Shown in pieces: positions 1-64,000 of a stretch of DNA of 64,000 bases. The notes beneath the pieces were generated by a model that made no database searches, was not told the DNA's origin, and worked only from the letters and a program-made list of their open reading frames with translations. Source of the stretch: an uncultured virus (IMG/VR IMGVR_UViG_3300030708_001148) (lineage: Duplodnaviria > Heunggongvirae > Uroviricota > Caudoviricetes); the IMG/VR virus record IMGVR_UViG_3300030708_001148, one strand, 5' to 3'. The translations under genes and the position numbers were made by a program. How positions within the stretch are numbered: the first letter of the stretch is position 1; each line of letters opens with the position of its first letter.

Positions 1-2
1 GT

Positions 3-1901
3 AAACAAGAAACAGATAAAGCAAAGAAAATATTTTCAGATGTAATAGTGAACAACAAATATGCGAAGTTCGTACCAGAACTACATAGAAGAGAAACTTG
101 GGAAGAGATATGCATGAGGAACATGGAAATGCATCTCAAGATGGTCGAGGATAAAAATCTCACACCAGATAGAAAATCAGAGATGCAAGATAAGATACGA
201 TATGCATATGAGAACTTCATCATACCGAAGAAGATACTCCCATCAATGCGGTCAATGCAGTTCGGTGGGTTTCCTATATTCCTAGCACCAAATAGAATTT
301 ACAACTGTGCGTATCAGGCAATAGATGATATCGCGGCATTCTCAGAGACAATGTTCCTATTGTTGGGTGGAACTGGAGTTGGATATTCCGTTCAGTATCA
401 TCATGTGAGTCAACTACCTACAATCAGGAAACCCAATCCAAACAGGACTTATCGTCATTTGGTTGGTGATTCAATAGAGGGATGGGCAGAAGCAGTAAGA
501 GTATTGTTTGAGTCCTATACAGGAAAGAGAAAGACCACACCAAAGTTTGACTATTCTGATATTAGACCGAAGGGAGCATTGTTGAAAACAAGTGGTGGTC
601 GTGCGCCCGGTAGAACTCCACTAAGAAACTGTCTGACTATAATAGAGGGAATGTTGTTTGACATGCCTGAGCATCATGCTATGCAACCGATTGAGGTTCA
701 TGACATGCTATGTCACATTGCAGATGCAGTTCTAGCAGGTGGAATAAGGAGAGCCGCAATGATTTCTCTATTCAGTGCGGATGATGCAAGCATGATTAGT
801 GCTAAGTCTCCAAGTCAACTGGAACTTAATCCTCACAGAATGAGAGCGAACAATTCCGCAGTTCTTCTGAGACACAGAGTAACGAAGGAGTTCTTTGACA
901 ATCTATGGCAACAACTCAGAGAGAACAAGAGTGGAGAACCCGGTTTCTATTTCTCCAACGATAAGGATTGGGGAACAAATCCTTGTGCAGAAATCTCATT
1001 GAGAAATCACCAGTTCTGTAACTTAGTTGAGGTGAATGCAGGTGATGTTGAGAACCAAGAGGATTTGGAAGAGAGAGTAAAATACGCTACTTTTATTGGA
1101 ACACTACAAGCATCTTACACTGATTTCCACTATTTACGTGAGAGTTGGAAGACTACCACAGAAAAAGACGCACTTTTAGGTGTATCAATGACAGGCATTG
1201 CAAACAATAAGGTGCTTCATCTAGATTTAGAAAAAGCAGTACAAGTGTGCAAAGACGAGAACACAGAGGTAGCGGAACTATTGGGAATCAACCCTGCCGC
1301 TAGACTTACTTGTGTGAAACCTGCCGGAACTACTTCTTGTGTTTTGGGAACATCATCTGGTATTCATGCTTGGCATTCTGAGTATTACATAAGGACAATC
1401 AGGCTTCTGAAGAACGAACCTTTGGCTCAGTATCTAGCAGAGAAACTACCAGAACTAGTAGAGGACGACAACTGGAACTCCGAGCAGATAATCTTCTCCA
1501 TACCACAATGTGTACCGGATGATAATGTAATCACTAGAGATGAATCAGCAATGTCATTACTTGAGAGAATTGCGAAGTTCTCCAAAGAGTGGGTGAAACC
1601 GGGTCACATCAGTGGAATGAATGACCACAACGTATCCGCAACTGTGTACATTGATGAACATGAGTGGGACGTTTGCAGAGAGTGGTTCTGGGAGAACAGG
1701 TACATCTACAATGGGCTATCAGTTCTGCCTTTCGATGGTGGAGTCTATGAGCAAGCACCGTTCCAAGAGTGTGATAGGGAAACCTATGAGAAGTTCATGG
1801 GATACTTGAAAAAGATAGACCTGACTGAGATAGTGGAGATGGAGGATAACACCAATCTACAGGGTGAGTTGGCGTGTGCAGGTGGTGTTTGTGAGATATG
1901 A
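3..1901 (+). CDS. nrdJ: Class II (adenosylcobalamin-dependent) ribonucleotide reductase, 5' truncated by the window edge
   Basis: Motifs NCAY, GGTGVG, TNPCAEI, VKPAGT and C-terminal CAGGVCEI. The frame is open from base 3 (KQETDKAKKIFSDVIV), so the true start lies upstream of the window. Confidence 0.92.
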   Translation, partial: KQETDKAKKIFSDVIVNNKYAKFVPELHRRETWEEICMRNMEMHLKMVEDKNLTPDRKSEMQDKIRYAYENFIIPKKILPSMRSMQFGGFPIFLAPNRIYNCAYQAIDDIAAFSETMFLLLGGTGVGYSVQYHHVSQLPTIRKPNPNRTYRHLVGDSIEGWAEAVRVLFESYTGKRKTTPKFDYSDIRPKGALLKTSGGRAPGRTPLRNCLTIIEGMLFDMPEHHAMQPIEVHDMLCHIADAVLAGGIRRAAMISLFSADDASMISAKSPSQLELNPHRMRANNSAVLLRHRVTKEFFDNLWQQLRENKSGEPGFYFSNDKDWGTNPCAEISLRNHQFCNLVEVNAGDVENQEDLEERVKYATFIGTLQASYTDFHYLRESWKTTTEKDALLGVSMTGIANNKVLHLDLEKAVQVCKDENTEVAELLGINPAARLTCVKPAGTTSCVLGTSSGIHAWHSEYYIRTIRLLKNEPLAQYLAEKLPELVEDDNWNSEQIIFSIPQCVPDDNVITRDESAMSLLERIAKFSKEWVKPGHISGMNDHNVSATVYIDEHEWDVCREWFWENRYIYNGLSVLPFDGGVYEQAPFQECDRETYEKFMGYLKKIDLTEIVEMEDNTNLQGELACAGGVCEI

Positions 1902-2200
1902 CTTGGACAGGTAGCAGACAACAGTTCCTTGAAATCAAGGATGAGGTAATGGAGTATGCTAAGATGGGAGGATGTGATGTCACTAGTCCTTACAGAATGT
2001 TAGCACAAAGCACAACGTCAACGAGATACGCTAAAGGAAGAATACGAACGATTCTGCGGAAGGCTTCGCAGGAATTAGAGGGAAATGATAGACCCCGACA
2101 TAGTAATTTGATACTAAAAGATATTTACGAATATAAACAATATAAGGAGAGAAATGAAAATGAAAGTGAAAATAAGAATAAGACAACCGGGAACAGGTAG
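1898..2200 (+). CDS. Hypothetical protein
   Basis: ATGA-coupled to nrdJ; 100 aa; no recognisable motif. Confidence 0.6.
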   Translation: MTWTGSRQQFLEIKDEVMEYAKMGGCDVTSPYRMLAQSTTSTRYAKGRIRTILRKASQELEGNDRPRHSNLILKDIYEYKQYKERNENESENKNKTTGNR

Positions 2201-3458
2201 GGCAAACTACAATCAAACTAGTTTTCTTTTGAAACATAATCGAAAAGATAGCGATAGCGTTGGTTCCATTAATCAATTCGGTGAGATAGTTGTAACTAGT
2301 GAGAGAGGTAACTATACCTATGGGACGAAAGACGAAGACCCTGTGTTTGAGTCACTGTCTAAGACTCTAGACAAGATGCTGTTTATCCGCTATGGTCAAG
2401 TAAAACTTGACGAGTTCATGTTTATGCTAACTTATCGTTATCCTGATGGTAATGTTATGCTAATGGGTTTGAAGGAATCTGGGTTCACATTGAATGGTAG
2501 GAAGATGTCAAAGGCTGTGATGTTGAGTATCTTATCCAGAGTGGTCTATCGTTCTTGTTTCTGTGACAGTGCGATAGTACTAAACTCATACATACAGTCT
2601 TTGATGGAGGTTCCTCCGAATGTTAGATATGCCATAGAGAACAAGTGTCCGTATTACTTCTTTCCACCTAATGAAACGAATCCTTACAGGAGAAGCAAGG
2701 TAGAGGTCAGACTATCCGTAAGAAGGATATCAAAAACACATTGTGCGATGGAGTTATCAGAAAACATCTGGGCTTCGATTGGTATCAAGGAACTTGACCA
2801 GTTCTTGAATGTCTATAGGAGAAACAAGAGACAGTCAAAGAGGTGGGTGGATATCAGTCCCAAGAATCTCTGGATTGAACTGTTTGGTGAAACTCCCTCT
2901 GATAGTGAGCATAAGATGATGGTTGCTTGGATGCTACAGAATAGAACTGATAAGATGATTGAGGATACTGCTAAGGGATTGATGTGGGAAGTCGCTAGGG
3001 AGAACGATAACATCAACACATTCTACTTTGGTAAGAAGCAGGAGGATGGTAAGTTTGTCAAGGGAACTAGAAAGTTAGGTATGTTAGTCAGTGGTCAACT
3101 GTGTGATTGGGTTCTCATTGAGAATGCGGCGGCTAAGACTTCACCACAGAGAGTTAGTATCTATTGTTTCCATGAAGACCCAGAGAGAGTGGATAAGACC
3201 ACAACTCATATCTCCAAGAAGAAGTTCTTGAATGGTGAGTTGCATGGTCCCATTTGTGTGAACAACTCAGTAGGTAATGTAAGTCTTGGCGACCAATTCG
3301 TATCAAGAGTATTCACTCTGATGAATGATAGGCTTGCATTACAGAAGGTAGGTACACTGAGAGGATATATACCATCAGACGCTTTATCTGGTAAGCCACA
3401 TAGAATCAACATGAAGTCCTATGCCAAGTGGACATCAGGGAAGGGGAAAAAGAAATGA
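2154..3458 (+). CDS. Hypothetical protein, 434 aa
   Basis: Long ORF in the operon; C-terminal GPICVNN...GDQF...LMND segment; function not recognised. Confidence 0.7.
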   Translation: MKMKVKIRIRQPGTGRANYNQTSFLLKHNRKDSDSVGSINQFGEIVVTSERGNYTYGTKDEDPVFESLSKTLDKMLFIRYGQVKLDEFMFMLTYRYPDGNVMLMGLKESGFTLNGRKMSKAVMLSILSRVVYRSCFCDSAIVLNSYIQSLMEVPPNVRYAIENKCPYYFFPPNETNPYRRSKVEVRLSVRRISKTHCAMELSENIWASIGIKELDQFLNVYRRNKRQSKRWVDISPKNLWIELFGETPSDSEHKMMVAWMLQNRTDKMIEDTAKGLMWEVARENDNINTFYFGKKQEDGKFVKGTRKLGMLVSGQLCDWVLIENAAAKTSPQRVSIYCFHEDPERVDKTTTHISKKKFLNGELHGPICVNNSVGNVSLGDQFVSRVFTLMNDRLALQKVGTLRGYIPSDALSGKPHRINMKSYAKWTSGKGKKK

Positions 3459-4453
3459 GATGTCCAGAATGTAATTCGACTCAAAGAGAATACAATGAGT
3501 CACTTGGTGAAACATGTTGTGTTTCATGTGGGTTGGTTCTCTCTTGGAATCCAATAGAAGAGTTCAGTGTAATATCTACTGCTAAAGAGGATACGATAAC
3601 GAAGACTCTTACCACTCAGAGACTATTGAGTAATGGTTCCAATGCGTTTGTGACTAATGATGGGTTAGGTTCTACAATTATTCCTAGTGATTCAAAGTCT
3701 AGGAGATTGGCATACACACAACTCAGAGCCTCTAGCAGTTATCGTGGTGGTCTGTCTAGCACGGACAAACACATGATTGTCTTGGTGAAGAATCATCTCC
3801 ATCAATATGGTATGAACAGTTTCGATAATTCCAAGAAGTATCTTGATGCTACGATGTCCTTGAAGAAGAGACTATCAGAGATGAACAAACTCAGGGGTTA
3901 TTCTGTTGAGGTTAGGGCATCTGTGCTATTGTACTTGATACTAAAGCAAGACAACCTAACTAGTCTGACTAGACACTCAAAGATAACTGGTATTAGTAAG
4001 AAGAAACTCTCAAAGTTAGGTAGAATGTTTGCTAGGCACATGGCTACGCCACAAATCTTCTCCGCGATTACTAATACTAAGATGATGGGCGACCATCTAG
4101 ATTTACTACAATCAAATGGTATCGTGATTGACCCAGAACTAAGAGGCGATTGCTATATCTTATCCGATTTCGTGGCAAAGGAATTGGATGATAGGGACTT
4201 ACCCTACAAGAACTCTACAAACGCAACTGTGATTTGGATGGTATCTCAAATCAGAGAAGCAGGACTATTGCAGAGGGATATATGTTCAGTGAATAACACT
4301 ACTGAACAGACGATTCGTGGAGCATTGAGAAACATATTGTATCCCACGTTAGACTTCGACAAACAATGTTTGTCTGAATTGACAGTCGAAGATTTCGTTT
4401 CCGGTATTAGAACGGAAGCATACAGACAAAGAAAAAAAGGTGAAAAAGAATGA
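3455..4453 (+). CDS. tfb: Transcription initiation factor TFB/TFIIB-like protein
   Basis: N-terminal zinc ribbon CPEC...CVSCG, GLGSTI linker-like motif, C-terminal cyclin/HTH-like QRDIC...TEQTIR. ATG at 3455 overlaps the upstream stop (ATGA). Confidence 0.82.
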   Translation: MRCPECNSTQREYNESLGETCCVSCGLVLSWNPIEEFSVISTAKEDTITKTLTTQRLLSNGSNAFVTNDGLGSTIIPSDSKSRRLAYTQLRASSSYRGGLSSTDKHMIVLVKNHLHQYGMNSFDNSKKYLDATMSLKKRLSEMNKLRGYSVEVRASVLLYLILKQDNLTSLTRHSKITGISKKKLSKLGRMFARHMATPQIFSAITNTKMMGDHLDLLQSNGIVIDPELRGDCYILSDFVAKELDDRDLPYKNSTNATVIWMVSQIREAGLLQRDICSVNNTTEQTIRGALRNILYPTLDFDKQCLSELTVEDFVSGIRTEAYRQRKKGEKE

Positions 4454-5025
4454 GAAAAATAATGATAATTGGTGCAGGAGGAATTGGGAGTTTCCTAGTT
4501 TCATTCCTAGATAGAATAGGGTTGTATGATATTACAATCTATGATGATGACCTTGTGGAAAACAAGAACCTGACATATCAGAACTACGGTCTGATTGATG
4601 TAGGGGATAAGAAAGTGGATGCGATTGTTAGAAAGTCGTTCAATGTCACAGGAGAACCATACTTCGTATTAGTGAAGGAACAACTGGCAAATTATGACCT
4701 AATTGTTTGTTGTGCAGATAACCTTGCAGTAAGGCGTTTGTTGTACAAGGAGGGTCATGGTGAGGATATAGAAAACAAGTGGCTAGATTTGCGCTCACAA
4801 GGGCGAAATGCGGCATTGATATCCTACAAGACAGACCCGACTCTGATGGATTCAATGCTTGAGGGACCGGAAGGTTCCTTCTCCTGTCAAGGTACGGATT
4901 GGGAAGGAGAAGCAGAGGGAATTGATGCCATGCACATAGCAATAGCAGGTGCGGCAACACAATGGATTCAGAAGTGGTTCAACGACAACGATGATGTTAT
5001 TGATAAGATGGTGATGAATATATGA
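4450..5025 (+). CDS. ThiF/MoeB/E1-like adenylyltransferase
   Basis: IIGAGGIGS nucleotide-binding loop, DDDLVENKNLTYQ, CCADN...RR; candidate thioester Cys in SFSCQ. Confidence 0.88.
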   Translation: MRKIMIIGAGGIGSFLVSFLDRIGLYDITIYDDDLVENKNLTYQNYGLIDVGDKKVDAIVRKSFNVTGEPYFVLVKEQLANYDLIVCCADNLAVRRLLYKEGHGEDIENKWLDLRSQGRNAALISYKTDPTLMDSMLEGPEGSFSCQGTDWEGEAEGIDAMHIAIAGAATQWIQKWFNDNDDVIDKMVMNI

Positions 5026-5546
5026 AATGCAAATTAGGAAGAGGGAGTATGAACACTGAATGCGATGAGAACGGAGATTTCAGAGATGGTTGGAAAAACT
5101 GTTCCATATGTGGAGAGACAGATTGGGATTCTCTCTTTGAGAACGTCTTTCCTCCATTGGAGGTGATGGACTTGATTACCCAAGACGAAGTTCTAATGGA
5201 TAAGTTAGGAGACATAGAGGCTGAACACTTTGAGAGGACATACCCAGATATGACTGAGACTCAATTGCTAAAGTACGCGCATTTCTGGACTCCAGAATAT
5301 ATTGCTAGACAATCATCTAGTGATGAACCATTTGCAGAATATCTAGCAGACAGGCATTCTGTGGTAAGTTGTCTAGTAGGTTCTCTTAGTAGAGTTAAAA
5401 GAATGGAGTTGTTTATTACTGCTCATGACTATATCTTTGATACGAAATGGAGAGAGAAGTATGCCGAATGGCAAATGGAAAGAGCAACAAAGGACTACAG
5501 GGAACTACAACTGAGAAAGGCACTAATGGGTGATTTTGATGAGTGA
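5022..5546 (+). CDS. Hypothetical protein with a CxxC motif
   Basis: Coupled ORF; CSIC motif. Confidence 0.6.
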   Translation: MKCKLGRGSMNTECDENGDFRDGWKNCSICGETDWDSLFENVFPPLEVMDLITQDEVLMDKLGDIEAEHFERTYPDMTETQLLKYAHFWTPEYIARQSSSDEPFAEYLADRHSVVSCLVGSLSRVKRMELFITAHDYIFDTKWREKYAEWQMERATKDYRELQLRKALMGDFDE

Positions 5547-5787
5547 AGAAGACGAGATAAGAGAAGACCAACAGTTAGGTGAGGAAGATGTCAATGAGAT
5601 AATTGACCTGCTTTGCCAAGATGGATTGTACAAGCGAGCAGAGATAGTGAAAGTGTACTGTCCAGTATGTGGTGAGGAATTCATAGGAACTAAGAGACAT
5701 GCAGGAGGATTCATTGCAGGTCATCAGGCATTCCATGAGTTTGAGAATAATCAAGATGTAATGATGATACAAATGGGAGGACAATAA
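5539..5787 (+). CDS. Small acidic C2H2-like zinc-finger protein ending in GGQ
   Basis: CPVC...HQAFH; C-terminus MIQMGGQ; ATG at 5539 follows GGTGA. Confidence 0.65.
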   Translation: MSEEDEIREDQQLGEEDVNEIIDLLCQDGLYKRAEIVKVYCPVCGEEFIGTKRHAGGFIAGHQAFHEFENNQDVMMIQMGGQ

Positions 5788-5788
5788 A

Positions 5789-6454
5789 ATGGGAAGAATG
5801 AGTGATAAACAAATTGAAGATGCAGAAAGAGATGAAAAGAGAATAGATGATGCCTATGATGAGTTCTTAGTGGATGAGGCTTATGCGATTGCCCATCCTA
5901 AGATACCAGAATGGGAAGATAGGATTAGGAGAGTCTGGGAGTCAATACTGAAAATGGGAATAACACCTAATTTCTACAACCCCGATACCTATGTTGAGAA
6001 TACGTTCCTATCTGAGATATGGCACATGTCAACACAGGCATTTGAGAAACCAAGAGAGATACAAGTGGTAGTGGGAGCAAATGACAGGTTATTCATCAGT
6101 GTAGGAACACCTAGTTTCGTGGACTTCAAGGATGCACCAGTTGGATTGAAACTACCAATCAAGTCATGGATTCACACACATCCATCTGGTAGTGCCTTTT
6201 TCAGTGGCACAGATTGGAGGACAATCAAGGCTTTTGAACCTGTGATGCAATCCGCTATTGTATTAGGTGACAATCAATATTGGGCGTACAACATCAAGAG
6301 TCGTATCGTTAAGCAAGTTAAGTTCGGTACATTGGAATTCCCAGAATCTGTTGCTGAACAACTGAAAAGATACGAAAATACAAACACACCAAGACCAGAA
6401 CGAGCAATGTACAATACTCCTGTCGAGAAAACAAAGGAGGGAGTGGAATTATGA
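5789..6454 (+). CDS. JAB/MPN+ (JAMM) metalloprotease
   Basis: Upstream Glu (REIQV) and JAMM motif HTHPSGSAFFSGTD (HxHx7SxxD). Confidence 0.88.
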   Translation: MGRMSDKQIEDAERDEKRIDDAYDEFLVDEAYAIAHPKIPEWEDRIRRVWESILKMGITPNFYNPDTYVENTFLSEIWHMSTQAFEKPREIQVVVGANDRLFISVGTPSFVDFKDAPVGLKLPIKSWIHTHPSGSAFFSGTDWRTIKAFEPVMQSAIVLGDNQYWAYNIKSRIVKQVKFGTLEFPESVAEQLKRYENTNTPRPERAMYNTPVEKTKEGVEL

Positions 6455-6750
6455 ATGGAAAAATAAGACAATTTAAACAACAATTGACCTGCGAATGCCC
6501 CGGATATCCTAAGATGGTAAAGTCTGTGGGAAGAAACAAGGACTCACCAAGAGTGCTTTGTGAGAGAACAATCACAATATCACTGAAACTTGGGCAGTCC
6601 TATCAACAGAACGGTAGAGAGATATCGAGAACCTTAGAGGATAAGGGTTGGCATAAACTCAAGACATTGGGTGTGTTTCAGAACTTCTGCCCTACTTGTT
6701 CTAAGGTTATCCTAGATATGAGGAAACGCAACAAGGAGGTTTGGGGATGA
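6451..6750 (+). CDS. Hypothetical zinc-binding protein
   Basis: CEC/C and FCPTC motifs; coupled start. Confidence 0.6.
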   Translation: MNGKIRQFKQQLTCECPGYPKMVKSVGRNKDSPRVLCERTITISLKLGQSYQQNGREISRTLEDKGWHKLKTLGVFQNFCPTCSKVILDMRKRNKEVWG

Positions 6751-6989
6751 CTCTTTGGCCTAATCCTTTGGAACACTTCAACACCTTTCGTGATGTGGAG
6801 AAGTTCCTACAGTTATCCTTCACTGAGATAAACGACAAGATGTCTGAGATAGAAAAAAACATGTCAGCAGTTGATGATGGAGTGACTTATGAATGGGTAC
6901 AGGAACACATAGGTGAGAAAGTCAACGAACTACTGGCTAAGATAGATGAATTGGAACTTAGAATAAAGGAGTTGGAAAACAATGAGTAG
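6747..6989 (+). CDS. Hypothetical coiled-coil protein
   Basis: ATGA-coupled; heptad-like E/K/L-rich C-terminus. Confidence 0.6.
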   Translation: MTLWPNPLEHFNTFRDVEKFLQLSFTEINDKMSEIEKNMSAVDDGVTYEWVQEHIGEKVNELLAKIDELELRIKELENNE

Positions 6990-7257
6990 ATGGTTAGTAG
7001 GAATGAGTGGAGACAAGGATGCTATGATAAGACATCTTGAGAAGTGCGAGAAGAGGATGTTGGAGCAGTTCGCACAGATAAAGGAGATAGCGAAATCAGG
7101 CAAGGCTGAATGCAACACAGCGTTGGATGACATAATCGAACTATGCGATGTGTATCTTGACAAGCGTAGTGACAAGCAGAAGATGCAAGACCAAATAGAT
7201 GAGATGCAAAAGAAGATTGAGAAAATGGCAGGTGATTCAGAATGCGGATGCTGTTAG
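6982..7257 (+). CDS. Hypothetical coiled-coil protein
   Basis: Coupled ORF with helical composition. Confidence 0.6.
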   Translation: MSRWLVGMSGDKDAMIRHLEKCEKRMLEQFAQIKEIAKSGKAECNTALDDIIELCDVYLDKRSDKQKMQDQIDEMQKKIEKMAGDSECGCC

Positions 7258-7625
7258 TTCTATTGCTAATCAGTCCTGCACTAGCAGGTTGTGCTGAGAT
7301 GATACCTGACCCACCAGTTGAGGGCAATGACCCATTGTGGGATACTGAGTATCATAATTTTACATATGAAGATACGAACAACAGTACGCTACCCGTAATT
7401 TCGTTTGGTGATAACTCCACTCTAGTTGAGATTTTCTCGGCTAGTGTTATGCTGTATAACGAAACAGTTAATCTAACTGTGGACATGAAGCCTTATTTCT
7501 CAATGGGTGATGTGATGTTTCAAACAGGATTTGCTCCTGACATGGGGAGCGTCACTTTGAATCTCATGGATTTGAAAGGCTATGATTACAATTGCACAGT
7601 TACGTATAGGCTGTGGAAACTATGA
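7242..7625 (+). CDS. Putative lipoprotein
   Basis: Signal peptide MRMLLVLLLISPA followed by lipobox LAGC; several NxS/T sequons. Confidence 0.7.
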   Translation: MRMLLVLLLISPALAGCAEMIPDPPVEGNDPLWDTEYHNFTYEDTNNSTLPVISFGDNSTLVEIFSASVMLYNETVNLTVDMKPYFSMGDVMFQTGFAPDMGSVTLNLMDLKGYDYNCTVTYRLWKL

Positions 7626-7921
7626 CTTGGGAAAAGGTATTGAAGGAAGAGTTTGAGCAACATGAGGAATGGGCATCTGATGACGGTCAAGCCACAGGTA
7701 ATGCTCATTTAACAAAATATGATGGAGAATGGCATTGGATGATAGATGAATTCGGTATAGAAGATACTGGAAAGGGGAAGGGCCAAACCTATCTTGAAGA
7801 GTTTCTAGAACATCTAGAATCTGTTATGGAAACAGGAAACATGGCATTAGTAAGCACTATGGCTAGTAAAGCGGTTTCCTTTTGGGAAAGAATGGAAGCA
7901 GAAGGTTTAGTGATTGTATGA
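7622..7921 (+). CDS. GNAT-like acetyltransferase fold protein with a W-x-x-V-L-K leader
   Basis: TGKGKGQTYL resembles GNAT motif A and AVSFWERM resembles motif B; begins MTWEKVLKE. Confidence 0.55.
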   Translation: MTWEKVLKEEFEQHEEWASDDGQATGNAHLTKYDGEWHWMIDEFGIEDTGKGKGQTYLEEFLEHLESVMETGNMALVSTMASKAVSFWERMEAEGLVIV

Positions 7922-8313
7922 AACAAGCCGTGACAGTAAATTTCCCCGCACCACTACCTGCGAAGATACCTTGTCCTATTTGTGAGGGAAACAAGTGTCA
8001 CGTATGTCAGATGAAAGGTAAGATTGAGGTCACGGTAGACGCAAAGGTTCCAATCCAAAGGCATTTGATAGTTAGATACGTTGCTGAACATATGAATGAG
8101 GTAGCGTTTGAACTGTCAAAGCACTTTGGATTGGTTCCTGAAGTGGAGACTGTAGAGATGTTCGATGTAAATAATGCCACTTATGAATTGACTAAAGTAA
8201 GTAGTCTGGGTGGTGTGATTTGGATTGCAAATAGAGTGGACGAACTTGAATCACCACGATATTTCAAATCGTATTCGGAGATAAAGGAATTCAAGAAGGG
8301 GATGATAGGATGA
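7918..8313 (+). CDS. Zinc-finger protein
   Basis: CPICEGNKCHVC; ATG at 7918 coupled to the upstream stop. Confidence 0.6.
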   Translation: MKQAVTVNFPAPLPAKIPCPICEGNKCHVCQMKGKIEVTVDAKVPIQRHLIVRYVAEHMNEVAFELSKHFGLVPEVETVEMFDVNNATYELTKVSSLGGVIWIANRVDELESPRYFKSYSEIKEFKKGMIG

Positions 8314-8546
8314 AAGACGAAAAACTTGTAGCAAGAATAACCCGTAGTGCTACACAGGAAATACAAATTAAGACGGGTGAGTATTGGAACATTCCAATAA
8401 TAGATATTCGATGGTATAATGATGGTCTACCAACGAAGAAAGGAATAAGAGTTAACCATCAAGAATTGGAGACACTAATCCAAGCATTGGAGAGAATTGA
8501 AAATGTCAATAAGTATAAGAGAAATGAAAAAGAAATTGAAGAATGA
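8310..8546 (+). CDS. PC4/Sub1-like ssDNA-binding protein
   Basis: IDIRWY...PTKKGI, matching the PC4 signature (DIRxxY...PxxKGIxL). Confidence 0.78.
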   Translation: MKDEKLVARITRSATQEIQIKTGEYWNIPIIDIRWYNDGLPTKKGIRVNHQELETLIQALERIENVNKYKRNEKEIEE

Positions 8547-8730
8547 ATTAGATGTTGGAACTTTTGTAAACGATAGTGCGTATGAGGCACTGAGAAAATA
8601 TGCAGATGGTATGCTTACTTTAGTTTGTAAGGAAACTGCTAAAGTTTTCAAGGAAAGCGATGATAGAAAGGTGACTGATGGTCATGTTCTACTTGCTATA
8701 GTCAACATGGAAGGAGGCAATGAAGAATGA
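8503..8730 (+). CDS. Histone-fold protein (archaeal histone-like)
   Basis: About 75 aa; VNDSAYEAL, a long central helix and RKVTDGHVLLA align by eye with the HMf-type pattern VSDDARIAL...RKTIKAEDIELA. Confidence 0.68.
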   Translation: MSISIREMKKKLKNELDVGTFVNDSAYEALRKYADGMLTLVCKETAKVFKESDDRKVTDGHVLLAIVNMEGGNEE

Positions 8731-10310
8731 CATTGACTACGTTTGCTAGGATGTGTGAGACTCTTGAGGAACAATCACCCTCTGTGAAGCAGTTTACTGT
8801 TAATCAGGGATTGTCTGCATTCAAGAAGAATGAGAAGAAACTAGTAGTGCAGATTCTAGCACTGGAGTTACCTCAGAACAATATCGCACAGGTGAAAGCC
8901 ACTAAGTGGTTAGCATCAGCATTCGATGTTGTTGTTTCTGATATATCATCCACTAAGAGAAAGTGGGGAGACTTGGGACAGGCAATGTACTACAGTTCCT
9001 TTGTAGATACCGATTGTGGTATGACCATAAATGAGTTTCATAGGTTGTTGAATCTAGATTGCTCTAACATGCAGGGCGATTCATACCGTATCATCTCAGA
9101 GGCATTGAGAACCATGTCAGGACTTGAGTTGAAGTGGTTCGTTAGATATTGGTTGAGAACACCTAGAAACGGATTGGGCAAGGGTTCCAATGGTGTTTTG
9201 AAGAAGGCATTGCAGAACCACTACTTTGAGGATAGGATAACAAATTGGTCTAAGTTCAATGAACTGCATAAGATTGTAGAGGCATTGGAGGATAAGAGAG
9301 AACCACCAGAGGGTCTAACCATTGGTAGTCCAATCAAGCCTATGTTGGCTAAGAAGTATGACGGCTCTATTCCATTCCATAACATGCACTTTGATATCAA
9401 GTATGATGGTAACAGATATCTAATTCATTGTATCGGGGAAGGAGACTATATCATTTTCAATAGAGCAAGAAAAATTATTGAGAATGCTAGGTTCCAAGAT
9501 GTGCTTGATATCATGGACACATGGTGGGGAGGGTTCGTAGACGAAGACGGTAGTATGGGAAAACTACTTCCAAAAACCATACTAGATTGTGAAATATATC
9601 CTGTAGATGAAGAGGGCAATCCAGTTGAACACCAAAGAATGGGTAAGAGGGTTCACTCCAATGACATAGAGGAAGCAATAAGAGAATGCCCTGTTCAGTT
9701 AGTGGTGTTTGATATGTTGATGTGTAATGGAAACACGTTAATTGACCAACCATACAGACAAAGACTAGATGATTTACCAGAGTGTGTTCCTGAATCCTAC
9801 ATAGCAACATCATTAGATTCACTTGATGCCGGATACAACATTGCTATTGCTAGGGGATTTGAAGGTATCATGATTAAGAATCTAGATGCACCTTATGATA
9901 TGGGTAAGCGTAGTTCAAATTTATTGAAACACAAACCACCGAGGTTTGAGTTCGATGTTGTAGTAACCAGTGCTGAATATGGTGATGGTAAGAGAGCGCA
10001 TGTCTTCGGAACTTATGGTATCTCATGTAGTGATGGTAACGGCGGATATGTTCCCGTTGGTTCAGTTGGTACTGGCTTCTCTGAGAAGCAATTGATGTCA
10101 TTGACTGTAACCTTGAAGAAGATTGTAGCCGCTTATAGCAATCCAGTATACCACTTCTTACCCAGAGTAGTATTGCAGGTAACTTGTGATGCAGTCACGA
10201 CAAACCAAGATGGCTCTGTGGGTTTGAGGTTCCCAAGACTGATGAGAATTAGAGATGACAAAGCCGCTAGTGAGGTAGATACGATTGAAATGATTCAATC
10301 ATCAATATGA
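8727..10310 (+). CDS. lig: ATP-dependent DNA ligase
   Basis: KPMLA, motif I KYDG, EGIMIK, motif VI LRFPR...RDDK; N-terminal DNA-binding domain. Confidence 0.95.
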   Translation: MTLTTFARMCETLEEQSPSVKQFTVNQGLSAFKKNEKKLVVQILALELPQNNIAQVKATKWLASAFDVVVSDISSTKRKWGDLGQAMYYSSFVDTDCGMTINEFHRLLNLDCSNMQGDSYRIISEALRTMSGLELKWFVRYWLRTPRNGLGKGSNGVLKKALQNHYFEDRITNWSKFNELHKIVEALEDKREPPEGLTIGSPIKPMLAKKYDGSIPFHNMHFDIKYDGNRYLIHCIGEGDYIIFNRARKIIENARFQDVLDIMDTWWGGFVDEDGSMGKLLPKTILDCEIYPVDEEGNPVEHQRMGKRVHSNDIEEAIRECPVQLVVFDMLMCNGNTLIDQPYRQRLDDLPECVPESYIATSLDSLDAGYNIAIARGFEGIMIKNLDAPYDMGKRSSNLLKHKPPRFEFDVVVTSAEYGDGKRAHVFGTYGISCSDGNGGYVPVGSVGTGFSEKQLMSLTVTLKKIVAAYSNPVYHFLPRVVLQVTCDAVTTNQDGSVGLRFPRLMRIRDDKAASEVDTIEMIQSSI

Positions 10311-10345
10311 TTATATGATGTACCATAGTCAGGAGTAATGATAAA

Positions 10346-10777
10346 TTGATACCCTTAGACTGTTTGATTGGCATATTGTTTGCGTCTTGTCGCAACACAA
10401 TTACCATTGTCAGAAGTGACCAAACTAAGTTCGGGTACAAGATTCTACTCTCATCCTCAATAAGAGCAGATGAACCGACACTACAAGCAATCCAACGAAC
10501 GCTATATCAACAGAACATAGAAAGTAAGTTGATTCCAAAGGAAAGCAAGAGTTACCCTAAGCCTATACTGAAAATCACTAAGGTCAGGAATCTAAGAATG
10601 TTGACCACTCTCATAGTAGGTCATACTAACTTGTATCGTAAACTCCCAGAAGAGATACTAGGCCAATGGCTAGAATTTGAAAGAGTCATTGGTTATATTG
10701 AAAACAAAGAACACTACACTACCGATGGTTTTGATAGGATAGTGGAGATAAAGGAGAGTTGGAATGGCGGAAATTAA
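10346..10777 (+). CDS. Free-standing LAGLIDADG-fold protein, probably a degenerate homing endonuclease
   Basis: LIGILFASC at the LAGLIDADG position, FGYKI strand and C-terminal KEHYTTDGFDRIVEIK, typical of single-domain LAGLIDADG proteins. Confidence 0.6.
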   Translation: MIPLDCLIGILFASCRNTITIVRSDQTKFGYKILLSSSIRADEPTLQAIQRTLYQQNIESKLIPKESKSYPKPILKITKVRNLRMLTTLIVGHTNLYRKLPEEILGQWLEFERVIGYIENKEHYTTDGFDRIVEIKESWNGGN

Positions 10778-11090
10778 GTGTGTTAGATGCAATATGCATA
10801 ATGTCTCACTTCACGGACAAATCTGTGATGTGTGTAATTTGAACATAACGTTCAACAAGGTTCCTCCAGAGAAGATGGGTGAGTCAGAGAAGATGGAATT
10901 CTATGTACACCAAAGAATACTAGCAGGGTGTCGGGAATGTGGCAATCGAGATTTCGGTTTCAATGCTGGAGTTAAAGAGGAAGATGGATTAAAATGGTAT
11001 ATGATGTATGTGGAATGTCCCGCATGCAACACAGAATATGTAGATGTAATGGAGATGGATTACGAAAATGTCAATAGTGAATGTGAATAA
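10764..11090 (+). CDS. Double zinc-finger protein
   Basis: Four CxxC motifs. Confidence 0.65.
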   Translation: MAEIKCVRCNMHNVSLHGQICDVCNLNITFNKVPPEKMGESEKMEFYVHQRILAGCRECGNRDFGFNAGVKEEDGLKWYMMYVECPACNTEYVDVMEMDYENVNSECE

Positions 11091-11919
11091 TGATAGAACA
11101 ATAATAGTAATAGGAAAAGATAGAGATGCAAAGATGACGAAGGCTATGACCTTCGTGTCTGATTCGCCACTTATCTTCTATGCCAATGAGTATAACATAG
11201 AGGATAACTATTCGATACCGGAGGAAATAGGTATCATAATAGAAGAGGTAGACTTCAAGCCCAAGACAGACTTAATCAAGAGAACTATGCTAGAATATAG
11301 GGGTCAGGTCGTATTGCTTTCTTCCAACAAGAAAAGCGTACCGAAGCCAATCTTCAACCTATGTCAAGTCAAGACTGCTTATACTAAGGTAGTGGATAAA
11401 CACATAGAAGAAATAGCACCTAACTCAGATGATAGAGATGCATATGAACAAGATATATTTCCATTGGTTAGAAGTTACCTCCTATCTAGTAACAGGGATA
11501 AGGTGGCTCAAGTTCTGAAGTTAAACAGACCTCCAGACGTACAACTGATGACATGGCTAAGTAGCAACGTACATCCAAACAAACTGACTTTTGTTGACTT
11601 GAATGTCAAGAGAAGATGGAGTAGTGATTACTTCTACGAGTTGTTGGCATATTCTCATGATGGTAAGGTACATAGAAAGATGGAGATGCCAAAGAGAGGT
11701 TCTTACTCTAAGATTCCCAGACTTCTAAGAAGGTTGGGACTGAAACCTAGAGATGCTTATCTATTCAAGAATCTGATTGAGGATGATAATGTCAAGAAGA
11801 ACTTCAAGAGTAAGTGTAACAATGAGGAATGTAGACTACTAGGTTTAGGCGAGAAGCGTAGGTTAAAGCGATACGCAAGAAAACCTGTGGATATGACTTT
11901 GGATAGGTGGTTTTCGTAA
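11068..11919 (+). CDS. Degenerate clamp-loader large subunit-like protein
   Basis: Decayed Walker A (IGKDRDAKMT), Walker B-like IIIEEVD and a C-terminal PIP-like MTLDRWF; lies near RFC small. Confidence 0.6.
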   Translation: MSIVNVNNDRTIIVIGKDRDAKMTKAMTFVSDSPLIFYANEYNIEDNYSIPEEIGIIIEEVDFKPKTDLIKRTMLEYRGQVVLLSSNKKSVPKPIFNLCQVKTAYTKVVDKHIEEIAPNSDDRDAYEQDIFPLVRSYLLSSNRDKVAQVLKLNRPPDVQLMTWLSSNVHPNKLTFVDLNVKRRWSSDYFYELLAYSHDGKVHRKMEMPKRGSYSKIPRLLRRLGLKPRDAYLFKNLIEDDNVKKNFKSKCNNEECRLLGLGEKRRLKRYARKPVDMTLDRWFS

Positions 11920-12179
11920 TGGCAGGACCACTAACGCACAAGTACAGAATCCTAGCAATGGATGAGTTTGGCAAAACCATTGCTAAAGACAGAGAATTTG
12001 AGTTCAGGGAACTATTGGAGTTCATGAACACATACAAAAACAAGCAAGGCAGACCACATAGGTTTGTGCCATTAACGAAACAACAACTAGGCAATTTATT
12101 GCAGAGTCATCTAGACTTTGCATATCTTGGTAGAACAACATGGAAATATAAAGGTGAATTAGATGAAGATAAACAATAG
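11919..12179 (+). CDS. Hypothetical protein, possible winged helix
   Basis: TAATG-coupled; helix-rich with a C-terminal W-containing strand. Confidence 0.5.
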   Translation: MAGPLTHKYRILAMDEFGKTIAKDREFEFRELLEFMNTYKNKQGRPHRFVPLTKQQLGNLLQSHLDFAYLGRTTWKYKGELDEDKQ

Positions 12180-12615
12180 AAGAAAATGTGAATTTATAAT
12201 GCCTGATGGGTTTAGGTGTAATCGCACCTTCTCTCATAGAGGCGGAATAGGTGGAGGCAGTCGTGGTAAGTACTGTGAAGAACACAGGCGAACAACGGCG
12301 GCAGGACTAGTGAAGTCAACAAACGTTCATGCTCAGTCAGGTAATGACGCTAAGATGCGAGAATGGGTAATAAAAGAGATGGCAAAGGAAGAAAGGCTTG
12401 CACAAAAAGTACGCAACCTAAACAAAAGAGTAGATGATTTACGTAATTTTCTAGAAGATGGTTCTCTCTTAGAAGCGAGAATAACGAAGGTCATAGAGAG
12501 AATGATAGCAGAAGGGAAATTTTCGGACACCTCAAAACTTGAATCAATGATAATGCAAGTGAATAACAAGGTTGTTCGTATGATGAATGATGAAAATAAA
12601 AATGAAGAGGAATGA
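12163..12615 (+). CDS. Zinc-finger/coiled-coil protein
   Basis: C...C...CEEH motif followed by a coiled coil. Confidence 0.55.
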   Translation: MKINNRRKCEFIMPDGFRCNRTFSHRGGIGGGSRGKYCEEHRRTTAAGLVKSTNVHAQSGNDAKMREWVIKEMAKEERLAQKVRNLNKRVDDLRNFLEDGSLLEARITKVIERMIAEGKFSDTSKLESMIMQVNNKVVRMMNDENKNEEE

Positions 12616-12619
12616 GAAT

Positions 12620-13558
12620 ATGTTATGGACAGAAAAATATAGGCCAACAAGACTGAATGAATTGAGAGGACAAAGTAATTTTGTCGTTGATGCGGAGCAT
12701 TGGATAGAAAGTAAGGAAATGCCAAACCTACTATTGTATGGAAAAGCAGGGACAGGTAAGACTACTGCCGCACTGATAGTTGCAAAACACATCTTAGGTG
12801 ATAGTTTAGAGGGTAATTTCTTTGAGGTTAATGCATCAGATGATAGGAAACTAGAGACAATAAGAACTGTAGTTAAGGAAATATCATCCACTAGAGTACT
12901 AGGTGATGCCCCTTACAAGATAATACTACTAGATGAGATGGATGGTATGACTAAGGATGCACAGAATGCATTGAAGAGAACTATGGAGAGGTATCATGAG
13001 AATTGTAGATTCATTATTACATGTAATGATAGATACAAGATTATTCATCCTCTTATATCACGCTGTGCGAACTATAGGTTCAGGAGATTAAACAATGATG
13101 AGATTAGGTTAACGCTTGACAAGGTACTTCAAAATGAACAAGAAATCACTTCCAAGTTTTCTGATGGGCTATCTTCGTTCTCAGATGAGGAAATGGAGTT
13201 GTTTATAGAAGGGTTACATGGTGACTTACGTAGAGGGATTACGGAACTACAAGCGGCTATAGCAAGCGGAAAAGGACTGGCATCCCAAACCAGAAAATTG
13301 CAAGAACCATATGAGGAAATATTACAATTGGTCAATAAGAATAATCATGAAAATGCGCTCAAGGAGGTTCACAAACTAATCTATCAGTCAGTCGAGATGA
13401 AGGAAATCTGTGTGCATCTTCACGATGTCATAATTAATTGTGACTTAGAGTACGCCCAAAAATTCAAACTACTCAGAGTAGTCGGGGAAGCAGAATGGAG
13501 AAGCAATAACATGACTCCCAAAGTACTGGCTTCTTGGATGATAGGGCAGATGGTCTGA
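12620..13558 (+). CDS. rfcS: Replication factor C small subunit (clamp loader)
   Basis: WTEKYRP, GKAGTGKT, NASD, LDEMD, SRC motif. Confidence 0.95.
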   Translation: MLWTEKYRPTRLNELRGQSNFVVDAEHWIESKEMPNLLLYGKAGTGKTTAALIVAKHILGDSLEGNFFEVNASDDRKLETIRTVVKEISSTRVLGDAPYKIILLDEMDGMTKDAQNALKRTMERYHENCRFIITCNDRYKIIHPLISRCANYRFRRLNNDEIRLTLDKVLQNEQEITSKFSDGLSSFSDEEMELFIEGLHGDLRRGITELQAAIASGKGLASQTRKLQEPYEEILQLVNKNNHENALKEVHKLIYQSVEMKEICVHLHDVIINCDLEYAQKFKLLRVVGEAEWRSNNMTPKVLASWMIGQMV

Positions 13559-13635
13559 TGGATGGGCTATCTCTTCTATTCATACTAGTAATATGGAGAC
13601 TGATTTACAAATCAATGGATAGAAGGTGGCCTTAA
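13558..13635 (+). CDS. Micro-ORF, hydrophobic peptide (MDGLSLLFILVIWRLIYKSMDRRWP)
   Basis: Translated by hand; start overlaps the rfcS stop (TGATG) and the ORF fills the gap. Confidence 0.35.
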   Translation: MDGLSLLFILVIWRLIYKSMDRRWP

Positions 13636-13640
13636 TATGA

Positions 13641-13895
13641 ATGGTGATAAGAATGGTAAGAAAGATATTGGATTTAAACGATGACGGAAAGATAGATGCA
13701 GAAGACTTCAAGCATCTACTATTGCGATACGAGATAATACTCGTAGGAGGATTACTCCTAATCGCACTCCCCCTGTTGAAACTAGCAGGGGTATTGACAT
13801 TAGATTCCGATTGGTTCTGGATTTTGGCAGGTGTTGTCATAAGTGCAGAAGCCGTATTGGAAATCTTACAAACAAAAAAGAAAAAAAATAGGTGA
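13641..13895 (+). CDS. Small two-TM membrane protein with an EF-hand/dockerin-like loop
   Basis: DLNDDGKIDAED, two hydrophobic segments and a basic tail. Confidence 0.65.
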   Translation: MVIRMVRKILDLNDDGKIDAEDFKHLLLRYEIILVGGLLLIALPLLKLAGVLTLDSDWFWILAGVVISAEAVLEILQTKKKKNR

Positions 13896-15136
13896 AAAAA
13901 ATGGATAAAGAAATAATGAATGAGTTGGAAAAAGCGGCAGAATTGCTGAGTATGGATATGGGTGACATAGAAAAGAAGTGGAACGAGATAGTTGACACTA
14001 ATGGACTGGAGTTACCAAAGGAACAACTGCTTGCAAGAGGATTGTTTAGGCAATGGTATGCAAGTGTTAGGGTTGTACAGAAGAGTGACAACGAGGGTTC
14101 TTCCTCGTCTGGTAACTCACTGTTCAAGAATGCCTTTGGTTTCTTCATATCTCTAGACGATGCTAGGGATATGATGGCTATCCAAAGAGAAAGGATTGTC
14201 AATGAGTACAAGAGAGACTCAGAGACTACTTACAATCTCGGTAAGGTTGCTATAATCTCTAATCATGCAGATGGTTTTGAGATGAGAAGAATGGGTAAGA
14301 CATCGGAGTCCGATGCAATGACTGAACTAGTCGGTGTAATCGAGGCACTACCTTCTAACAATGTAGAGTTGGACAATGGACAGTTCCTAGTTCCAGTAGA
14401 TACCACTGAGAACTACGGCCCAAGACCGAATCCAAACTTCGGTAAGCCCCTACCTGCATCTGAGTTTAGAAGAAGTGGTGTGTTCATTGGGGAGGTAGAT
14501 GGAGTGCTAGGTAAGTACTTCTTCAACTACAAGGGTGAGCATGTAGTGAACTTCACTCCAAAGACCTTTGAGTATGTGCATTTCACATGCATACTAAACT
14601 CAACCGATGCTACAAGGATTCACGGTGCTACTGATAAGACTATGATGTCACTCGTATACAATGAAGATTTGTCTGATGACGATGAGAAGAAGGTAGATGT
14701 GTCTGCTCTCTCCGTACAGGATGAGATAATGAGTAGGTCTGAGGATAACTACAGTCCTCTGGTTGACCTAGAGAGATATCATCAGAAGGTGAATGATAAG
14801 ACGTACAACGATAGGTTCGTCTTCACTGACGGTACTGCGACTAGCATCAACATGAAGGCTACTAAGAATGGAAACAGAATACTGAATCTCAGTGACCTGA
14901 ATGCTGACTTCGTAGATGATGGTGGAATAACCACTTGTTGGGTTCCTGAGAACATTGACATTGATTTCGGCATAGGAAGCAATGTAATCGTAGTGGGAAG
15001 AACATCACAAGGCACTGATGAATCAGGAAACCTAAGACCAGTTTCAATCAATGTTACTGGACTATGTGTTCTGGACAAGAGAGGTGGCCCTCCTACGGCA
15101 GAAGCACCTGTTGAGGATAACGCAAACTGGGTGTGA
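13892..15136 (+). CDS. Putative OB-fold ssDNA-binding protein (RPA/SSB-like)
   Basis: Position in the replication cluster; C-terminal OB-like strands (GSNVIVVGRT, SINVTG); acidic/aromatic tail. Confidence 0.6.
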   Translation: MKKMDKEIMNELEKAAELLSMDMGDIEKKWNEIVDTNGLELPKEQLLARGLFRQWYASVRVVQKSDNEGSSSSGNSLFKNAFGFFISLDDARDMMAIQRERIVNEYKRDSETTYNLGKVAIISNHADGFEMRRMGKTSESDAMTELVGVIEALPSNNVELDNGQFLVPVDTTENYGPRPNPNFGKPLPASEFRRSGVFIGEVDGVLGKYFFNYKGEHVVNFTPKTFEYVHFTCILNSTDATRIHGATDKTMMSLVYNEDLSDDDEKKVDVSALSVQDEIMSRSEDNYSPLVDLERYHQKVNDKTYNDRFVFTDGTATSINMKATKNGNRILNLSDLNADFVDDGGITTCWVPENIDIDFGIGSNVIVVGRTSQGTDESGNLRPVSINVTGLCVLDKRGGPPTAEAPVEDNANWV

Positions 15137-15411
15137 TTGTGATGAGTGAAGGTAAGGGATATTACTCTACCTTCCGAGTTTCTGTTGGTAGCGGGTACAA
15201 ACACGCTGTCATACATGGGGGCAGTTACTCAATCCCATCTACGAATGTGGATTTTGTAACTTGGAAGAAGAACATTGAGACTGGTGAGTATTGGGCAAAA
15301 CTACACACTATGTCTGGTAAAGAAGTTAGGTTGAAGGTTGACCATGATGAATTGAACAGGCTATTGAAAACGTGTGGTAATGATGAAGTATACTATGGTG
15401 AGGAAGCATGA
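15133..15411 (+). CDS. Hypothetical protein
   Basis: Coupled ORF. Confidence 0.55.
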   Translation: MIVMSEGKGYYSTFRVSVGSGYKHAVIHGGSYSIPSTNVDFVTWKKNIETGEYWAKLHTMSGKEVRLKVDHDELNRLLKTCGNDEVYYGEEA

Positions 15412-16322
15412 GTTGGGCAAGTAAGAATGAAGAGAATACAGATGCACTACCTAAGATGTCTTATGAAGAGAGAAGACAGAAAATAAGAGAACAGGTAGCA
15501 AATAGGTTAGCACAAGACAGAGCGTTTCTCAGATGCTCCATTGCAGGAAACCCTAAGACTGGCAAATCTGGGGTTGCTATGGATTGTAGAACCGAAGAGG
15601 AAATCAAGAAGGGAATGAAAGTTCGTATCTTGGACTTGGATGACGGTTCGACACCGACATGGCATACAGCATGGGAGAAAGACCCCAACATAGAAATCTA
15701 TGTTCCACAGGAAGATTGCTATCGTGTAGATGGTACTATTGATTGGGAAGAGGCTTTCTTGAATTGCAACGCATGGATGGAAGAAACTAGGGAGATGGTT
15801 TCTGAGGGCATCGTCAAGGCTGTTGTGCTAGATGGTGTAGACAAGGTTAGGGATGCATCGTCTGATGTGTTCAGAGAACATCTGGTGAAAGGTGCTAGAA
15901 AGAAAGGACAAGTTATCATGGATACAGATAGCATGAAACCTCCGTCAACTCTAGATTGGAGAATACGAAACCAAGTACATGACAGGGTAGTGAATCCGTT
16001 CTACTCACTACAATGTGATGTGTATTTCGTAACACACATGAAACCAATCTATGAGGGAATAGCAGTACCAGTACCCATAGGGTTTGAACCGGATTGGTAC
16101 AAGACAGTACCACAACACATGTATCAGATGATTGAGATACATGAACTAAAGAAGGGAAACTACACTGAGTTTGTTGCACGGCTAAAGGCTTGCAAGACTA
16201 ATCCTTCTCTTGTTGGAAAGGAATGGGTAGTGTTCAGAGTAAAGAACTACTCTGGTGAGGAAACTCTAGATGACAATGAATGGTTTGGCATACCAGAATT
16301 GAAGACTGGAGAACTAAAGTAG
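15408..16322 (+). CDS. RecA-fold/AAA_24-type ATPase (Sak4/RadB-like)
   Basis: GNPKTGKS, ILDLDDG, VVLDGVD, VTH; lies just downstream of the SSB gene. Confidence 0.72.
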   Translation: MSWASKNEENTDALPKMSYEERRQKIREQVANRLAQDRAFLRCSIAGNPKTGKSGVAMDCRTEEEIKKGMKVRILDLDDGSTPTWHTAWEKDPNIEIYVPQEDCYRVDGTIDWEEAFLNCNAWMEETREMVSEGIVKAVVLDGVDKVRDASSDVFREHLVKGARKKGQVIMDTDSMKPPSTLDWRIRNQVHDRVVNPFYSLQCDVYFVTHMKPIYEGIAVPVPIGFEPDWYKTVPQHMYQMIEIHELKKGNYTEFVARLKACKTNPSLVGKEWVVFRVKNYSGEETLDDNEWFGIPELKTGELK

Positions 16323-16335
16323 AACAAAGGAAAAC

Positions 16336-17112
16336 GTGATGAAAATGAATATACAAATAATAAACACGAAATTGATAGAAGCGTTGAAGAAAGTGAAAGT
16401 AAAGGGCAAATACTACACAGGCGGCTCAACTAAGAATGAGTCTATGGGAAACCATGTTGCAATAGGTGCATCCTCTAACGGGGTGCGCCTATGCAACGCC
16501 AACCATTTTGCTATGTGTAGAATAGATATTGAGTCACATGACAAGACAGTAATAGTAAACAAACCGGGAGACATCGTGGTTGAGATTGACAAGTTAATTG
16601 CGAACCTAAATGGATTCAGTAAGGATACTTTGCTAGATATCGAAGCAGGGGATTACCTAGAGATAGGTGGACCTAGTGGGTTAGCCAAGATGCCATTAAT
16701 GATGAATCACCCTTTACCTGCCGCCATCAATCAAATACAGAATATGTCTATCTCAGACAAGGTGGTAGTAGGTAAGACAGAACTGACAACTAAACTACAG
16801 ATACTACCATTGTTAGTAGAGCCTGTAGTAAAGGGTTGCAAGATAATTGACATTGGCCGATACAAGTTTGACTATGATTCTTCAAGAGAGAATCTTGTAA
16901 TCTCAACGAGCAAGTCGGCAACAGAAGGTTTCTCTGCTAGTGTAGGAATAGTGGAGTCAGAAGGTGAGTCTGCTATTGTGGAATTCAGTGGACCGTTTCT
17001 TGATTTCTTCAACCCCGCAGTAGCATTGAATGTGTGTATGAGAGATGATGCACCAATCGTATTCTACAACGACAATGAATTACTAGTGAAAGCACCTTTC
17101 ATAGAGGGATAG
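16336..17112 (+). CDS. pcn: Sliding clamp (PCNA-like)
   Basis: About 255 aa with a beta-rich clamp pattern, C-terminal DDAPIVF...LVKAP, directly upstream of PolB; RFC is present. Confidence 0.7.
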   Translation: MMKMNIQIINTKLIEALKKVKVKGKYYTGGSTKNESMGNHVAIGASSNGVRLCNANHFAMCRIDIESHDKTVIVNKPGDIVVEIDKLIANLNGFSKDTLLDIEAGDYLEIGGPSGLAKMPLMMNHPLPAAINQIQNMSISDKVVVGKTELTTKLQILPLLVEPVVKGCKIIDIGRYKFDYDSSRENLVISTSKSATEGFSASVGIVESEGESAIVEFSGPFLDFFNPAVALNVCMRDDAPIVFYNDNELLVKAPFIEG

Positions 17113-17113
17113 G

Positions 17114-18856
17114 ATGATAATAAGTAAGATAGACAAGGGATTAGGAATATCGTATAGAAAGAATGGTAAGTTAGAGAGAAAGTACATATCGTTTAATGAG
17201 TTTCAACCCTACTTCTATATTGGCATGACCATTACAAAACCAAATAGTTGGGCTAAGTCAGAGACAACCTCCAATGATTGGGAGTCTGTTGACTTTGAGA
17301 GGTACTCCAAGATGTACATCAAAGATAATTTTGGTAGTGTGAATGTCAAGATTCAGTTTGAGAAAACAGATGCCGTATCATTGCATGGAGATAATCTGAT
17401 GAAGGTCACTTGGAAACCAAGTAGGCCCGAATACACAAGAAGGATTGCTGAGAGAATGACTAGTTATGGTTTCAATACCTATGAAGGCGATGTACCTTTC
17501 CATTATCGCTACGCCGTTGATGAAATTCAAGACATGCCGGAGTATGAGATGCGTAAGATGTATTGGGATATGGAATGGATGCAAGGTGGAGAGTATGATG
17601 ATGCAATCACATGTATCGTGGCATACGATAGTTTCGACAAACAGTATACCACATTCGGTTGGTTTCCAGATGAAGCGGAGTTCATACCAACAGATGGTCT
17701 GGATGAGGCGAACAATGACCACAGGTTCTTTGAGGATGAACAGGGTATGTTGGAAGAGTTTCTGAAATATGTTATGGACAAAGACCCGGACATGTTGTTA
17801 TCTTGGTTCGGTTGGAAGTTCGATATGCCAAAACTATTGCAACGTTTAGTTCATCATAAGATAGACCCACGCTTTCTATCTCCGTTTCAAGAGATAGACG
17901 GCATAGGTTGGAAGGAGAAAGTACCGACATACAGTAAGAGAATAGAGAACTGGAGTCCTATATACCAACCAGTCAAGGGTAGAATCTGTTTTCCATTGGA
18001 CTTGGCATTTGAACGTCAATGGAACGATGCACAGAAAGGCACGTTGCCCTCTATGGCTTTGGACTACGTGGCAGAAACTGTACTAGGAGAAAAGAAGTTA
18101 GTCAGTGAAAAGTTTCCAGATAAGAATGAATTCTTCAAGAGAGGATGGTTAGAAGACACGGAGACATATCTTGAGTATGCTAGAGTGGATGTTGAACTGC
18201 TAGTGAGAATAGATAATTCCAATCATACATCAGAATCAGTTTTGGCCCTACAAAGACTGTTGAAAGCACCATTCGATGCTTGTTTCTATGCTAGTAACAT
18301 GGGTAGCATATACTTCATGCGTCATGCACATTGGAAAGCACCAACAGGAAAGAAGGGAGAAAGGGCAGATTATGATGGAGCAATGGTATACGACCCGTTG
18401 AGCGAAGGAACAAATGGTCTGCATCACAATGTAGCCGCATTCGATTTCGCAGGTCTATACCCTTCGATGATAATCTCAAGGAATATTTCTTGGGAAACCA
18501 TATCTAAGGAACCTACTGAACTTGCAGTCAACATAAAGACACCAAAGGATTTCTCTCCAGTTGTAGAGAAGTACATGAGATACTTCAAGACAGACAAACT
18601 TGGATTGCTACCACGTTCTGTTCTAGAATTGAAAACACTCAGGCAGAAGTATAAGGAGAACATGAAGAAGTATCCAGATGAGTATGCTAAGTGGAACAAC
18701 AACCAACTTGCTGTTAAGAGGTTGATGGCATCCTTCTACGGTATCATTGCGTATCAGGGATTTGGTTGGGCTGATGTTAGACTAGCAGAAAGCATTACTG
18801 CTAGTGCTAGAGAAGCAATAAGAGAAGCCGCTAGATTAGCAAAGGAGATGGACTGA
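17114..18856 (+). CDS. polB: Family B DNA polymerase, N-terminal subunit (3'-5' exonuclease, motifs A and B)
   Basis: ExoI WDMEW, ExoII KFD, ExoIII YARVD, DFAGLYPS, KRLMASFYG; ends just before motif C. Confidence 0.93.
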   Translation: MIISKIDKGLGISYRKNGKLERKYISFNEFQPYFYIGMTITKPNSWAKSETTSNDWESVDFERYSKMYIKDNFGSVNVKIQFEKTDAVSLHGDNLMKVTWKPSRPEYTRRIAERMTSYGFNTYEGDVPFHYRYAVDEIQDMPEYEMRKMYWDMEWMQGGEYDDAITCIVAYDSFDKQYTTFGWFPDEAEFIPTDGLDEANNDHRFFEDEQGMLEEFLKYVMDKDPDMLLSWFGWKFDMPKLLQRLVHHKIDPRFLSPFQEIDGIGWKEKVPTYSKRIENWSPIYQPVKGRICFPLDLAFERQWNDAQKGTLPSMALDYVAETVLGEKKLVSEKFPDKNEFFKRGWLEDTETYLEYARVDVELLVRIDNSNHTSESVLALQRLLKAPFDACFYASNMGSIYFMRHAHWKAPTGKKGERADYDGAMVYDPLSEGTNGLHHNVAAFDFAGLYPSMIISRNISWETISKEPTELAVNIKTPKDFSPVVEKYMRYFKTDKLGLLPRSVLELKTLRQKYKENMKKYPDEYAKWNNNQLAVKRLMASFYGIIAYQGFGWADVRLAESITASAREAIREAARLAKEMD

Positions 18857-18961
18857 ATGAATGGTATTGTCACAGTAAAGTGCGAGACTTGTGATAAGTA
18901 TATCATGATGGGAAACAGGTGGTGTCGTGAGTGTATCGAAAAGCAGGTGGAAGAGGAATGA
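18857..18961 (+). CDS. 34 aa zinc-finger mini-ORF inside the PolB split
   Basis: Hand translation MNGIVTVKCETCDKYIMMGNRWCRECIEKQVEEE. Confidence 0.55.
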   Translation: MNGIVTVKCETCDKYIMMGNRWCRECIEKQVEEE

Positions 18962-19056
18962 AGATTCTAAGAAGAATATGGGATTGGATTACATTTGACG
19001 AAGGAATGACATGGGAAAGATACCATAGGAATATGGAAAGGAGGAAGAGAAAATGA
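18958..19056 (+). CDS. 32 aa basic mini-ORF
   Basis: MKILRRIWDWITFDEGMTWERYHRNMERRKRK; ATGA overlaps at both ends. Confidence 0.5.
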   Translation: MKILRRIWDWITFDEGMTWERYHRNMERRKRK

Positions 19057-19262
19057 AATGTGTAGTATGTCTTAGAGAAGGGGGTAATGATGAGGAAGGT
19101 GTCATAACCCTACAAAGCACATCTCATGGTTCTGTTTGTCCTAGATGCATAGACCAACTAGTAGGAGATGTCATAAAAATGAGAAGACCGTGGACTAAGG
19201 AAGACTTGAAGAAATGGGGAATAAGAAGCGAATGGGCATTATATGGAGATGGTAAAGAATGA
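19053..19262 (+). CDS. Zinc-finger mini-protein
   Basis: CVVC...CPRC. Confidence 0.6.
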   Translation: MKCVVCLREGGNDEEGVITLQSTSHGSVCPRCIDQLVGDVIKMRRPWTKEDLKKWGIRSEWALYGDGKE

Positions 19263-19492
19263 GAAGAGCAAGAAGCGTAACACACGTAGAATATGAGATA
19301 TTACAATGGATAGGAAGAAAGGCTTGGTTAGACCAACTGATGGTTGAGATGATACCGAAAGGAGACAATGTTGCTGAGAAGAGATTCAGGAAGGGAGCAG
19401 AGAACATCTGTAGGTATCTTGAGAACATGATGGAAAGAAGACAACACAAGTTACCTAAAGACCATGATGCTTACAAGGAGAAAGAAGAATGA
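19259..19492 (+). CDS. Hypothetical protein
   Basis: ATGA-coupled at both ends. Confidence 0.6.
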   Translation: MRRARSVTHVEYEILQWIGRKAWLDQLMVEMIPKGDNVAEKRFRKGAENICRYLENMMERRQHKLPKDHDAYKEKEE

Positions 19493-19587
19493 ACTCTGAT
19501 ATGTATTGGTCTATGATGCACAGGCTAAATCAAGGTAGAGTAAACACAAAACAACTAAGAAAACAATTAGGAGATGAGGAAGAATGA
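19489..19587 (+). CDS. 32 aa mini-ORF
   Basis: MNSDMYWSMMHRLNQGRVNTKQLRKQLGDEEE; ATGA overlaps. Confidence 0.45.
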   Translation: MNSDMYWSMMHRLNQGRVNTKQLRKQLGDEEE

Positions 19588-19763
19588 CAATTTTCAAAGT
19601 AAATGATATAATAGTTAACAGAAATACAAATAAAAGAGCAATGGTAATAGATGTAGAACATGACTGGTATCTTCCAGTGTATGTAGTAGAATACCAAGAC
19701 AGCATAGGTGGGACGTTGAGGTTCAACAGCAATTATGTAAAACATTGGGAGAAGGTAGAATGA
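19584..19763 (+). CDS. 59 aa mini-protein, possible SH3-like barrel
   Basis: MTIFKVNDIIVNRNTNKRAMVIDV...YVVEY; its stop overlaps the PolB-C ATG. Confidence 0.55.
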   Translation: MTIFKVNDIIVNRNTNKRAMVIDVEHDWYLPVYVVEYQDSIGGTLRFNSNYVKHWEKVE

Positions 19764-20707
19764 AAGTAGTGTACGGACACACAGATTCAATCTATTGCAC
19801 AGTAGATTCTGTTGAGCATGCACAGGAAGTGTGTGAGAAGATTAACACAGAAGTACAGAAGTTATTTCCCAATGTGTTTGAATTGGATGAACATCCCGTT
19901 CAACTTGAGTTTGAGAAGTACTTCAAAAGTCTGGGAGTAGGTTCTACTAAGAACAGAAACGCTGGATTAGTTTCATGGAAAGACGGAGAGTTTCTAGAAG
20001 AAGATGAATTTGTTATGACTGGTTTTACTGCTAAGAGAATATCAGAAACACAATTAGCAAAAGATGTACAGATAAAAGTTCTAAACATGTGGGTTGCAAA
20101 CTGTGAGAAGGAAGAGATAGTAGAGTATCTAAATGAACTCTTTACTAAAGTTCTCTCAGGCTCTGATGATATAGAAGTCAAATCTTTAGTCAAGAGAAGC
20201 AGATTCAAAGACGAGAGATTTGAATGTAAATGCACTAACTGCAAGAGAAAGATTAACTTTCTTGTAACGACCTCTTCGTTCGGTTGTTGTGAGAGTCCTA
20301 ATCTAAAGACTCTAACAGGAAAGAGAGTCTCAATAAGAGAAGGAATCGAGGGAGTAGTTCATCAGAATTATCTAAAACAAGTCAACCAGAACGATGGTGT
20401 AACTGGATACGATGGTAGTAAGACATTCAATAACAATCTGATTATGGATTCATTCTTCTACATCAGAGTCAATGGTGCATTGTTTAGCAGATACATACAC
20501 CCTATCACTAAGGATATGAAGCAGACATCCTACATATCCAGTGAGAGTCTGTATGATATAGAACACATGGGTAGACACAAGATAGATTGGAAGTTCTACG
20601 CTGACACGGTGAAGAAGAAAGCAGAACCAATCTTTACTGCAATGGGTTGGGACACAAGTGAAATAGGAATAGATACAAGACAGAGAACAATAATGGAGTG
20701 GATATGA
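19760..20707 (+). CDS. polB: Family B DNA polymerase, C-terminal subunit (motif C, thumb)
   Basis: YGHTDS, LEFEK, KNR; Cys-rich insertion; C-terminal PIP-like QRTIMEW. Confidence 0.9.
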   Translation: MKVVYGHTDSIYCTVDSVEHAQEVCEKINTEVQKLFPNVFELDEHPVQLEFEKYFKSLGVGSTKNRNAGLVSWKDGEFLEEDEFVMTGFTAKRISETQLAKDVQIKVLNMWVANCEKEEIVEYLNELFTKVLSGSDDIEVKSLVKRSRFKDERFECKCTNCKRKINFLVTTSSFGCCESPNLKTLTGKRVSIREGIEGVVHQNYLKQVNQNDGVTGYDGSKTFNNNLIMDSFFYIRVNGALFSRYIHPITKDMKQTSYISSESLYDIEHMGRHKIDWKFYADTVKKKAEPIFTAMGWDTSEIGIDTRQRTIMEWI

Positions 20708-21544
20708 ATGAGAGAATACACATATGATTGGAACCCAGAGTGGGTTAATGATGAAAGCAAACCGATATTGAAGATAACTAAGTCTTCTAAAGGAACATTT
20801 GATTGGTGTCCGAAGAAGTACCAATTCAATTACATTGAGAGATTGCCTCAAGACCAAACGGAGGCAATGCGTAAGGGAACGATTGTCCACAATGCTAGAG
20901 AGGAATTCTTCAATGAGTTTGACATTAAGAAAGCAGAGGGTCTTTCCCATTCTGAATTAGTTGACTACTGCATTAGTCTTCACCCAATAGACGAGTACCA
21001 TGATTTGTATGAAACCATGTCCGTGTTTGAGGCGAATCGCTTCTTGGAATCCAAGAAAGATGAGACACTAGACAGTTTCCTACCTCCGGGAAATGAGGTA
21101 CTGCTTGATGCTGAGATAGAAGTAGATGGTGTACCAGTTCATTTACAGGGAATCATTGACAGACTGTTCGTTGAGAATGGCGCATACATTCCTATGGAAC
21201 TAAAGACTGGATTGTGGAAAGACTACAAGTCTACTATGATGAGACAGGAAATGGCCTTCTACAAACTATTGTTGGATAATGCCCCAGATGAATTAAAGGT
21301 TGAGAAAGGATTAGTACCGGGGATGGAAATGAGTCATTGGGGTTGGTATTATCCGGCTTCTCATTATGTAACGGTAGAACCTGTGAAGAAAAGAACTGAG
21401 ACATCACTGATGAAGAACCTTGCAAAACTAGTCGAAGCGTACAGAGTTGGGTTATTTCCAACTAAGTTCTTTGCAAAGACTTGTGCAACATGTAGTTATT
21501 TCAACATCTGTGATGCTACAACAGGACCGGAGAGTTGGCTATGA
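20708..21544 (+). CDS. Cas4-like PD-(D/E)XK nuclease with an Fe-S staple
   Basis: CPKKY, GIIDR, ELKTG, QxxxY, CATCSYFNIC. Confidence 0.85.
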   Translation: MREYTYDWNPEWVNDESKPILKITKSSKGTFDWCPKKYQFNYIERLPQDQTEAMRKGTIVHNAREEFFNEFDIKKAEGLSHSELVDYCISLHPIDEYHDLYETMSVFEANRFLESKKDETLDSFLPPGNEVLLDAEIEVDGVPVHLQGIIDRLFVENGAYIPMELKTGLWKDYKSTMMRQEMAFYKLLLDNAPDELKVEKGLVPGMEMSHWGWYYPASHYVTVEPVKKRTETSLMKNLAKLVEAYRVGLFPTKFFAKTCATCSYFNICDATTGPESWL

Positions 21545-21672
21545 ATGGAGATGAGTTAGAGTATTGGAGTCAAGACCACTTTGCTAGAATGGCTTTGTTC
21601 AGAACAATAGCGGCAGGAGTGAACATATTGTTGTCGCTAGTGTTGATAGCAAAAATATGGGGAGTGATATAA
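21541..21672 (+). CDS. 43 aa single-TM protein
   Basis: Hand translation ending IAAGVNILLSLVLIAKIWGVI; coupled at both ends. Confidence 0.5.
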   Translation: MNGDELEYWSQDHFARMALFRTIAAGVNILLSLVLIAKIWGVI

Positions 21673-22040
21673 TGATAGAAGAAAAGGTAAAAGAAATGCT
21701 AAATCAGAAACAGTGGACATTAGCAGAACTACAGGATATGAAAGGATTGGTATCCGTATTCTCTGATAAGATATACGGTGAAATGAATGCTAAAGAGAAA
21801 TTAGATATGGTCTGGGAAGAACCACTTAATAATGTTGAACAAGCAAATTTTGGTAGATTATTCTACTACATGGTCATTGGAAAAATATCAGAAGAGGTAG
21901 CAGTCGTGCTAAAGAAACTACTAATGAATGCGAATGTAAATTTTAATGGAGGTAATAAGAATGAAGTTTCCGAGGGAAGTATGGGCGGGCAGTCACTTGA
22001 AGAACGCCCCGCAGATGAAAAGACAGATAGTGAAGAGTAA
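21672..22040 (+). CDS. Hypothetical protein
   Basis: TAATG-coupled ORF. Confidence 0.6.
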   Translation: MIEEKVKEMLNQKQWTLAELQDMKGLVSVFSDKIYGEMNAKEKLDMVWEEPLNNVEQANFGRLFYYMVIGKISEEVAVVLKKLLMNANVNFNGGNKNEVSEGSMGGQSLEERPADEKTDSEE

Positions 22041-22935
22041 GGAAGAGTTTACTGAGTGGGTTAATACCTACAATGGAATAATGAATTGTTATACCACAGT
22101 CTATGACTTCGCTGATTTTACGGACAATGCAAAGGTGGATTCCTCTGTTATCTTGGACAAGATGTTTCTTGATTTCGATGCTCACGGTGAGCCTTTGGAA
22201 AATGCAGGTAAGGACTTCGTAAGCGTCCACAAGTTTTTTGTTGAACAAAACATCAAACACGACACCATCTTTTCGGGAAAAGGATTTCATATTATAGCAT
22301 ACGGTGAAGTCGCTGATGATATCAGATGCATTCAAGAGTATTATACCGAGTTGGCTAAGGATTATCCTACGTTAGACAGAACAGGAATACAGACCAACAG
22401 ACTTCGTAGAATTCCTAATACAGTAAATCTTAGCACAGATGAGGGTCTGTATTGTCAAGGGGTAGTGCCTGAAGAGTGGAGAATAAGTTTGTTGTGGAGA
22501 GATGGCAGAAAGGTTACTTTTGGTGAAACACTAATACAATGGCCGAAGGTCAAACCTATATCAATGTCAGAGACTCTGATAGAAGTTCCAGAAGCAATCG
22601 GTAGAATACCAATACTACCCTGCTTACAGAATGCCATCACGGTAGAGAACCCAAGCCATATGGCAAGAGTGTACCTTGTGCAATGGTATAGGGATATTCT
22701 ATCATTGGGTAATAGGGATGTAGACCAAGAGAAACAAGCAGAAATAGTTGCTACGATAATGAATGAACTAGAATACATAGCATCGAGAGATGAGATATGG
22801 TTGGATTGGGATGCGGAAGTCACAAGAAAGAACGTGGCTTGGATAGTTAGTAAGGGATACAATGCACCCGGTTGCAAGAACTCCCTAATTCCTCAAGGAT
22901 ATTGCGTAGGAAAATGTTGGAGGTATCACGAATGA
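21961..22935 (+). CDS. Archaeo-eukaryotic primase, PriS fused to a PriL C-terminal Fe-S domain
   Basis: DFD, SGKGFH and RRIPNT (AEP motifs), then PCLQ, HMAR, YNAPGCK, CVGKC. Confidence 0.85.
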   Translation: MKFPREVWAGSHLKNAPQMKRQIVKSKEEFTEWVNTYNGIMNCYTTVYDFADFTDNAKVDSSVILDKMFLDFDAHGEPLENAGKDFVSVHKFFVEQNIKHDTIFSGKGFHIIAYGEVADDIRCIQEYYTELAKDYPTLDRTGIQTNRLRRIPNTVNLSTDEGLYCQGVVPEEWRISLLWRDGRKVTFGETLIQWPKVKPISMSETLIEVPEAIGRIPILPCLQNAITVENPSHMARVYLVQWYRDILSLGNRDVDQEKQAEIVATIMNELEYIASRDEIWLDWDAEVTRKNVAWIVSKGYNAPGCKNSLIPQGYCVGKCWRYHE

Positions 22936-23636
22936 ATAAACTATACATTGACAGTAGAGAAAAATCGCCGTTGGCAAAACTAGTGATGGAAGAAGCAAAG
23001 AAACTCAACATACCTTATGAACAAGTATGGTTAGAGATAGGAGACTACACCTTTGATGATGTTTGCTTTGAAGCAAAGTCTGCATTTGACTTCTTGATGT
23101 CTGTAATGAATAAGAGACTCTGGAATCAAATAGACAATATGGATAGAGCGTTCAGTAATAATCTAGTAATTGTGTATGGTAAAGCACAAGATGCCATATC
23201 CCAATGGCTAGACAATGCCAAGACTGTAAATCCTAGTAACAGAATGAATCATTACAGACTAGTACACAATAAATTCTATGGAGCAATGGGAAAGATAATC
23301 CTAGATACAGATTGTAATATTATCTGGACACCCTACATAGATAATGCGGCAAAGGTAATTACTGTCGTATGTAAAATGCAACCACACGAAAGAGAAGTAT
23401 ACACACCAAGACTGATAAAGAAAAAAATAAGCACAACCGACCTAAGAATAGACGTACTAACAACAATAAAGGGACTAAGTGAGAAAAAAACAAAACAACT
23501 AATAGAAAAATATGGGTCAATAATGGAGATTGGAGAAGCCAGTGTGAAAGAACTCCAAGAAATAGAGGGAATCGGACCTACTCTAGCCTCAAGAATTAAT
23601 GAGGTGTTAAACTCCGAGGATAAACAAGTGATTTGA
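22932..23636 (+). CDS. ERCC4/XPF-family structure-specific nuclease with HhH motifs
   Basis: IDSRE, GDY, EAK; HhH motifs IKGLS and IEGIGP. Confidence 0.88.
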   Translation: MNKLYIDSREKSPLAKLVMEEAKKLNIPYEQVWLEIGDYTFDDVCFEAKSAFDFLMSVMNKRLWNQIDNMDRAFSNNLVIVYGKAQDAISQWLDNAKTVNPSNRMNHYRLVHNKFYGAMGKIILDTDCNIIWTPYIDNAAKVITVVCKMQPHEREVYTPRLIKKKISTTDLRIDVLTTIKGLSEKKTKQLIEKYGSIMEIGEASVKELQEIEGIGPTLASRINEVLNSEDKQVI

Positions 23637-25142
23637 ATGGATAATATAATAGATATTGAAGATGAAGACAGGCTATACTATGAAGGTCTAGCCGTAGAAC
23701 AAGAGAAGAGAGATGGAGATGAGATGTCATTACCATCGGTAGTTGAAGACTATGTGAATAGTGCAGTACAGGTATCAAAGTACAACAACGTACCTGCCGC
23801 ACTCACGTTCTTTACACTACTAGGTCAACTAACATACCCTATGGTTAAGATAGCAAGGGGTAGGAGCAGGGATGATACAAGGATAAACTTCCTTTGGATG
23901 CAGACTTCTGGAACGGGAAAGTCCGAGATGTACAACTTCTTTGGTCCCGTTGCTAAGATGACATTTGAAATGATTAATGCAACATATGAGGACCAGATAA
24001 TTGTAAACGATGTACCAGTACATTATGATATATTTGATGTAAAGGACATCACTGATGCCGCACTAGTTGGCTCTGGTGAGAAAGAAGAACAACTGGTCGA
24101 ACAGGAGAACGGCCCACCTAGAAGAGAGAAGGTGGTTGTTTTCAAGAAAGGAGCATTGGATGGTAGTGGTCTTTGTGTCTATGATGAGTTTGAGTATTCT
24201 GGTGTATTCAAGCAGTCTCAACACAAAGAGAATGTCATCATGTACCTAAACACATTGATGAACACCCTATGGGGAAAGAACTACCAGATTAGTAAGAAGT
24301 TGAAGGATTTTGAAGAACCAATAATTTGTGATAGTAGAAGGGGAGTATATGCTACAACATACATCCCAAAGGACTTGACTAAGGTTATTGCGGAAAAGGG
24401 AGTTATGCAAAGAATGCTCATCTTCATCTGGGAAGTACCACAGTACATTCAAGACCAGATAAATGAGGATATGATTGAGGAAGTAGGAGTTATCGTTGAT
24501 TCTGAAAGACCAATCAAGAAGTACGCCAACGCCTTCTTGGTAATATATGATGCTCTTAGAAAGAGATACGAAGAAGTGGGACAAGACCCTGAGAAGACAA
24601 TAGTTTACGGTGAGGACTTCAATGCGGCGTTGAAAAACGAATGGAGAAGCATGAGAAACTACGTTACCAATAGTAGGCCCGAAGTCTTTGAGATTGCAGG
24701 TAACTTCATCACTAGACTGCTAGGTACTCTAACTAAACTGTCCGTATTGTGCGCTATAGCAGAAGCACCGGGTATCACTGATGAAAAGCAAAGATATATT
24801 GTGACTTCAAGAAATGTCAGACAGGCTTCCTCGCTTGTTCGACAATGCTATAAATCATTGGTATCGTGGCTAGATACGGCACTAAAGGTTAGGAGGGAAA
24901 CACTAGAGGCAAAAACAGGTATGCTTGACTTTAAACAGGCATACCAAGATACCAAACCAAAAGACGATGAGTGGGTTGCTAAGACTGTACTATTGGCTCA
25001 AGTTAGGAAAAACACAAATAAAGGAGAGTCAACAATTTATCGTCACTTTCAAAAACATGAGGACAAATTTGAGAAGAAGAAAATAGGTGTGAAGGTATAC
25101 GTTAAACTAAAGGAGGAAAAACAAAATGACCAAAACATATGA
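23637..25142 (+). CDS. AAA+ ATPase, probable replicative helicase (MCM-like)
   Basis: SGTGKS, ITDAALVG, YDEFE, QR arginine finger, C-terminal wHTH-like region. Confidence 0.7.
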   Translation: MDNIIDIEDEDRLYYEGLAVEQEKRDGDEMSLPSVVEDYVNSAVQVSKYNNVPAALTFFTLLGQLTYPMVKIARGRSRDDTRINFLWMQTSGTGKSEMYNFFGPVAKMTFEMINATYEDQIIVNDVPVHYDIFDVKDITDAALVGSGEKEEQLVEQENGPPRREKVVVFKKGALDGSGLCVYDEFEYSGVFKQSQHKENVIMYLNTLMNTLWGKNYQISKKLKDFEEPIICDSRRGVYATTYIPKDLTKVIAEKGVMQRMLIFIWEVPQYIQDQINEDMIEEVGVIVDSERPIKKYANAFLVIYDALRKRYEEVGQDPEKTIVYGEDFNAALKNEWRSMRNYVTNSRPEVFEIAGNFITRLLGTLTKLSVLCAIAEAPGITDEKQRYIVTSRNVRQASSLVRQCYKSLVSWLDTALKVRRETLEAKTGMLDFKQAYQDTKPKDDEWVAKTVLLAQVRKNTNKGESTIYRHFQKHEDKFEKKKIGVKVYVKLKEEKQNDQNI

Positions 25143-25368
25143 TTACAAATACATAGTCTTCAAGATAGAAGATGGACCTAAGATAATAACTGAGCAGTTG
25201 AAAACCTATGGGCAAGAAGGTTGGTTGATGACTGATATGATTACCATTAATGGTGGTGAACATCTAGTAGCATGGCTTGCCAAAGAAACCATCGTGGAAA
25301 GTCCCGACCCACAGAAGTCCAAGAAAAATAAGATAACAACTCTTTGGACTGAAGGTGATTCAGAATGA
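25126..25368 (+). CDS. DUF4177-like small protein
   Basis: YDYK...LKTYGQEGW pattern. Confidence 0.55.
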   Translation: MTKTYDYKYIVFKIEDGPKIITEQLKTYGQEGWLMTDMITINGGEHLVAWLAKETIVESPDPQKSKKNKITTLWTEGDSE

Positions 25369-25958
25369 ATGTGATGGCAATTGACTTAGAGACAAAGAAT
25401 TTTGCTCATGAAATTGGCGGGTGGGGAAACACTCACATGTTTCAAGTTAGCACAGTATGTACTTGGGATGGAGATGTAGGTAATATTTACATTGATAAGA
25501 ATGTAGATAGTCTAGAAAAAAGCAACGTCAATATCAAGCCTCTTTCTCAATTGAAGTTTGACTTGGATGATTTTAGAAAAGATGATGGTTATCTTCTTGG
25601 GCATAACATAGTGGCTTTTGATTTACCTGTATTGAAGAATGCAATGGATATCTATTGCATTAAGGAGTATCTAGATAAAAAAGCGTATATTGATACTAGT
25701 GCCATAGTAAGTAAAGCATATGGAGAAAGATACAGTCTCTCAAACTTATGCCAACATACACTAGGTCTTGATAAGATAATGGATAGTGCTGATGCTCCTG
25801 TCGTTTGGAAGTCTGGTGGTTATATGGAAGTAGCAGAATACTGTCTAAAGGATTGTCAACTAGTATTCGACTTGTGGAAACATGGGCAAAATAATTCAAT
25901 TGTCAAGGGTTATTCAATTGACAATGAGGAAATGAAGGAACTGGAGGTGAAATGGTAA
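25365..25958 (+). CDS. DEDD/RNase H-like 3'-5' exonuclease
   Basis: DLET, GHNIVAFD, YCLKD. Confidence 0.85.
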   Translation: MNVMAIDLETKNFAHEIGGWGNTHMFQVSTVCTWDGDVGNIYIDKNVDSLEKSNVNIKPLSQLKFDLDDFRKDDGYLLGHNIVAFDLPVLKNAMDIYCIKEYLDKKAYIDTSAIVSKAYGERYSLSNLCQHTLGLDKIMDSADAPVVWKSGGYMEVAEYCLKDCQLVFDLWKHGQNNSIVKGYSIDNEEMKELEVKW

Positions 25959-26119
25959 TGGCAACGACACTTGAGTGGATTGGCTGGATAGTCTTCGTCT
26001 TCATCATTTCTCTATTGTTCTTTGCCGCCTTCGGTAATTCTAAGTATTCCGAAGATAGCATAGAAGAATATATGGAGAAATTGATTGAAGAAGAGAGGCG
26101 TAGAAGTGGGTCTTCGTAG
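25958..26119 (+). CDS. 53 aa single-TM membrane protein
   Basis: MATTLEWIGWIVFVFIISLLFFAAFG followed by a charged tail; GGAGGTGA upstream. Confidence 0.6.
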   Translation: MATTLEWIGWIVFVFIISLLFFAAFGNSKYSEDSIEEYMEKLIEEERRRSGSS

Positions 26120-26237
26120 TTTCTGTCCTTCTTGTAACGATTACAATATTCCTCGTAGAATAGAGGGAAAGGTAGTCGGCTCCTCCGAGAAACTATTGTT
26201 TTGGCAATGTAGAAAATGTAAAGCCTTGTGGTCGTGA
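26106..26237 (+). CDS. 43 aa TFS/TFIIS-like zinc-ribbon protein
   Basis: GTG start; CPSC-x24-CRKC-xxx-W. Confidence 0.55.
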   Translation: MGLRSFCPSCNDYNIPRRIEGKVVGSSEKLLFWQCRKCKALWS

Positions 26238-26253
26238 AAGCGGCCACTTGGTC

Positions 26254-26294
26254 TTTTTTTATCGCAAATTTTTTTGTTCGTATTTTTTTGTTTT
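26254..26294 (+). terminator. Oligo-T tracts, archaeal-type terminator of the replication operon
   Basis: Three T7 runs in the first clearly non-coding gap after the operon. Confidence 0.65.
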
Positions 26295-26485
26295 CTGCAA
26301 AGATTGACGAAATAATAAAATAGAAGTTAGTGCTAAAACTACACCATGTGTTTAGCCGACCTAATGAAAAGGCATCCTGATTGGGACTGGGACTATTGGA
26401 GGGCACAGGTAGAATGATATTCACCACGAATGTAGACTACAAAATATATTACAATCAGGGACAAGTGTACAGGGAGAAATGAGAG

Positions 26486-26608
26486 TTGGAGTATAGCCCC
26501 TTTCTTCCTGTCTACATCCTGATGGGATTCTTTCTCTTCTGTGCTTCGTTTCTTCTAGTGAATGAGTTCAAGGAAATTGCCAAGTATTTCAGGAGTGAGG
26601 AACAATGA
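26486..26608 (+). CDS. 40 aa single-TM protein
   Basis: TTG start; PFLPVYILMGFFLFCASFLLV. Confidence 0.4.
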   Translation: MEYSPFLPVYILMGFFLFCASFLLVNEFKEIAKYFRSEEQ

Positions 26609-26766
26609 TTGAGATTTTGGATATGGGGCTTCTGAATAATTTCAGTATTGAAATACCCTTGAGTTTCTATATTCCCTACCTAGTAGTCCTCACAAGTGGT
26701 CTAATCTCTTGGTTAGGCAGGTTGGACTACCTTGCTATGGAGTGGGCTAGAAAGCATTCCCTTTAG
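26605..26766 (+). CDS. 53 aa membrane protein
   Basis: ATGA-coupled, GGAGTGAGG upstream; hydrophobic core. Confidence 0.45.
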   Translation: MIEILDMGLLNNFSIEIPLSFYIPYLVVLTSGLISWLGRLDYLAMEWARKHSL

Positions 26767-26874
26767 GGTGGGTAAAAACAGTCATCTAGAAAATTAATTT
26801 ACAATGGGGTTGCATTTTGGATTTACCGTTGAAGAAAGTCAAATTGAACCGCTTTCGTTGGTGGGATTGTGAAC

Positions 26875-28938
26875 TTATCTAGACCAAACCCAATTGTTGC
26901 TTCCAATGTATATGTATTCAAGTGTTGAATCATTCTGGAGAGTAGGATTAGTTCCAGAATCTAAGGATGAAAGAAAGGAATCACCCGCGCCTAATGCTAT
27001 CTGTGCCGCAAGACCCAATACATTCCAAACCTGATAATGAGTGCCTACTGCGGGGTCAGCAGGAAGAGTGAGAGTCCCACCACTCCATATTACTCTCGCT
27101 CCTGATTGTGCTTGTGTTAGTGTAGTATTACTGCTTACGGTCACGATATCCCCATACACCTTGCTCTTAATTACAACTTGGTCATGCTTAATTTGTGCCT
27201 TTACAACTTCACCACTAGCACCTGCGGTTGCGTTGTTCGCTCTAAATTCTATATCACCACTAGGCCCACGGTTATTGTGAATTATAGTTCCACCATCTAT
27301 GCTAAGGAATGTTCGTGCAGAACCAGCAGTATCTCGATAGGTAAGTACGCCCTCACTAGTGCCACCACCTGCCGCAGAGAGATTGAAGAAAACAGCACCA
27401 GTATTTTTTACATTCAATACCTCATTGTTCTTTCCTATTAATTTTAGAATCAAAGCATTATCTAATGTGCTGTTCTGTTCAAGTGTAAGAACGGGAGTAC
27501 TATTGTGAGTGTATGTTACGCTTTCTCCACCACTTAAACCGCCACCTGCATTGGCATCAACATATGCCTTGATGGATTGCTGAGTTGCTAGTGCAGTTGC
27601 ACTGTTGCTTCCCATTGCATCTTCGTCTTTGATTGTAGTAATTCTTGCTCCCGAATCTCCGAATCTAACACCATCATCACTGATATCCATACGTGAAGCA
27701 GAACCAGTGTTGAAGGACTGAGTATCCGTACCGAATGTAATGGTGTTGTTAGTATCACCCGCATGTATGAAACCACTACCTATTGTAAGGTAATCTTTGA
27801 TAGTTACATCCCCACCAGTATTTACAACGAGAGTGTCGTTCTCTGCCGTACCTTCTATCTTGAATGGGTATGTGTCATCACCGGCGAAGTCTTTGACTAC
27901 TAGATGACCGCCATCCGTATAGAGGAAGAATTGTCCTTCTGAGTTTTGCAGATGATACCCAACTCCCCCTGATGCCCCTGTGTTCTTAGCGGATATATCT
28001 CCCGTTACATCTAATTTGGTTCCGGGGCTTGTATTGCCTATTCCAACATCACCATCATTCTCAATATGCAATCTAGTGGAACCATTGGTCATAAGTGCTA
28101 AATCGTGGTTTGTGTTTGTTCCTATCTTACCAGTAGCAGATTGCGCCTGTAATAGAATACCTGCACCGCTTGTTCTTTCTATGAATACTTCTCCATTTGC
28201 ACCATTTGCTTCAATGTGAACTAGGTGGTCAGGAGCAGAACCCGCATCTCCTATTCCTATTCGTTCTGTGTTAGCATTGATGAAGAAAAAATTACTCGTT
28301 GCGTCTGAATTGTAAACGAAGTCTATGTCAGCAAGACCCGCATTAATCTCAAACTGTCTCACACCACCACGAAGTCGGTAGTATTCTTGTTCATCTGAAC
28401 CTGCTTGCATTAGTTTGAATATCATCTCACCATCTTCTGAGCCATTGCTGACATCATTAGGTTCCATCATTATTCTACCGAAGTTGGTCTTCTCACCTGC
28501 ATCGTTATTGGCACTCCAAACTATTGCACCAATGTCATCGCCATCACCTGAGTTCGCACTATCGTTTCTATACAAATCAAGGATAGGCCCATCAATCGCA
28601 TCAGCATTCGTATTCTCTAGAATCAAAGTAGCGGTATTCGATGCATTGTTCTTTATCGTAGTTGATTGAGTCTGTGCATTCATCGTGATTGTACCATCGG
28701 CATTCACCGCTATGTTCTGTATACCAGATATATCACTGACGCTGAATATGTCACCAGATGACATGGTAGGACTCATTGAGAAAACTTGTCCCTCGGCCCC
28801 TTCAAAAGATAGAGAATTGTCATCCAATACTCTCAGGTACATAGGAGAGTTGTCCTTACCCACGAACTTGATTTCTGGATGCGTAGTCGCTACGCTAGTG
28901 TTTGGCGTAATCAAAATGTCTTTGTCACTGTCTGCCAT
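26875..28938 (-). CDS. Tail fibre/spike-like virion protein
   Basis: G/S/T/N-rich; GxVGIG...P...LDV repeats typical of marine phage fibres. Confidence 0.72.
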   Translation of the reverse strand: MADSDKDILITPNTSVATTHPEIKFVGKDNSPMYLRVLDDNSLSFEGAEGQVFSMSPTMSSGDIFSVSDISGIQNIAVNADGTITMNAQTQSTTIKNNASNTATLILENTNADAIDGPILDLYRNDSANSGDGDDIGAIVWSANNDAGEKTNFGRIMMEPNDVSNGSEDGEMIFKLMQAGSDEQEYYRLRGGVRQFEINAGLADIDFVYNSDATSNFFFINANTERIGIGDAGSAPDHLVHIEANGANGEVFIERTSGAGILLQAQSATGKIGTNTNHDLALMTNGSTRLHIENDGDVGIGNTSPGTKLDVTGDISAKNTGASGGVGYHLQNSEGQFFLYTDGGHLVVKDFAGDDTYPFKIEGTAENDTLVVNTGGDVTIKDYLTIGSGFIHAGDTNNTITFGTDTQSFNTGSASRMDISDDGVRFGDSGARITTIKDEDAMGSNSATALATQQSIKAYVDANAGGGLSGGESVTYTHNSTPVLTLEQNSTLDNALILKLIGKNNEVLNVKNTGAVFFNLSAAGGGTSEGVLTYRDTAGSARTFLSIDGGTIIHNNRGPSGDIEFRANNATAGASGEVVKAQIKHDQVVIKSKVYGDIVTVSSNTTLTQAQSGARVIWSGGTLTLPADPAVGTHYQVWNVLGLAAQIALGAGDSFLSSLDSGTNPTLQNDSTLEYIYIGSNNWVWSR

Positions 28939-28942
28939 AATA

Positions 28943-30268
28943 TCACAATCCGAAGTGGCCCCTAGACGCGGCGTAGTTCTGCTTCACTTGATTAGCAGTA
29001 AGTGCGGTTTTATAGATTCTTACCTTTGCCATCTTTCCAATGTATCCTGACCCGGTTGAACCACTAGCCGAACCAGTGCCTCCTACTATCCATGTTCCAG
29101 TATCAGGTGCATTTGCTGTAATGTCGCCGGGAGCGTATGATTGGCCTAATTCCCCATTCTTGTATATCGCCAAAAGAGAATCATTTGCCCATGTCATAAC
29201 TACATGATTCCAAGCATTATCATTCAAAGTAGTTGTTCTTTCTTTAGAAGTCCCACCAGACCTGACCCAAGCACTAACCACTCCATTACCAGCAGGATGT
29301 CGCCATAAGCCATGTGAACCTGCATAACTGCCTCGGCCAACTAATCTCCCTCTGTATGAATTCGCCCAAGTATTACTACTGTCATGGTAAATCCAGCACT
29401 CTATTGAGAAGGGGTCGGCAAAGGATGAAGGATAGGATATATCTCCCGTTTGGAAGTTATTACCACTAGCGAAGGTAATCGTATTATCTCCCAAGAAAGT
29501 AACATTTTCAGTAGCCGTAGCATCACCAGTAACTAGATTGTGTAACGCATTGTTTCTTACTGATGTGGAGTTATATCCATTTGTCGGGGTTTGTTTTCTT
29601 GTCAACTGAAACCCATCTGCGAACTCTGGTTCTGGAACATAAGGAGTGCAAACGTCATTCGCTTCTAATTGTGGAGCGCACAGATACAGCCTCTCTATGT
29701 GTGGGTCTGATTGTAGACTACCATATCTATGACTGACACTATCAACATCGCAATCTGAATCAGTGGTAAAGGCATTGTCCCATTCCAATCTAATCCATCC
29801 TCTCTCATCTGCTAGGTTCTCATCTGCACCAGTAAGTAGAGCATACGAGGAATTTGTCTCGCCTTCGGGTATGAAATATCTGTATGCTAGATTTACCCTA
29901 TCACTCTCTGAATTGTCTCCTGTATACATTCTAAGATATGCACCTGTCTTATCTGTCGTCTTCACATACACAGAATATGAGTATTGAGTGCTGTTTTCCA
30001 TAGGTGCATGATTACCATAGGAGTACCAGAAACCGTTTCCTGTTCCATCATCGTGAAAAGATACAACAGGAGCAGTAATGCCTACTGGTGGGTCAATTAA
30101 ATTCCATTCTATTCCTTCTGTATAAGTCTTTGACCATCCAGAATTTAAGTTTTGATTTAGTATGACATTGCTAGATGCCTTGCCTTTCTGTGACTTACTG
30201 TTGTATTGGTCAAAGGAGAAACCTAGACTACTAGGCGTAGCGATATTAGAACCACCTGCTACTCCCAT
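28943..30268 (-). CDS. LamG/concanavalin A-like virion protein with an extra carbohydrate-binding-like domain
   Basis: FSIECW, WNHVVMTW, IYKNG, VRIY...LT...V.QNY; central QLE-containing domain. Confidence 0.75.
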   Translation of the reverse strand: MGVAGGSNIATPSSLGFSFDQYNSKSQKGKASSNVILNQNLNSGWSKTYTEGIEWNLIDPPVGITAPVVSFHDDGTGNGFWYSYGNHAPMENSTQYSYSVYVKTTDKTGAYLRMYTGDNSESDRVNLAYRYFIPEGETNSSYALLTGADENLADERGWIRLEWDNAFTTDSDCDVDSVSHRYGSLQSDPHIERLYLCAPQLEANDVCTPYVPEPEFADGFQLTRKQTPTNGYNSTSVRNNALHNLVTGDATATENVTFLGDNTITFASGNNFQTGDISYPSSFADPFSIECWIYHDSSNTWANSYRGRLVGRGSYAGSHGLWRHPAGNGVVSAWVRSGGTSKERTTTLNDNAWNHVVMTWANDSLLAIYKNGELGQSYAPGDITANAPDTGTWIVGGTGSASGSTGSGYIGKMAKVRIYKTALTANQVKQNYAASRGHFGL

Positions 30269-31053
30269 TACAAACCGAACCTCCCTCTGATTGCATTGAA
30301 GTTTTTCAAAACCTCTTTTGGTGTGAGAGCCACATCGTATACTCTAGCGATTGCAATATCGCTATAACTTCCATAGGAAGAGTCATTCACACTATCTATG
30401 CCAATTGAAATCAGATTGTCAGAATCGTAGTTTATCGTATCTGCTACATTGGCCGCATTGTAAATTACATCTGTGTTATCATTGGGTGGGTTAGCATAAT
30501 CACTCTTATCAACCCCATTCAAAAACAGACTGGCCTCTATACCATTACCTGCATATGAGTAAACTATGTGACACCATTTGTCGTATACGATGTTAGTAAA
30601 ATCTGCGGCAGTACAATCTGTCCCGACCCAATGATGTGCTGAATCCTTATACATCCCGATAATTCCCTTGATGATAGTGTTAGGGTGAGAACCAGAACTC
30701 ATTAAAGCCCATCCCCTGTAATTCTGAGTACCGTCACTTGCACCTCTATTGTTTATGAGAAAACCAGAACCAGTCTCCTTCACCTTAGCGACTACTTCTA
30801 ATGTAAACTCCTGAGTGTATTGGAAATCCATACCGGAAATAACCGCACTAGCCTTGATACCATCACCTGAGCCATCAAAGGCAAACGCCCCATTGGAGAA
30901 TGATGTATCACCATTCAATGATAGAGATGTTCCTGAAATAGAATCATACGCAGTAGCACCGCTACCGGAATAGCACTTAGGATTCTTAGCATCCAAGTTG
31001 AAGAGAATCCTGTGGGGAGAAGCAAGAGTAAGACCATTACCGAAACCCATCAC
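30268..31053 (-). CDS. LamG-domain protein
   Basis: LDAKNPKCYSGSG, FDGSGD, WCHIV, LFLNG, RVY...LT. Confidence 0.78.
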   Translation of the reverse strand: MMGFGNGLTLASPHRILFNLDAKNPKCYSGSGATAYDSISGTSLSLNGDTSFSNGAFAFDGSGDGIKASAVISGMDFQYTQEFTLEVVAKVKETGSGFLINNRGASDGTQNYRGWALMSSGSHPNTIIKGIIGMYKDSAHHWVGTDCTAADFTNIVYDKWCHIVYSYAGNGIEASLFLNGVDKSDYANPPNDNTDVIYNAANVADTINYDSDNLISIGIDSVNDSSYGSYSDIAIARVYDVALTPKEVLKNFNAIRGRFGL

Positions 31054-31163
31054 TCTTCCTCCATCGTCAAATGCTGTTCTGCATATTCTTCTTCTATTCT
31101 CTTGATTACATCCCTGAATTCCAATCTGCGAAATGTGTTTGCTGTACCATCATTCTTACTCAT
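31050..31163 (-). CDS. 37 aa mini-ORF
   Basis: MSKNDGTANTFRRLEFRDVIKRIEEEYAEQHLTMEEE; overlaps both neighbours by 4 bp. Confidence 0.5.
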   Translation of the reverse strand: MSKNDGTANTFRRLEFRDVIKRIEEEYAEQHLTMEEE

Positions 31164-31822
31164 GCAAACCTACCTCTGGTTGCTTCGTAGGTCTGTATTA
31201 CTTCTGCTCCTGTCAATCCTACATCGTAATGTCTGAATAGAGCAATGTCTCCTTGAAAGTTAGAATCGGTGTTTGAGCCTACAATCTGATTTATCAATAC
31301 GTCATTAGTCTCTCCAGTTGCTTCATATTGCTCAACTCCGTTTAGATAGGTCTTGCATGTTCCTCCGACACAAGATGTGACTATCTGGTTCCAATTGTTA
31401 TCTACTTCGTCTACTATTCCAGATGGTATGTAGTCCTCATTAGTATCAGTCTCTATTGATACAGAGTAGTCAGCATCTCCTACTAATGCCCAAAGTCTAT
31501 GGTACTTGTTTCCATTGTGTCCGATGAAGATACCACGACTTGCATAATTGCTTGTGTAGTCTACTGCCGCAGACTTGAGCCATATCTCAATAGTACCGTT
31601 ATCCGTATCAAATGAAAACTGAGTCAAGGCAACGTAGTCATCTGTACCATCAAAGGAGAAGTATCCGTTTGAGTTGAACGTAGGACTGTTTGTTAAAGTC
31701 CCGTTGTTGCCCGATAGTCCCAAGTCTGTCCAAGTGGTTCCAGACCCGGAGTATGATTTAGGATTCAGTGCATCAAGACAAATTTGCATATTAGCATTTT
31801 TTACTACAGGGCCATAGTGCAT
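31160..31822 (-). CDS. LamG-domain protein
   Basis: LDALNPKSYSGSGTTWTDL, FDGTDDY, WNQIV, YLNG. Confidence 0.8.
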   Translation of the reverse strand: MHYGPVVKNANMQICLDALNPKSYSGSGTTWTDLGLSGNNGTLTNSPTFNSNGYFSFDGTDDYVALTQFSFDTDNGTIEIWLKSAAVDYTSNYASRGIFIGHNGNKYHRLWALVGDADYSVSIETDTNEDYIPSGIVDEVDNNWNQIVTSCVGGTCKTYLNGVEQYEATGETNDVLINQIVGSNTDSNFQGDIALFRHYDVGLTGAEVIQTYEATRGRFA

Positions 31823-31828
31823 CCACTT

Positions 31829-32113
31829 TCACCAATCCCTACAAGCCATACATCTAGCAGAATAATTTCCTTTTCCACACGTTGAACATTTATGTCTTGC
31901 ATTAAAGGACTTCTTTCTCTTAGTGTTTCCACTCTTACCAGTTACCTTAACTCCCGCTTGACCCCAATGCCTTCTCTCATACTTGCCTTTCTTTCCTGAT
32001 GGAACACAAGCCATCCATTTCTTTCCTTTCCTCGTTGATTTGGTTTTACCTGTTCTTTTGGTACACCTACCAGACTTACACAGAGTATCAAACCAAGCAT
32101 CCATCTTATTCAA
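31829..32113 (-). CDS. Small basic Cys-rich protein, putative internal virion protein
   Basis: K/R-rich; RKKSFNARHKC...SARCMACRDW. Confidence 0.6.
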   Translation of the reverse strand: MNKMDAWFDTLCKSGRCTKRTGKTKSTRKGKKWMACVPSGKKGKYERRHWGQAGVKVTGKSGNTKRKKSFNARHKCSTCGKGNYSARCMACRDW

Positions 32114-32396
32114 TCTCCGTTGTTTCCTTACTTAGATGTTTCAAAGCATCTTTACTCAATTCATAAAAATGAAATAGTTTCTTACTTTTACCTTCCACAT
32201 GTTTTTCACCAGACATGAGTGTTCCATCTGGATGTTTGTGTGTAGGCCCAACCCATTGTACTGGCTTACCGTTTTCCATGTAAAAATGTCTTTCTCCCTT
32301 TCCTTTCTCTATGTCGTATTTCTTTACTCTACCATATTTTTTACATGGGTCTTGTCCACATCCACAGTTTCTCTTTACTATTTTTTCCCAACTCAT
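32106..32396 (-). CDS. Small basic protein with MSWEKIVK leader
   Basis: CGCGQDPC and HKHPDGTLMSGEKH motifs. Confidence 0.6.
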   Translation of the reverse strand: MSWEKIVKRNCGCGQDPCKKYGRVKKYDIEKGKGERHFYMENGKPVQWVGPTHKHPDGTLMSGEKHVEGKSKKLFHFYELSKDALKHLSKETTEIE

Positions 32397-32638
32397 TTTT
32401 TTCCTCTCCCTTTTCTTCTTGGATAGTCTTTACATGCTGAACATGTTGGTCTACATCTTCTTTTTCTACCTTTTGAAGCGTCTTCTCTTCCACAAGGTCT
32501 GGGGCCGTCTTTATTTCCACAAGAACCACAATCAATCCAACCTCCTTGTGTTTTTCTACCTTTTTTTTGTTTACCCCCTCTACGTCCAAACCATTCACGT
32601 AAACTATCATCCGCTTTGATTATCTCAAACCAACTCAT
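32393..32638 (-). CDS. Small basic Cys-rich protein with MSWFEIIK leader
   Basis: LREWF...WIDC...PCGR...CRP. Confidence 0.6.
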   Translation of the reverse strand: MSWFEIIKADDSLREWFGRRGGKQKKGRKTQGGWIDCGSCGNKDGPRPCGREDASKGRKRRCRPTCSACKDYPRRKGRGKK

Positions 32639-32844
32639 TTTGATTTACCCCAGTTTGCACAACCAACCTTTCTACATCTAGTAACTGCTCCAGAAGCATA
32701 GGCAGACGGCCAAACATCATATGCCGCTTTTACCTTTCTAGTACAACAATCGTCAACCTTTTTCTTGGACTTCTTTCTTTTCTTACGAGCCTTTTTGCCT
32801 CGCCGTCCAGACTTTCTTTTTAGAACATCAAACCACAGCGTCAT
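32635..32844 (-). CDS. Small very basic protein with MTLWFDVLK leader
   Basis: K/R run followed by KVKAAYDVWPSAYASGA. Confidence 0.6.
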   Translation of the reverse strand: MTLWFDVLKRKSGRRGKKARKKRKKSKKKVDDCCTRKVKAAYDVWPSAYASGAVTRCRKVGCANWGKSK

Positions 32845-35800
32845 ATTCTACCTCCACCTTCTCAATGTCCTTTCTCTCTGCTTGTATAAAGTAGAAGCAG
32901 TCTATTGGAATATCCGTCTGCGTTCCAACATAAATCTTGTTGTCTTCTATATGGTCAACGTATATCTGTTGGAAGCCCTTGTTAGGAGTCAGTTGAACTG
33001 TGATTGTATCCTCGTCAACCAGACCTAGCCAGTAGTCGGGCAGTTCGATTACATCTCCCTCTAGTCTGCCTCTGATGTAGACACCGTGTTCCGGCCCTTC
33101 AAGAGAACCGTGATGCAATCTCTTTCCTTCTTTCGTTGGGTGTTCTATATCGAAAGACTTGGTTGTTGCTATTAGCGAACCATCTACCTTAACTCCTATT
33201 CCAGTTCCATCTTGCTTGACATGGAGAACTGCTTCGTCTGCATATTGGCTATCATCATGGAAGAAGACCAATGGTGAATCCATGTTGGATGATGATTGGT
33301 TTCGCAATACCTTCAATCCATTACCAGTGGTTCCAGACATCGTGGTTGCGATTGCACCTGTATCAGCATCAAGAGTTACTTTGTCATTGATATTGACATC
33401 TCTGAATGAAAATACCTCACCACTCTTTATCCTAGCAATATTTGAGCCGCCAGCATCAAACCAAACCTCACCTGCCGCTTGTAATCTAAGAGTGCCAGTA
33501 TCGTTGTCTACATATCCAGTAGACCCATCGTGATAGAATGCCATATCAGCATCTGCACCAACTCTTAGTTTACCGCTATCAGAAGGTATGTCAACATTGG
33601 CTTCATCAATCGTCATGGTATTGGTGTTAGTACCATTAACATGAGTGTAGAACTTCAGTCTGCCCTTTTCTTGACCATCATTGCCATAATCTACTTGCCC
33701 TGCTATACTAGCATAAGTTATTTCTTCAACGGGGTTAGCGTTATTGTAGCCCTTAAAGTGTAAATGTCCCAAGAAGGTATTTGCACCGGGCGCACCATTT
33801 GTTCTAACTAGTGTTAAGTCGGGAGTTGATAGGTTTCCATTAGCATCAAGACCTTCTATTCTTACCGTATCTCCACCGTCAGTATCAGCAGATATTGTAA
33901 GTGGTGCAGAAGGAGTCATAGTTCCTATTCCTACATAACCCTCCTGTCCCAAAATGGTGAATCGGTCTGTGAGGGAGTTCGTTCCTATCTTCCTAGTTGA
34001 AACTCTAAGGTCACTTGTATGGTAATCATCAGTTACACCATCAGATTGTCCTGAATTACCATGCACGTTGTAAATTCTAATTGTCTCATTACCACCATGA
34101 CCTGTATGCTTCCTGAAACTAATCGTGGATAGGACATCATTTGCGCTCAACTGACTTACGTTCTGGTTGTGATACAGATTCAATGCAGACTGTCTTCCTT
34201 CAATCACTGTGCCGAAAGAGCGAACTGCTTGTGGCGAACCGTTGGTTTTCACTGGCTCTGTTGATTGCCATGCCGAATTGGATGAATAAGTCAGAGTGGT
34301 ACTACCACCCACTTTCTTCGCTATCTCGTTCCAATTCCAAGTTGTATAACTAGCGTACTTCTTCATCCAGAGTTCTATCGGTTGCCCCCATCCCTCGGTA
34401 ATCATCTTGAAGGAGTCATCCCGTAATGCACTAGAACTCGTCAGCGATAGAATTTTGATACCCATAGTGTGTGCGCTGTTAGTTCCATTGGACCTACCAT
34501 AGACGTTAATTATCGCTTGGTTTTGACTTCCTACATCTACACAAGTGATACCTAGAGTCAGGCTCAAGTCCCTGTATTGATTTGTACCGGGATTCCATTC
34601 CAGAATCTTGCACCATGTATTAGCACCATTCTCCGTTCCTGTGCTTCCGCCCGCAGAACCACCAACGTGTTGTGTGTCAAAAGAGAAGTGCTTTGCCACA
34701 TCAAGGTCTTCTGTCATTGTGATGTCACCCGTAGGTGTAATCCTCATTCTCTCAACGGCATTGGCATAACCACTTGTTGTACCTGTCTTGAATATCATTC
34801 CGGCTTCGATGCCGTTTGAACTAACTGAGTTTGAGAGAATCAAAGCGTTGTTGTCGGTATTACTCCCCGAATGACTACCAATCGCTGAGTGTTGTGTTCC
34901 GCCATCTTGCTCAAAGACGATGAAAGGTTGGTCTGTCTCACTGTTATTGTCCGTGTCTGCCTCAAGGATGAGGACAGCATCACCTGATGTTCCGCTTGAG
35001 ATGTGCAGTTTGGACTGTGGACTCGTAGTGCCTATTGCGACCTTACCATCAGATGTGATTCTCATTTTTTCTGTTGTTTTGTCACCACCTGTAGTAGTAT
35101 TTGCATTTGTACTGAAGGTTAAATCACCTGCTGAGAAACTACCACTTACTACATGGCTTATCTTTGCACCTACTGCACCGGGGTCCACATTGCTAGACTG
35201 TGCAAAGCCGATTGAAACTGCATCTCCGGCGGTGCTATTTTCTGTGGCTTTGACTAATAAATGAAGGTCGTCATCTGTTACCGTAGTATCGTAATCATAC
35301 GCAGTTTTCTCAATATGAACATTACTACGAGGTGAAGCAGTACCTATTCCGACTCTTTCAGTATCCCCATCAAGCACCATTATGCTAGTAACATCAGATG
35401 CACCAAGATTCAACTTGCTACCAGACTGTCGGTCACGAATGTAGGACTGAGAACCGGATTTGGAAATCAATAGCATATTTCCTGTTGAGCCGCCACTAGT
35501 GTTATCCGTATCACCAAGATAAATTCTTGGAGTGGCAGATGCTAATTTTAGGTCAGTTCCTCCGTATGTGAGGCTTGATTCACCATTTAGTGCCGCCGCA
35601 CCAGTAGCAGTTACTATCCTGTTATCTGCCCCATTCGCTAGAGTTAGTCCATCTCCTGATGCAGAAGTTACATCAGAAGTCAATGCAATTGTCCCTGTTG
35701 CATTTGGTAGAGTAATCGTTCTATCTGCTGTAGGGTCTGTGATAGTTAACGTAGTCTCATATGCATCAGAAGTTGCACCTTCAAACACAATTGCATTTGC

Positions 35801-38800
35801 CGCTTCCATCGTCACTGTGTTTACCTGTGTCGTGGTTCCTGCTACATTCAAGTTAGGAACAAGTAGTGTTCCTGTTGATGGATTGTATCTCAATGCACCT
35901 GTATCATCTAACAAGGCATTTGACTCATCATGGAATACTACAGGGAAGTTCGTGTTTGCTGTGCTATCTGATACAGTTACCGTGGATGCTAGTGTAGCAG
36001 TATCAGCATTACCTGTTAGGTCACCAGTAACATCACCAGTAACATCACCAGTAATATTTCCAGTAACATCACCAGTAACGTTTCCAGTCACATTTCCAGT
36101 CACATCCCCAGTTACAGTAGCAGTTAGCGTACCTGCAACAGTCACATTTGCTCCTGATGTAGTAATTGCGGTAGTGCCATCAGATGCCTTGATGTCATTG
36201 CCACCTAGTTTTAAATCACCATCAACAGTAAACGTACTTGCATCAGCACTAACAAGCAAGAAACGATTCTTAGAACCTTGACCAGTATACATCATTGTTT
36301 GACCAAATGCATCCTGTTCGATATGCGTACTGCTATCTGTACCTGCACTGTTCTTTATCTCAATACCTGCTACTGTTGATGAGTTTCCTTCAGTACCTTC
36401 ATTTTCTACTAATAAACCAGTAAACAAACTCGTTGTGTCATCTGCAATGTGTAATTTTGTGCTAGGACTTGTAGAGCCTAAACCTACGTTTCCAGTAGTC
36501 TTGTGTATAACTAGATTAGCCCCACTACCTAGATTCTGTGTTCCTCCGAAATATCCATACCCACTTGTAGTACCTACATATACAGTGTCATCATTATCCT
36601 GAATTAGAATACGCCCATTAGCATCGGCTGATTTGAATCTCGCTATCGAATCCATTGTGCCGCTTTGAACATCTAGTTTGTATCCGGCACTTCCGGCATT
36701 ATTTATTGCAAGACTACCAAGACCAGTTATAGCATCTGGTAGTCCTATTGTCACAGTTCCACTACTTTCAGCAACCTCTATTTCGTTAGAAGTTCCAGAG
36801 AAGGTAATCGTTCCACCAAGAGCAGTAGCAGTTGAGTTAGAACCATCACTTACGGTAATGCTAGAGTTTGCTAGTTTTGAATTTGCAATAGAACCTGCGA
36901 GTTGTGCGTTTGTAATCGTACCAGTCAATGAGGAAGTCGGATAGTTAGTCGCATCTGTCAAGTCAAATGCAGGAGTAGCATCTGATTCTCCCAAGTCTAG
37001 GCTTACACCACCGAAACTCACAGAGTCATTTGCAAGCATCGCATTGCTGATATCTCCATTTGCAACTGAGAAAGCAATCGTATCCGATGCCGCAGTATTC
37101 GCTATTGTGATTCCAGAACCCGCAGTTAGTGTTAGAGTATCAGCAGAGGCATCTGCAACAATGTCATCCTGCCCACTAACTGAGATTGTCTTGAATGCCT
37201 TGATTCCACCTGCTCCACCGTTGTCTACAGCGAAATCTGCTAGATGTGCTAGATTTATGTAAGCCCATTCATCTTCGCTATCATCCCAAACAAGTAATTG
37301 GTCAGCAGTATTTGCGGTTCTCTGTGCAGGATTGGTTGCGGCTCCATCTGCACCAGAACTCATCAATGTGATGTTGGTGTTCACAGGGTCATCAATGCTG
37401 AAAGCAGTACCACTTAGAACAAGACCGTTGTTAGATGCGGCAGTATATGTTGTGTCAGTAGATGCTATGGTTATTGCACCAGTTGAAGCGTTAGTAATAC
37501 TAACATTGGTTCCAGCAGTTAAAGTTCTATTAGAAAATACACCACTATCATCTGAGGTAATAATATGTCCTTGAGCAACATTACTTAGAGTAACGTTACT
37601 CATTTCACCTAAACTATCTACTGTGTCTACTTGAGCATCTACGTATGTCTTTACTGCGGCAGAAGTTGGAACTAAAGTTGCCCCGTTAGTTAAGGTGGAT
37701 TCAAATGCAGTAACTGTTATCGAACCATCAGATAAATTACCATATTGTACAGTTCCTCCTGTTGTTAATCCTCCAACGGTTAGAAGCCCACTACTAGGAT
37801 TGTACGTTAGTCCTGTATCTGTCTCTGCTCCTTGTGTTCCTGTTGCTCCATCAACAAATAGAGGGTAGACAGTCTCATCTGTAGAGTTATTTGCGCTTAC
37901 TGTTACAGATGTTGCTAGTGTTGCGGTATCTGCGTTACCAGTAACATCTCCTGTTAAATCACCAGTAAAAGTACCTGCCTTCATTGAACCATAGTTTGAG
38001 CCTAGTTTAAGTTCCAACACGTTACTAGCAGTTTGAAGAGTTATATCGTCAGAACTCCCTCCCTCAAATGTAAATCCAGTTCCATCTAGAACTCCGCTTG
38101 CAGAGTTTCCACTTGCTAATACTATGTTTTTATCTTCTACTGCAAGATTTGTAGTATCAAGAGTAGTAGTTGTTCCATTGACTGTAAGGTTTCCTGTTAC
38201 TACTAAAGCACCAGAAGTTGTGAGAGTCACATCTGTTCCATCACCAATAGTTACACTCTCAGTAATATCAGTTAATCTAGAACGAAGATTTGCTTCTGAT
38301 ACGTTGACATCCGTGTTCGTTACTTTCGCATCATTCAGAGCGACTCTGTTTTCCAGTTTCCCGAATGCGGCTAGAATAGTGTCTGTTGCGGCTACTGTTC
38401 CACCACTACTAGTGTCGAGGTTAGTTAGAGCCTTGCCAGTTATCGCTGTAGCCGCAGTTGCATTATCTAATGCAGTAGTAGTAGTAAAGTTAGAATTGGT
38501 GTTGCTATAATTTGCAAGGTCATTGTCCACTGTGAAGGTTAAGTCGTATGGGTCAGCATCCGTTCCATTATCAACATCAGTCCAGTTTATCGTTAGAAGA
38601 CTGGACGGTACAAACTTGATTTCCTTGTCATTGGCAACTGTTAGTTCCGTGCCATCTCCGTCTTCTAATACGAATGACATTCCACCAACACCACCGGGAA
38701 TGCTATCCACGTATGCCTTGACTGCCTTTGCAGTCACTAATCCTGCATGGTCATCTGTGATACTAGCAAGGTTCTGCTCTAGTTGGTTTATGTCGCTTAG

Positions 38801-41800
38801 TCCTGTAACTGATAGAGATGTTAGATATGTATTAGTATCTACTGTATAACTACCTGCACCAGTTCTCTTCAAGAAACCATTAGATGTAAAATCACCATCC
38901 ATCAATGCACCTGCCGCCGCTACGTTAGTAGCATCAGTTACATCAGCAGAAGTCTCTATTCCAGATAGTTTGGTTCTTTCAGCAGAACTGATTACAGTAC
39001 CACTACCTAAATCACTTAATCCACTTATTTTAGCAACAGTAACTTGGTTGTTTCCTATGTGTGCAGTATCTATTGCCCCATCTACAATGTGTTCTGAGTC
39101 TATTGAATCATCAGCAATCTTAGCACTAGTGACGGCATCTGCGGCAATTTTCCCTGTTGTAACTGCTAGGCCGTTAATCTTGGCAGTCGTAATCGCACTA
39201 TTGGCAATTGTCAAAGCACCATCATTGGCGAGAGTCGCATCTCCTGATACTGCTACGTTGTTGTAATCAGTCCCATCTGCTATCATTATGTGGGTGTCTG
39301 TAACGGCAATCGAGTCATCAATAAAATCTATCTTAGCACCAGTCACGGCATCATCTGCTATTTTTGCAGTAGTGACTGCACTTGTGCCTAGTTTACCAGT
39401 AGTTACTGCACCACTGTTTATCTTGCTAGTAATTACTGAGGCACTAGCCAACATACCAGAGGATACGGTTCCAGTATCTCCCGTTGTAACTATTGTACCA
39501 GTTACATCTGGAAGAGAAATTGTCCTATCTGCGGTTGGGTCAATTATGCGAAGAGTGGTTTCATAGTCATCCGAAGTTGCTCCCTCAAACACTAAGGCAT
39601 CTTGAACGTTAATCTCAGTCTGGTTTATTGTTGTTGTAGTTCCATCAACAAAGAGGTTCCCCCGAATCCTAACAGTAGTATCATTCCCAGAGTCACCAAC
39701 ATAAAGAGTGTCAGTCTCATCGAGAAGTCCAAGAGAAGCCACCACATTTGCTTTATCGGTAACATCTGCTAATTCTTCGATAGCCGCTAGTTTATCAAAT
39801 TGGTCGTCAGTCATCAGACCATGAGCATCAGTTGTAGAATCTGGAATGGTGGCGGTAGTAGTAGTTCCATCTCTATGCGTCAAAGTTAGAGTTCCTTGAT
39901 TGTATGATGCAGACGCTACATGGCCCTTACCAGTATTAGTAATTCGGATGTTCCTTTGAGTGGGGTCTACATCCAAACTGATATCCGTTCCAGCATTGAG
40001 GTCTACGAAATTAGTTAAATCACCCAGATTGTCTTGTAATTTAATCCTAGCGTTATCACCATTTTCTGCTAATATTAAATCGTATGACTTAATTTCTTGA
40101 GAGAAAACGTAATTTTTTACTGCTCTAGCAGTAGGTATTTGGTTATGTGTGTTTGAATCGTTAATTCCAGAGACTAAACTTAAATTATCAGTCAAGTCAC
40201 TTAGTGCTACTGATTCCAGTTTAGCATTCAATTGTGTTTGAATTGGTGATGTAACTCCGTCCAGATAACCTAATTCTGTTGTGGTTAATGTACCTACAAC
40301 ACCATCTATTAGTTCTAATTCTGCTTCTGTTAGTGATGCATCACCTATTGTTATGCTACCTGTAAAAACTGGATTTGCAATAGGTGCTTTACTTGCTAGG
40401 TTTGAAACTAGGTCTGTTACTTTACTTTGAGCAATACTACCTGCTAGTTTTTGATTTGTTATTGATGAGTCTTTTATTGCTACATTACCACTATTCAATA
40501 CAAAGTGGTCTGAACTAAAAGAGGCTACACCCCTATTACTACTAGTTGCTATCTCTGCATCTACAGTTAGAGTTCCCGCAGAGTCATCATATGTTGTGGT
40601 GATTCCCTCTCCATCTGTAATTAGGGCATTTACTCTATCATCTACCCTTTCATCCGTGTAGTATTTGTTGCTTCCTTCTGCGAAGTCATCTGTATCTAGA
40701 GTTAAACTTCCACCTAAGTTTAACGTATTACCATTCAATGTTACTCCTGAATTAACGAGTTTAGAGTTTGCAATGTTACCTGCAAGTTGTGCGTTAGTCA
40801 CAGAAATATTAGTAACATTGCTACTCCAGTCAGCACCAACAGTAGCACTAGCGGCAATTCCATCAAGTTTCGTTTTTAGTGTGGTCGTAAATACTTTGTT
40901 AGTTGTTCCATCAGCAATTTTATCTGCACTGATTGCCGCAGTATTAGAGATATCTGCATTCACTAATGTTGTTGCAGTAGCACGATAAGTAGCGGAAACA
41001 TCTGGAATATCAGAAGCAATCAACTTACTGAAAAGATTTTCAGGGTTTATTCTTCTCAATCCATTAGTAGCGTCATCGTACATTATGAAATCAGCACTTC
41101 TATCCATACCGTTTTCAATAGTCAATCCATCAATGTCTACTTTGAGAGTTGCATTAGTTCTGTCTAGACCATCGCCTATTGTCAGACTTGGTTCTTTACC
41201 GCTTAAAGCACTAGTTAGTCCACTAATCTTACTCTGAGCAATAGCGGCAGAATTAGAGACTTTGGCATTGTCAATCGCTCCGTTGTTTATCTTAGCATTT
41301 GTTATTGCACTATCAGCAATCTTTGCAGATGTTACTGCGCTGTTTGCTATGGTTGTCGCGCCATCAGCACTTGAGGTAACATCACCACTATGATTAGGAT
41401 GAACATACTTGTTTGCGTCCGTTGCTCCTGTATATCCTAAATCTCCTAGAGTCAAGGTTCTCTTTGACATTGCTGTAATGTGCCCTGTATCGTTTGTGGC
41501 AATTGCATCTACTATTTCAGCCCCAGAAGTGTCAATATCCGTAGTCCCATAAAGAGGGTGAGTGTATGGGTTTGCTAATTCAGAAGTTGTAGGTAAATTG
41601 TAGTAAGTAGTACCGTCATTCGTAAATTCCCACCTATCGCTACTCTCATTCCATCTGATGTCTACATTAGTAGCAGAACCTCTCTCAATTGCTACTCCAG
41701 CGTTCTGAGAAGGAGTGCCTGTAACGTCATTATTCAGTACGATTGTGTTATCTCCTACTGCTAGAGTGTTGCTAGATATCGTTGTAGTCGTACCATTGAC

Positions 41801-42862
41801 TGTTAGGTTTCCACCAACTATCAAACCACCTGCAAATGTAGCAGTATGTGCCGCATTTGACCCAATTTGGAAGTTATCTCCCATATTGGAAGCGAGTCTA
41901 GTCTTGAGATTAGCAAGTGAGACATCAACATCAGTATTGGTATCTGTTTGATGAGTATCAATCATGCTTTTTATGTCAGCAGGGGTAAATCTCTTGATAG
42001 CGGTAGAATTACCCGCAGTTCTCTCAGCAGAAGAAACTTGAGGAACTCTATTATTGTAAGCAGTTTCTATTTCTGTATCTGTTTGGTCAGCAGTAGCCCC
42101 ATCTTCTGGGTCTGTTGACCAACTGTATAGAGCGTTGATGTCAGATTTTGTCTGGTCAGCAGTAGCGTTTGCCTCTATACCGTCTAATTTTGTAATTTGG
42201 GTGGCTGTAGCCAATCCTGTTTGACTAGCAGTAGCATTGGGAATTGCCGAAGTGTACTCTATATCTGATGTAAGTGCAATGGTTCCTGTTGAGGAAGGTA
42301 GAGTTAGAGTGGCTCCTCCCTTTGTTATTGTTCCTGCGGCGTTTAGTCTAACGGTTTCTGAACCAGAATCAATTATACTTAACCCCTGAGTAGTTTGGCT
42401 ATGTCCTAAGAACTGCACTGGTCTATTTATCAAATCATCAGCACTATTTGCTACATATTTTACTATGGCAACAGGAATATCTCCTGCTGTCAAATTAGAT
42501 ACAGAAGCCGTGCTTCTTGTTTGTGCATCAACTCTTATTGCAAGAGCATTTGACGAGTTTACGACAATCATGGCATACCAATCATTTCCGCTTCTAGGAC
42601 CAACTGATGTAGTTAGGGTAGCATTTGATATGTCTACTAATAGACCGTCACGGAACACCTTTCCTGCCGCAACTACGTATTTAGTGTAACTAACACTAGC
42701 ATTGGATTGTGTTATGTTGAAACCACTTACTGTCCTATTACCTGCTGTAGCCTCATTTAGAGCATTTATGATTCCACTGTGTATATTGTCAGTACCATCT
42801 ACTATTCTAGCATCTGGAGTAGTGTGCAATTTGGAAATAAACCCCGGATTATCGTTTGACAT
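32828..42862 (-). CDS. Giant tail fibre/adhesin, 3344 aa
   Basis: T/S/G/A/D-rich, internal repeats, VGIGT..P repeats, C-terminal KSFDIEHP...LEGPE...LPDYW domain common in marine phage fibres. Confidence 0.82.
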   Translation of the reverse strand: MSNDNPGFISKLHTTPDARIVDGTDNIHSGIINALNEATAGNRTVSGFNITQSNASVSYTKYVVAAGKVFRDGLLVDISNATLTTSVGPRSGNDWYAMIVVNSSNALAIRVDAQTRSTASVSNLTAGDIPVAIVKYVANSADDLINRPVQFLGHSQTTQGLSIIDSGSETVRLNAAGTITKGGATLTLPSSTGTIALTSDIEYTSAIPNATASQTGLATATQITKLDGIEANATADQTKSDINALYSWSTDPEDGATADQTDTEIETAYNNRVPQVSSAERTAGNSTAIKRFTPADIKSMIDTHQTDTNTDVDVSLANLKTRLASNMGDNFQIGSNAAHTATFAGGLIVGGNLTVNGTTTTISSNTLAVGDNTIVLNNDVTGTPSQNAGVAIERGSATNVDIRWNESSDRWEFTNDGTTYYNLPTTSELANPYTHPLYGTTDIDTSGAEIVDAIATNDTGHITAMSKRTLTLGDLGYTGATDANKYVHPNHSGDVTSSADGATTIANSAVTSAKIADSAITNAKINNGAIDNAKVSNSAAIAQSKISGLTSALSGKEPSLTIGDGLDRTNATLKVDIDGLTIENGMDRSADFIMYDDATNGLRRINPENLFSKLIASDIPDVSATYRATATTLVNADISNTAAISADKIADGTTNKVFTTTLKTKLDGIAASATVGADWSSNVTNISVTNAQLAGNIANSKLVNSGVTLNGNTLNLGGSLTLDTDDFAEGSNKYYTDERVDDRVNALITDGEGITTTYDDSAGTLTVDAEIATSSNRGVASFSSDHFVLNSGNVAIKDSSITNQKLAGSIAQSKVTDLVSNLASKAPIANPVFTGSITIGDASLTEAELELIDGVVGTLTTTELGYLDGVTSPIQTQLNAKLESVALSDLTDNLSLVSGINDSNTHNQIPTARAVKNYVFSQEIKSYDLILAENGDNARIKLQDNLGDLTNFVDLNAGTDISLDVDPTQRNIRITNTGKGHVASASYNQGTLTLTHRDGTTTTATIPDSTTDAHGLMTDDQFDKLAAIEELADVTDKANVVASLGLLDETDTLYVGDSGNDTTVRIRGNLFVDGTTTTINQTEINVQDALVFEGATSDDYETTLRIIDPTADRTISLPDVTGTIVTTGDTGTVSSGMLASASVITSKINSGAVTTGKLGTSAVTTAKIADDAVTGAKIDFIDDSIAVTDTHIMIADGTDYNNVAVSGDATLANDGALTIANSAITTAKINGLAVTTGKIAADAVTSAKIADDSIDSEHIVDGAIDTAHIGNNQVTVAKISGLSDLGSGTVISSAERTKLSGIETSADVTDATNVAAAGALMDGDFTSNGFLKRTGAGSYTVDTNTYLTSLSVTGLSDINQLEQNLASITDDHAGLVTAKAVKAYVDSIPGGVGGMSFVLEDGDGTELTVANDKEIKFVPSSLLTINWTDVDNGTDADPYDLTFTVDNDLANYSNTNSNFTTTTALDNATAATAITGKALTNLDTSSGGTVAATDTILAAFGKLENRVALNDAKVTNTDVNVSEANLRSRLTDITESVTIGDGTDVTLTTSGALVVTGNLTVNGTTTTLDTTNLAVEDKNIVLASGNSASGVLDGTGFTFEGGSSDDITLQTASNVLELKLGSNYGSMKAGTFTGDLTGDVTGNADTATLATSVTVSANNSTDETVYPLFVDGATGTQGAETDTGLTYNPSSGLLTVGGLTTGGTVQYGNLSDGSITVTAFESTLTNGATLVPTSAAVKTYVDAQVDTVDSLGEMSNVTLSNVAQGHIITSDDSGVFSNRTLTAGTNVSITNASTGAITIASTDTTYTAASNNGLVLSGTAFSIDDPVNTNITLMSSGADGAATNPAQRTANTADQLLVWDDSEDEWAYINLAHLADFAVDNGGAGGIKAFKTISVSGQDDIVADASADTLTLTAGSGITIANTAASDTIAFSVANGDISNAMLANDSVSFGGVSLDLGESDATPAFDLTDATNYPTSSLTGTITNAQLAGSIANSKLANSSITVSDGSNSTATALGGTITFSGTSNEIEVAESSGTVTIGLPDAITGLGSLAINNAGSAGYKLDVQSGTMDSIARFKSADANGRILIQDNDDTVYVGTTSGYGYFGGTQNLGSGANLVIHKTTGNVGLGSTSPSTKLHIADDTTSLFTGLLVENEGTEGNSSTVAGIEIKNSAGTDSSTHIEQDAFGQTMMYTGQGSKNRFLLVSADASTFTVDGDLKLGGNDIKASDGTTAITTSGANVTVAGTLTATVTGDVTGNVTGNVTGDVTGNITGDVTGDVTGDLTGNADTATLASTVTVSDSTANTNFPVVFHDESNALLDDTGALRYNPSTGTLLVPNLNVAGTTTQVNTVTMEAANAIVFEGATSDAYETTLTITDPTADRTITLPNATGTIALTSDVTSASGDGLTLANGADNRIVTATGAAALNGESSLTYGGTDLKLASATPRIYLGDTDNTSGGSTGNMLLISKSGSQSYIRDRQSGSKLNLGASDVTSIMVLDGDTERVGIGTASPRSNVHIEKTAYDYDTTVTDDDLHLLVKATENSTAGDAVSIGFAQSSNVDPGAVGAKISHVVSGSFSAGDLTFSTNANTTTGGDKTTEKMRITSDGKVAIGTTSPQSKLHISSGTSGDAVLILEADTDNNSETDQPFIVFEQDGGTQHSAIGSHSGSNTDNNALILSNSVSSNGIEAGMIFKTGTTSGYANAVERMRITPTGDITMTEDLDVAKHFSFDTQHVGGSAGGSTGTENGANTWCKILEWNPGTNQYRDLSLTLGITCVDVGSQNQAIINVYGRSNGTNSAHTMGIKILSLTSSSALRDDSFKMITEGWGQPIELWMKKYASYTTWNWNEIAKKVGGSTTLTYSSNSAWQSTEPVKTNGSPQAVRSFGTVIEGRQSALNLYHNQNVSQLSANDVLSTISFRKHTGHGGNETIRIYNVHGNSGQSDGVTDDYHTSDLRVSTRKIGTNSLTDRFTILGQEGYVGIGTMTPSAPLTISADTDGGDTVRIEGLDANGNLSTPDLTLVRTNGAPGANTFLGHLHFKGYNNANPVEEITYASIAGQVDYGNDGQEKGRLKFYTHVNGTNTNTMTIDEANVDIPSDSGKLRVGADADMAFYHDGSTGYVDNDTGTLRLQAAGEVWFDAGGSNIARIKSGEVFSFRDVNINDKVTLDADTGAIATTMSGTTGNGLKVLRNQSSSNMDSPLVFFHDDSQYADEAVLHVKQDGTGIGVKVDGSLIATTKSFDIEHPTKEGKRLHHGSLEGPEHGVYIRGRLEGDVIELPDYWLGLVDEDTITVQLTPNKGFQQIYVDHIEDNKIYVGTQTDIPIDCFYFIQAERKDIEKVEVEYDAVV
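36010..36116. repeat. 12 bp degenerate tandem repeat coding (GD/GN)(V/I/L)T
   Basis: Repeated tcaccagtaaca-like units; protein TGDVTGNVTGNVTGDVTGNITGDVTGDVTGDLTGN. Confidence 0.85.
39060..39480. repeat. Decapeptide coding repeats (A-V-T-x-x-K-I-A-D-x)
   Basis: AVTTGKL, AVTTAKIADD, AVTGAKID, AITTAKIN, AVTSAKIADD; a second copy lies near 41240-41360. Confidence 0.75.
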
Positions 42863-43200
42863 TAACTCACCTCCATGCTAACTGTAAATGTAATCGTATC
42901 TGCCGAGGGGATTACTCCTGTATTTGTGAAAGTAACTCTACTCAAGAGTTTATCCCCTGATGTCTTGAAAATTCCTAACTCAGAAACACCTTGATTACCT
43001 ACTTCTGCGCCTGTAAACTCAGCAGTCCAAACCAATTCTGAACCTATTACAGAAGGAGTTACCACTTTACTAGCAACCACAGCGTCTAACTCCGTTTGAC
43101 TAGCCGCAGTATCTCCCCCTCCGTTTCCTATTTTTACCGTAGTGTATTGTGCCGCAATATATGCCAACGCAATATCCTCACTTCCCTCATTAACTATCAT
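42862..43200 (-). CDS. Small baseplate/fibre-attachment protein
   Basis: IGNGG...QTEL...SELGIF...LLSRVTF resembles tail-collar/fibre N-terminal domains. Confidence 0.6.
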   Translation of the reverse strand: MIVNEGSEDIALAYIAAQYTTVKIGNGGGDTAASQTELDAVVASKVVTPSVIGSELVWTAEFTGAEVGNQGVSELGIFKTSGDKLLSRVTFTNTGVIPSADTITFTVSMEVS

Positions 43201-46200
43201 TCTACTGTACCTCCATAATCATCTTGTTCATAGAACTTGTCTCCATAACTCTTCTTAGTCACTGTACTGTGTTCAAACCCTACTTCTTCTGTAAAGCCTA
43301 CTAAATCATCAAAACCCATGTTAGAATTATAGGACAATGCATTCGATGACCCTGTTACCACATAGGAAAGTCTTGTGTTTTTTATATTAATAACATCAGA
43401 AAGGTGTTTACCTGCTGAAATCTTCATAGAATCTTTCTGGAATAAGGATGAAAACCCATCAGATTGTTTAGTATTCAACTCACTTAGTCTTTCAGCAATT
43501 GACTTGTCAAAAGTACCTACTGTCATAGTCAACATTCCTGATAAAACGTTAGTTATTTCAAAAACTTGATAGTCATCATTTGGAATATCATGATTTGGAA
43601 AATTCAATCTAACTATGTCTCCTGCCTCTAGTAGTTCTAGTCCTTGTTTATGCACTTTTATCGTAATTTTACGATGTTTCTTGTTATGTAGTTTTAACAA
43701 TTCAACTGCTCTAATTTCTGCATCAGTCTTTGTTTTTATTGTTGGGTCCACTTCTTGAATTACTCTAGTTTGTTTGTTTGTAGACCTCTCTAATTCATAT
43801 TTTATTCTATCACCTATGATGACTGCTTTGTTGGCAGTATCGAAAAGAGAAGTGTTATTTTCAACAGAAATAAGTCTATCCGATTCTGCGTATGATAGTG
43901 AATATTTGCGTAAACTACTCGTATCTTCTATGTTACTCGCACTAAACTTACCGTTTCTAATATTGTAGTCCAATCCGTTCTTAACCGCTAGAGAATTGAT
44001 GGCAGTAAATAGGTTAACATCATCGAATTTTAACGCAGAAACGTATGTTTTCTTGTTTATCTTGATTAGTTCGTCATGTTGTACTGGAGTGAATTTTAAG
44101 TTAGTTGTGAAGGTTATAGTTTGAGAGGAAATACCCTGTATTTCACCTACCAAATGCCCATCATGGGTGTACAAAACATCACCCGCAGAAATGTCCTCTG
44201 GAGTAGCCGAACAGACTACTGTATTAGAGGTCGCACTAGACACAATATTGCCTGTAGGTGTGATAAAACTACGTAAATCATCATATTCTAATCCTACCTC
44301 TTTGACTAGGTTTTCTATCTCGTCATTAACATTTGAAGCAACAGTAAAACCTGTACCGATATGGCATTTTTTGATGTTTTTTAGGTTAGGTCGCCTACTT
44401 AGTGCAATATCAAAAACTTCACCGAATGACACTACACCGTTGCCAAATAATTGCCCGTCAAATTTCATGCCCAAACCCGGTATTTTAGTGAAATTTATAC
44501 TTGTATCGAAGGCAGTAGATTCATCTCTATCTAAGGGAAAGAAGTCTGTGAATGTTATATTTTTTACAGAGGAATTTAAGCCATCCGTGACGTTCATTGT
44601 CTTCTGAACCAACGTGGTTCCGGTTCTCTTGAATTTGTGTGCGGCTTGACTTGGCTCCCTTACATCAATAGTAGAATTATCATAGACAATATGATTAGTC
44701 TGTGTAGTATAACCATCGTTTGTCAAAGTGTTTTCAGTCTGTGGAACTCCATCAACATCCAACAGTAAGAACATCTGATACAGGCTCTCTCTATAATGGT
44801 GTATTGCACCAGATACGCTATCTGTATCTGCTCCAGATTCCCCAGTGAGGAAACTGCTTCTGGTAAACCTACTAACAGGCTCCATGACATTGAATCTGAT
44901 GGAGTTTTCTTCACCGTTGAACGTTACCTCCGATGGACGCATGAGTCTAAATCTATGAGTAGTAGAGAAAATTGGTTTTAATGGCACATCTATCTTAATT
45001 GTGTGAGTTTCATGATTACTTATTGTAGGTGCAGTTGAGACTGTATGTGACGTTATCCTAGTAATGGCTCTGGGAGCATCAACCCTAGTTGAGTTTCTTA
45101 AATCGCCTCCATTAGCCTTCTCTTCACTTACTAGGTAGTATCCTGTGAGATTTGGTAGGAAACTGAGGAAAGTGTGTTTACTGGAATTATTCAAGGTAAA
45201 TACCATAGTGTCTCCTATGCTTGTATTAGTTCCATTTGGGAAAGCCAAAGAGGTATCTGTAGCACCAACCACATAGTTGCTTCCACCAGAAGTTGCCGCC
45301 TTTAGTTGAAATACTGGTTTTATTGCCATTTGTGCGGATACGACTAGTCCTTCATTGGCGGCATCAGATGCAAACTCAGTATGATGATTTTCTTGAGTCT
45401 CTGTGGAAATTGCCTTCTTTTCGGATAAGAAATGTGATTCAGTTCTAGTTCCTATCATAGCAACTGTATTGTTAGCATCATACTCCGCTACCTGCACGTT
45501 TCTATCATGCTGGTCTAAGTTAGCGTTAGTTGCTTCTGCCACGTAATCAACGTAATTCGCATTAGTATCCAACGCCAATGGTGCGCTAGTTATCTCTATC
45601 GTACCGGGGTCAATCGTATTGTCTGTCATTGCAACCTTTACGTCTTTGAAAACACCGATGCATCCCTCATATGGATGAGCAAATGGATATGTTCCATAAC
45701 CTAGTCCATATTTGTCTTGATGACTGATTGTGGTTCCTGAATCAGCACCGAATTTAGCACCTACAAGTGCATTTATCACTCTGGATGTATGAAGCCAATT
45801 AGTGTTTTGATTTGCCCAATTATCCGGGTGATGAAATGGAGATATCTCTTTGTTCTCATATGTAGAATCATCAGACAATTCACCTACGATTAACGGTAGA
45901 ATTATGTTATGAGCAGAGAAAGCCTCTCCATTGTCTTCTAGATTTGCAAACTCAAATATTCCAGTATGAGTGAAAGGTCTAGTAATGTATACGTCAGTGA
46001 ATCGGAAGTCATGTCTTCGATTTGACCTATTTACAGTCATATGATTAGTACTGGATGATGGTTTGCTTATCTTATCTAACAAGAAGGATTGGTTCGTATA
46101 GACATAGAATGGTTGAACACCGTAGTATTTTATCGTCCCACCATCATCATAACCATCAAATTGCCAAATATCATTGTATATTTCTGTGTATCCGCTTCCG

Positions 46201-49200
46201 TTTAATGTTGATGCATCTATGAGATTATTGTTACCAGAATCAGTATTAAAAGAACCAGAAGAACCGCTTTCCTTTACTGCTATGAAACCGTTTATCTGGT
46301 CTGGTGAACCAGCAAGTGTGGTGTGTTCTCTAAATGGATTTGACCCCATGTAGTCAGTAGTGTAGAACATATCTCCAAGTGTTTGTGTGGTAATGTTAGT
46401 GCTAGACACATTTACATTCGCACCATCAGTTTCCCTTAGTTGAATTGTTTTACCAGTCAACTGGTCCGGGTTCTCAAACATTACATAATCAAAATACGGA
46501 ATGGTGGGTATGGATTCTGATGCTAGTGTATTCTCCAAATCTACAGGATTAAAATGCCAGTCAAAGGTAGCCTCAACTAGTCTGATAACACCAAATCTAG
46601 AGATTTGATTAGTGGTTTGAGTTGCACTACTAATGCTTACAGATTCAAAGTTATTTTCAGATTTAGCAGTCTGTCTAGTAGTACCAACATATTCCTCATG
46701 TATGACAGTATCTCCTACTTCATCCTCATCCGACTCCAATAACATAGAGAAGTTTTCATAATTTAGAGTATGATATCCAAGATTGTTATTTCTGTTATTA
46801 GAAGCGGGTAATAAGTCACCAATGCCAAACCAATCGTAGTAGTCTGTTCTAGCGTCAATCTGTTCAAATGCTTCGTAATCAATATCATATTCAAACGGGT
46901 CGCCTGTGTTCAAAGCATTAGGATAATACGATTTTATCAGGTTCGGAGTATCCGGGGTAGTAGACGAATCATATGGTCCATAGAAATTACCGAGATGATT
47001 CCACCCATCTAACGTATTGCTTCCATTTATTGGTCTATTCGTGTTTGAACTAGTGACGCTGATTTTTGAACCATCTGCTCTCACTCCATATCCTACTGCA
47101 TATCCTTGTATCTTTTGAGGACTAACTCCAAAGTTATAGATTGAATCGTATTTTCTGTTTATCGTTCCGGGGTTTATTTTTTGGAAGTCCCAATATCTTA
47201 TGCAGTTACCATCAATGTGGTCATTGTAGGAATTACCTACTCCTAACTTATGCACGAAGCCTCCAGTATTCAAATTAGCATTCACGAAATACAATGAGCA
47301 GTTTCCTCTTGTATCAGAGGAATTAGATGCTACTCTTCCCATGACCACAGGGAAAGTAGGAGCAACACTGATAGTTGTTCCACCCTCTATCTTTTCATTT
47401 ATCGTAACTACATCAAAGGTTTCTTGTTTTACTGTACCAACGCTATTATGTGTGACACTAACACCATTTTCATTTCCTATTTTTATTGCAAAATTAGAGT
47501 CATTTGCATCTATATTCTTGGGTGATGTAATGTCATATCCCAATGTTTTATCTTTGAGAACTCCACCAGTGTTTGATGTACCTACTAAGTTGTCAGTAGT
47601 AAACGTGCTATTGGTATAATATGCATTAGCACTATCTGGAGAAATCAACCTAACTCCACCATCAAAGACTAGTCCTTTACCACTAACAGATAAGTCTGCA
47701 ATACCGTCTGTAACGTTTGGATTACTACCGAGTGCCTTAGTTCCTGTAATGTATGTGGTGTGAGTAGTATCAGTGCTTAGATAAGCATACGGATGAAAGT
47801 ATTTTAGATTCACACCTGAGTTATTGAAAGTAACTTGAGGCGGTCTGAATAGGGTAATTTCTTTGGGTGATGTAGTAAATGACTTAATTTCGCCAACATA
47901 CTTTCCATCGTGATTCAATAATATACCAAAAGGCTTGAGAGTTATACCGCTAGTAGTTCCTCCGTAAGTTAAAACGGAACCACTTACACTGATAGTTCCA
48001 ACAGAAAGTTCTGTTACATTATTGACAATGGGGTCATGAGATGAGTGATGAATATCTGATAATACTGCAGTATTCTTATTTATTGTCTGCGAAATTAACT
48101 TAGATGTCTCATCTCTACCATTAATGGAGTAGGTAGTCATTCCCATTTCGGTCTTACTGTTTGCATTCTCTATTATACCATCAAATACAGTATCGCTTAT
48201 TGCATATCCTCCAGAGTAATAATAAAATCTATCTTTAGACTCATTGCTTCTTTGATAGAAAGTTCTTGTAGTATCTTGTATCTTAGCGAATTTGTTATCC
48301 TTATCCGTGATATCTAATAGATTGTCATGAGAAGTATTAGTGACAAAAACTAACCTAGCATCGTTTAGTTTTGCATTGTTCTTATCAATAGTAACCCCAT
48401 CTATCGTAATTCTATCCGTAGTGTAGTCTATTTCAGTATCTGAAACTAAATCATAATTCAAGACACCTGTGTATGGTGGAACAAAAAGTGTCTTCTGACT
48501 TATTGAATGAACATTAGAACTGCCACTCCAAGTTGTTGCTGATTTTAACTTGGAATCCTTAACTTTTATTTTTTGAGTGCCACCGGATTGAGCATATACA
48601 GTATGAACAACGTATAGATAACCATCTACTTCAATTATATCATCAGCACTTAATTTATGTCTCAGGTCAAATTCCTTACTGATTTCCTTCATCTCTATGT
48701 TATCCGCAGTTCCAGTAACGCTACTCGCTTTACCCTCTACAGGATAATATTTCATACTAGAATTGTATATGTTTCTCTGAACAAGTAATCTGTCTTCTTC
48801 TTTTACTTTCAAGTGTGCTAAACCACTAGAATCTAACATAGAAAATGACGCTAATTGACTCATTTTGTTTCTAGGGCTGTTTAGATTAGCACTTTGCATC
48901 AATGGTAACTTATTGTTCTTGAAATCAGCCTTTTCAAATGTAATATATTTAGCAGGGCCAGTTAGATTTCCATCTAGACTATTAGAAGTATCGCTAATCA
49001 AATTGCTAGTATGCCTATGCATTCTAGGAAAACAAGTATTCCATTTATGTGCGTCTGTTATTTCATAGTCATCCGTTTTGTTAGTGTCTACAAGTACCGC
49101 ATCTAACCTGTCACTACCTAAATTTTGAATCGTATCGTTAAATCTACCCTGAGTTCTAAACACTACATTAGTACAAGTCTTCCCTACTTTGTTGACTTGA

Positions 49201-50309
49201 GTTCCAGAGAAAGAATTGATGGTTTGTCTAGCAAAATCAAGGAAGAATCTGTAATCTGAACCATCTTCACTAGTGTATTTTTCTTTTATAGTTCCTAAAA
49301 GACTTCCATCTACATTACTCCATAGCGATTGTCCTTCAACTAACTTTTCCCAATTAGTCTGAGATAATTGATAATACTTACTTGTGCTACCTGCTTCATA
49401 TTGAGCAAGAGTTCCAACTATATCTGTAATAGTAGTAGTGGTATTTTCCCACCATCTCAAGTGAGTGGCGTTGTATTTGGTCATGTAATCCAATTGATTC
49501 TTCTCATCTAGTCTATCATTATAGAAATACCAAGTAGGCAGACTACAAATATTCACTCTATCGTATTTAGGTGTAGTAGCACTAGTATCTCCTCTCAGCC
49601 CATAACTAACAGCAACGACACTTGTATCTGTCTTTGCTGGACCCTTGTATATCTCAAATTTAGTGTTCTTTGGTATGGCTGTGGGATATGATGGGCTGAA
49701 TTCTAATCCATCTCCAAATGTATCAAATGTGGTTATTCTTGTTACTTTAGCAAAGTGTGGTCTAACTTTATCATTACCTGCTTCAACTATCTGTGGGTTA
49801 ATGAGAATAAAATAATCATAGTTTTCAACATCTAATCCTATCTCATCACTATTTGGATAATCGCTAGTTGAATATATCAATCTCCTATTTGTCTCACTGT
49901 TTGTTGTTGATATCTCTGAATCCATTACTTTTATTTTAAAAGCAGGAGTTTCTTCATTACAATTTGCATAACTTGCTAGGTTTTCGTTAGTAGGTAGAAT
50001 TCTATTTCCTATTCTATCTGTTGCATCGTTTGATATTGATATAGCCCTAGAAGTATTTCTGATTTCCATAAAGTTAGCAGAATTTTTCAGAACATCATAT
50101 CCTGTCTGATTATGTTGTATGTTATTTTCGTACTTTAGATTATTTTGCACAAAAGTAGGATTGACAGAGACACTAGTGTATGCCTTACTTTCATGTGCGG
50201 TGTGACTATCATAATCATATGTGGTTCCATCTACTATGATGTCTTCATGTATACCCGAATTCAAAGGAAAAATAACTCGTCCAAATTCCTCTTGTGTACC
50301 CATATTCAA
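43197..50309 (-). CDS. Large tail tip/baseplate hub protein, 2370 aa
   Basis: Position after the tape measure and distal tail genes; hub-like motifs FDGII...YSINGRD and C-terminal LEAGDIV...YQVFEI. Confidence 0.65.
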   Translation of the reverse strand: MNMGTQEEFGRVIFPLNSGIHEDIIVDGTTYDYDSHTAHESKAYTSVSVNPTFVQNNLKYENNIQHNQTGYDVLKNSANFMEIRNTSRAISISNDATDRIGNRILPTNENLASYANCNEETPAFKIKVMDSEISTTNSETNRRLIYSTSDYPNSDEIGLDVENYDYFILINPQIVEAGNDKVRPHFAKVTRITTFDTFGDGLEFSPSYPTAIPKNTKFEIYKGPAKTDTSVVAVSYGLRGDTSATTPKYDRVNICSLPTWYFYNDRLDEKNQLDYMTKYNATHLRWWENTTTTITDIVGTLAQYEAGSTSKYYQLSQTNWEKLVEGQSLWSNVDGSLLGTIKEKYTSEDGSDYRFFLDFARQTINSFSGTQVNKVGKTCTNVVFRTQGRFNDTIQNLGSDRLDAVLVDTNKTDDYEITDAHKWNTCFPRMHRHTSNLISDTSNSLDGNLTGPAKYITFEKADFKNNKLPLMQSANLNSPRNKMSQLASFSMLDSSGLAHLKVKEEDRLLVQRNIYNSSMKYYPVEGKASSVTGTADNIEMKEISKEFDLRHKLSADDIIEVDGYLYVVHTVYAQSGGTQKIKVKDSKLKSATTWSGSSNVHSISQKTLFVPPYTGVLNYDLVSDTEIDYTTDRITIDGVTIDKNNAKLNDARLVFVTNTSHDNLLDITDKDNKFAKIQDTTRTFYQRSNESKDRFYYYSGGYAISDTVFDGIIENANSKTEMGMTTYSINGRDETSKLISQTINKNTAVLSDIHHSSHDPIVNNVTELSVGTISVSGSVLTYGGTTSGITLKPFGILLNHDGKYVGEIKSFTTSPKEITLFRPPQVTFNNSGVNLKYFHPYAYLSTDTTHTTYITGTKALGSNPNVTDGIADLSVSGKGLVFDGGVRLISPDSANAYYTNSTFTTDNLVGTSNTGGVLKDKTLGYDITSPKNIDANDSNFAIKIGNENGVSVTHNSVGTVKQETFDVVTINEKIEGGTTISVAPTFPVVMGRVASNSSDTRGNCSLYFVNANLNTGGFVHKLGVGNSYNDHIDGNCIRYWDFQKINPGTINRKYDSIYNFGVSPQKIQGYAVGYGVRADGSKISVTSSNTNRPINGSNTLDGWNHLGNFYGPYDSSTTPDTPNLIKSYYPNALNTGDPFEYDIDYEAFEQIDARTDYYDWFGIGDLLPASNNRNNNLGYHTLNYENFSMLLESDEDEVGDTVIHEEYVGTTRQTAKSENNFESVSISSATQTTNQISRFGVIRLVEATFDWHFNPVDLENTLASESIPTIPYFDYVMFENPDQLTGKTIQLRETDGANVNVSSTNITTQTLGDMFYTTDYMGSNPFREHTTLAGSPDQINGFIAVKESGSSGSFNTDSGNNNLIDASTLNGSGYTEIYNDIWQFDGYDDGGTIKYYGVQPFYVYTNQSFLLDKISKPSSSTNHMTVNRSNRRHDFRFTDVYITRPFTHTGIFEFANLEDNGEAFSAHNIILPLIVGELSDDSTYENKEISPFHHPDNWANQNTNWLHTSRVINALVGAKFGADSGTTISHQDKYGLGYGTYPFAHPYEGCIGVFKDVKVAMTDNTIDPGTIEITSAPLALDTNANYVDYVAEATNANLDQHDRNVQVAEYDANNTVAMIGTRTESHFLSEKKAISTETQENHHTEFASDAANEGLVVSAQMAIKPVFQLKAATSGGSNYVVGATDTSLAFPNGTNTSIGDTMVFTLNNSSKHTFLSFLPNLTGYYLVSEEKANGGDLRNSTRVDAPRAITRITSHTVSTAPTISNHETHTIKIDVPLKPIFSTTHRFRLMRPSEVTFNGEENSIRFNVMEPVSRFTRSSFLTGESGADTDSVSGAIHHYRESLYQMFLLLDVDGVPQTENTLTNDGYTTQTNHIVYDNSTIDVREPSQAAHKFKRTGTTLVQKTMNVTDGLNSSVKNITFTDFFPLDRDESTAFDTSINFTKIPGLGMKFDGQLFGNGVVSFGEVFDIALSRRPNLKNIKKCHIGTGFTVASNVNDEIENLVKEVGLEYDDLRSFITPTGNIVSSATSNTVVCSATPEDISAGDVLYTHDGHLVGEIQGISSQTITFTTNLKFTPVQHDELIKINKKTYVSALKFDDVNLFTAINSLAVKNGLDYNIRNGKFSASNIEDTSSLRKYSLSYAESDRLISVENNTSLFDTANKAVIIGDRIKYELERSTNKQTRVIQEVDPTIKTKTDAEIRAVELLKLHNKKHRKITIKVHKQGLELLEAGDIVRLNFPNHDIPNDDYQVFEITNVLSGMLTMTVGTFDKSIAERLSELNTKQSDGFSSLFQKDSMKISAGKHLSDVINIKNTRLSYVVTGSSNALSYNSNMGFDDLVGFTEEVGFEHSTVTKKSYGDKFYEQDDYGGTVE

Positions 50310-53071
50310 CCCTCAAATTTGTAATAAAAAAGAATGTCACTATAACTTGGAGAAAGAGTCTTCAATGTTGTAGTGGGTATCTTGTTCTTGGTCATTGAAA
50401 TCTCATATATCTCACCGAAGAACTGTTCAGCATTAGAAGCACCTCTACCTATTTGACAATCACTAGCATCTAATTGCCATGTCGTTAATGTATGAGATTC
50501 CTTGACTAGCAGTTCATTATCCATCCACAGTTCTATGCTTCCGTTCTTATGATAAACTAAGCATATTTTGTACATGTCTTCTAAGTAAAATGCTTCTTTT
50601 AGATGGTCGGTGTATATTGTAGATGTAATGTTAGTTGCAGGTGTATCTGTTAGAGTAATAGTAGAACCAGATACACTAGAAACTGTTCCAATCAATGTGG
50701 AGGAAGAATCGTATATCTTGTTTCCCTTTCCTATCTCTGAGGCTTCTCCTGAAGATACCTCTATGTCATTGTTATTTGTTGCTGAGAAGTTGCTGACTGA
50801 GGCTCCAGAACTTATTCCTGCTAGTGATATGGCCGAACTACCCATAGAGGGTACATTTAACTTACAAGTCAAAACATTGCTAGAATCAGTTGTTATTATT
50901 GTGCCATTATGTCCATTAGTGCTATCTATTGCGACTTCTAGATTTGCCGTAGTAGTGTTGTTATCGGTTTCTCTCTTAAAATAGACATAGCCATTTCCTG
51001 ATGTTCCGTTTGCTCTTGTTGTGTCTGCTTTGTATTTTCTCAAAGTACCCTGTGAATCTGTGATTGAGATATAAGCATCCGGGGTAGCACCGTTGCTAAA
51101 ATCAGTATCAGCAACATTGGCTAAATTGTTTTGATTTATACTAGTATTTCCGGCGGTTCCGGCAATGTTTTGTGTTAGAGTCAATGTTCCTGATGAATTA
51201 CTTACAAGTATGCTTCCATTATGCCCATTAGCGTGTTCTATGGCTGTTTCTAGGTTGGCGGCAGTAGCAGTAGCATCTGCTCCTACTTGGAAGGCTACAG
51301 CCCCTGAAACAGACCCTATTGTTTGAGTAGTAGAAGTAGCAATAGCATCTCCATTTGCCACAGGAACATACTTCTTTGTAACCGCAGAACCTGCCGCATC
51401 AGTCAACTCAATGTATGGAGTATTTGTTTGGTTGGCTTGATTTGTTCCTCCGGTAAAATTACTACCAGAAATGGTAGCAACGCTATCAGCAGTATTCGTC
51501 TTTGCTAAAGTTGCACTATTGCCAGCAGTTCCTGTCAAATCATGGGTTAGCGTAATTACATTGTTAACTCTAGTTGCAGTAATAGTAGAACCATGACCAC
51601 TATTTGCGTTTATTGCTGATGTCAATGCCGCCGCCGCATTGTTGTTACTACCACCGGAGGCCCATCTGAAATATCTCACAGAAACCGTACTGCTATCATC
51701 CAAAGTTCTAGTTCCTGTAGATGCAGTTGCTTGATTCGTGTTATCATGTGAAGGAAAGTAATTGCGAACGTTTCCTGCACTATCTGTGATTGTAATGTAA
51801 TTAATGTTAGAATCAGCAGTATGCCCTGCGGTTTCACCCTGAATCAATTCGTTTGCTCCACCACCAATCTGAACTCTAGTTATTTGGTTTGGTAAACCAC
51901 TTCCTAGTGTAATGTCACCGTCTGCTCCTTTTCTATTGGGTGCAGAACCCACTATACCACCAGTGAATAGAACTGAACTAGATGGAGGATTTTGTGTTGC
52001 ATCTGTTGGGTCTGCTCCGGCAGATACAGAGCCAGCCCATCCTGCATCGTATGCGTTTATCGCCGCCGCTAGATTGGTTGCTATCTGCTCTACATCTGTT
52101 GACCTTGTGTATGCTCTTGCACCTGTGGGCCAATTGCCTCCTGTCAATGCGGCTCCATTTGTTGCCCCATCTACTGCAAACCATTTTGTTACTTCTCCAC
52201 CATCTTCTTTTGTTATCTGTATAAATTCGGTAGTATCACTATCTGTAGCAGAATCAGGAACGGCTCCAAATTTGATGTGACCACTTGTGCTTCCTGCCGG
52301 AAAAACATCAGTCTTGAAATTGGCTTGACCTGCTATGGTTATTGTAGAAGTTGCTTGAACAGGAGAAACGTAGTGAGTTGGTGTTCCACTAACCACTATT
52401 TGTCCAGTAGCCTTAACATCTACAGGAAGATTATTGTAGTTACTTATCGTTATAGTTCCTTGTGGATTGCTACCTGTAGCACTAGTAGATACCCTTTGGT
52501 AAGAAGTGCTTGCTATGTCATAATACGCAGAGGAATCATAGTAGTTTCGTAGTGTGTTTACTGGTTTAATGACAGTATCAGATTGTATTGTCTTTGTGAC
52601 ACCACCAGAAGTAACCTCTGCTACTATCTTGTATTCTGCGGGTTGATTGTAAGAACTGCTAGTTGTGTTTTGCAAGTATAACTTTAGGTTGGTGTTGTAA
52701 AACAGCATTAGTTTGTGAGTCAAATATGCCGCAGATGCACCTTCACCTAGATAGCCCACACTTTCGTAAGTAGTATTCCTATTGGATAGGGTATCGTTAG
52801 GGTATGGTGGAGTCTTGGTTGAATCTAGAATGCCGTGCCTACCCGCAGTACGGCTTCCTATGCCATTTACGTCATAAGGAGTAATTAGGGCTTCTAAGGT
52901 AAATGTGTCTTTATGTGCCCATAGTGGCCTTAACCTCGCACTAGCGGCACTAGTGCTACCATCACTACCCACAGTAACAGGTTCATCATAGTTGATATTC
53001 AAGTAGCCCTTACACAATAGAGGAAAAACCAATTTGTATGGTTTACCGACATATGCACTAACCATGTTCAC
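50306..53071 (-). CDS. Virion protein: LamG domain interrupted by repeated domains
   Basis: N-terminal FTLEALITP and C-terminal LWMDN...FFGEIYEI flank four internal repeats. Confidence 0.65.
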   Translation of the reverse strand: MNMVSAYVGKPYKLVFPLLCKGYLNINYDEPVTVGSDGSTSAASARLRPLWAHKDTFTLEALITPYDVNGIGSRTAGRHGILDSTKTPPYPNDTLSNRNTTYESVGYLGEGASAAYLTHKLMLFYNTNLKLYLQNTTSSSYNQPAEYKIVAEVTSGGVTKTIQSDTVIKPVNTLRNYYDSSAYYDIASTSYQRVSTSATGSNPQGTITISNYNNLPVDVKATGQIVVSGTPTHYVSPVQATSTITIAGQANFKTDVFPAGSTSGHIKFGAVPDSATDSDTTEFIQITKEDGGEVTKWFAVDGATNGAALTGGNWPTGARAYTRSTDVEQIATNLAAAINAYDAGWAGSVSAGADPTDATQNPPSSSVLFTGGIVGSAPNRKGADGDITLGSGLPNQITRVQIGGGANELIQGETAGHTADSNINYITITDSAGNVRNYFPSHDNTNQATASTGTRTLDDSSTVSVRYFRWASGGSNNNAAAALTSAINANSGHGSTITATRVNNVITLTHDLTGTAGNSATLAKTNTADSVATISGSNFTGGTNQANQTNTPYIELTDAAGSAVTKKYVPVANGDAIATSTTQTIGSVSGAVAFQVGADATATAANLETAIEHANGHNGSILVSNSSGTLTLTQNIAGTAGNTSINQNNLANVADTDFSNGATPDAYISITDSQGTLRKYKADTTRANGTSGNGYVYFKRETDNNTTTANLEVAIDSTNGHNGTIITTDSSNVLTCKLNVPSMGSSAISLAGISSGASVSNFSATNNNDIEVSSGEASEIGKGNKIYDSSSTLIGTVSSVSGSTITLTDTPATNITSTIYTDHLKEAFYLEDMYKICLVYHKNGSIELWMDNELLVKESHTLTTWQLDASDCQIGRGASNAEQFFGEIYEISMTKNKIPTTTLKTLSPSYSDILFYYKFEG

Positions 53072-53778
53072 CCATCCAAGAAATTGTCCGACAACACTAC
53101 GGCCTCTTCAAATTCTAGACTGAAACTAACGTTAGGAAATTCAGCACCAGAAATATTAGTGCTAAATGAACGTATGAAACCAGTTAATCCTACGGTTCCG
53201 TCTATCGTTTCATCAGATTCATTTACCGTAAATGGTGTGAAGTATTTTGAGTTTGCACCAAGAGATGCAAAGTCGTTGTCATATCCCCTATTCTTGAAAG
53301 TAAATGGAATTAATGGTAATAACTCTATGTCGTCATTCTCAGCAGTACCATTATGATAGGCAAAGTTCTCATCTACCCTACTAGGAATCAGAACAATCAA
53401 TCTGTTTAGGTTCTGGTCATCTTGAAAAGTACTTGAATCTACGTAGGAATGTATGAGTTGTGCCATTTCATATGCAGTCAACCTTACGTTATCTTTCAGG
53501 CTATTAGCATCCTTCTGCTTGGATATTCTCTGGTCCATCAACATCCCACTTAGACTCAGGTTCTTTCCTGCTTGACCTACATCGAAAGCAAGGTTGAGAG
53601 ACTCACCTCTAACTGCACCAGAGAATGGAACACCTGCGTTTATCACAAGTTTAGATGTGGAGATACTAATGTTATCCACAAATAGGGGAATACGGTTAAC
53701 GTGACCGCTTCCTATGTCATTTCTTCTACCTAGTTCTAAGAAGCACTTGAAGTTCTGACCCTTGAAACCCTGTGACAT
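53068..53778 (-). CDS. Putative distal tail protein
   Basis: Immediately downstream of the tape measure gene; ends GFIRSFS...FSLEFEE. Confidence 0.55.
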   Translation of the reverse strand: MSQGFKGQNFKCFLELGRRNDIGSGHVNRIPLFVDNISISTSKLVINAGVPFSGAVRGESLNLAFDVGQAGKNLSLSGMLMDQRISKQKDANSLKDNVRLTAYEMAQLIHSYVDSSTFQDDQNLNRLIVLIPSRVDENFAYHNGTAENDDIELLPLIPFTFKNRGYDNDFASLGANSKYFTPFTVNESDETIDGTVGLTGFIRSFSTNISGAEFPNVSFSLEFEEAVVLSDNFLDG

Positions 53779-55193
53779 TATGCAAACCTCACAGTTGAAC
53801 TACTTGTTCTGTTGACCTGAGTGTTGATTTCTCTTGCGACCTTGTTTGCTATGTCTCGTATTTCCATGTCTGATGCTCCAACTCTTCCCGTTACATTCAC
53901 ATTGATGACAGTTCCACCCATTCCCCTACTAGCGAAGTTAGAATGAACTCTAGCCCCTCTTGGTAATGATACTAGTTCTGGTCCACCTTCACCGACTATT
54001 GCCATACCAGAATTTGCCATCACTCCGCCACTAGCAAATGTGTTCGTATTCTGTCCTGCGGCCATCCTTTGCAAAAAGTGGCTTCCTTGATAGGCTCTTA
54101 TTCCTCCATAAACAAGACTCCCTTGTGCTAATTTATCCAATTGGTTCAGCCTCTTCTTGACACCGGATGATTTTTCTCCTAGATATTTGTCTATGGCTAG
54201 TCCAATGTCTTCGGCTAATCCACCACTTACAATGTAATCCTTCAACTCTACAAATTTCTTAAGAGTAAATTCTCCAACTACCTTTAGTAATGCCATTATT
54301 CCTTTTCCTATAGGTACGAGAATTTTATTGAAATAAATTGAAAGTGAATCTATAACTCTTCCCTCAAAGATAGCAACCATCAACTCTTTTACTCCTATTA
54401 AAATTTCAACTATCCTATCTCTAGCATTAGCAAACTTCTGTCTTTGTTCTGGTGTTAAATTACGTACATATCCTACACCCCAACGTAAGATTTTGAACAG
54501 CAATGGAGCCAACAGAATAAGCAAGCCGAAACCGAATAATAACTTACCAAACACAATTAATCCTTTGAACAAGAAACTTGGTAATGCTCTAAATGCTTTC
54601 TTAATATTATCATATTGTCTAGCAATCTTACCCATAAATCCCTGTTCTTTGTATTTCTCTTCTTTAACGTATGCTTCTATTTGAGAATCTAATTGGTCTT
54701 GTTGTATCTTAATCATGTCATCAAATTGTTTCTTGGTTGCCTCCATTGCAGATAAACCACCTAGAGATGCACCTGCACCTTTCAAACGTTGATTGAGGGC
54801 TAATCTATCCTGAAATTCCTTTCCTTCCATTATTTCTAATGCGGCTTTCTTTTCTTCTAATCCCGTTAAAGCAGAACCATCTCTTTTGAACAGGCCCGTT
54901 TCTGGTATTTTCTCTGATATTTTAACAAAGTCTTCTGAGACTTTCGTTAATTCTTTTTGTCTTTCTATTGCTTTTTTTTGAGCATTATACATCAAGACAA
55001 AACCATCATTTATTCCCTTTATTTTGTTTGATATTTTCCAAAAAGGACTACCTACGAACAATCTGTTCATCATAATCCAAGCACGGTTGCCTTTTATCTG
55101 ATTGGCAAACGCAAATCTTAGTTTATCAGTAGAACCTGCTAAGGCTTCGTTAGCCGCCGCCATGTTGTAGATTTCTTTTGTTTCATCCGCCAC
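53778..55193 (-). CDS. Tape measure protein
   Basis: Follows the G/GT chaperones; helical with a hydrophobic segment; C-terminal FASGG...VGEGGPELV.LPRG. Confidence 0.8.
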   Translation of the reverse strand: MADETKEIYNMAAANEALAGSTDKLRFAFANQIKGNRAWIMMNRLFVGSPFWKISNKIKGINDGFVLMYNAQKKAIERQKELTKVSEDFVKISEKIPETGLFKRDGSALTGLEEKKAALEIMEGKEFQDRLALNQRLKGAGASLGGLSAMEATKKQFDDMIKIQQDQLDSQIEAYVKEEKYKEQGFMGKIARQYDNIKKAFRALPSFLFKGLIVFGKLLFGFGLLILLAPLLFKILRWGVGYVRNLTPEQRQKFANARDRIVEILIGVKELMVAIFEGRVIDSLSIYFNKILVPIGKGIMALLKVVGEFTLKKFVELKDYIVSGGLAEDIGLAIDKYLGEKSSGVKKRLNQLDKLAQGSLVYGGIRAYQGSHFLQRMAAGQNTNTFASGGVMANSGMAIVGEGGPELVSLPRGARVHSNFASRGMGGTVINVNVTGRVGASDMEIRDIANKVAREINTQVNRTSSSTVRFA

Positions 55194-55413
55194 TCTTTAC
55201 CCTCCGTTTGATATTGTCTAACTCATCTGCTTGTATTTTCTCCGCTTCCCCATGTATGAGTAACATGTCTAACAACAAAGGCAACGGTGTATGTCGCGCT
55301 TCATTGGGACTGATGTTAAATGTTCTACAGTAGGTATACAATAGAATCTGCATACCTACTTTCAAATCAGTCTGTCTGCCTTGTAATCCCTTACGGATTA
55401 GTTGGCTTTTTTT
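55183..55413 (-). CDS. Tail assembly chaperone T portion (reached by -1 frameshift)
   Basis: The -1 frame is open from A AAA AAA at 55413-55407 (KSQLIRKGLQGRQTDLKVGMQ...) to the stop at 55183. Confidence 0.72.
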   Translation of the reverse strand, partial: KKSQLIRKGLQGRQTDLKVGMQILLYTYCRTFNISPNEARHTPLPLLLDMLLIHGEAEKIQADELDNIKRRVKSGG

Positions 55414-55754
55414 GTATCAGCCTCCATCATCTCACCAAAGGGATTCGGAAGAACTTCCTTCAATTGTGACCCAATATAGGGACTCAATCTCAGCATTTCT
55501 ATGGGAGACAACGAAGGTTCTGTTTTCTCAACAAACTCTTCTATCATATAACGATACATTTTATCCATATTGATGTCAAGTTGTTGATTACCATCAACTT
55601 TCATCAAGGTTCCAAGTGCTTGTTCCACTTGAAGCCATGTGGGTTCCTTTACCCACACTTTCAATATATCGTCTGAATCAGGGCTAACCCTCAATTCATG
55701 GCATTCGGTATCACTTTTGGCAAATAGCCTACTCTTATCTTCTACTACTTTCAT
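55398..55754 (-). CDS. Tail assembly chaperone G
   Basis: Between tail tube and tape measure; ATG at 55754 with AAGGTGG upstream; ends at the slippery site. Confidence 0.75.
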   Translation of the reverse strand: MKVVEDKSRLFAKSDTECHELRVSPDSDDILKVWVKEPTWLQVEQALGTLMKVDGNQQLDINMDKMYRYMIEEFVEKTEPSLSPIEMLRLSPYIGSQLKEVLPNPFGEMMEADTKKAN

Positions 55755-55772
55755 GTTTCTTTCCACCTTCAT

Positions 55773-55837
55773 AAAAAACCAACAAACAAACAATGTTGGT
55801 GGAAACTAATGGGTATTCTTGTGCTTTTTGAATACCC
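55773..55837 (-). terminator. Two hairpins plus a U-run after the tail tube gene
   Basis: GGGTATTC/GAATACCC (55811-55837) and ACCAACA/TGTTGGT (55778-55800), followed on the - strand by a T-run. Confidence 0.55.
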
Positions 55838-55840
55838 TCC

Positions 55841-57484
55841 CTAATAATCTTGATTTATGATTGCCCACATTCCCTTATACTTGCAAGAATGCAATGTTCT
55901 TGCTGATAGTGTTAGATTCAGTTCTACTGGTCCCTTGTCTTCTGGGAAGGGGAAATCTACTGATTGAGTTATGAAGTCCCTGAGTTCTATCTCGATGAAA
56001 TCACCATCAGCAATACCTACATTCTCATCTGCTTGTAAGGTGTCGTCAGCATCCGAGTCAAACTCCAAATCCTTGCTGAATTTTAGTATTATCTTGTTGT
56101 CTGCACCTAGATGCTCTCCTTCCTGCCGAAGATAGTTGTAGATTTTCATATCTGTTACAAGCATCGTGAAACTCAAATCATAGGTTCTTTGCCCACCAAT
56201 GTGTGCAGAAACCATATCTTTACTGTAGTTTCCAATGTATCTGTGAGCAGTTAGGTTGTTATTGATAGTAAGACTTCCATTCTTTATCTTAGCCCAAGTT
56301 TGTCCGTAAAGAGTGATTGTGCCGTCTGAGTAGAAATAAGGCTCTACGTTTCTATCTGGATACATGGTGGCATTATCCCTGAAATTAGATAGTTTCTCTA
56401 GTTCATTCGTCTTACCGTTTCTAGGTGCATACCCAGAGGGAACATCAAACAACCTTCTGGACATCAAATCCAGAGAACACTTGAGTTCCTGTCCTTCCTC
56501 AAAGTTCATGGTAAAAGTATTGACTTGACAACCTGTCACGATTCTTGTGAAGATATCTGCATATGGGCTACTACCGTCTAGACCTCCTGTGTATCTGTTT
56601 TCGGTGGCTATATCTTCTTTCTCATAACTAACCTCAATTGCAAATGATGGAAGAGTTCCATCGTTTCTTTCCGTAAAGGTGTATAGCATGGCACTTGAAC
56701 CTTCATCCGTGTCTAACTTCTCTAAGTCATTGTATGCCTCTAACTCACCAGTCATTACTCCTTGACTCCAAGTGGTAGGGGCTGGAGGGAATATCTTGTT
56801 GCCTTCGACTCTGTATATTCTAGTACTATCGTGCGCGGGTACGGCAAATCCAGTGTATCCATCAGTAACTGCGGGTAAAACATCATCAGTTGTGTCAATG
56901 GAATCAATCCTACCTAATGCATAATACAACCAAGCACCATGATTCATCGAGATATCCATTGATACTCCTGTAACAGTAGAGCCTTTCTTGTATTGGTATG
57001 TGAGGTTTCTAGTTCCACCCAGAGCCAAGTTCATCTGTGCTATCTCAACTTCAAGTGAAGGAGGGGTGAAACTGTTAACCAATCCTAGCCAATTATCAGA
57101 AAGAAGCGTATAACTACCGTTTGTCGGGTCTACTGATACACAGGGACTACCGTAGGCTTCCAATGTAGCAGTTACAGTAGTAGCCCCAGATGTATCTTCT
57201 TCTAATGCAACCTCTGCATTCTCATCAAAAGTAAAGGCAGTAGCCGTGTTTGACTTGACCATGAAAGACATAGTTTTGCTTGAGCCTGTGATTCTAATCA
57301 TACAACCCTGATACAAATCTGGTACTAATACGTAGTTGTTAGTGAAATCTGTGTGAGGAGTCAATGTCGCTCCGTCTAAATCTGCATTATCACCCAAATA
57401 TATGCTAGTCTCTGGAATAAATGTGGCAGAAGCACCTGCACCCGACCACACCTCATTTTGAATTATACTGTTAGTCGTTGCCAT
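55841..57484 (-). CDS. Major tail tube protein
   Basis: LPSFAIE...GCQVNTFTM...GSLTINNNL...GQRTYDLSFT; position upstream of the chaperones. Confidence 0.78.
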   Translation of the reverse strand: MATTNSIIQNEVWSGAGASATFIPETSIYLGDNADLDGATLTPHTDFTNNYVLVPDLYQGCMIRITGSSKTMSFMVKSNTATAFTFDENAEVALEEDTSGATTVTATLEAYGSPCVSVDPTNGSYTLLSDNWLGLVNSFTPPSLEVEIAQMNLALGGTRNLTYQYKKGSTVTGVSMDISMNHGAWLYYALGRIDSIDTTDDVLPAVTDGYTGFAVPAHDSTRIYRVEGNKIFPPAPTTWSQGVMTGELEAYNDLEKLDTDEGSSAMLYTFTERNDGTLPSFAIEVSYEKEDIATENRYTGGLDGSSPYADIFTRIVTGCQVNTFTMNFEEGQELKCSLDLMSRRLFDVPSGYAPRNGKTNELEKLSNFRDNATMYPDRNVEPYFYSDGTITLYGQTWAKIKNGSLTINNNLTAHRYIGNYSKDMVSAHIGGQRTYDLSFTMLVTDMKIYNYLRQEGEHLGADNKIILKFSKDLEFDSDADDTLQADENVGIADGDFIEIELRDFITQSVDFPFPEDKGPVELNLTLSARTLHSCKYKGMWAIINQDY

Positions 57485-58032
57485 TACGTCACACTCCTAC
57501 CCATTCGCTTCATCTCCACCGATAACCTATAACCTAATAGTTTCTTTCCTCTGTCATTTGCATCACTTCGACTAGTTATTTTAATCGTATCGGCACTTTC
57601 TCTATATGTCGTTCCACCTTCTGTAGTAGTTACCTGTGGTCGTAATGAATTGTTTTCTATGATATACCTTACGATTCTATACAAATCTTGAAGCCTAGTT
57701 CTACCAGTAATCTTGTTTCCATCCGTATTTACGAAATCCCTACGATATAGAACCCTTATGTGTACTGTGAAGGTAAATGTATCATTTCTGACTGCATAGT
57801 CAATAGTAGGGTAACTGGTTGAATTGCTATCTTCGTAAATTACGATTATAGCACCGCTATCGGCATCTGCTCTCCTTCCTTCATTTGCCTCGACTGAGCG
57901 TACATCAACGATTTGAGGAACTGATACTGCACCATGTATCTGATTAGCACTTGCTAACGCTACAGAGGCGGAAGACCAATTATCCTTGAGTAGCCTCACT
58001 AAGAAGGTAACTTCATCCAATATTACTACCAT
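57484..58032 (-). CDS. Putative tail terminator/completion protein
   Basis: Size, position upstream of the tube gene, alpha/beta pattern. Confidence 0.55.
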   Translation of the reverse strand: MVVILDEVTFLVRLLKDNWSSASVALASANQIHGAVSVPQIVDVRSVEANEGRRADADSGAIIVIYEDSNSTSYPTIDYAVRNDTFTFTVHIRVLYRRDFVNTDGNKITGRTRLQDLYRIVRYIIENNSLRPQVTTTEGGTTYRESADTIKITSRSDANDRGKKLLGYRLSVEMKRMGRSVT

Positions 58033-58340
58033 TATTTTATCTCCTTTACTTTTGGAGCCTTTGACATCTTAAATGACTGTATCATTTTCTTATTGGCTTC
58101 TAGCATCAATTCTTTAGATTTGATTAGGGATTGCCTTATTGCACTTTCTATTACCTCACTATCTGTACGGTAGTAATTTTCTAACCCATGTTCTTTCAGA
58201 TATTCTTCCATATCCATTTCTTTTCTAATGATGTCTTTTCGTAGAGTATCAATATCTGCGGCTTTGGTCATTAGTGCGTTTGCTTCCTCTATTGACATAA
58301 TATCAGTCCACGAATACGATAGTCTCCTTCTTACCATCAA
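58032..58340 (-). CDS. Hypothetical neck-region protein
   Basis: Coupled ORF; true start may be the internal Met (MSIEE). Confidence 0.5.
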   Translation of the reverse strand: MMVRRRLSYSWTDIMSIEEANALMTKAADIDTLRKDIIRKEMDMEEYLKEHGLENYYRTDSEVIESAIRQSLIKSKELMLEANKKMIQSFKMSKAPKVKEIK

Positions 58341-59439
58341 TTATCTTATTCGCTTCCTCAATCAATATGTCATGTTTTGCTCGTAAGTCAATGTTAGAGC
58401 CTGTCTCAGCAATTAGTATGGAGTTATCGTCATGACGAATGACTTCTGCCGCTACAAACTTGGTTGCGGCATCATGAATAGAAGCGGGTACTCTAGCATC
58501 TCCCGCAACATAGGATACCTTCAAGGAATGACTCCTACGGTATGGGTATTCTTGTCTGAATAGAACTATACCCTCATCAGATAGTTTCCAGAAGTCTTCG
58601 TTTCTACCTTGATTCTCTATTGTGGCAAAGTCAGTTACCGTACCAAATGTAGAAGTCAAGACGTTATTCTTTCCGTCATCTCCCGGCAAGAGAGAAGTAA
58701 TGCAAACAGTATCAGAATACTCTGTATCTACAGATGCATAGAAGAAATCAGAGACATGATAATTCTTGCCATTGACTACAATTGTACTTCCGCTTGATGG
58801 GTCTACTGCTATGATAGATTTAGCACTATTTTCCATTGTAAATTTAGCAGTCTTTGCCGGAAACACTTCATTGATGCAGTCAGCAATCTGACTTGCCGTT
58901 GTCTTAGGCCCGTAATCATCATAGAAATCTTGAACCAAAGATGTGTTCTTCAAATCAAACCTTAACTTGGCAGGTAGCCCTACTGTCAATGATATCGTCC
59001 AATCGCTTGTTGTTGCTGTTGAAGGAACCTTTAGTTTAGCCGTCACACCTGCTAAATCTACGTATTCGTTTCCTTGCCAAGCCTCCAATCTCAATATCTT
59101 CTGTATCTTTCGATGTTGTAATTTGATGAATCCTACGTAATCCTTCCACTCTCTAACAGGATAGTGAGCCAATCTGCCATAGTTGAAATCATGTACTTCA
59201 TTATGATAAATCAGAGGTCTGTAAGACATCTTGGTCTTCTCATCTATCTTATCCTCCACCCTTTTGATTATCTTTCCTACTTCTGCCTTAGTAGGAGTTG
59301 TATTAGTGCCAAATTGGGCTATTTGCAAGAGATTTGAGACATCTGTATGGGTAGTATAGTACCCATTACCCTCATCGTATTCTCCTGCGTTAATGTTTGT
59401 AAAATCACTAGGGGAACTAACCTTGCCCACCTTAATCAC
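58303..59439 (-). CDS. Head-tail adaptor/connector-like protein with an insertion domain
   Basis: YTTHTDV...IKRVEDKID, C-terminal VSYVAG...VPASIHDA. Confidence 0.62.
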   Translation of the reverse strand: MIKVGKVSSPSDFTNINAGEYDEGNGYYTTHTDVSNLLQIAQFGTNTTPTKAEVGKIIKRVEDKIDEKTKMSYRPLIYHNEVHDFNYGRLAHYPVREWKDYVGFIKLQHRKIQKILRLEAWQGNEYVDLAGVTAKLKVPSTATTSDWTISLTVGLPAKLRFDLKNTSLVQDFYDDYGPKTTASQIADCINEVFPAKTAKFTMENSAKSIIAVDPSSGSTIVVNGKNYHVSDFFYASVDTEYSDTVCITSLLPGDDGKNNVLTSTFGTVTDFATIENQGRNEDFWKLSDEGIVLFRQEYPYRRSHSLKVSYVAGDARVPASIHDAATKFVAAEVIRHDDNSILIAETGSNIDLRAKHDILIEEANKIIDGKKETIVFVD

Positions 59440-61822
59440 CTCTTCTGTTTCCTATCTTATCTATTAGTGATTTTAAGGTTTTGAGAGATTTATTCAATGT
59501 TAATAACAAAGTCTGATTCTTCTGTTGTAATGTTACTCTCCCTCTAGTTTTTGTTCTCTGTTGGGTAAATCTAGAAGTAGAACCTATGTCCCTTTGTAGT
59601 TCACCAGAAGGTATTGCCTTTACTACGGCAATGTCCTGTTTGATTTGCTTGTCTATTTTTATTGCTACTACTCTTCCAGTCTGTTCAAAGTCTGCTTCGT
59701 ATGGTGCAGTTTCCAAGAGATGCTTGAATCTGTTCCAGAATCGTTGTTTGATTATCTTTATCTTTCTAACATATTGTTCTGGTGCTTCATCTGGATAATC
59801 TTGTATGTAATTTTGGAATACTTCATCCGTAATGTAGGCTGTATCAGACATGTCAACAAGTCTAGGAGTAGTCTCATCCTCCGCATTATCAGATTCTTGA
59901 CCCTCTTCCATTATGTTGTCTAATTCTCTAGAATTAGACCTATAGTCACCTTCTAATTCACTAGGATTGATATCAGTAACTTGACGTTGTTCTTCCTCTA
60001 ATTCCTCATCTATATCTGAGTCAAATACTTGTGAATACTGATAATCAGAAGCCTCTTCCAATCTTTCCTCTATTTCTCCCGGCTCTGTCTCATCTACAAA
60101 ATTTTCATCTATCATGTATTCGTAGAATTTTATTGATGGTTTATCGAAATTAACCGATTCGTTATCACTAGTTATATCCTCAAGAAGTTCTCTATTCTTA
60201 TTGGCTTCTACCTTTTCTTGGTCTTTTATTTGTTTACTCCTAACCTTAGTTTTTGAAGTAGTTCCTTGTGTGAAAAGATTCTTGAAAGTTAATGGGTCAG
60301 TCAAATTCTTAGTTACGTTTCCAAGACTCATTTCATAATTCAAAGAGTACTCAAATATCAGCACTCCTAAGTCTAATGTCATGTCTTTGGGTACTAGATA
60401 TTCTTGTATCTCATAGTGATGTTCTGGTTTACTCAAAATATAACCGGACTCATCCCTTTCTCCAAAATTACCAGTTGTCTTTCTAATTGTATTTGAGATG
60501 AAAGCCTCCTTGAAATTTTCAGATTGTTTCAATGAGTTTAGATAATTAATAATTTTTTTCAAGTCATCGTAACTAGAATCTGGTTCATCAGTTGGCAAAT
60601 CATATGTTTCCCTTTCCGCAAATAGTCCAGTTGTTCTTATTTCACTTGATGCCTTATCTCCCATAATAGTTAATGAGTGTGTTCTAGGGTCACTAACAGT
60701 AAAATCTGTTGCCTTTGCACCACGATAACTTTCTTTTCCATCCTGTCCCTTCTTTGGGTTTTGCACATAGTAAACATCAAAGAAACCAGATTCAGGGTCT
60801 TCCATTCTCTGAGTTTCATAAGCCATTAATTCCTCTCTTTTGGTTTCTATTTTTCTTTTAGGAGTTCCATCTTCATTTTTTTCATTTGACGCTACATACT
60901 GTACTCTGGGTTTTCCTTCTATTTTGGTTCTTCTAATTCTTCTTGTCTTTTCATTTGTCTCTTTATCTGTAACTGTAGTTGACTTTAAATCCTTGAGTTT
61001 ACCAAAACCATATTTCTCAAACATCTTGTTCCAATACTCGTATGAATTAACAGTAACAACCATAGTAGGAGCATTACTGTTACCTTTTCTAGTCACACTA
61101 ATGGATTGTCTGAGAATATCCTCATCTATGAGAGGACTTTCAGTCATAAAGAAGTTCATCATTTCTACTTGTCTTGACTCTTCGTCTTCCCTGCTCAATG
61201 CTGGTTTCTCTACTTGAGGTCCATAGGGTAGTCTCATTGTTCCTCTATCATAACTATAGCCAACTAATTCGCTTCTGTTTTCAATCAGTTCCTTTATGGA
61301 CATATTGTCTAATGAGGGCACACCAGAATCAGATGATGTTATATTCATTTTTGACCTTAGATAGAACTTATCTCCATCTTCTACGTTAATCTGAAACTGT
61401 TGTTTTCTTTGCTCAAACTCTTCTCCATCTCGCACGACTTTAAATTTCTTGAGTAAGACATTCTCTCCACCATCATCAGAATAAAGTGTCATATTTTCTA
61501 TCTTATTTACAAAATTCAATAAAGCCCTACGCCAAGCATCATTGGAAAACTTGTATTTTTCCGTATTCATTTCTGTAAACCTATGGTTAAAGGTAATTCC
61601 TCGCATTGATTTCTTGGCCTTTTTCATGGTGTTTGTTGGGTTTTGAGCCAAATCATGTAGAATGTATCCTACCATTAACTCAAAAATTCTGTTTCTTGTG
61701 TTTCCCTCTAGTAGTTCTAAGGCACTACGGTCCAATGCTCTTTCTGGAAGTGCTATTACTTCTTTGAGGGCATTAGGTATGGTGTTACCTTCCTCATCTA
61801 CTAGTGGTATTCTGATGTCCAT
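59432..61822 (-). CDS. Hypothetical 796 aa charged protein
   Basis: Long ORF; E/D-rich C-terminal region. Confidence 0.65.
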   Translation of the reverse strand: MDIRIPLVDEEGNTIPNALKEVIALPERALDRSALELLEGNTRNRIFELMVGYILHDLAQNPTNTMKKAKKSMRGITFNHRFTEMNTEKYKFSNDAWRRALLNFVNKIENMTLYSDDGGENVLLKKFKVVRDGEEFEQRKQQFQINVEDGDKFYLRSKMNITSSDSGVPSLDNMSIKELIENRSELVGYSYDRGTMRLPYGPQVEKPALSREDEESRQVEMMNFFMTESPLIDEDILRQSISVTRKGNSNAPTMVVTVNSYEYWNKMFEKYGFGKLKDLKSTTVTDKETNEKTRRIRRTKIEGKPRVQYVASNEKNEDGTPKRKIETKREELMAYETQRMEDPESGFFDVYYVQNPKKGQDGKESYRGAKATDFTVSDPRTHSLTIMGDKASSEIRTTGLFAERETYDLPTDEPDSSYDDLKKIINYLNSLKQSENFKEAFISNTIRKTTGNFGERDESGYILSKPEHHYEIQEYLVPKDMTLDLGVLIFEYSLNYEMSLGNVTKNLTDPLTFKNLFTQGTTSKTKVRSKQIKDQEKVEANKNRELLEDITSDNESVNFDKPSIKFYEYMIDENFVDETEPGEIEERLEEASDYQYSQVFDSDIDEELEEEQRQVTDINPSELEGDYRSNSRELDNIMEEGQESDNAEDETTPRLVDMSDTAYITDEVFQNYIQDYPDEAPEQYVRKIKIIKQRFWNRFKHLLETAPYEADFEQTGRVVAIKIDKQIKQDIAVVKAIPSGELQRDIGSTSRFTQQRTKTRGRVTLQQKNQTLLLTLNKSLKTLKSLIDKIGNRRGD

Positions 61823-61823
61823 A

Positions 61824-62525
61824 TTATGCCAACCACTTTGCCCATGCGATACCCTTGCTCATTGCAGATGCTAGACCAAGACCGCTAGACGGTGGTGTGT
61901 AGGACATTTGACCTGTTTGTGGGTCTATCCAGTATGGATTATTCATGTTGTCATAACCCGCAGGTGGTATAGGATATCCAGATTGATTGTTGAAGGCCAT
62001 ATGTTGTTGTTGCATCATTGCATTTGCTTGAACAGAAGCGTTACCCCCAGTTATCATTGATGGGTCTACTCCACTAGGATTAGCAACAGGAGGCTGACTA
62101 CTTCCTTGTCCTTGTGAAGCAAAACCCTGAGATTCTAGATATTGTGCTTTAGCCATTCTTCTTTGCATTATTACTTCTGAGTTAATTGCAGAAGCAAGAA
62201 GTGTCTGTAGGTCTAGATTGATGTTAGCCTCAGTTATTGAACCCATAGCGGCAACTGCATCTGGAGACATCGTTATGTCACCATTGTTATTTGTTACAAA
62301 GGCCATTTGCGGTAGCATTTGACCCAATACTTTCTCTACTGTATCAGTCATTAACTGTGCTAATGCGGCTAGAAACGCTTCTCCATGATACTGGAAGAAG
62401 TCCTCTACGTGGTTCTCTTGCAAGGTCAACAGATTGTTCATTGTTTTGAACTGAGCCTGTTGGTTAGACTGCATTGTATTCATTAAAGTGCTATTACTAG
62501 TGCCAAATAATCCCATTTTACTCAC
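61824..62525 (-). CDS. Q/M/N-rich protein with a C-terminal amphipathic helix
   Basis: Low-complexity QQ/P/G/Y region; ends GLGLASAMSKGIAWAKWLA. Confidence 0.65.
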   Translation of the reverse strand: MSKMGLFGTSNSTLMNTMQSNQQAQFKTMNNLLTLQENHVEDFFQYHGEAFLAALAQLMTDTVEKVLGQMLPQMAFVTNNNGDITMSPDAVAAMGSITEANINLDLQTLLASAINSEVIMQRRMAKAQYLESQGFASQGQGSSQPPVANPSGVDPSMITGGNASVQANAMMQQQHMAFNNQSGYPIPPAGYDNMNNPYWIDPQTGQMSYTPPSSGLGLASAMSKGIAWAKWLA

Positions 62526-63195
62526 TTCCCTCTTCTTGTTCCTCTTCTATTTTTGCGCCCTCAGTCAATAAAACTTTCATTCTATCTCCTACCGCATTAT
62601 GTTCTATGATTAATCTGAACAACTCAGCCTCTTTAGTTTCTTCTGTTCCAGATGGAGGTTTAATTGTCCAACCCAATGCCGAAAGAGATTGTATGTCTGA
62701 TTCTTTCAGACTCTTTAGTGGCCCTGCTGACAATGGGTTTAGAGTCTGCATACTAGGAGCCTTTGGAATGTATGCGCTGAAAGACAGACCATGTTCCTCT
62801 GCTAGTATCTGTTGTTCCAGCATTTCGTACTGCCTGTGTATGGCCGCATGTTTATCACAATAAGTACCTCTCATGGGATACCCCTTGCGTACCTTGTGTA
62901 GTGGCAAAGGGGGTCTTAGATTATCACTAGCATCCCATACTTTGTGAGTACCGCACACTACACATCTATCTTTGATGTTGTATGCAAACTTGTATGGTAT
63001 TTTCAGAAATGTCTTGTTTTCTGGTTTCAGTACCTTTACTATTTCTTTCAACTGTTTCTTTGGCTTTACGCTCTTGTACTCATATGTGGTAATCGGTCCA
63101 GAAGACCTTGCGGCATCTAGTTTATTTAGAAACACGGATGAAGCCGTTGGTGTTTCTGCCCCTATTAATGAGGGCATCTGGTATTGCATTGACAT
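62518..63195 (-). CDS. Zinc-binding (C3H-like) protein
   Basis: CVVC...YCDKH. Confidence 0.62.
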   Translation of the reverse strand: MSMQYQMPSLIGAETPTASSVFLNKLDAARSSGPITTYEYKSVKPKKQLKEIVKVLKPENKTFLKIPYKFAYNIKDRCVVCGTHKVWDASDNLRPPLPLHKVRKGYPMRGTYCDKHAAIHRQYEMLEQQILAEEHGLSFSAYIPKAPSMQTLNPLSAGPLKSLKESDIQSLSALGWTIKPPSGTEETKEAELFRLIIEHNAVGDRMKVLLTEGAKIEEEQEEGSE

Positions 63196-63207
63196 GTGCT
63201 TCCCGTA

Positions 63208-63882
63208 TCAGTAGTCCTTTATCATTGTTAGGACACCTCTGTAAACCATCTCTGAGTCTGATTTAGCACTAACTATGTATTTGAAACAAGGTATTCCCTT
63301 GTCGTTTAACCTTTGCATTCCATCTCTAAATGCAGAAAAAATTGGGTGTTTCTCTATTGGCCCATTGTGGTCATACCTGTCTTTCCATAAATCGTATTTG
63401 TTAGCCCATATTCCTACTGCTAATGGATAATCAGATTCTCTTTTCTTCTTTCTCTTACCATTGGGTAGACTCCATTCAGAAGCACATATGGTATCAACGA
63501 GAAACGTCCAACACAACTGCTGTTCTATGTCATAGTGTTTGTTCATGTGCCTATCGTCTATCATGAAAATGATGTATTTGACTCTACGACTTCTCATATC
63601 GTGTATCCAATCGTTCCAATATGTCACTTGCCCACCGATATCAGCACTTTTTACAGTATGAGCATCACCATCTAGTTTGACATATTTCCTAGTTGCTCTA
63701 CCCTTGCCGACTGTCCTTTCTCTAATATCAGGAACCTCACCTCTTGTTCTGAGTTGGTGATTCATTGTGGTTTTACCTGCTTGGGTAGCACCGTATATTC
63801 CAAAGTTAATCGCATGTACCCTTTGATATATTTTGTTTAGTCCCTCGACTATCAGAATAGCAAACCCTGCCATCACTGACAA
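63208..63882 (-). CDS. Ras-superfamily (Arf/Sar1-like) small GTPase
   Basis: G1 GATQAGKT, G2 T (RTVG), G3 DIGGQ, G4 NKYD, G5 SAK; N-terminal hydrophobic/amphipathic helix. Confidence 0.88.
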   Translation of the reverse strand: MSVMAGFAILIVEGLNKIYQRVHAINFGIYGATQAGKTTMNHQLRTRGEVPDIRERTVGKGRATRKYVKLDGDAHTVKSADIGGQVTYWNDWIHDMRSRRVKYIIFMIDDRHMNKHYDIEQQLCWTFLVDTICASEWSLPNGKRKKKRESDYPLAVGIWANKYDLWKDRYDHNGPIEKHPIFSAFRDGMQRLNDKGIPCFKYIVSAKSDSEMVYRGVLTMIKDY

Positions 63883-63886
63883 GGTA

Positions 63887-64000
63887 TCACCACAGATGAT
63901 TCCAGAAATCTACTACTCCATTCCAAGCAATTGATAGAGTGTTTATTCCTGCTATAGCAAATGCTTGTCCCAATATAAAACTAGTAAGCGATGCTACTCC
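63887..64000 (-). CDS. Membrane protein, C-terminal part (truncated by the window edge)
   Basis: Hand translation GVASLTSFILGQAFAIAGINTLSIAWNGVVDFWNHLW-stop. Confidence 0.55.
   Translation of the reverse strand, partial: GVASLTSFILGQAFAIAGINTLSIAWNGVVDFWNHLW

Follow-up and report, generated by a model that had tools for sequence, protein, structure and literature searches.

Why would a head-tail virus of archaea carry a small GTPase with Arf-like features among genes for membrane proteins? The question is raised by a window of 64,000 nucleotides (64 kb) from the roughly 100-kb genome of an uncultured virus (IMG/VR record IMGVR_UViG_3300030708_001148). Judged by its genes, the window is part of a head-tail virus genome, that of a magrovirus (a virus of Poseidoniales). 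Replication genes occupy the plus strand up to approximately 26 kb, and the neck and tail genes are found on the minus strand, including the gene for a tail tube protein that marks a tailed virus (55841..57484, minus strand; PF18906, E 1e-16) and a head-tail adaptor-like gene (58303..59439, minus strand; phrog_442, E 0.0016). Magroviruses of group B have been characterized by a split PolB, a ribonucleotide reductase, a ligase in the structural block and a halovirus-like capsid (PMC5434244). All of these features were found: the window encodes two PolB pieces and the reductase, and a near-identical relative, L001, whose GTPase is 97% identical, carries a ligase-like gene (by motif), a protease-like gene and a halovirus-like capsid gene.

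Some details of this genome deserve mention. The two PolB ORFs (17114-18856 and 19745-20707) are separated by some 890 bases. The ligase-like gene, a type already reported for magroviruses in PMC5434244, encodes an 855-aa protein with an ATP-dependent ligase-like motif (L001:2762-5329); it is located among the head genes and is kept across the clade to which the window belongs. Two giant proteins are encoded as well, a fibre-like protein of 3344 aa (32828-42862) and one of 2370 aa (43197-50309) that had no match in a PHROG search.

The GTPase belongs to a block of five genes in the order TM1, TM2, GTPase, Cys/His protein and Q/M/P protein, often with an additional TM3. The sequence-only reading had placed one membrane protein upstream of the GTPase; there are in fact two, the second of which lies past the end of the window. 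Of TM2, a 74-aa membrane protein with one hydrophobic segment, the window holds the last 37 codons (63887..64000, minus strand; full gene in the relative, L001:9772-9996). The window's TM1 is expected just beyond, and its equivalent in the relative (L001:9338-9757) encodes 139 aa with two hydrophobic segments and a charged tail. Directly after the GTPase follow a soluble Cys/His protein of 225 aa without a known family (62518..63195, minus strand) and a Q/M/P/G-rich protein of 233 aa with a helical core and low-complexity arms (61824..62525, minus strand). The tight packing claimed earlier was confirmed, with 4 bp between TM2 and the GTPase gene, 12 bp between the latter and the Cys/His gene, and an 8-bp overlap between the last two genes. 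On the late strand of the window, short hydrophobic ORFs are absent beyond this module.

The partners of the GTPase yielded no match worth naming when scanned against Pfam, PHROG and the PDB. TM1 and TM2 had no family in Pfam or PHROG, and the best PDB matches reached only E 0.038 for the Cys/His protein and E 0.42 for the Q/M/P protein. The former had been read as a Zn-binding protein. The gene is there, but only a single Cys is invariant among 11 aligned members and the second Cys/His pair is missing from the proteins of clade E (see below), which leaves a putative and partly conserved Zn site. Likewise, the Q/M/P protein exists as described, but its amphipathic W-rich C-terminal helix has a modest moment (at most 0.34), and of 11 aligned proteins, that of the window is the only one to show it. 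We regard the Cys/His protein as a candidate regulator or effector and the Q/M/P protein as a candidate coat or scaffold.

The GTPase itself (63208..63882, minus strand, 224 aa) starts with a TTG codon, and Met4 is a possible alternative start. All five G motifs were recovered where they had been assigned: G1 is G31-ATQAGK-T38, G2 is R56-T57-V-G, G3 is D81-IGG-Q85 followed by W89 and W92, IIFMID occupies positions 104-109, G4 is N161-KY-D164 and G5 is S205-AK. The motifs G1 to G5 are conserved in the alignment of family members and, combined with the G-domain fold of the model, identify the protein as a small GTPase of the Ras superfamily. In the AlphaFold2 model (pLDDT 83.7), a helix spanning residues 3-22 precedes strand 1, as had been proposed, with residues 1-20 at pLDDT 57-73. 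The best N-terminal hydrophobic moment, 0.69, ranks second among the 39 window ORFs of at least 150 aa, and 204 of 220 GTPases of the family reach at least 0.45; an N-terminal amphipathic helix is thus predicted. The Arf-like motif details noted earlier are real in the window's protein but less uniform across the family. DxGG in G3 is found in 209 of 224 GTPases, whereas G1 contains AGKT in only 74 (VGKT in 110), and the catalytic position of G3 is Gln in 150 and Glu, His or Asp in 73 of the 224.

Is this protein an Arf? In architecture it resembles Arf and Arl proteins, including the ArfR/AArf proteins of Asgard archaea (PMC11914678; bioRxiv 2024.02.28.582541): it shares the fold, the DxGG with a downstream Trp (Gly at position 3 of G3 being an Arf/Sar1 trait), NKxD, SA and the N-terminal amphipathic helix. 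A Foldseek search with the model did not separate Arf, Rab and G-alpha. When the best 1000 chains were re-aligned with VIA, Arf6, Arl3 and Arl1 were leading at Z 18.1-18.4 (best row Arf6, Z 18.4, rmsd 2.4 over 161 residues), followed by the Asgard ArfR protein GerdArfR1 (Z 17.0) and by Rag, G-alpha and Rab5 (Z 16.3-16.9), so that the margin of Arf/Arl over the last three is small. A profile of 22 family members searched against the PDB gave GerdArfR1 first (8oun, E 9e-9), and Arl8, Arl3 and Arl5 were the next GTPases.

Membership of Arf/Sar1 proper is not supported. The Arf/Sar1 signature of Leu-Asp at G1 positions 2-3 (PMC11914678) is missing from the window's protein (GATQAGKT), and GLD occurs in 0 of 22 aligned members. 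The Pfam Arf profile PF00025 scores 16.3 bits against a cut-off of 22.3 with the window GTPase, although 7 of the 22 members match it at E 0.01 (best E-value 2e-15). In a phylogeny of 33 rows, the viral GTPases form a single clade (97 SH-aLRT), to which neither ArvA nor any of the ArfR-, Rag- and Rab-like sets from one Asgard genome belongs; this tree has deep branches without support, includes no eukaryotic Arf or Sar1, and has its groups labelled by motifs and Pfam scores. Compared with Arf/Arl, switch I of the viral protein is also longer, a basic insertion is present, a second insertion, rich in W, follows G4, and the catalytic Gln is variable; identity is 16-23%, and its gene resides in a fixed operon with membrane proteins. 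ArvA-type proteins score in the same bit range as Asgard ArfR-like proteins against the viral family. Because of the absent signature, the Pfam score, the separate clade and this equal scoring, we place the GTPase in a viral family of its own, which judging from these comparisons is neither Arf, Sar1 nor ArvA. Of the proposed Arf/Sar1-like nature, the Arf-like architecture is supported and the family membership is not; an Arf-type action is suggested by that architecture.

ArvABC (OapABC) is an archaeal vesiculating GTPase system in which ArvA drives vesicle formation (PMC10927574), and like the viral block it combines a small GTPase that has an N-terminal amphipathic helix with a fixed operon; the two also have the strand 1/P-loop pattern GIYG..VGKTTL in common. 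The best cellular matches in Thermoplasmatota, with 7 of 29 inspected, were five ArvA-type and two TM-fused GTPases at 23-27 bits. However, the ArvA similarity is confined to the N-terminal quarter (approximately residues 15-76 of the profile, 23-27 bits), the G3 of ArvA is DTPG, and the viral block has TM proteins of its own. OapB and OapC (PF09846, PF09845) were confirmed beside two of the Thermoplasmatota ArvA-type proteins and matched in these controls, but not in the viral neighbours scanned. The GTPases with fused N-terminal transmembrane segments (L427:34-840, L428:785-1933) form a long branch near the viral clade. Eukaryotic giant viruses also encode small GTPases, of the Ras, Rab and Ran types, and these were the top BFVD matches; they are at most 22% identical, their hosts are eukaryotes, and the best 50 BFVD matches included no tailed or archaeal virus. 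The automatic JGI name 'GTPase SAR1 family protein' appeared on 5 of 120 relatives among the matches listed.

The block was compared over a broad set of loci. IMG/VR scans with four overlapping queries gave 325, 287, 253 and 12 confirmed stretches, of which at most the best 80 of each were used, and a further 11 loci came from metagenomes and 6 from GTDB. One GTPase relative (P0013) had no IMG/VR match and is the source of the 11 metagenome loci; the distant relatives P0029, P0037, P0042 (which matched only itself), P0050 and P0059 stand outside the gene-context comparison. The loci fall into five clades (A-E) with GTPase identities of about 30% between them. TM1, TM2, GTPase, Cys/His and Q/M/P genes occur in the same order in all of them, and clades B, D and E add TM3. 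Counted over 224 distinct GTPase genes, with loci that have enough flank as denominators, TM1 is present in 188 of 188 loci, the Cys/His gene directly follows the GTPase in 200 of 202 (at least 2 kb downstream), the Q/M/P protein is found in 201 of 202 and TM3 in 138 of 202. TM2 was detected in 156 of 188 loci by profile; a permissive rule based on size and hydropathy, which had no shuffle control, detected it in 193 of 199. Between clades A and B, hhalign connects the Cys/His proteins (E 1.8e-7) and the Q/M/P proteins (E 1.9e-7), and by these profiles each soluble partner in the window's clade has its homologue in clade B. The TM proteins gave only E 0.025 (TM1) and 0.037 (TM2), and those of the window's clade appear to match the other clades by position, size and hydropathy only.

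The surroundings of the block are wholly different from clade to clade. Four settings occur: the block stands between the capsid and the neck genes, ahead of the terminase, behind thermosome and fibre genes, or behind glycosyltransferases. Since the flanks differ completely, the five genes travel as a unit. The position ahead of the neck genes stated in the sequence-only reading holds for the window's clade, with a variable gene of 796 aa in between (59432..61822, minus strand, outside the module), but not for other clades. This slot is hypervariable, with several unrelated clusters of approximately 410-975 aa and no gene at all in L047 and L057. In part of clade E, an acidic 256-aa gene is found between TM2 and the GTPase (L244:9229-9999).

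In a reverse test, records were picked by their capsid gene, and 12 of 13 contained the GTPase, although for 4 of the 13 this had been known beforehand. The only miss had about 10 kb available upstream, less than the 21-25 kb that the capsid-GTPase distance needs. A check of synteny had been proposed across magrovirus and halovirus genomes. In related viruses the GTPase is conserved with its neighbours; halovirus records contained no relative of the GTPase, though halovirus capsid proteins stand in the same GenBank phage collection. More generally, tblastn with the GTPase found no match in GenBank phages or plasmids. Two RNA runs of one sample yielded short contigs of relatives over parts of three module genes, mostly less than 90% alike, which are too thin to speak to expression or timing.

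Could the virus have picked up an ordinary host gene? A sample of 301 incomplete Poseidoniales genomes contained no ortholog. The only strong match was a virus contig of 106 kb that carries terminase and capsid genes; it comes from a single-cell genome of Poseidoniales, which supports this order as the host. Two weak matches were ABC ATPases. On this sample, the candidate of an ordinary host GTPase was rejected. Pfam Arf matched in 0 of 101 host genomes (incomplete, with controls positive in 9 of 14) and ArvA in 0 of 201 (also incomplete, in a search that had no positive control). Magrovirus contigs (L255, L256, L257 and L258) are located in GTDB bins that go by the names Maricaulis, Parvibaculum and Promethearchaeati; the first of these bins holds three. 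These matches, which contain the full viral block, are probably mis-binned virus contigs. A further 400 genomes from the phylum of the Maricaulis bin gave 0 matches. At the sequence level, the outcome that would have refuted the earlier reading did not occur: the protein neither groups with host GTPases nor lacks conserved neighbours in related viruses.

Among marine archaeal viruses, the block is not restricted to one type of virion. Head-tail viruses make up clades A, B and D. Three complete genomes with terminal repeats carry the module outside this type: G003 of clade C (140 kb; L266-L272) and G309 and G310 of a clade E branch (128 kb; L296 and L297), giving a range of 127-140 kb. Terminase, portal and magrovirus capsid profiles did not match in any of the three, while head-tail controls matched in 1 of 1 and 2 of 2 cases. 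G003 encodes a 242-aa ATPase that also occurs in each of the 4 further clade C records searched and aligns with the packaging ATPases of SH1 and P23-77 (hhalign E 8e-11 and 2e-8); tblastn found no match for it in GenBank phages. G309 and G310 share with G003 a 204-aa gene that is strongly conserved (50-100% identity in 19 loci), and in both genomes it is accompanied nearby by numerous small hydrophobic proteins and by an ATPase showing the same motifs. The 204-aa gene encodes a candidate capsid protein, in which the single jelly-roll fold of Halopanivirales-like major capsid proteins would be expected; its model in G003 was unusable (pLDDT 33.7), its profile reached at best E 0.007 against four known capsid proteins (VP4/VP7/VP16/VP17), and searches found nothing in the PDB and only unnamed viral clusters in the ESM Atlas. 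With an FtsK/HerA-type packaging ATPase present and terminase, portal and HK97 capsid undetected, clades C and E probably represent tailless, membrane-containing viruses. They recall the Halopanivirales (SH1, P23-77) in their stand-alone ATPase of about 240 aa, their many small membrane proteins and their lack of head-tail hallmarks, but differ in size (127-140 kb against 17-31 kb), in capsid proteins unmatched to VP4/VP7/VP16/VP17, and in carrying PolB, MCM, primase, thermosome and an RNA polymerase subunit.

What may the block do? Apparently unrelated virion types keep all of it, which makes an action on the host membrane more likely than one on the capsid, and its presence in G003, G309 and G310 without head-tail genes makes a capsid-specific role unlikely. 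Our leading explanation, put forward tentatively, is a GTP-timed membrane remodelling machine for virus exit, by lysis or budding. The five genes would form one late machine at the inner face of the host membrane that releases the progeny. A membrane patch would be marked by TM1 and TM2, joined by TM3 in viruses that have it; GTP loading would free the N-terminal amphipathic helix of the GTPase, which would insert at this patch; the Cys/His and Q/M/P proteins, as regulator and coat, could then bend the membrane until it is opened or budded, and GTP turnover would set the timing of exit. Membrane binding, partner roles, late expression and the purpose of exit are what we infer from the features described above.

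Several observations count for this reading. Exit is favoured by the late-gene position and by the lack of any further short hydrophobic gene on the late strand of the window. The order is the same in five clades and four settings at about 30% identity, and the N-terminal moment is at least 0.45 in 204 of 220 GTPases. The two nearest characterized families, Asgard Arf, which binds liposomes in a GTP-dependent manner (PMC11914678), and ArvA, act on membranes, and neither was found in the host genomes searched. The reverse test (12/13) also counts for exit as the best explanation. TM1 resembles holin-type genes, of which putative examples have been reported in Adrikavirales (PMC11706807), in its small size, two hydrophobic segments, charged C-terminal tail and late region, but it is coupled to a GTPase and two soluble proteins and has neither a holin family match nor an adjacent endolysin. 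On the other side, holin-type lysis works without a GTPase, and TM1, TM2 and TM3 of the clades scanned matched no holin family (holins being highly diverse). The catalytic Gln is replaced in about one third of members, and at E 0.025 and 0.037, hhalign does not show the TM1 and TM2 proteins of the clade that includes the window to be homologous to their counterparts elsewhere. Moreover, another lysis gene could lie outside the window, which covers 64 kb of about 100 kb, and the block may be a middle gene set in group A-type viruses, where it precedes the terminase.

The main rival to exit is a membrane-bound assembly site. Here the module would bend the cytoplasmic membrane inward, or anchor a scaffold on it, and so build a site of replication or assembly, which in the tailless group could also be the source of the virion's inner vesicle. 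We consider this rather unlikely, though it has points in its favour: Arf proteins bud inward, toward the side they occupy (PMC11914678), these viruses bring their own replication set and chaperonin, the low-complexity arms of the Q/M/P protein suit a scaffold, and the block resides among morphogenesis genes. Head-tail virions need no membrane, however, the haloviruses with related capsids gave no match, and with no cultured host, no compartment has been seen. An improbable second alternative is that the block remodels the host surface or cell cycle, with the GTPase as an MglA-like positional switch, in the form of superinfection exclusion, a division block or receptor shedding. Independence from virion type would fit any host-directed role, and exclusion systems typically involve small TM proteins; yet in the window the block runs in the same direction as the structural genes and lies close against them, as it does with fibre or terminase genes in other clades, and a roadblock (MglB-like) partner is absent from the Pfam scans. 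That the proteins are virion or ejection components which remodel the membrane at entry is very improbable: the window's clade has them between its capsid genes and its neck genes, which would fit, but other clades have the block elsewhere and viruses without head-tail genes retain it.

Taken broadly, we judge the chances to be evenly balanced that the virus-encoded Arf-like GTPase and its coat system constitute an exit (or compartment-building) machine of Poseidoniales viruses, common to two realms (head-tail magroviruses and the undescribed tailless viruses of 127-140 kb) and replacing membrane-shaping GTPases that the host is missing. The module is real, conserved and virus-specific, and apparently undescribed. 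A full-text literature search, whose scope excluded subscription papers and bioRxiv supplements and could have passed over a brief annotation, returned no description of it, and no paper that contained 'magrovirus' and 'GTPase' together. 'GTP' and 'GTPase' do not appear in the available main texts of PMC11706807, PMC10160649, PMC5434244 and PMC5894146, nor in the available supplements of the first three (those of PMC11706807 may lack its annotation tables). In the surface ocean, magroviruses rank with the most abundant viruses (PMC5434244), and the exit of tailed archaeal viruses is described as uncharacterized in the available text of PMC10791045; the block supplies five named genes with which archaeal virus exit can be tested directly. 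That archaeal viruses have an Arf-like switch accompanied by membrane partners of its own is also relevant to the origin of membrane-shaping GTPases. If the proposal is true, prokaryotic viruses possess a machine resembling membrane trafficking, and a third lineage stands beside Asgard ArfR and ArvA.

The complete genomes with a tailless-type packaging ATPase also offer a likely identity for the group D elements, unexplained since 2017. G003 encodes PolB, MCM, primase, thermosome, a resolvase and the largest subunit of RNA polymerase, and the same gene set was reported for group D by Philosof et al. in 2017, who found no morphogenetic block according to the available text (PMC5434244). G003-type genomes thus likely match group D, with a host suggested by the shared genes, and G003, G309 and G310 likely belong to a group of large archaeal viruses without tails that has yet to be described; our full-text search found group D nowhere described as tailless viruses. 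The RNA polymerase subunit, unusual in an archaeal virus, comprises Rpb1 domains 1-4 and is split across our 20-kb pieces (L268:2-3523 and L267:18529-19965, both minus strand). G003 also encodes very large proteins that chain nucleotide-metabolism domains (L272:11318-17944 and L272:396-3200), among them guanylate kinase, Ham1 and DUF5824, and NUDIX with a HAD phosphatase.
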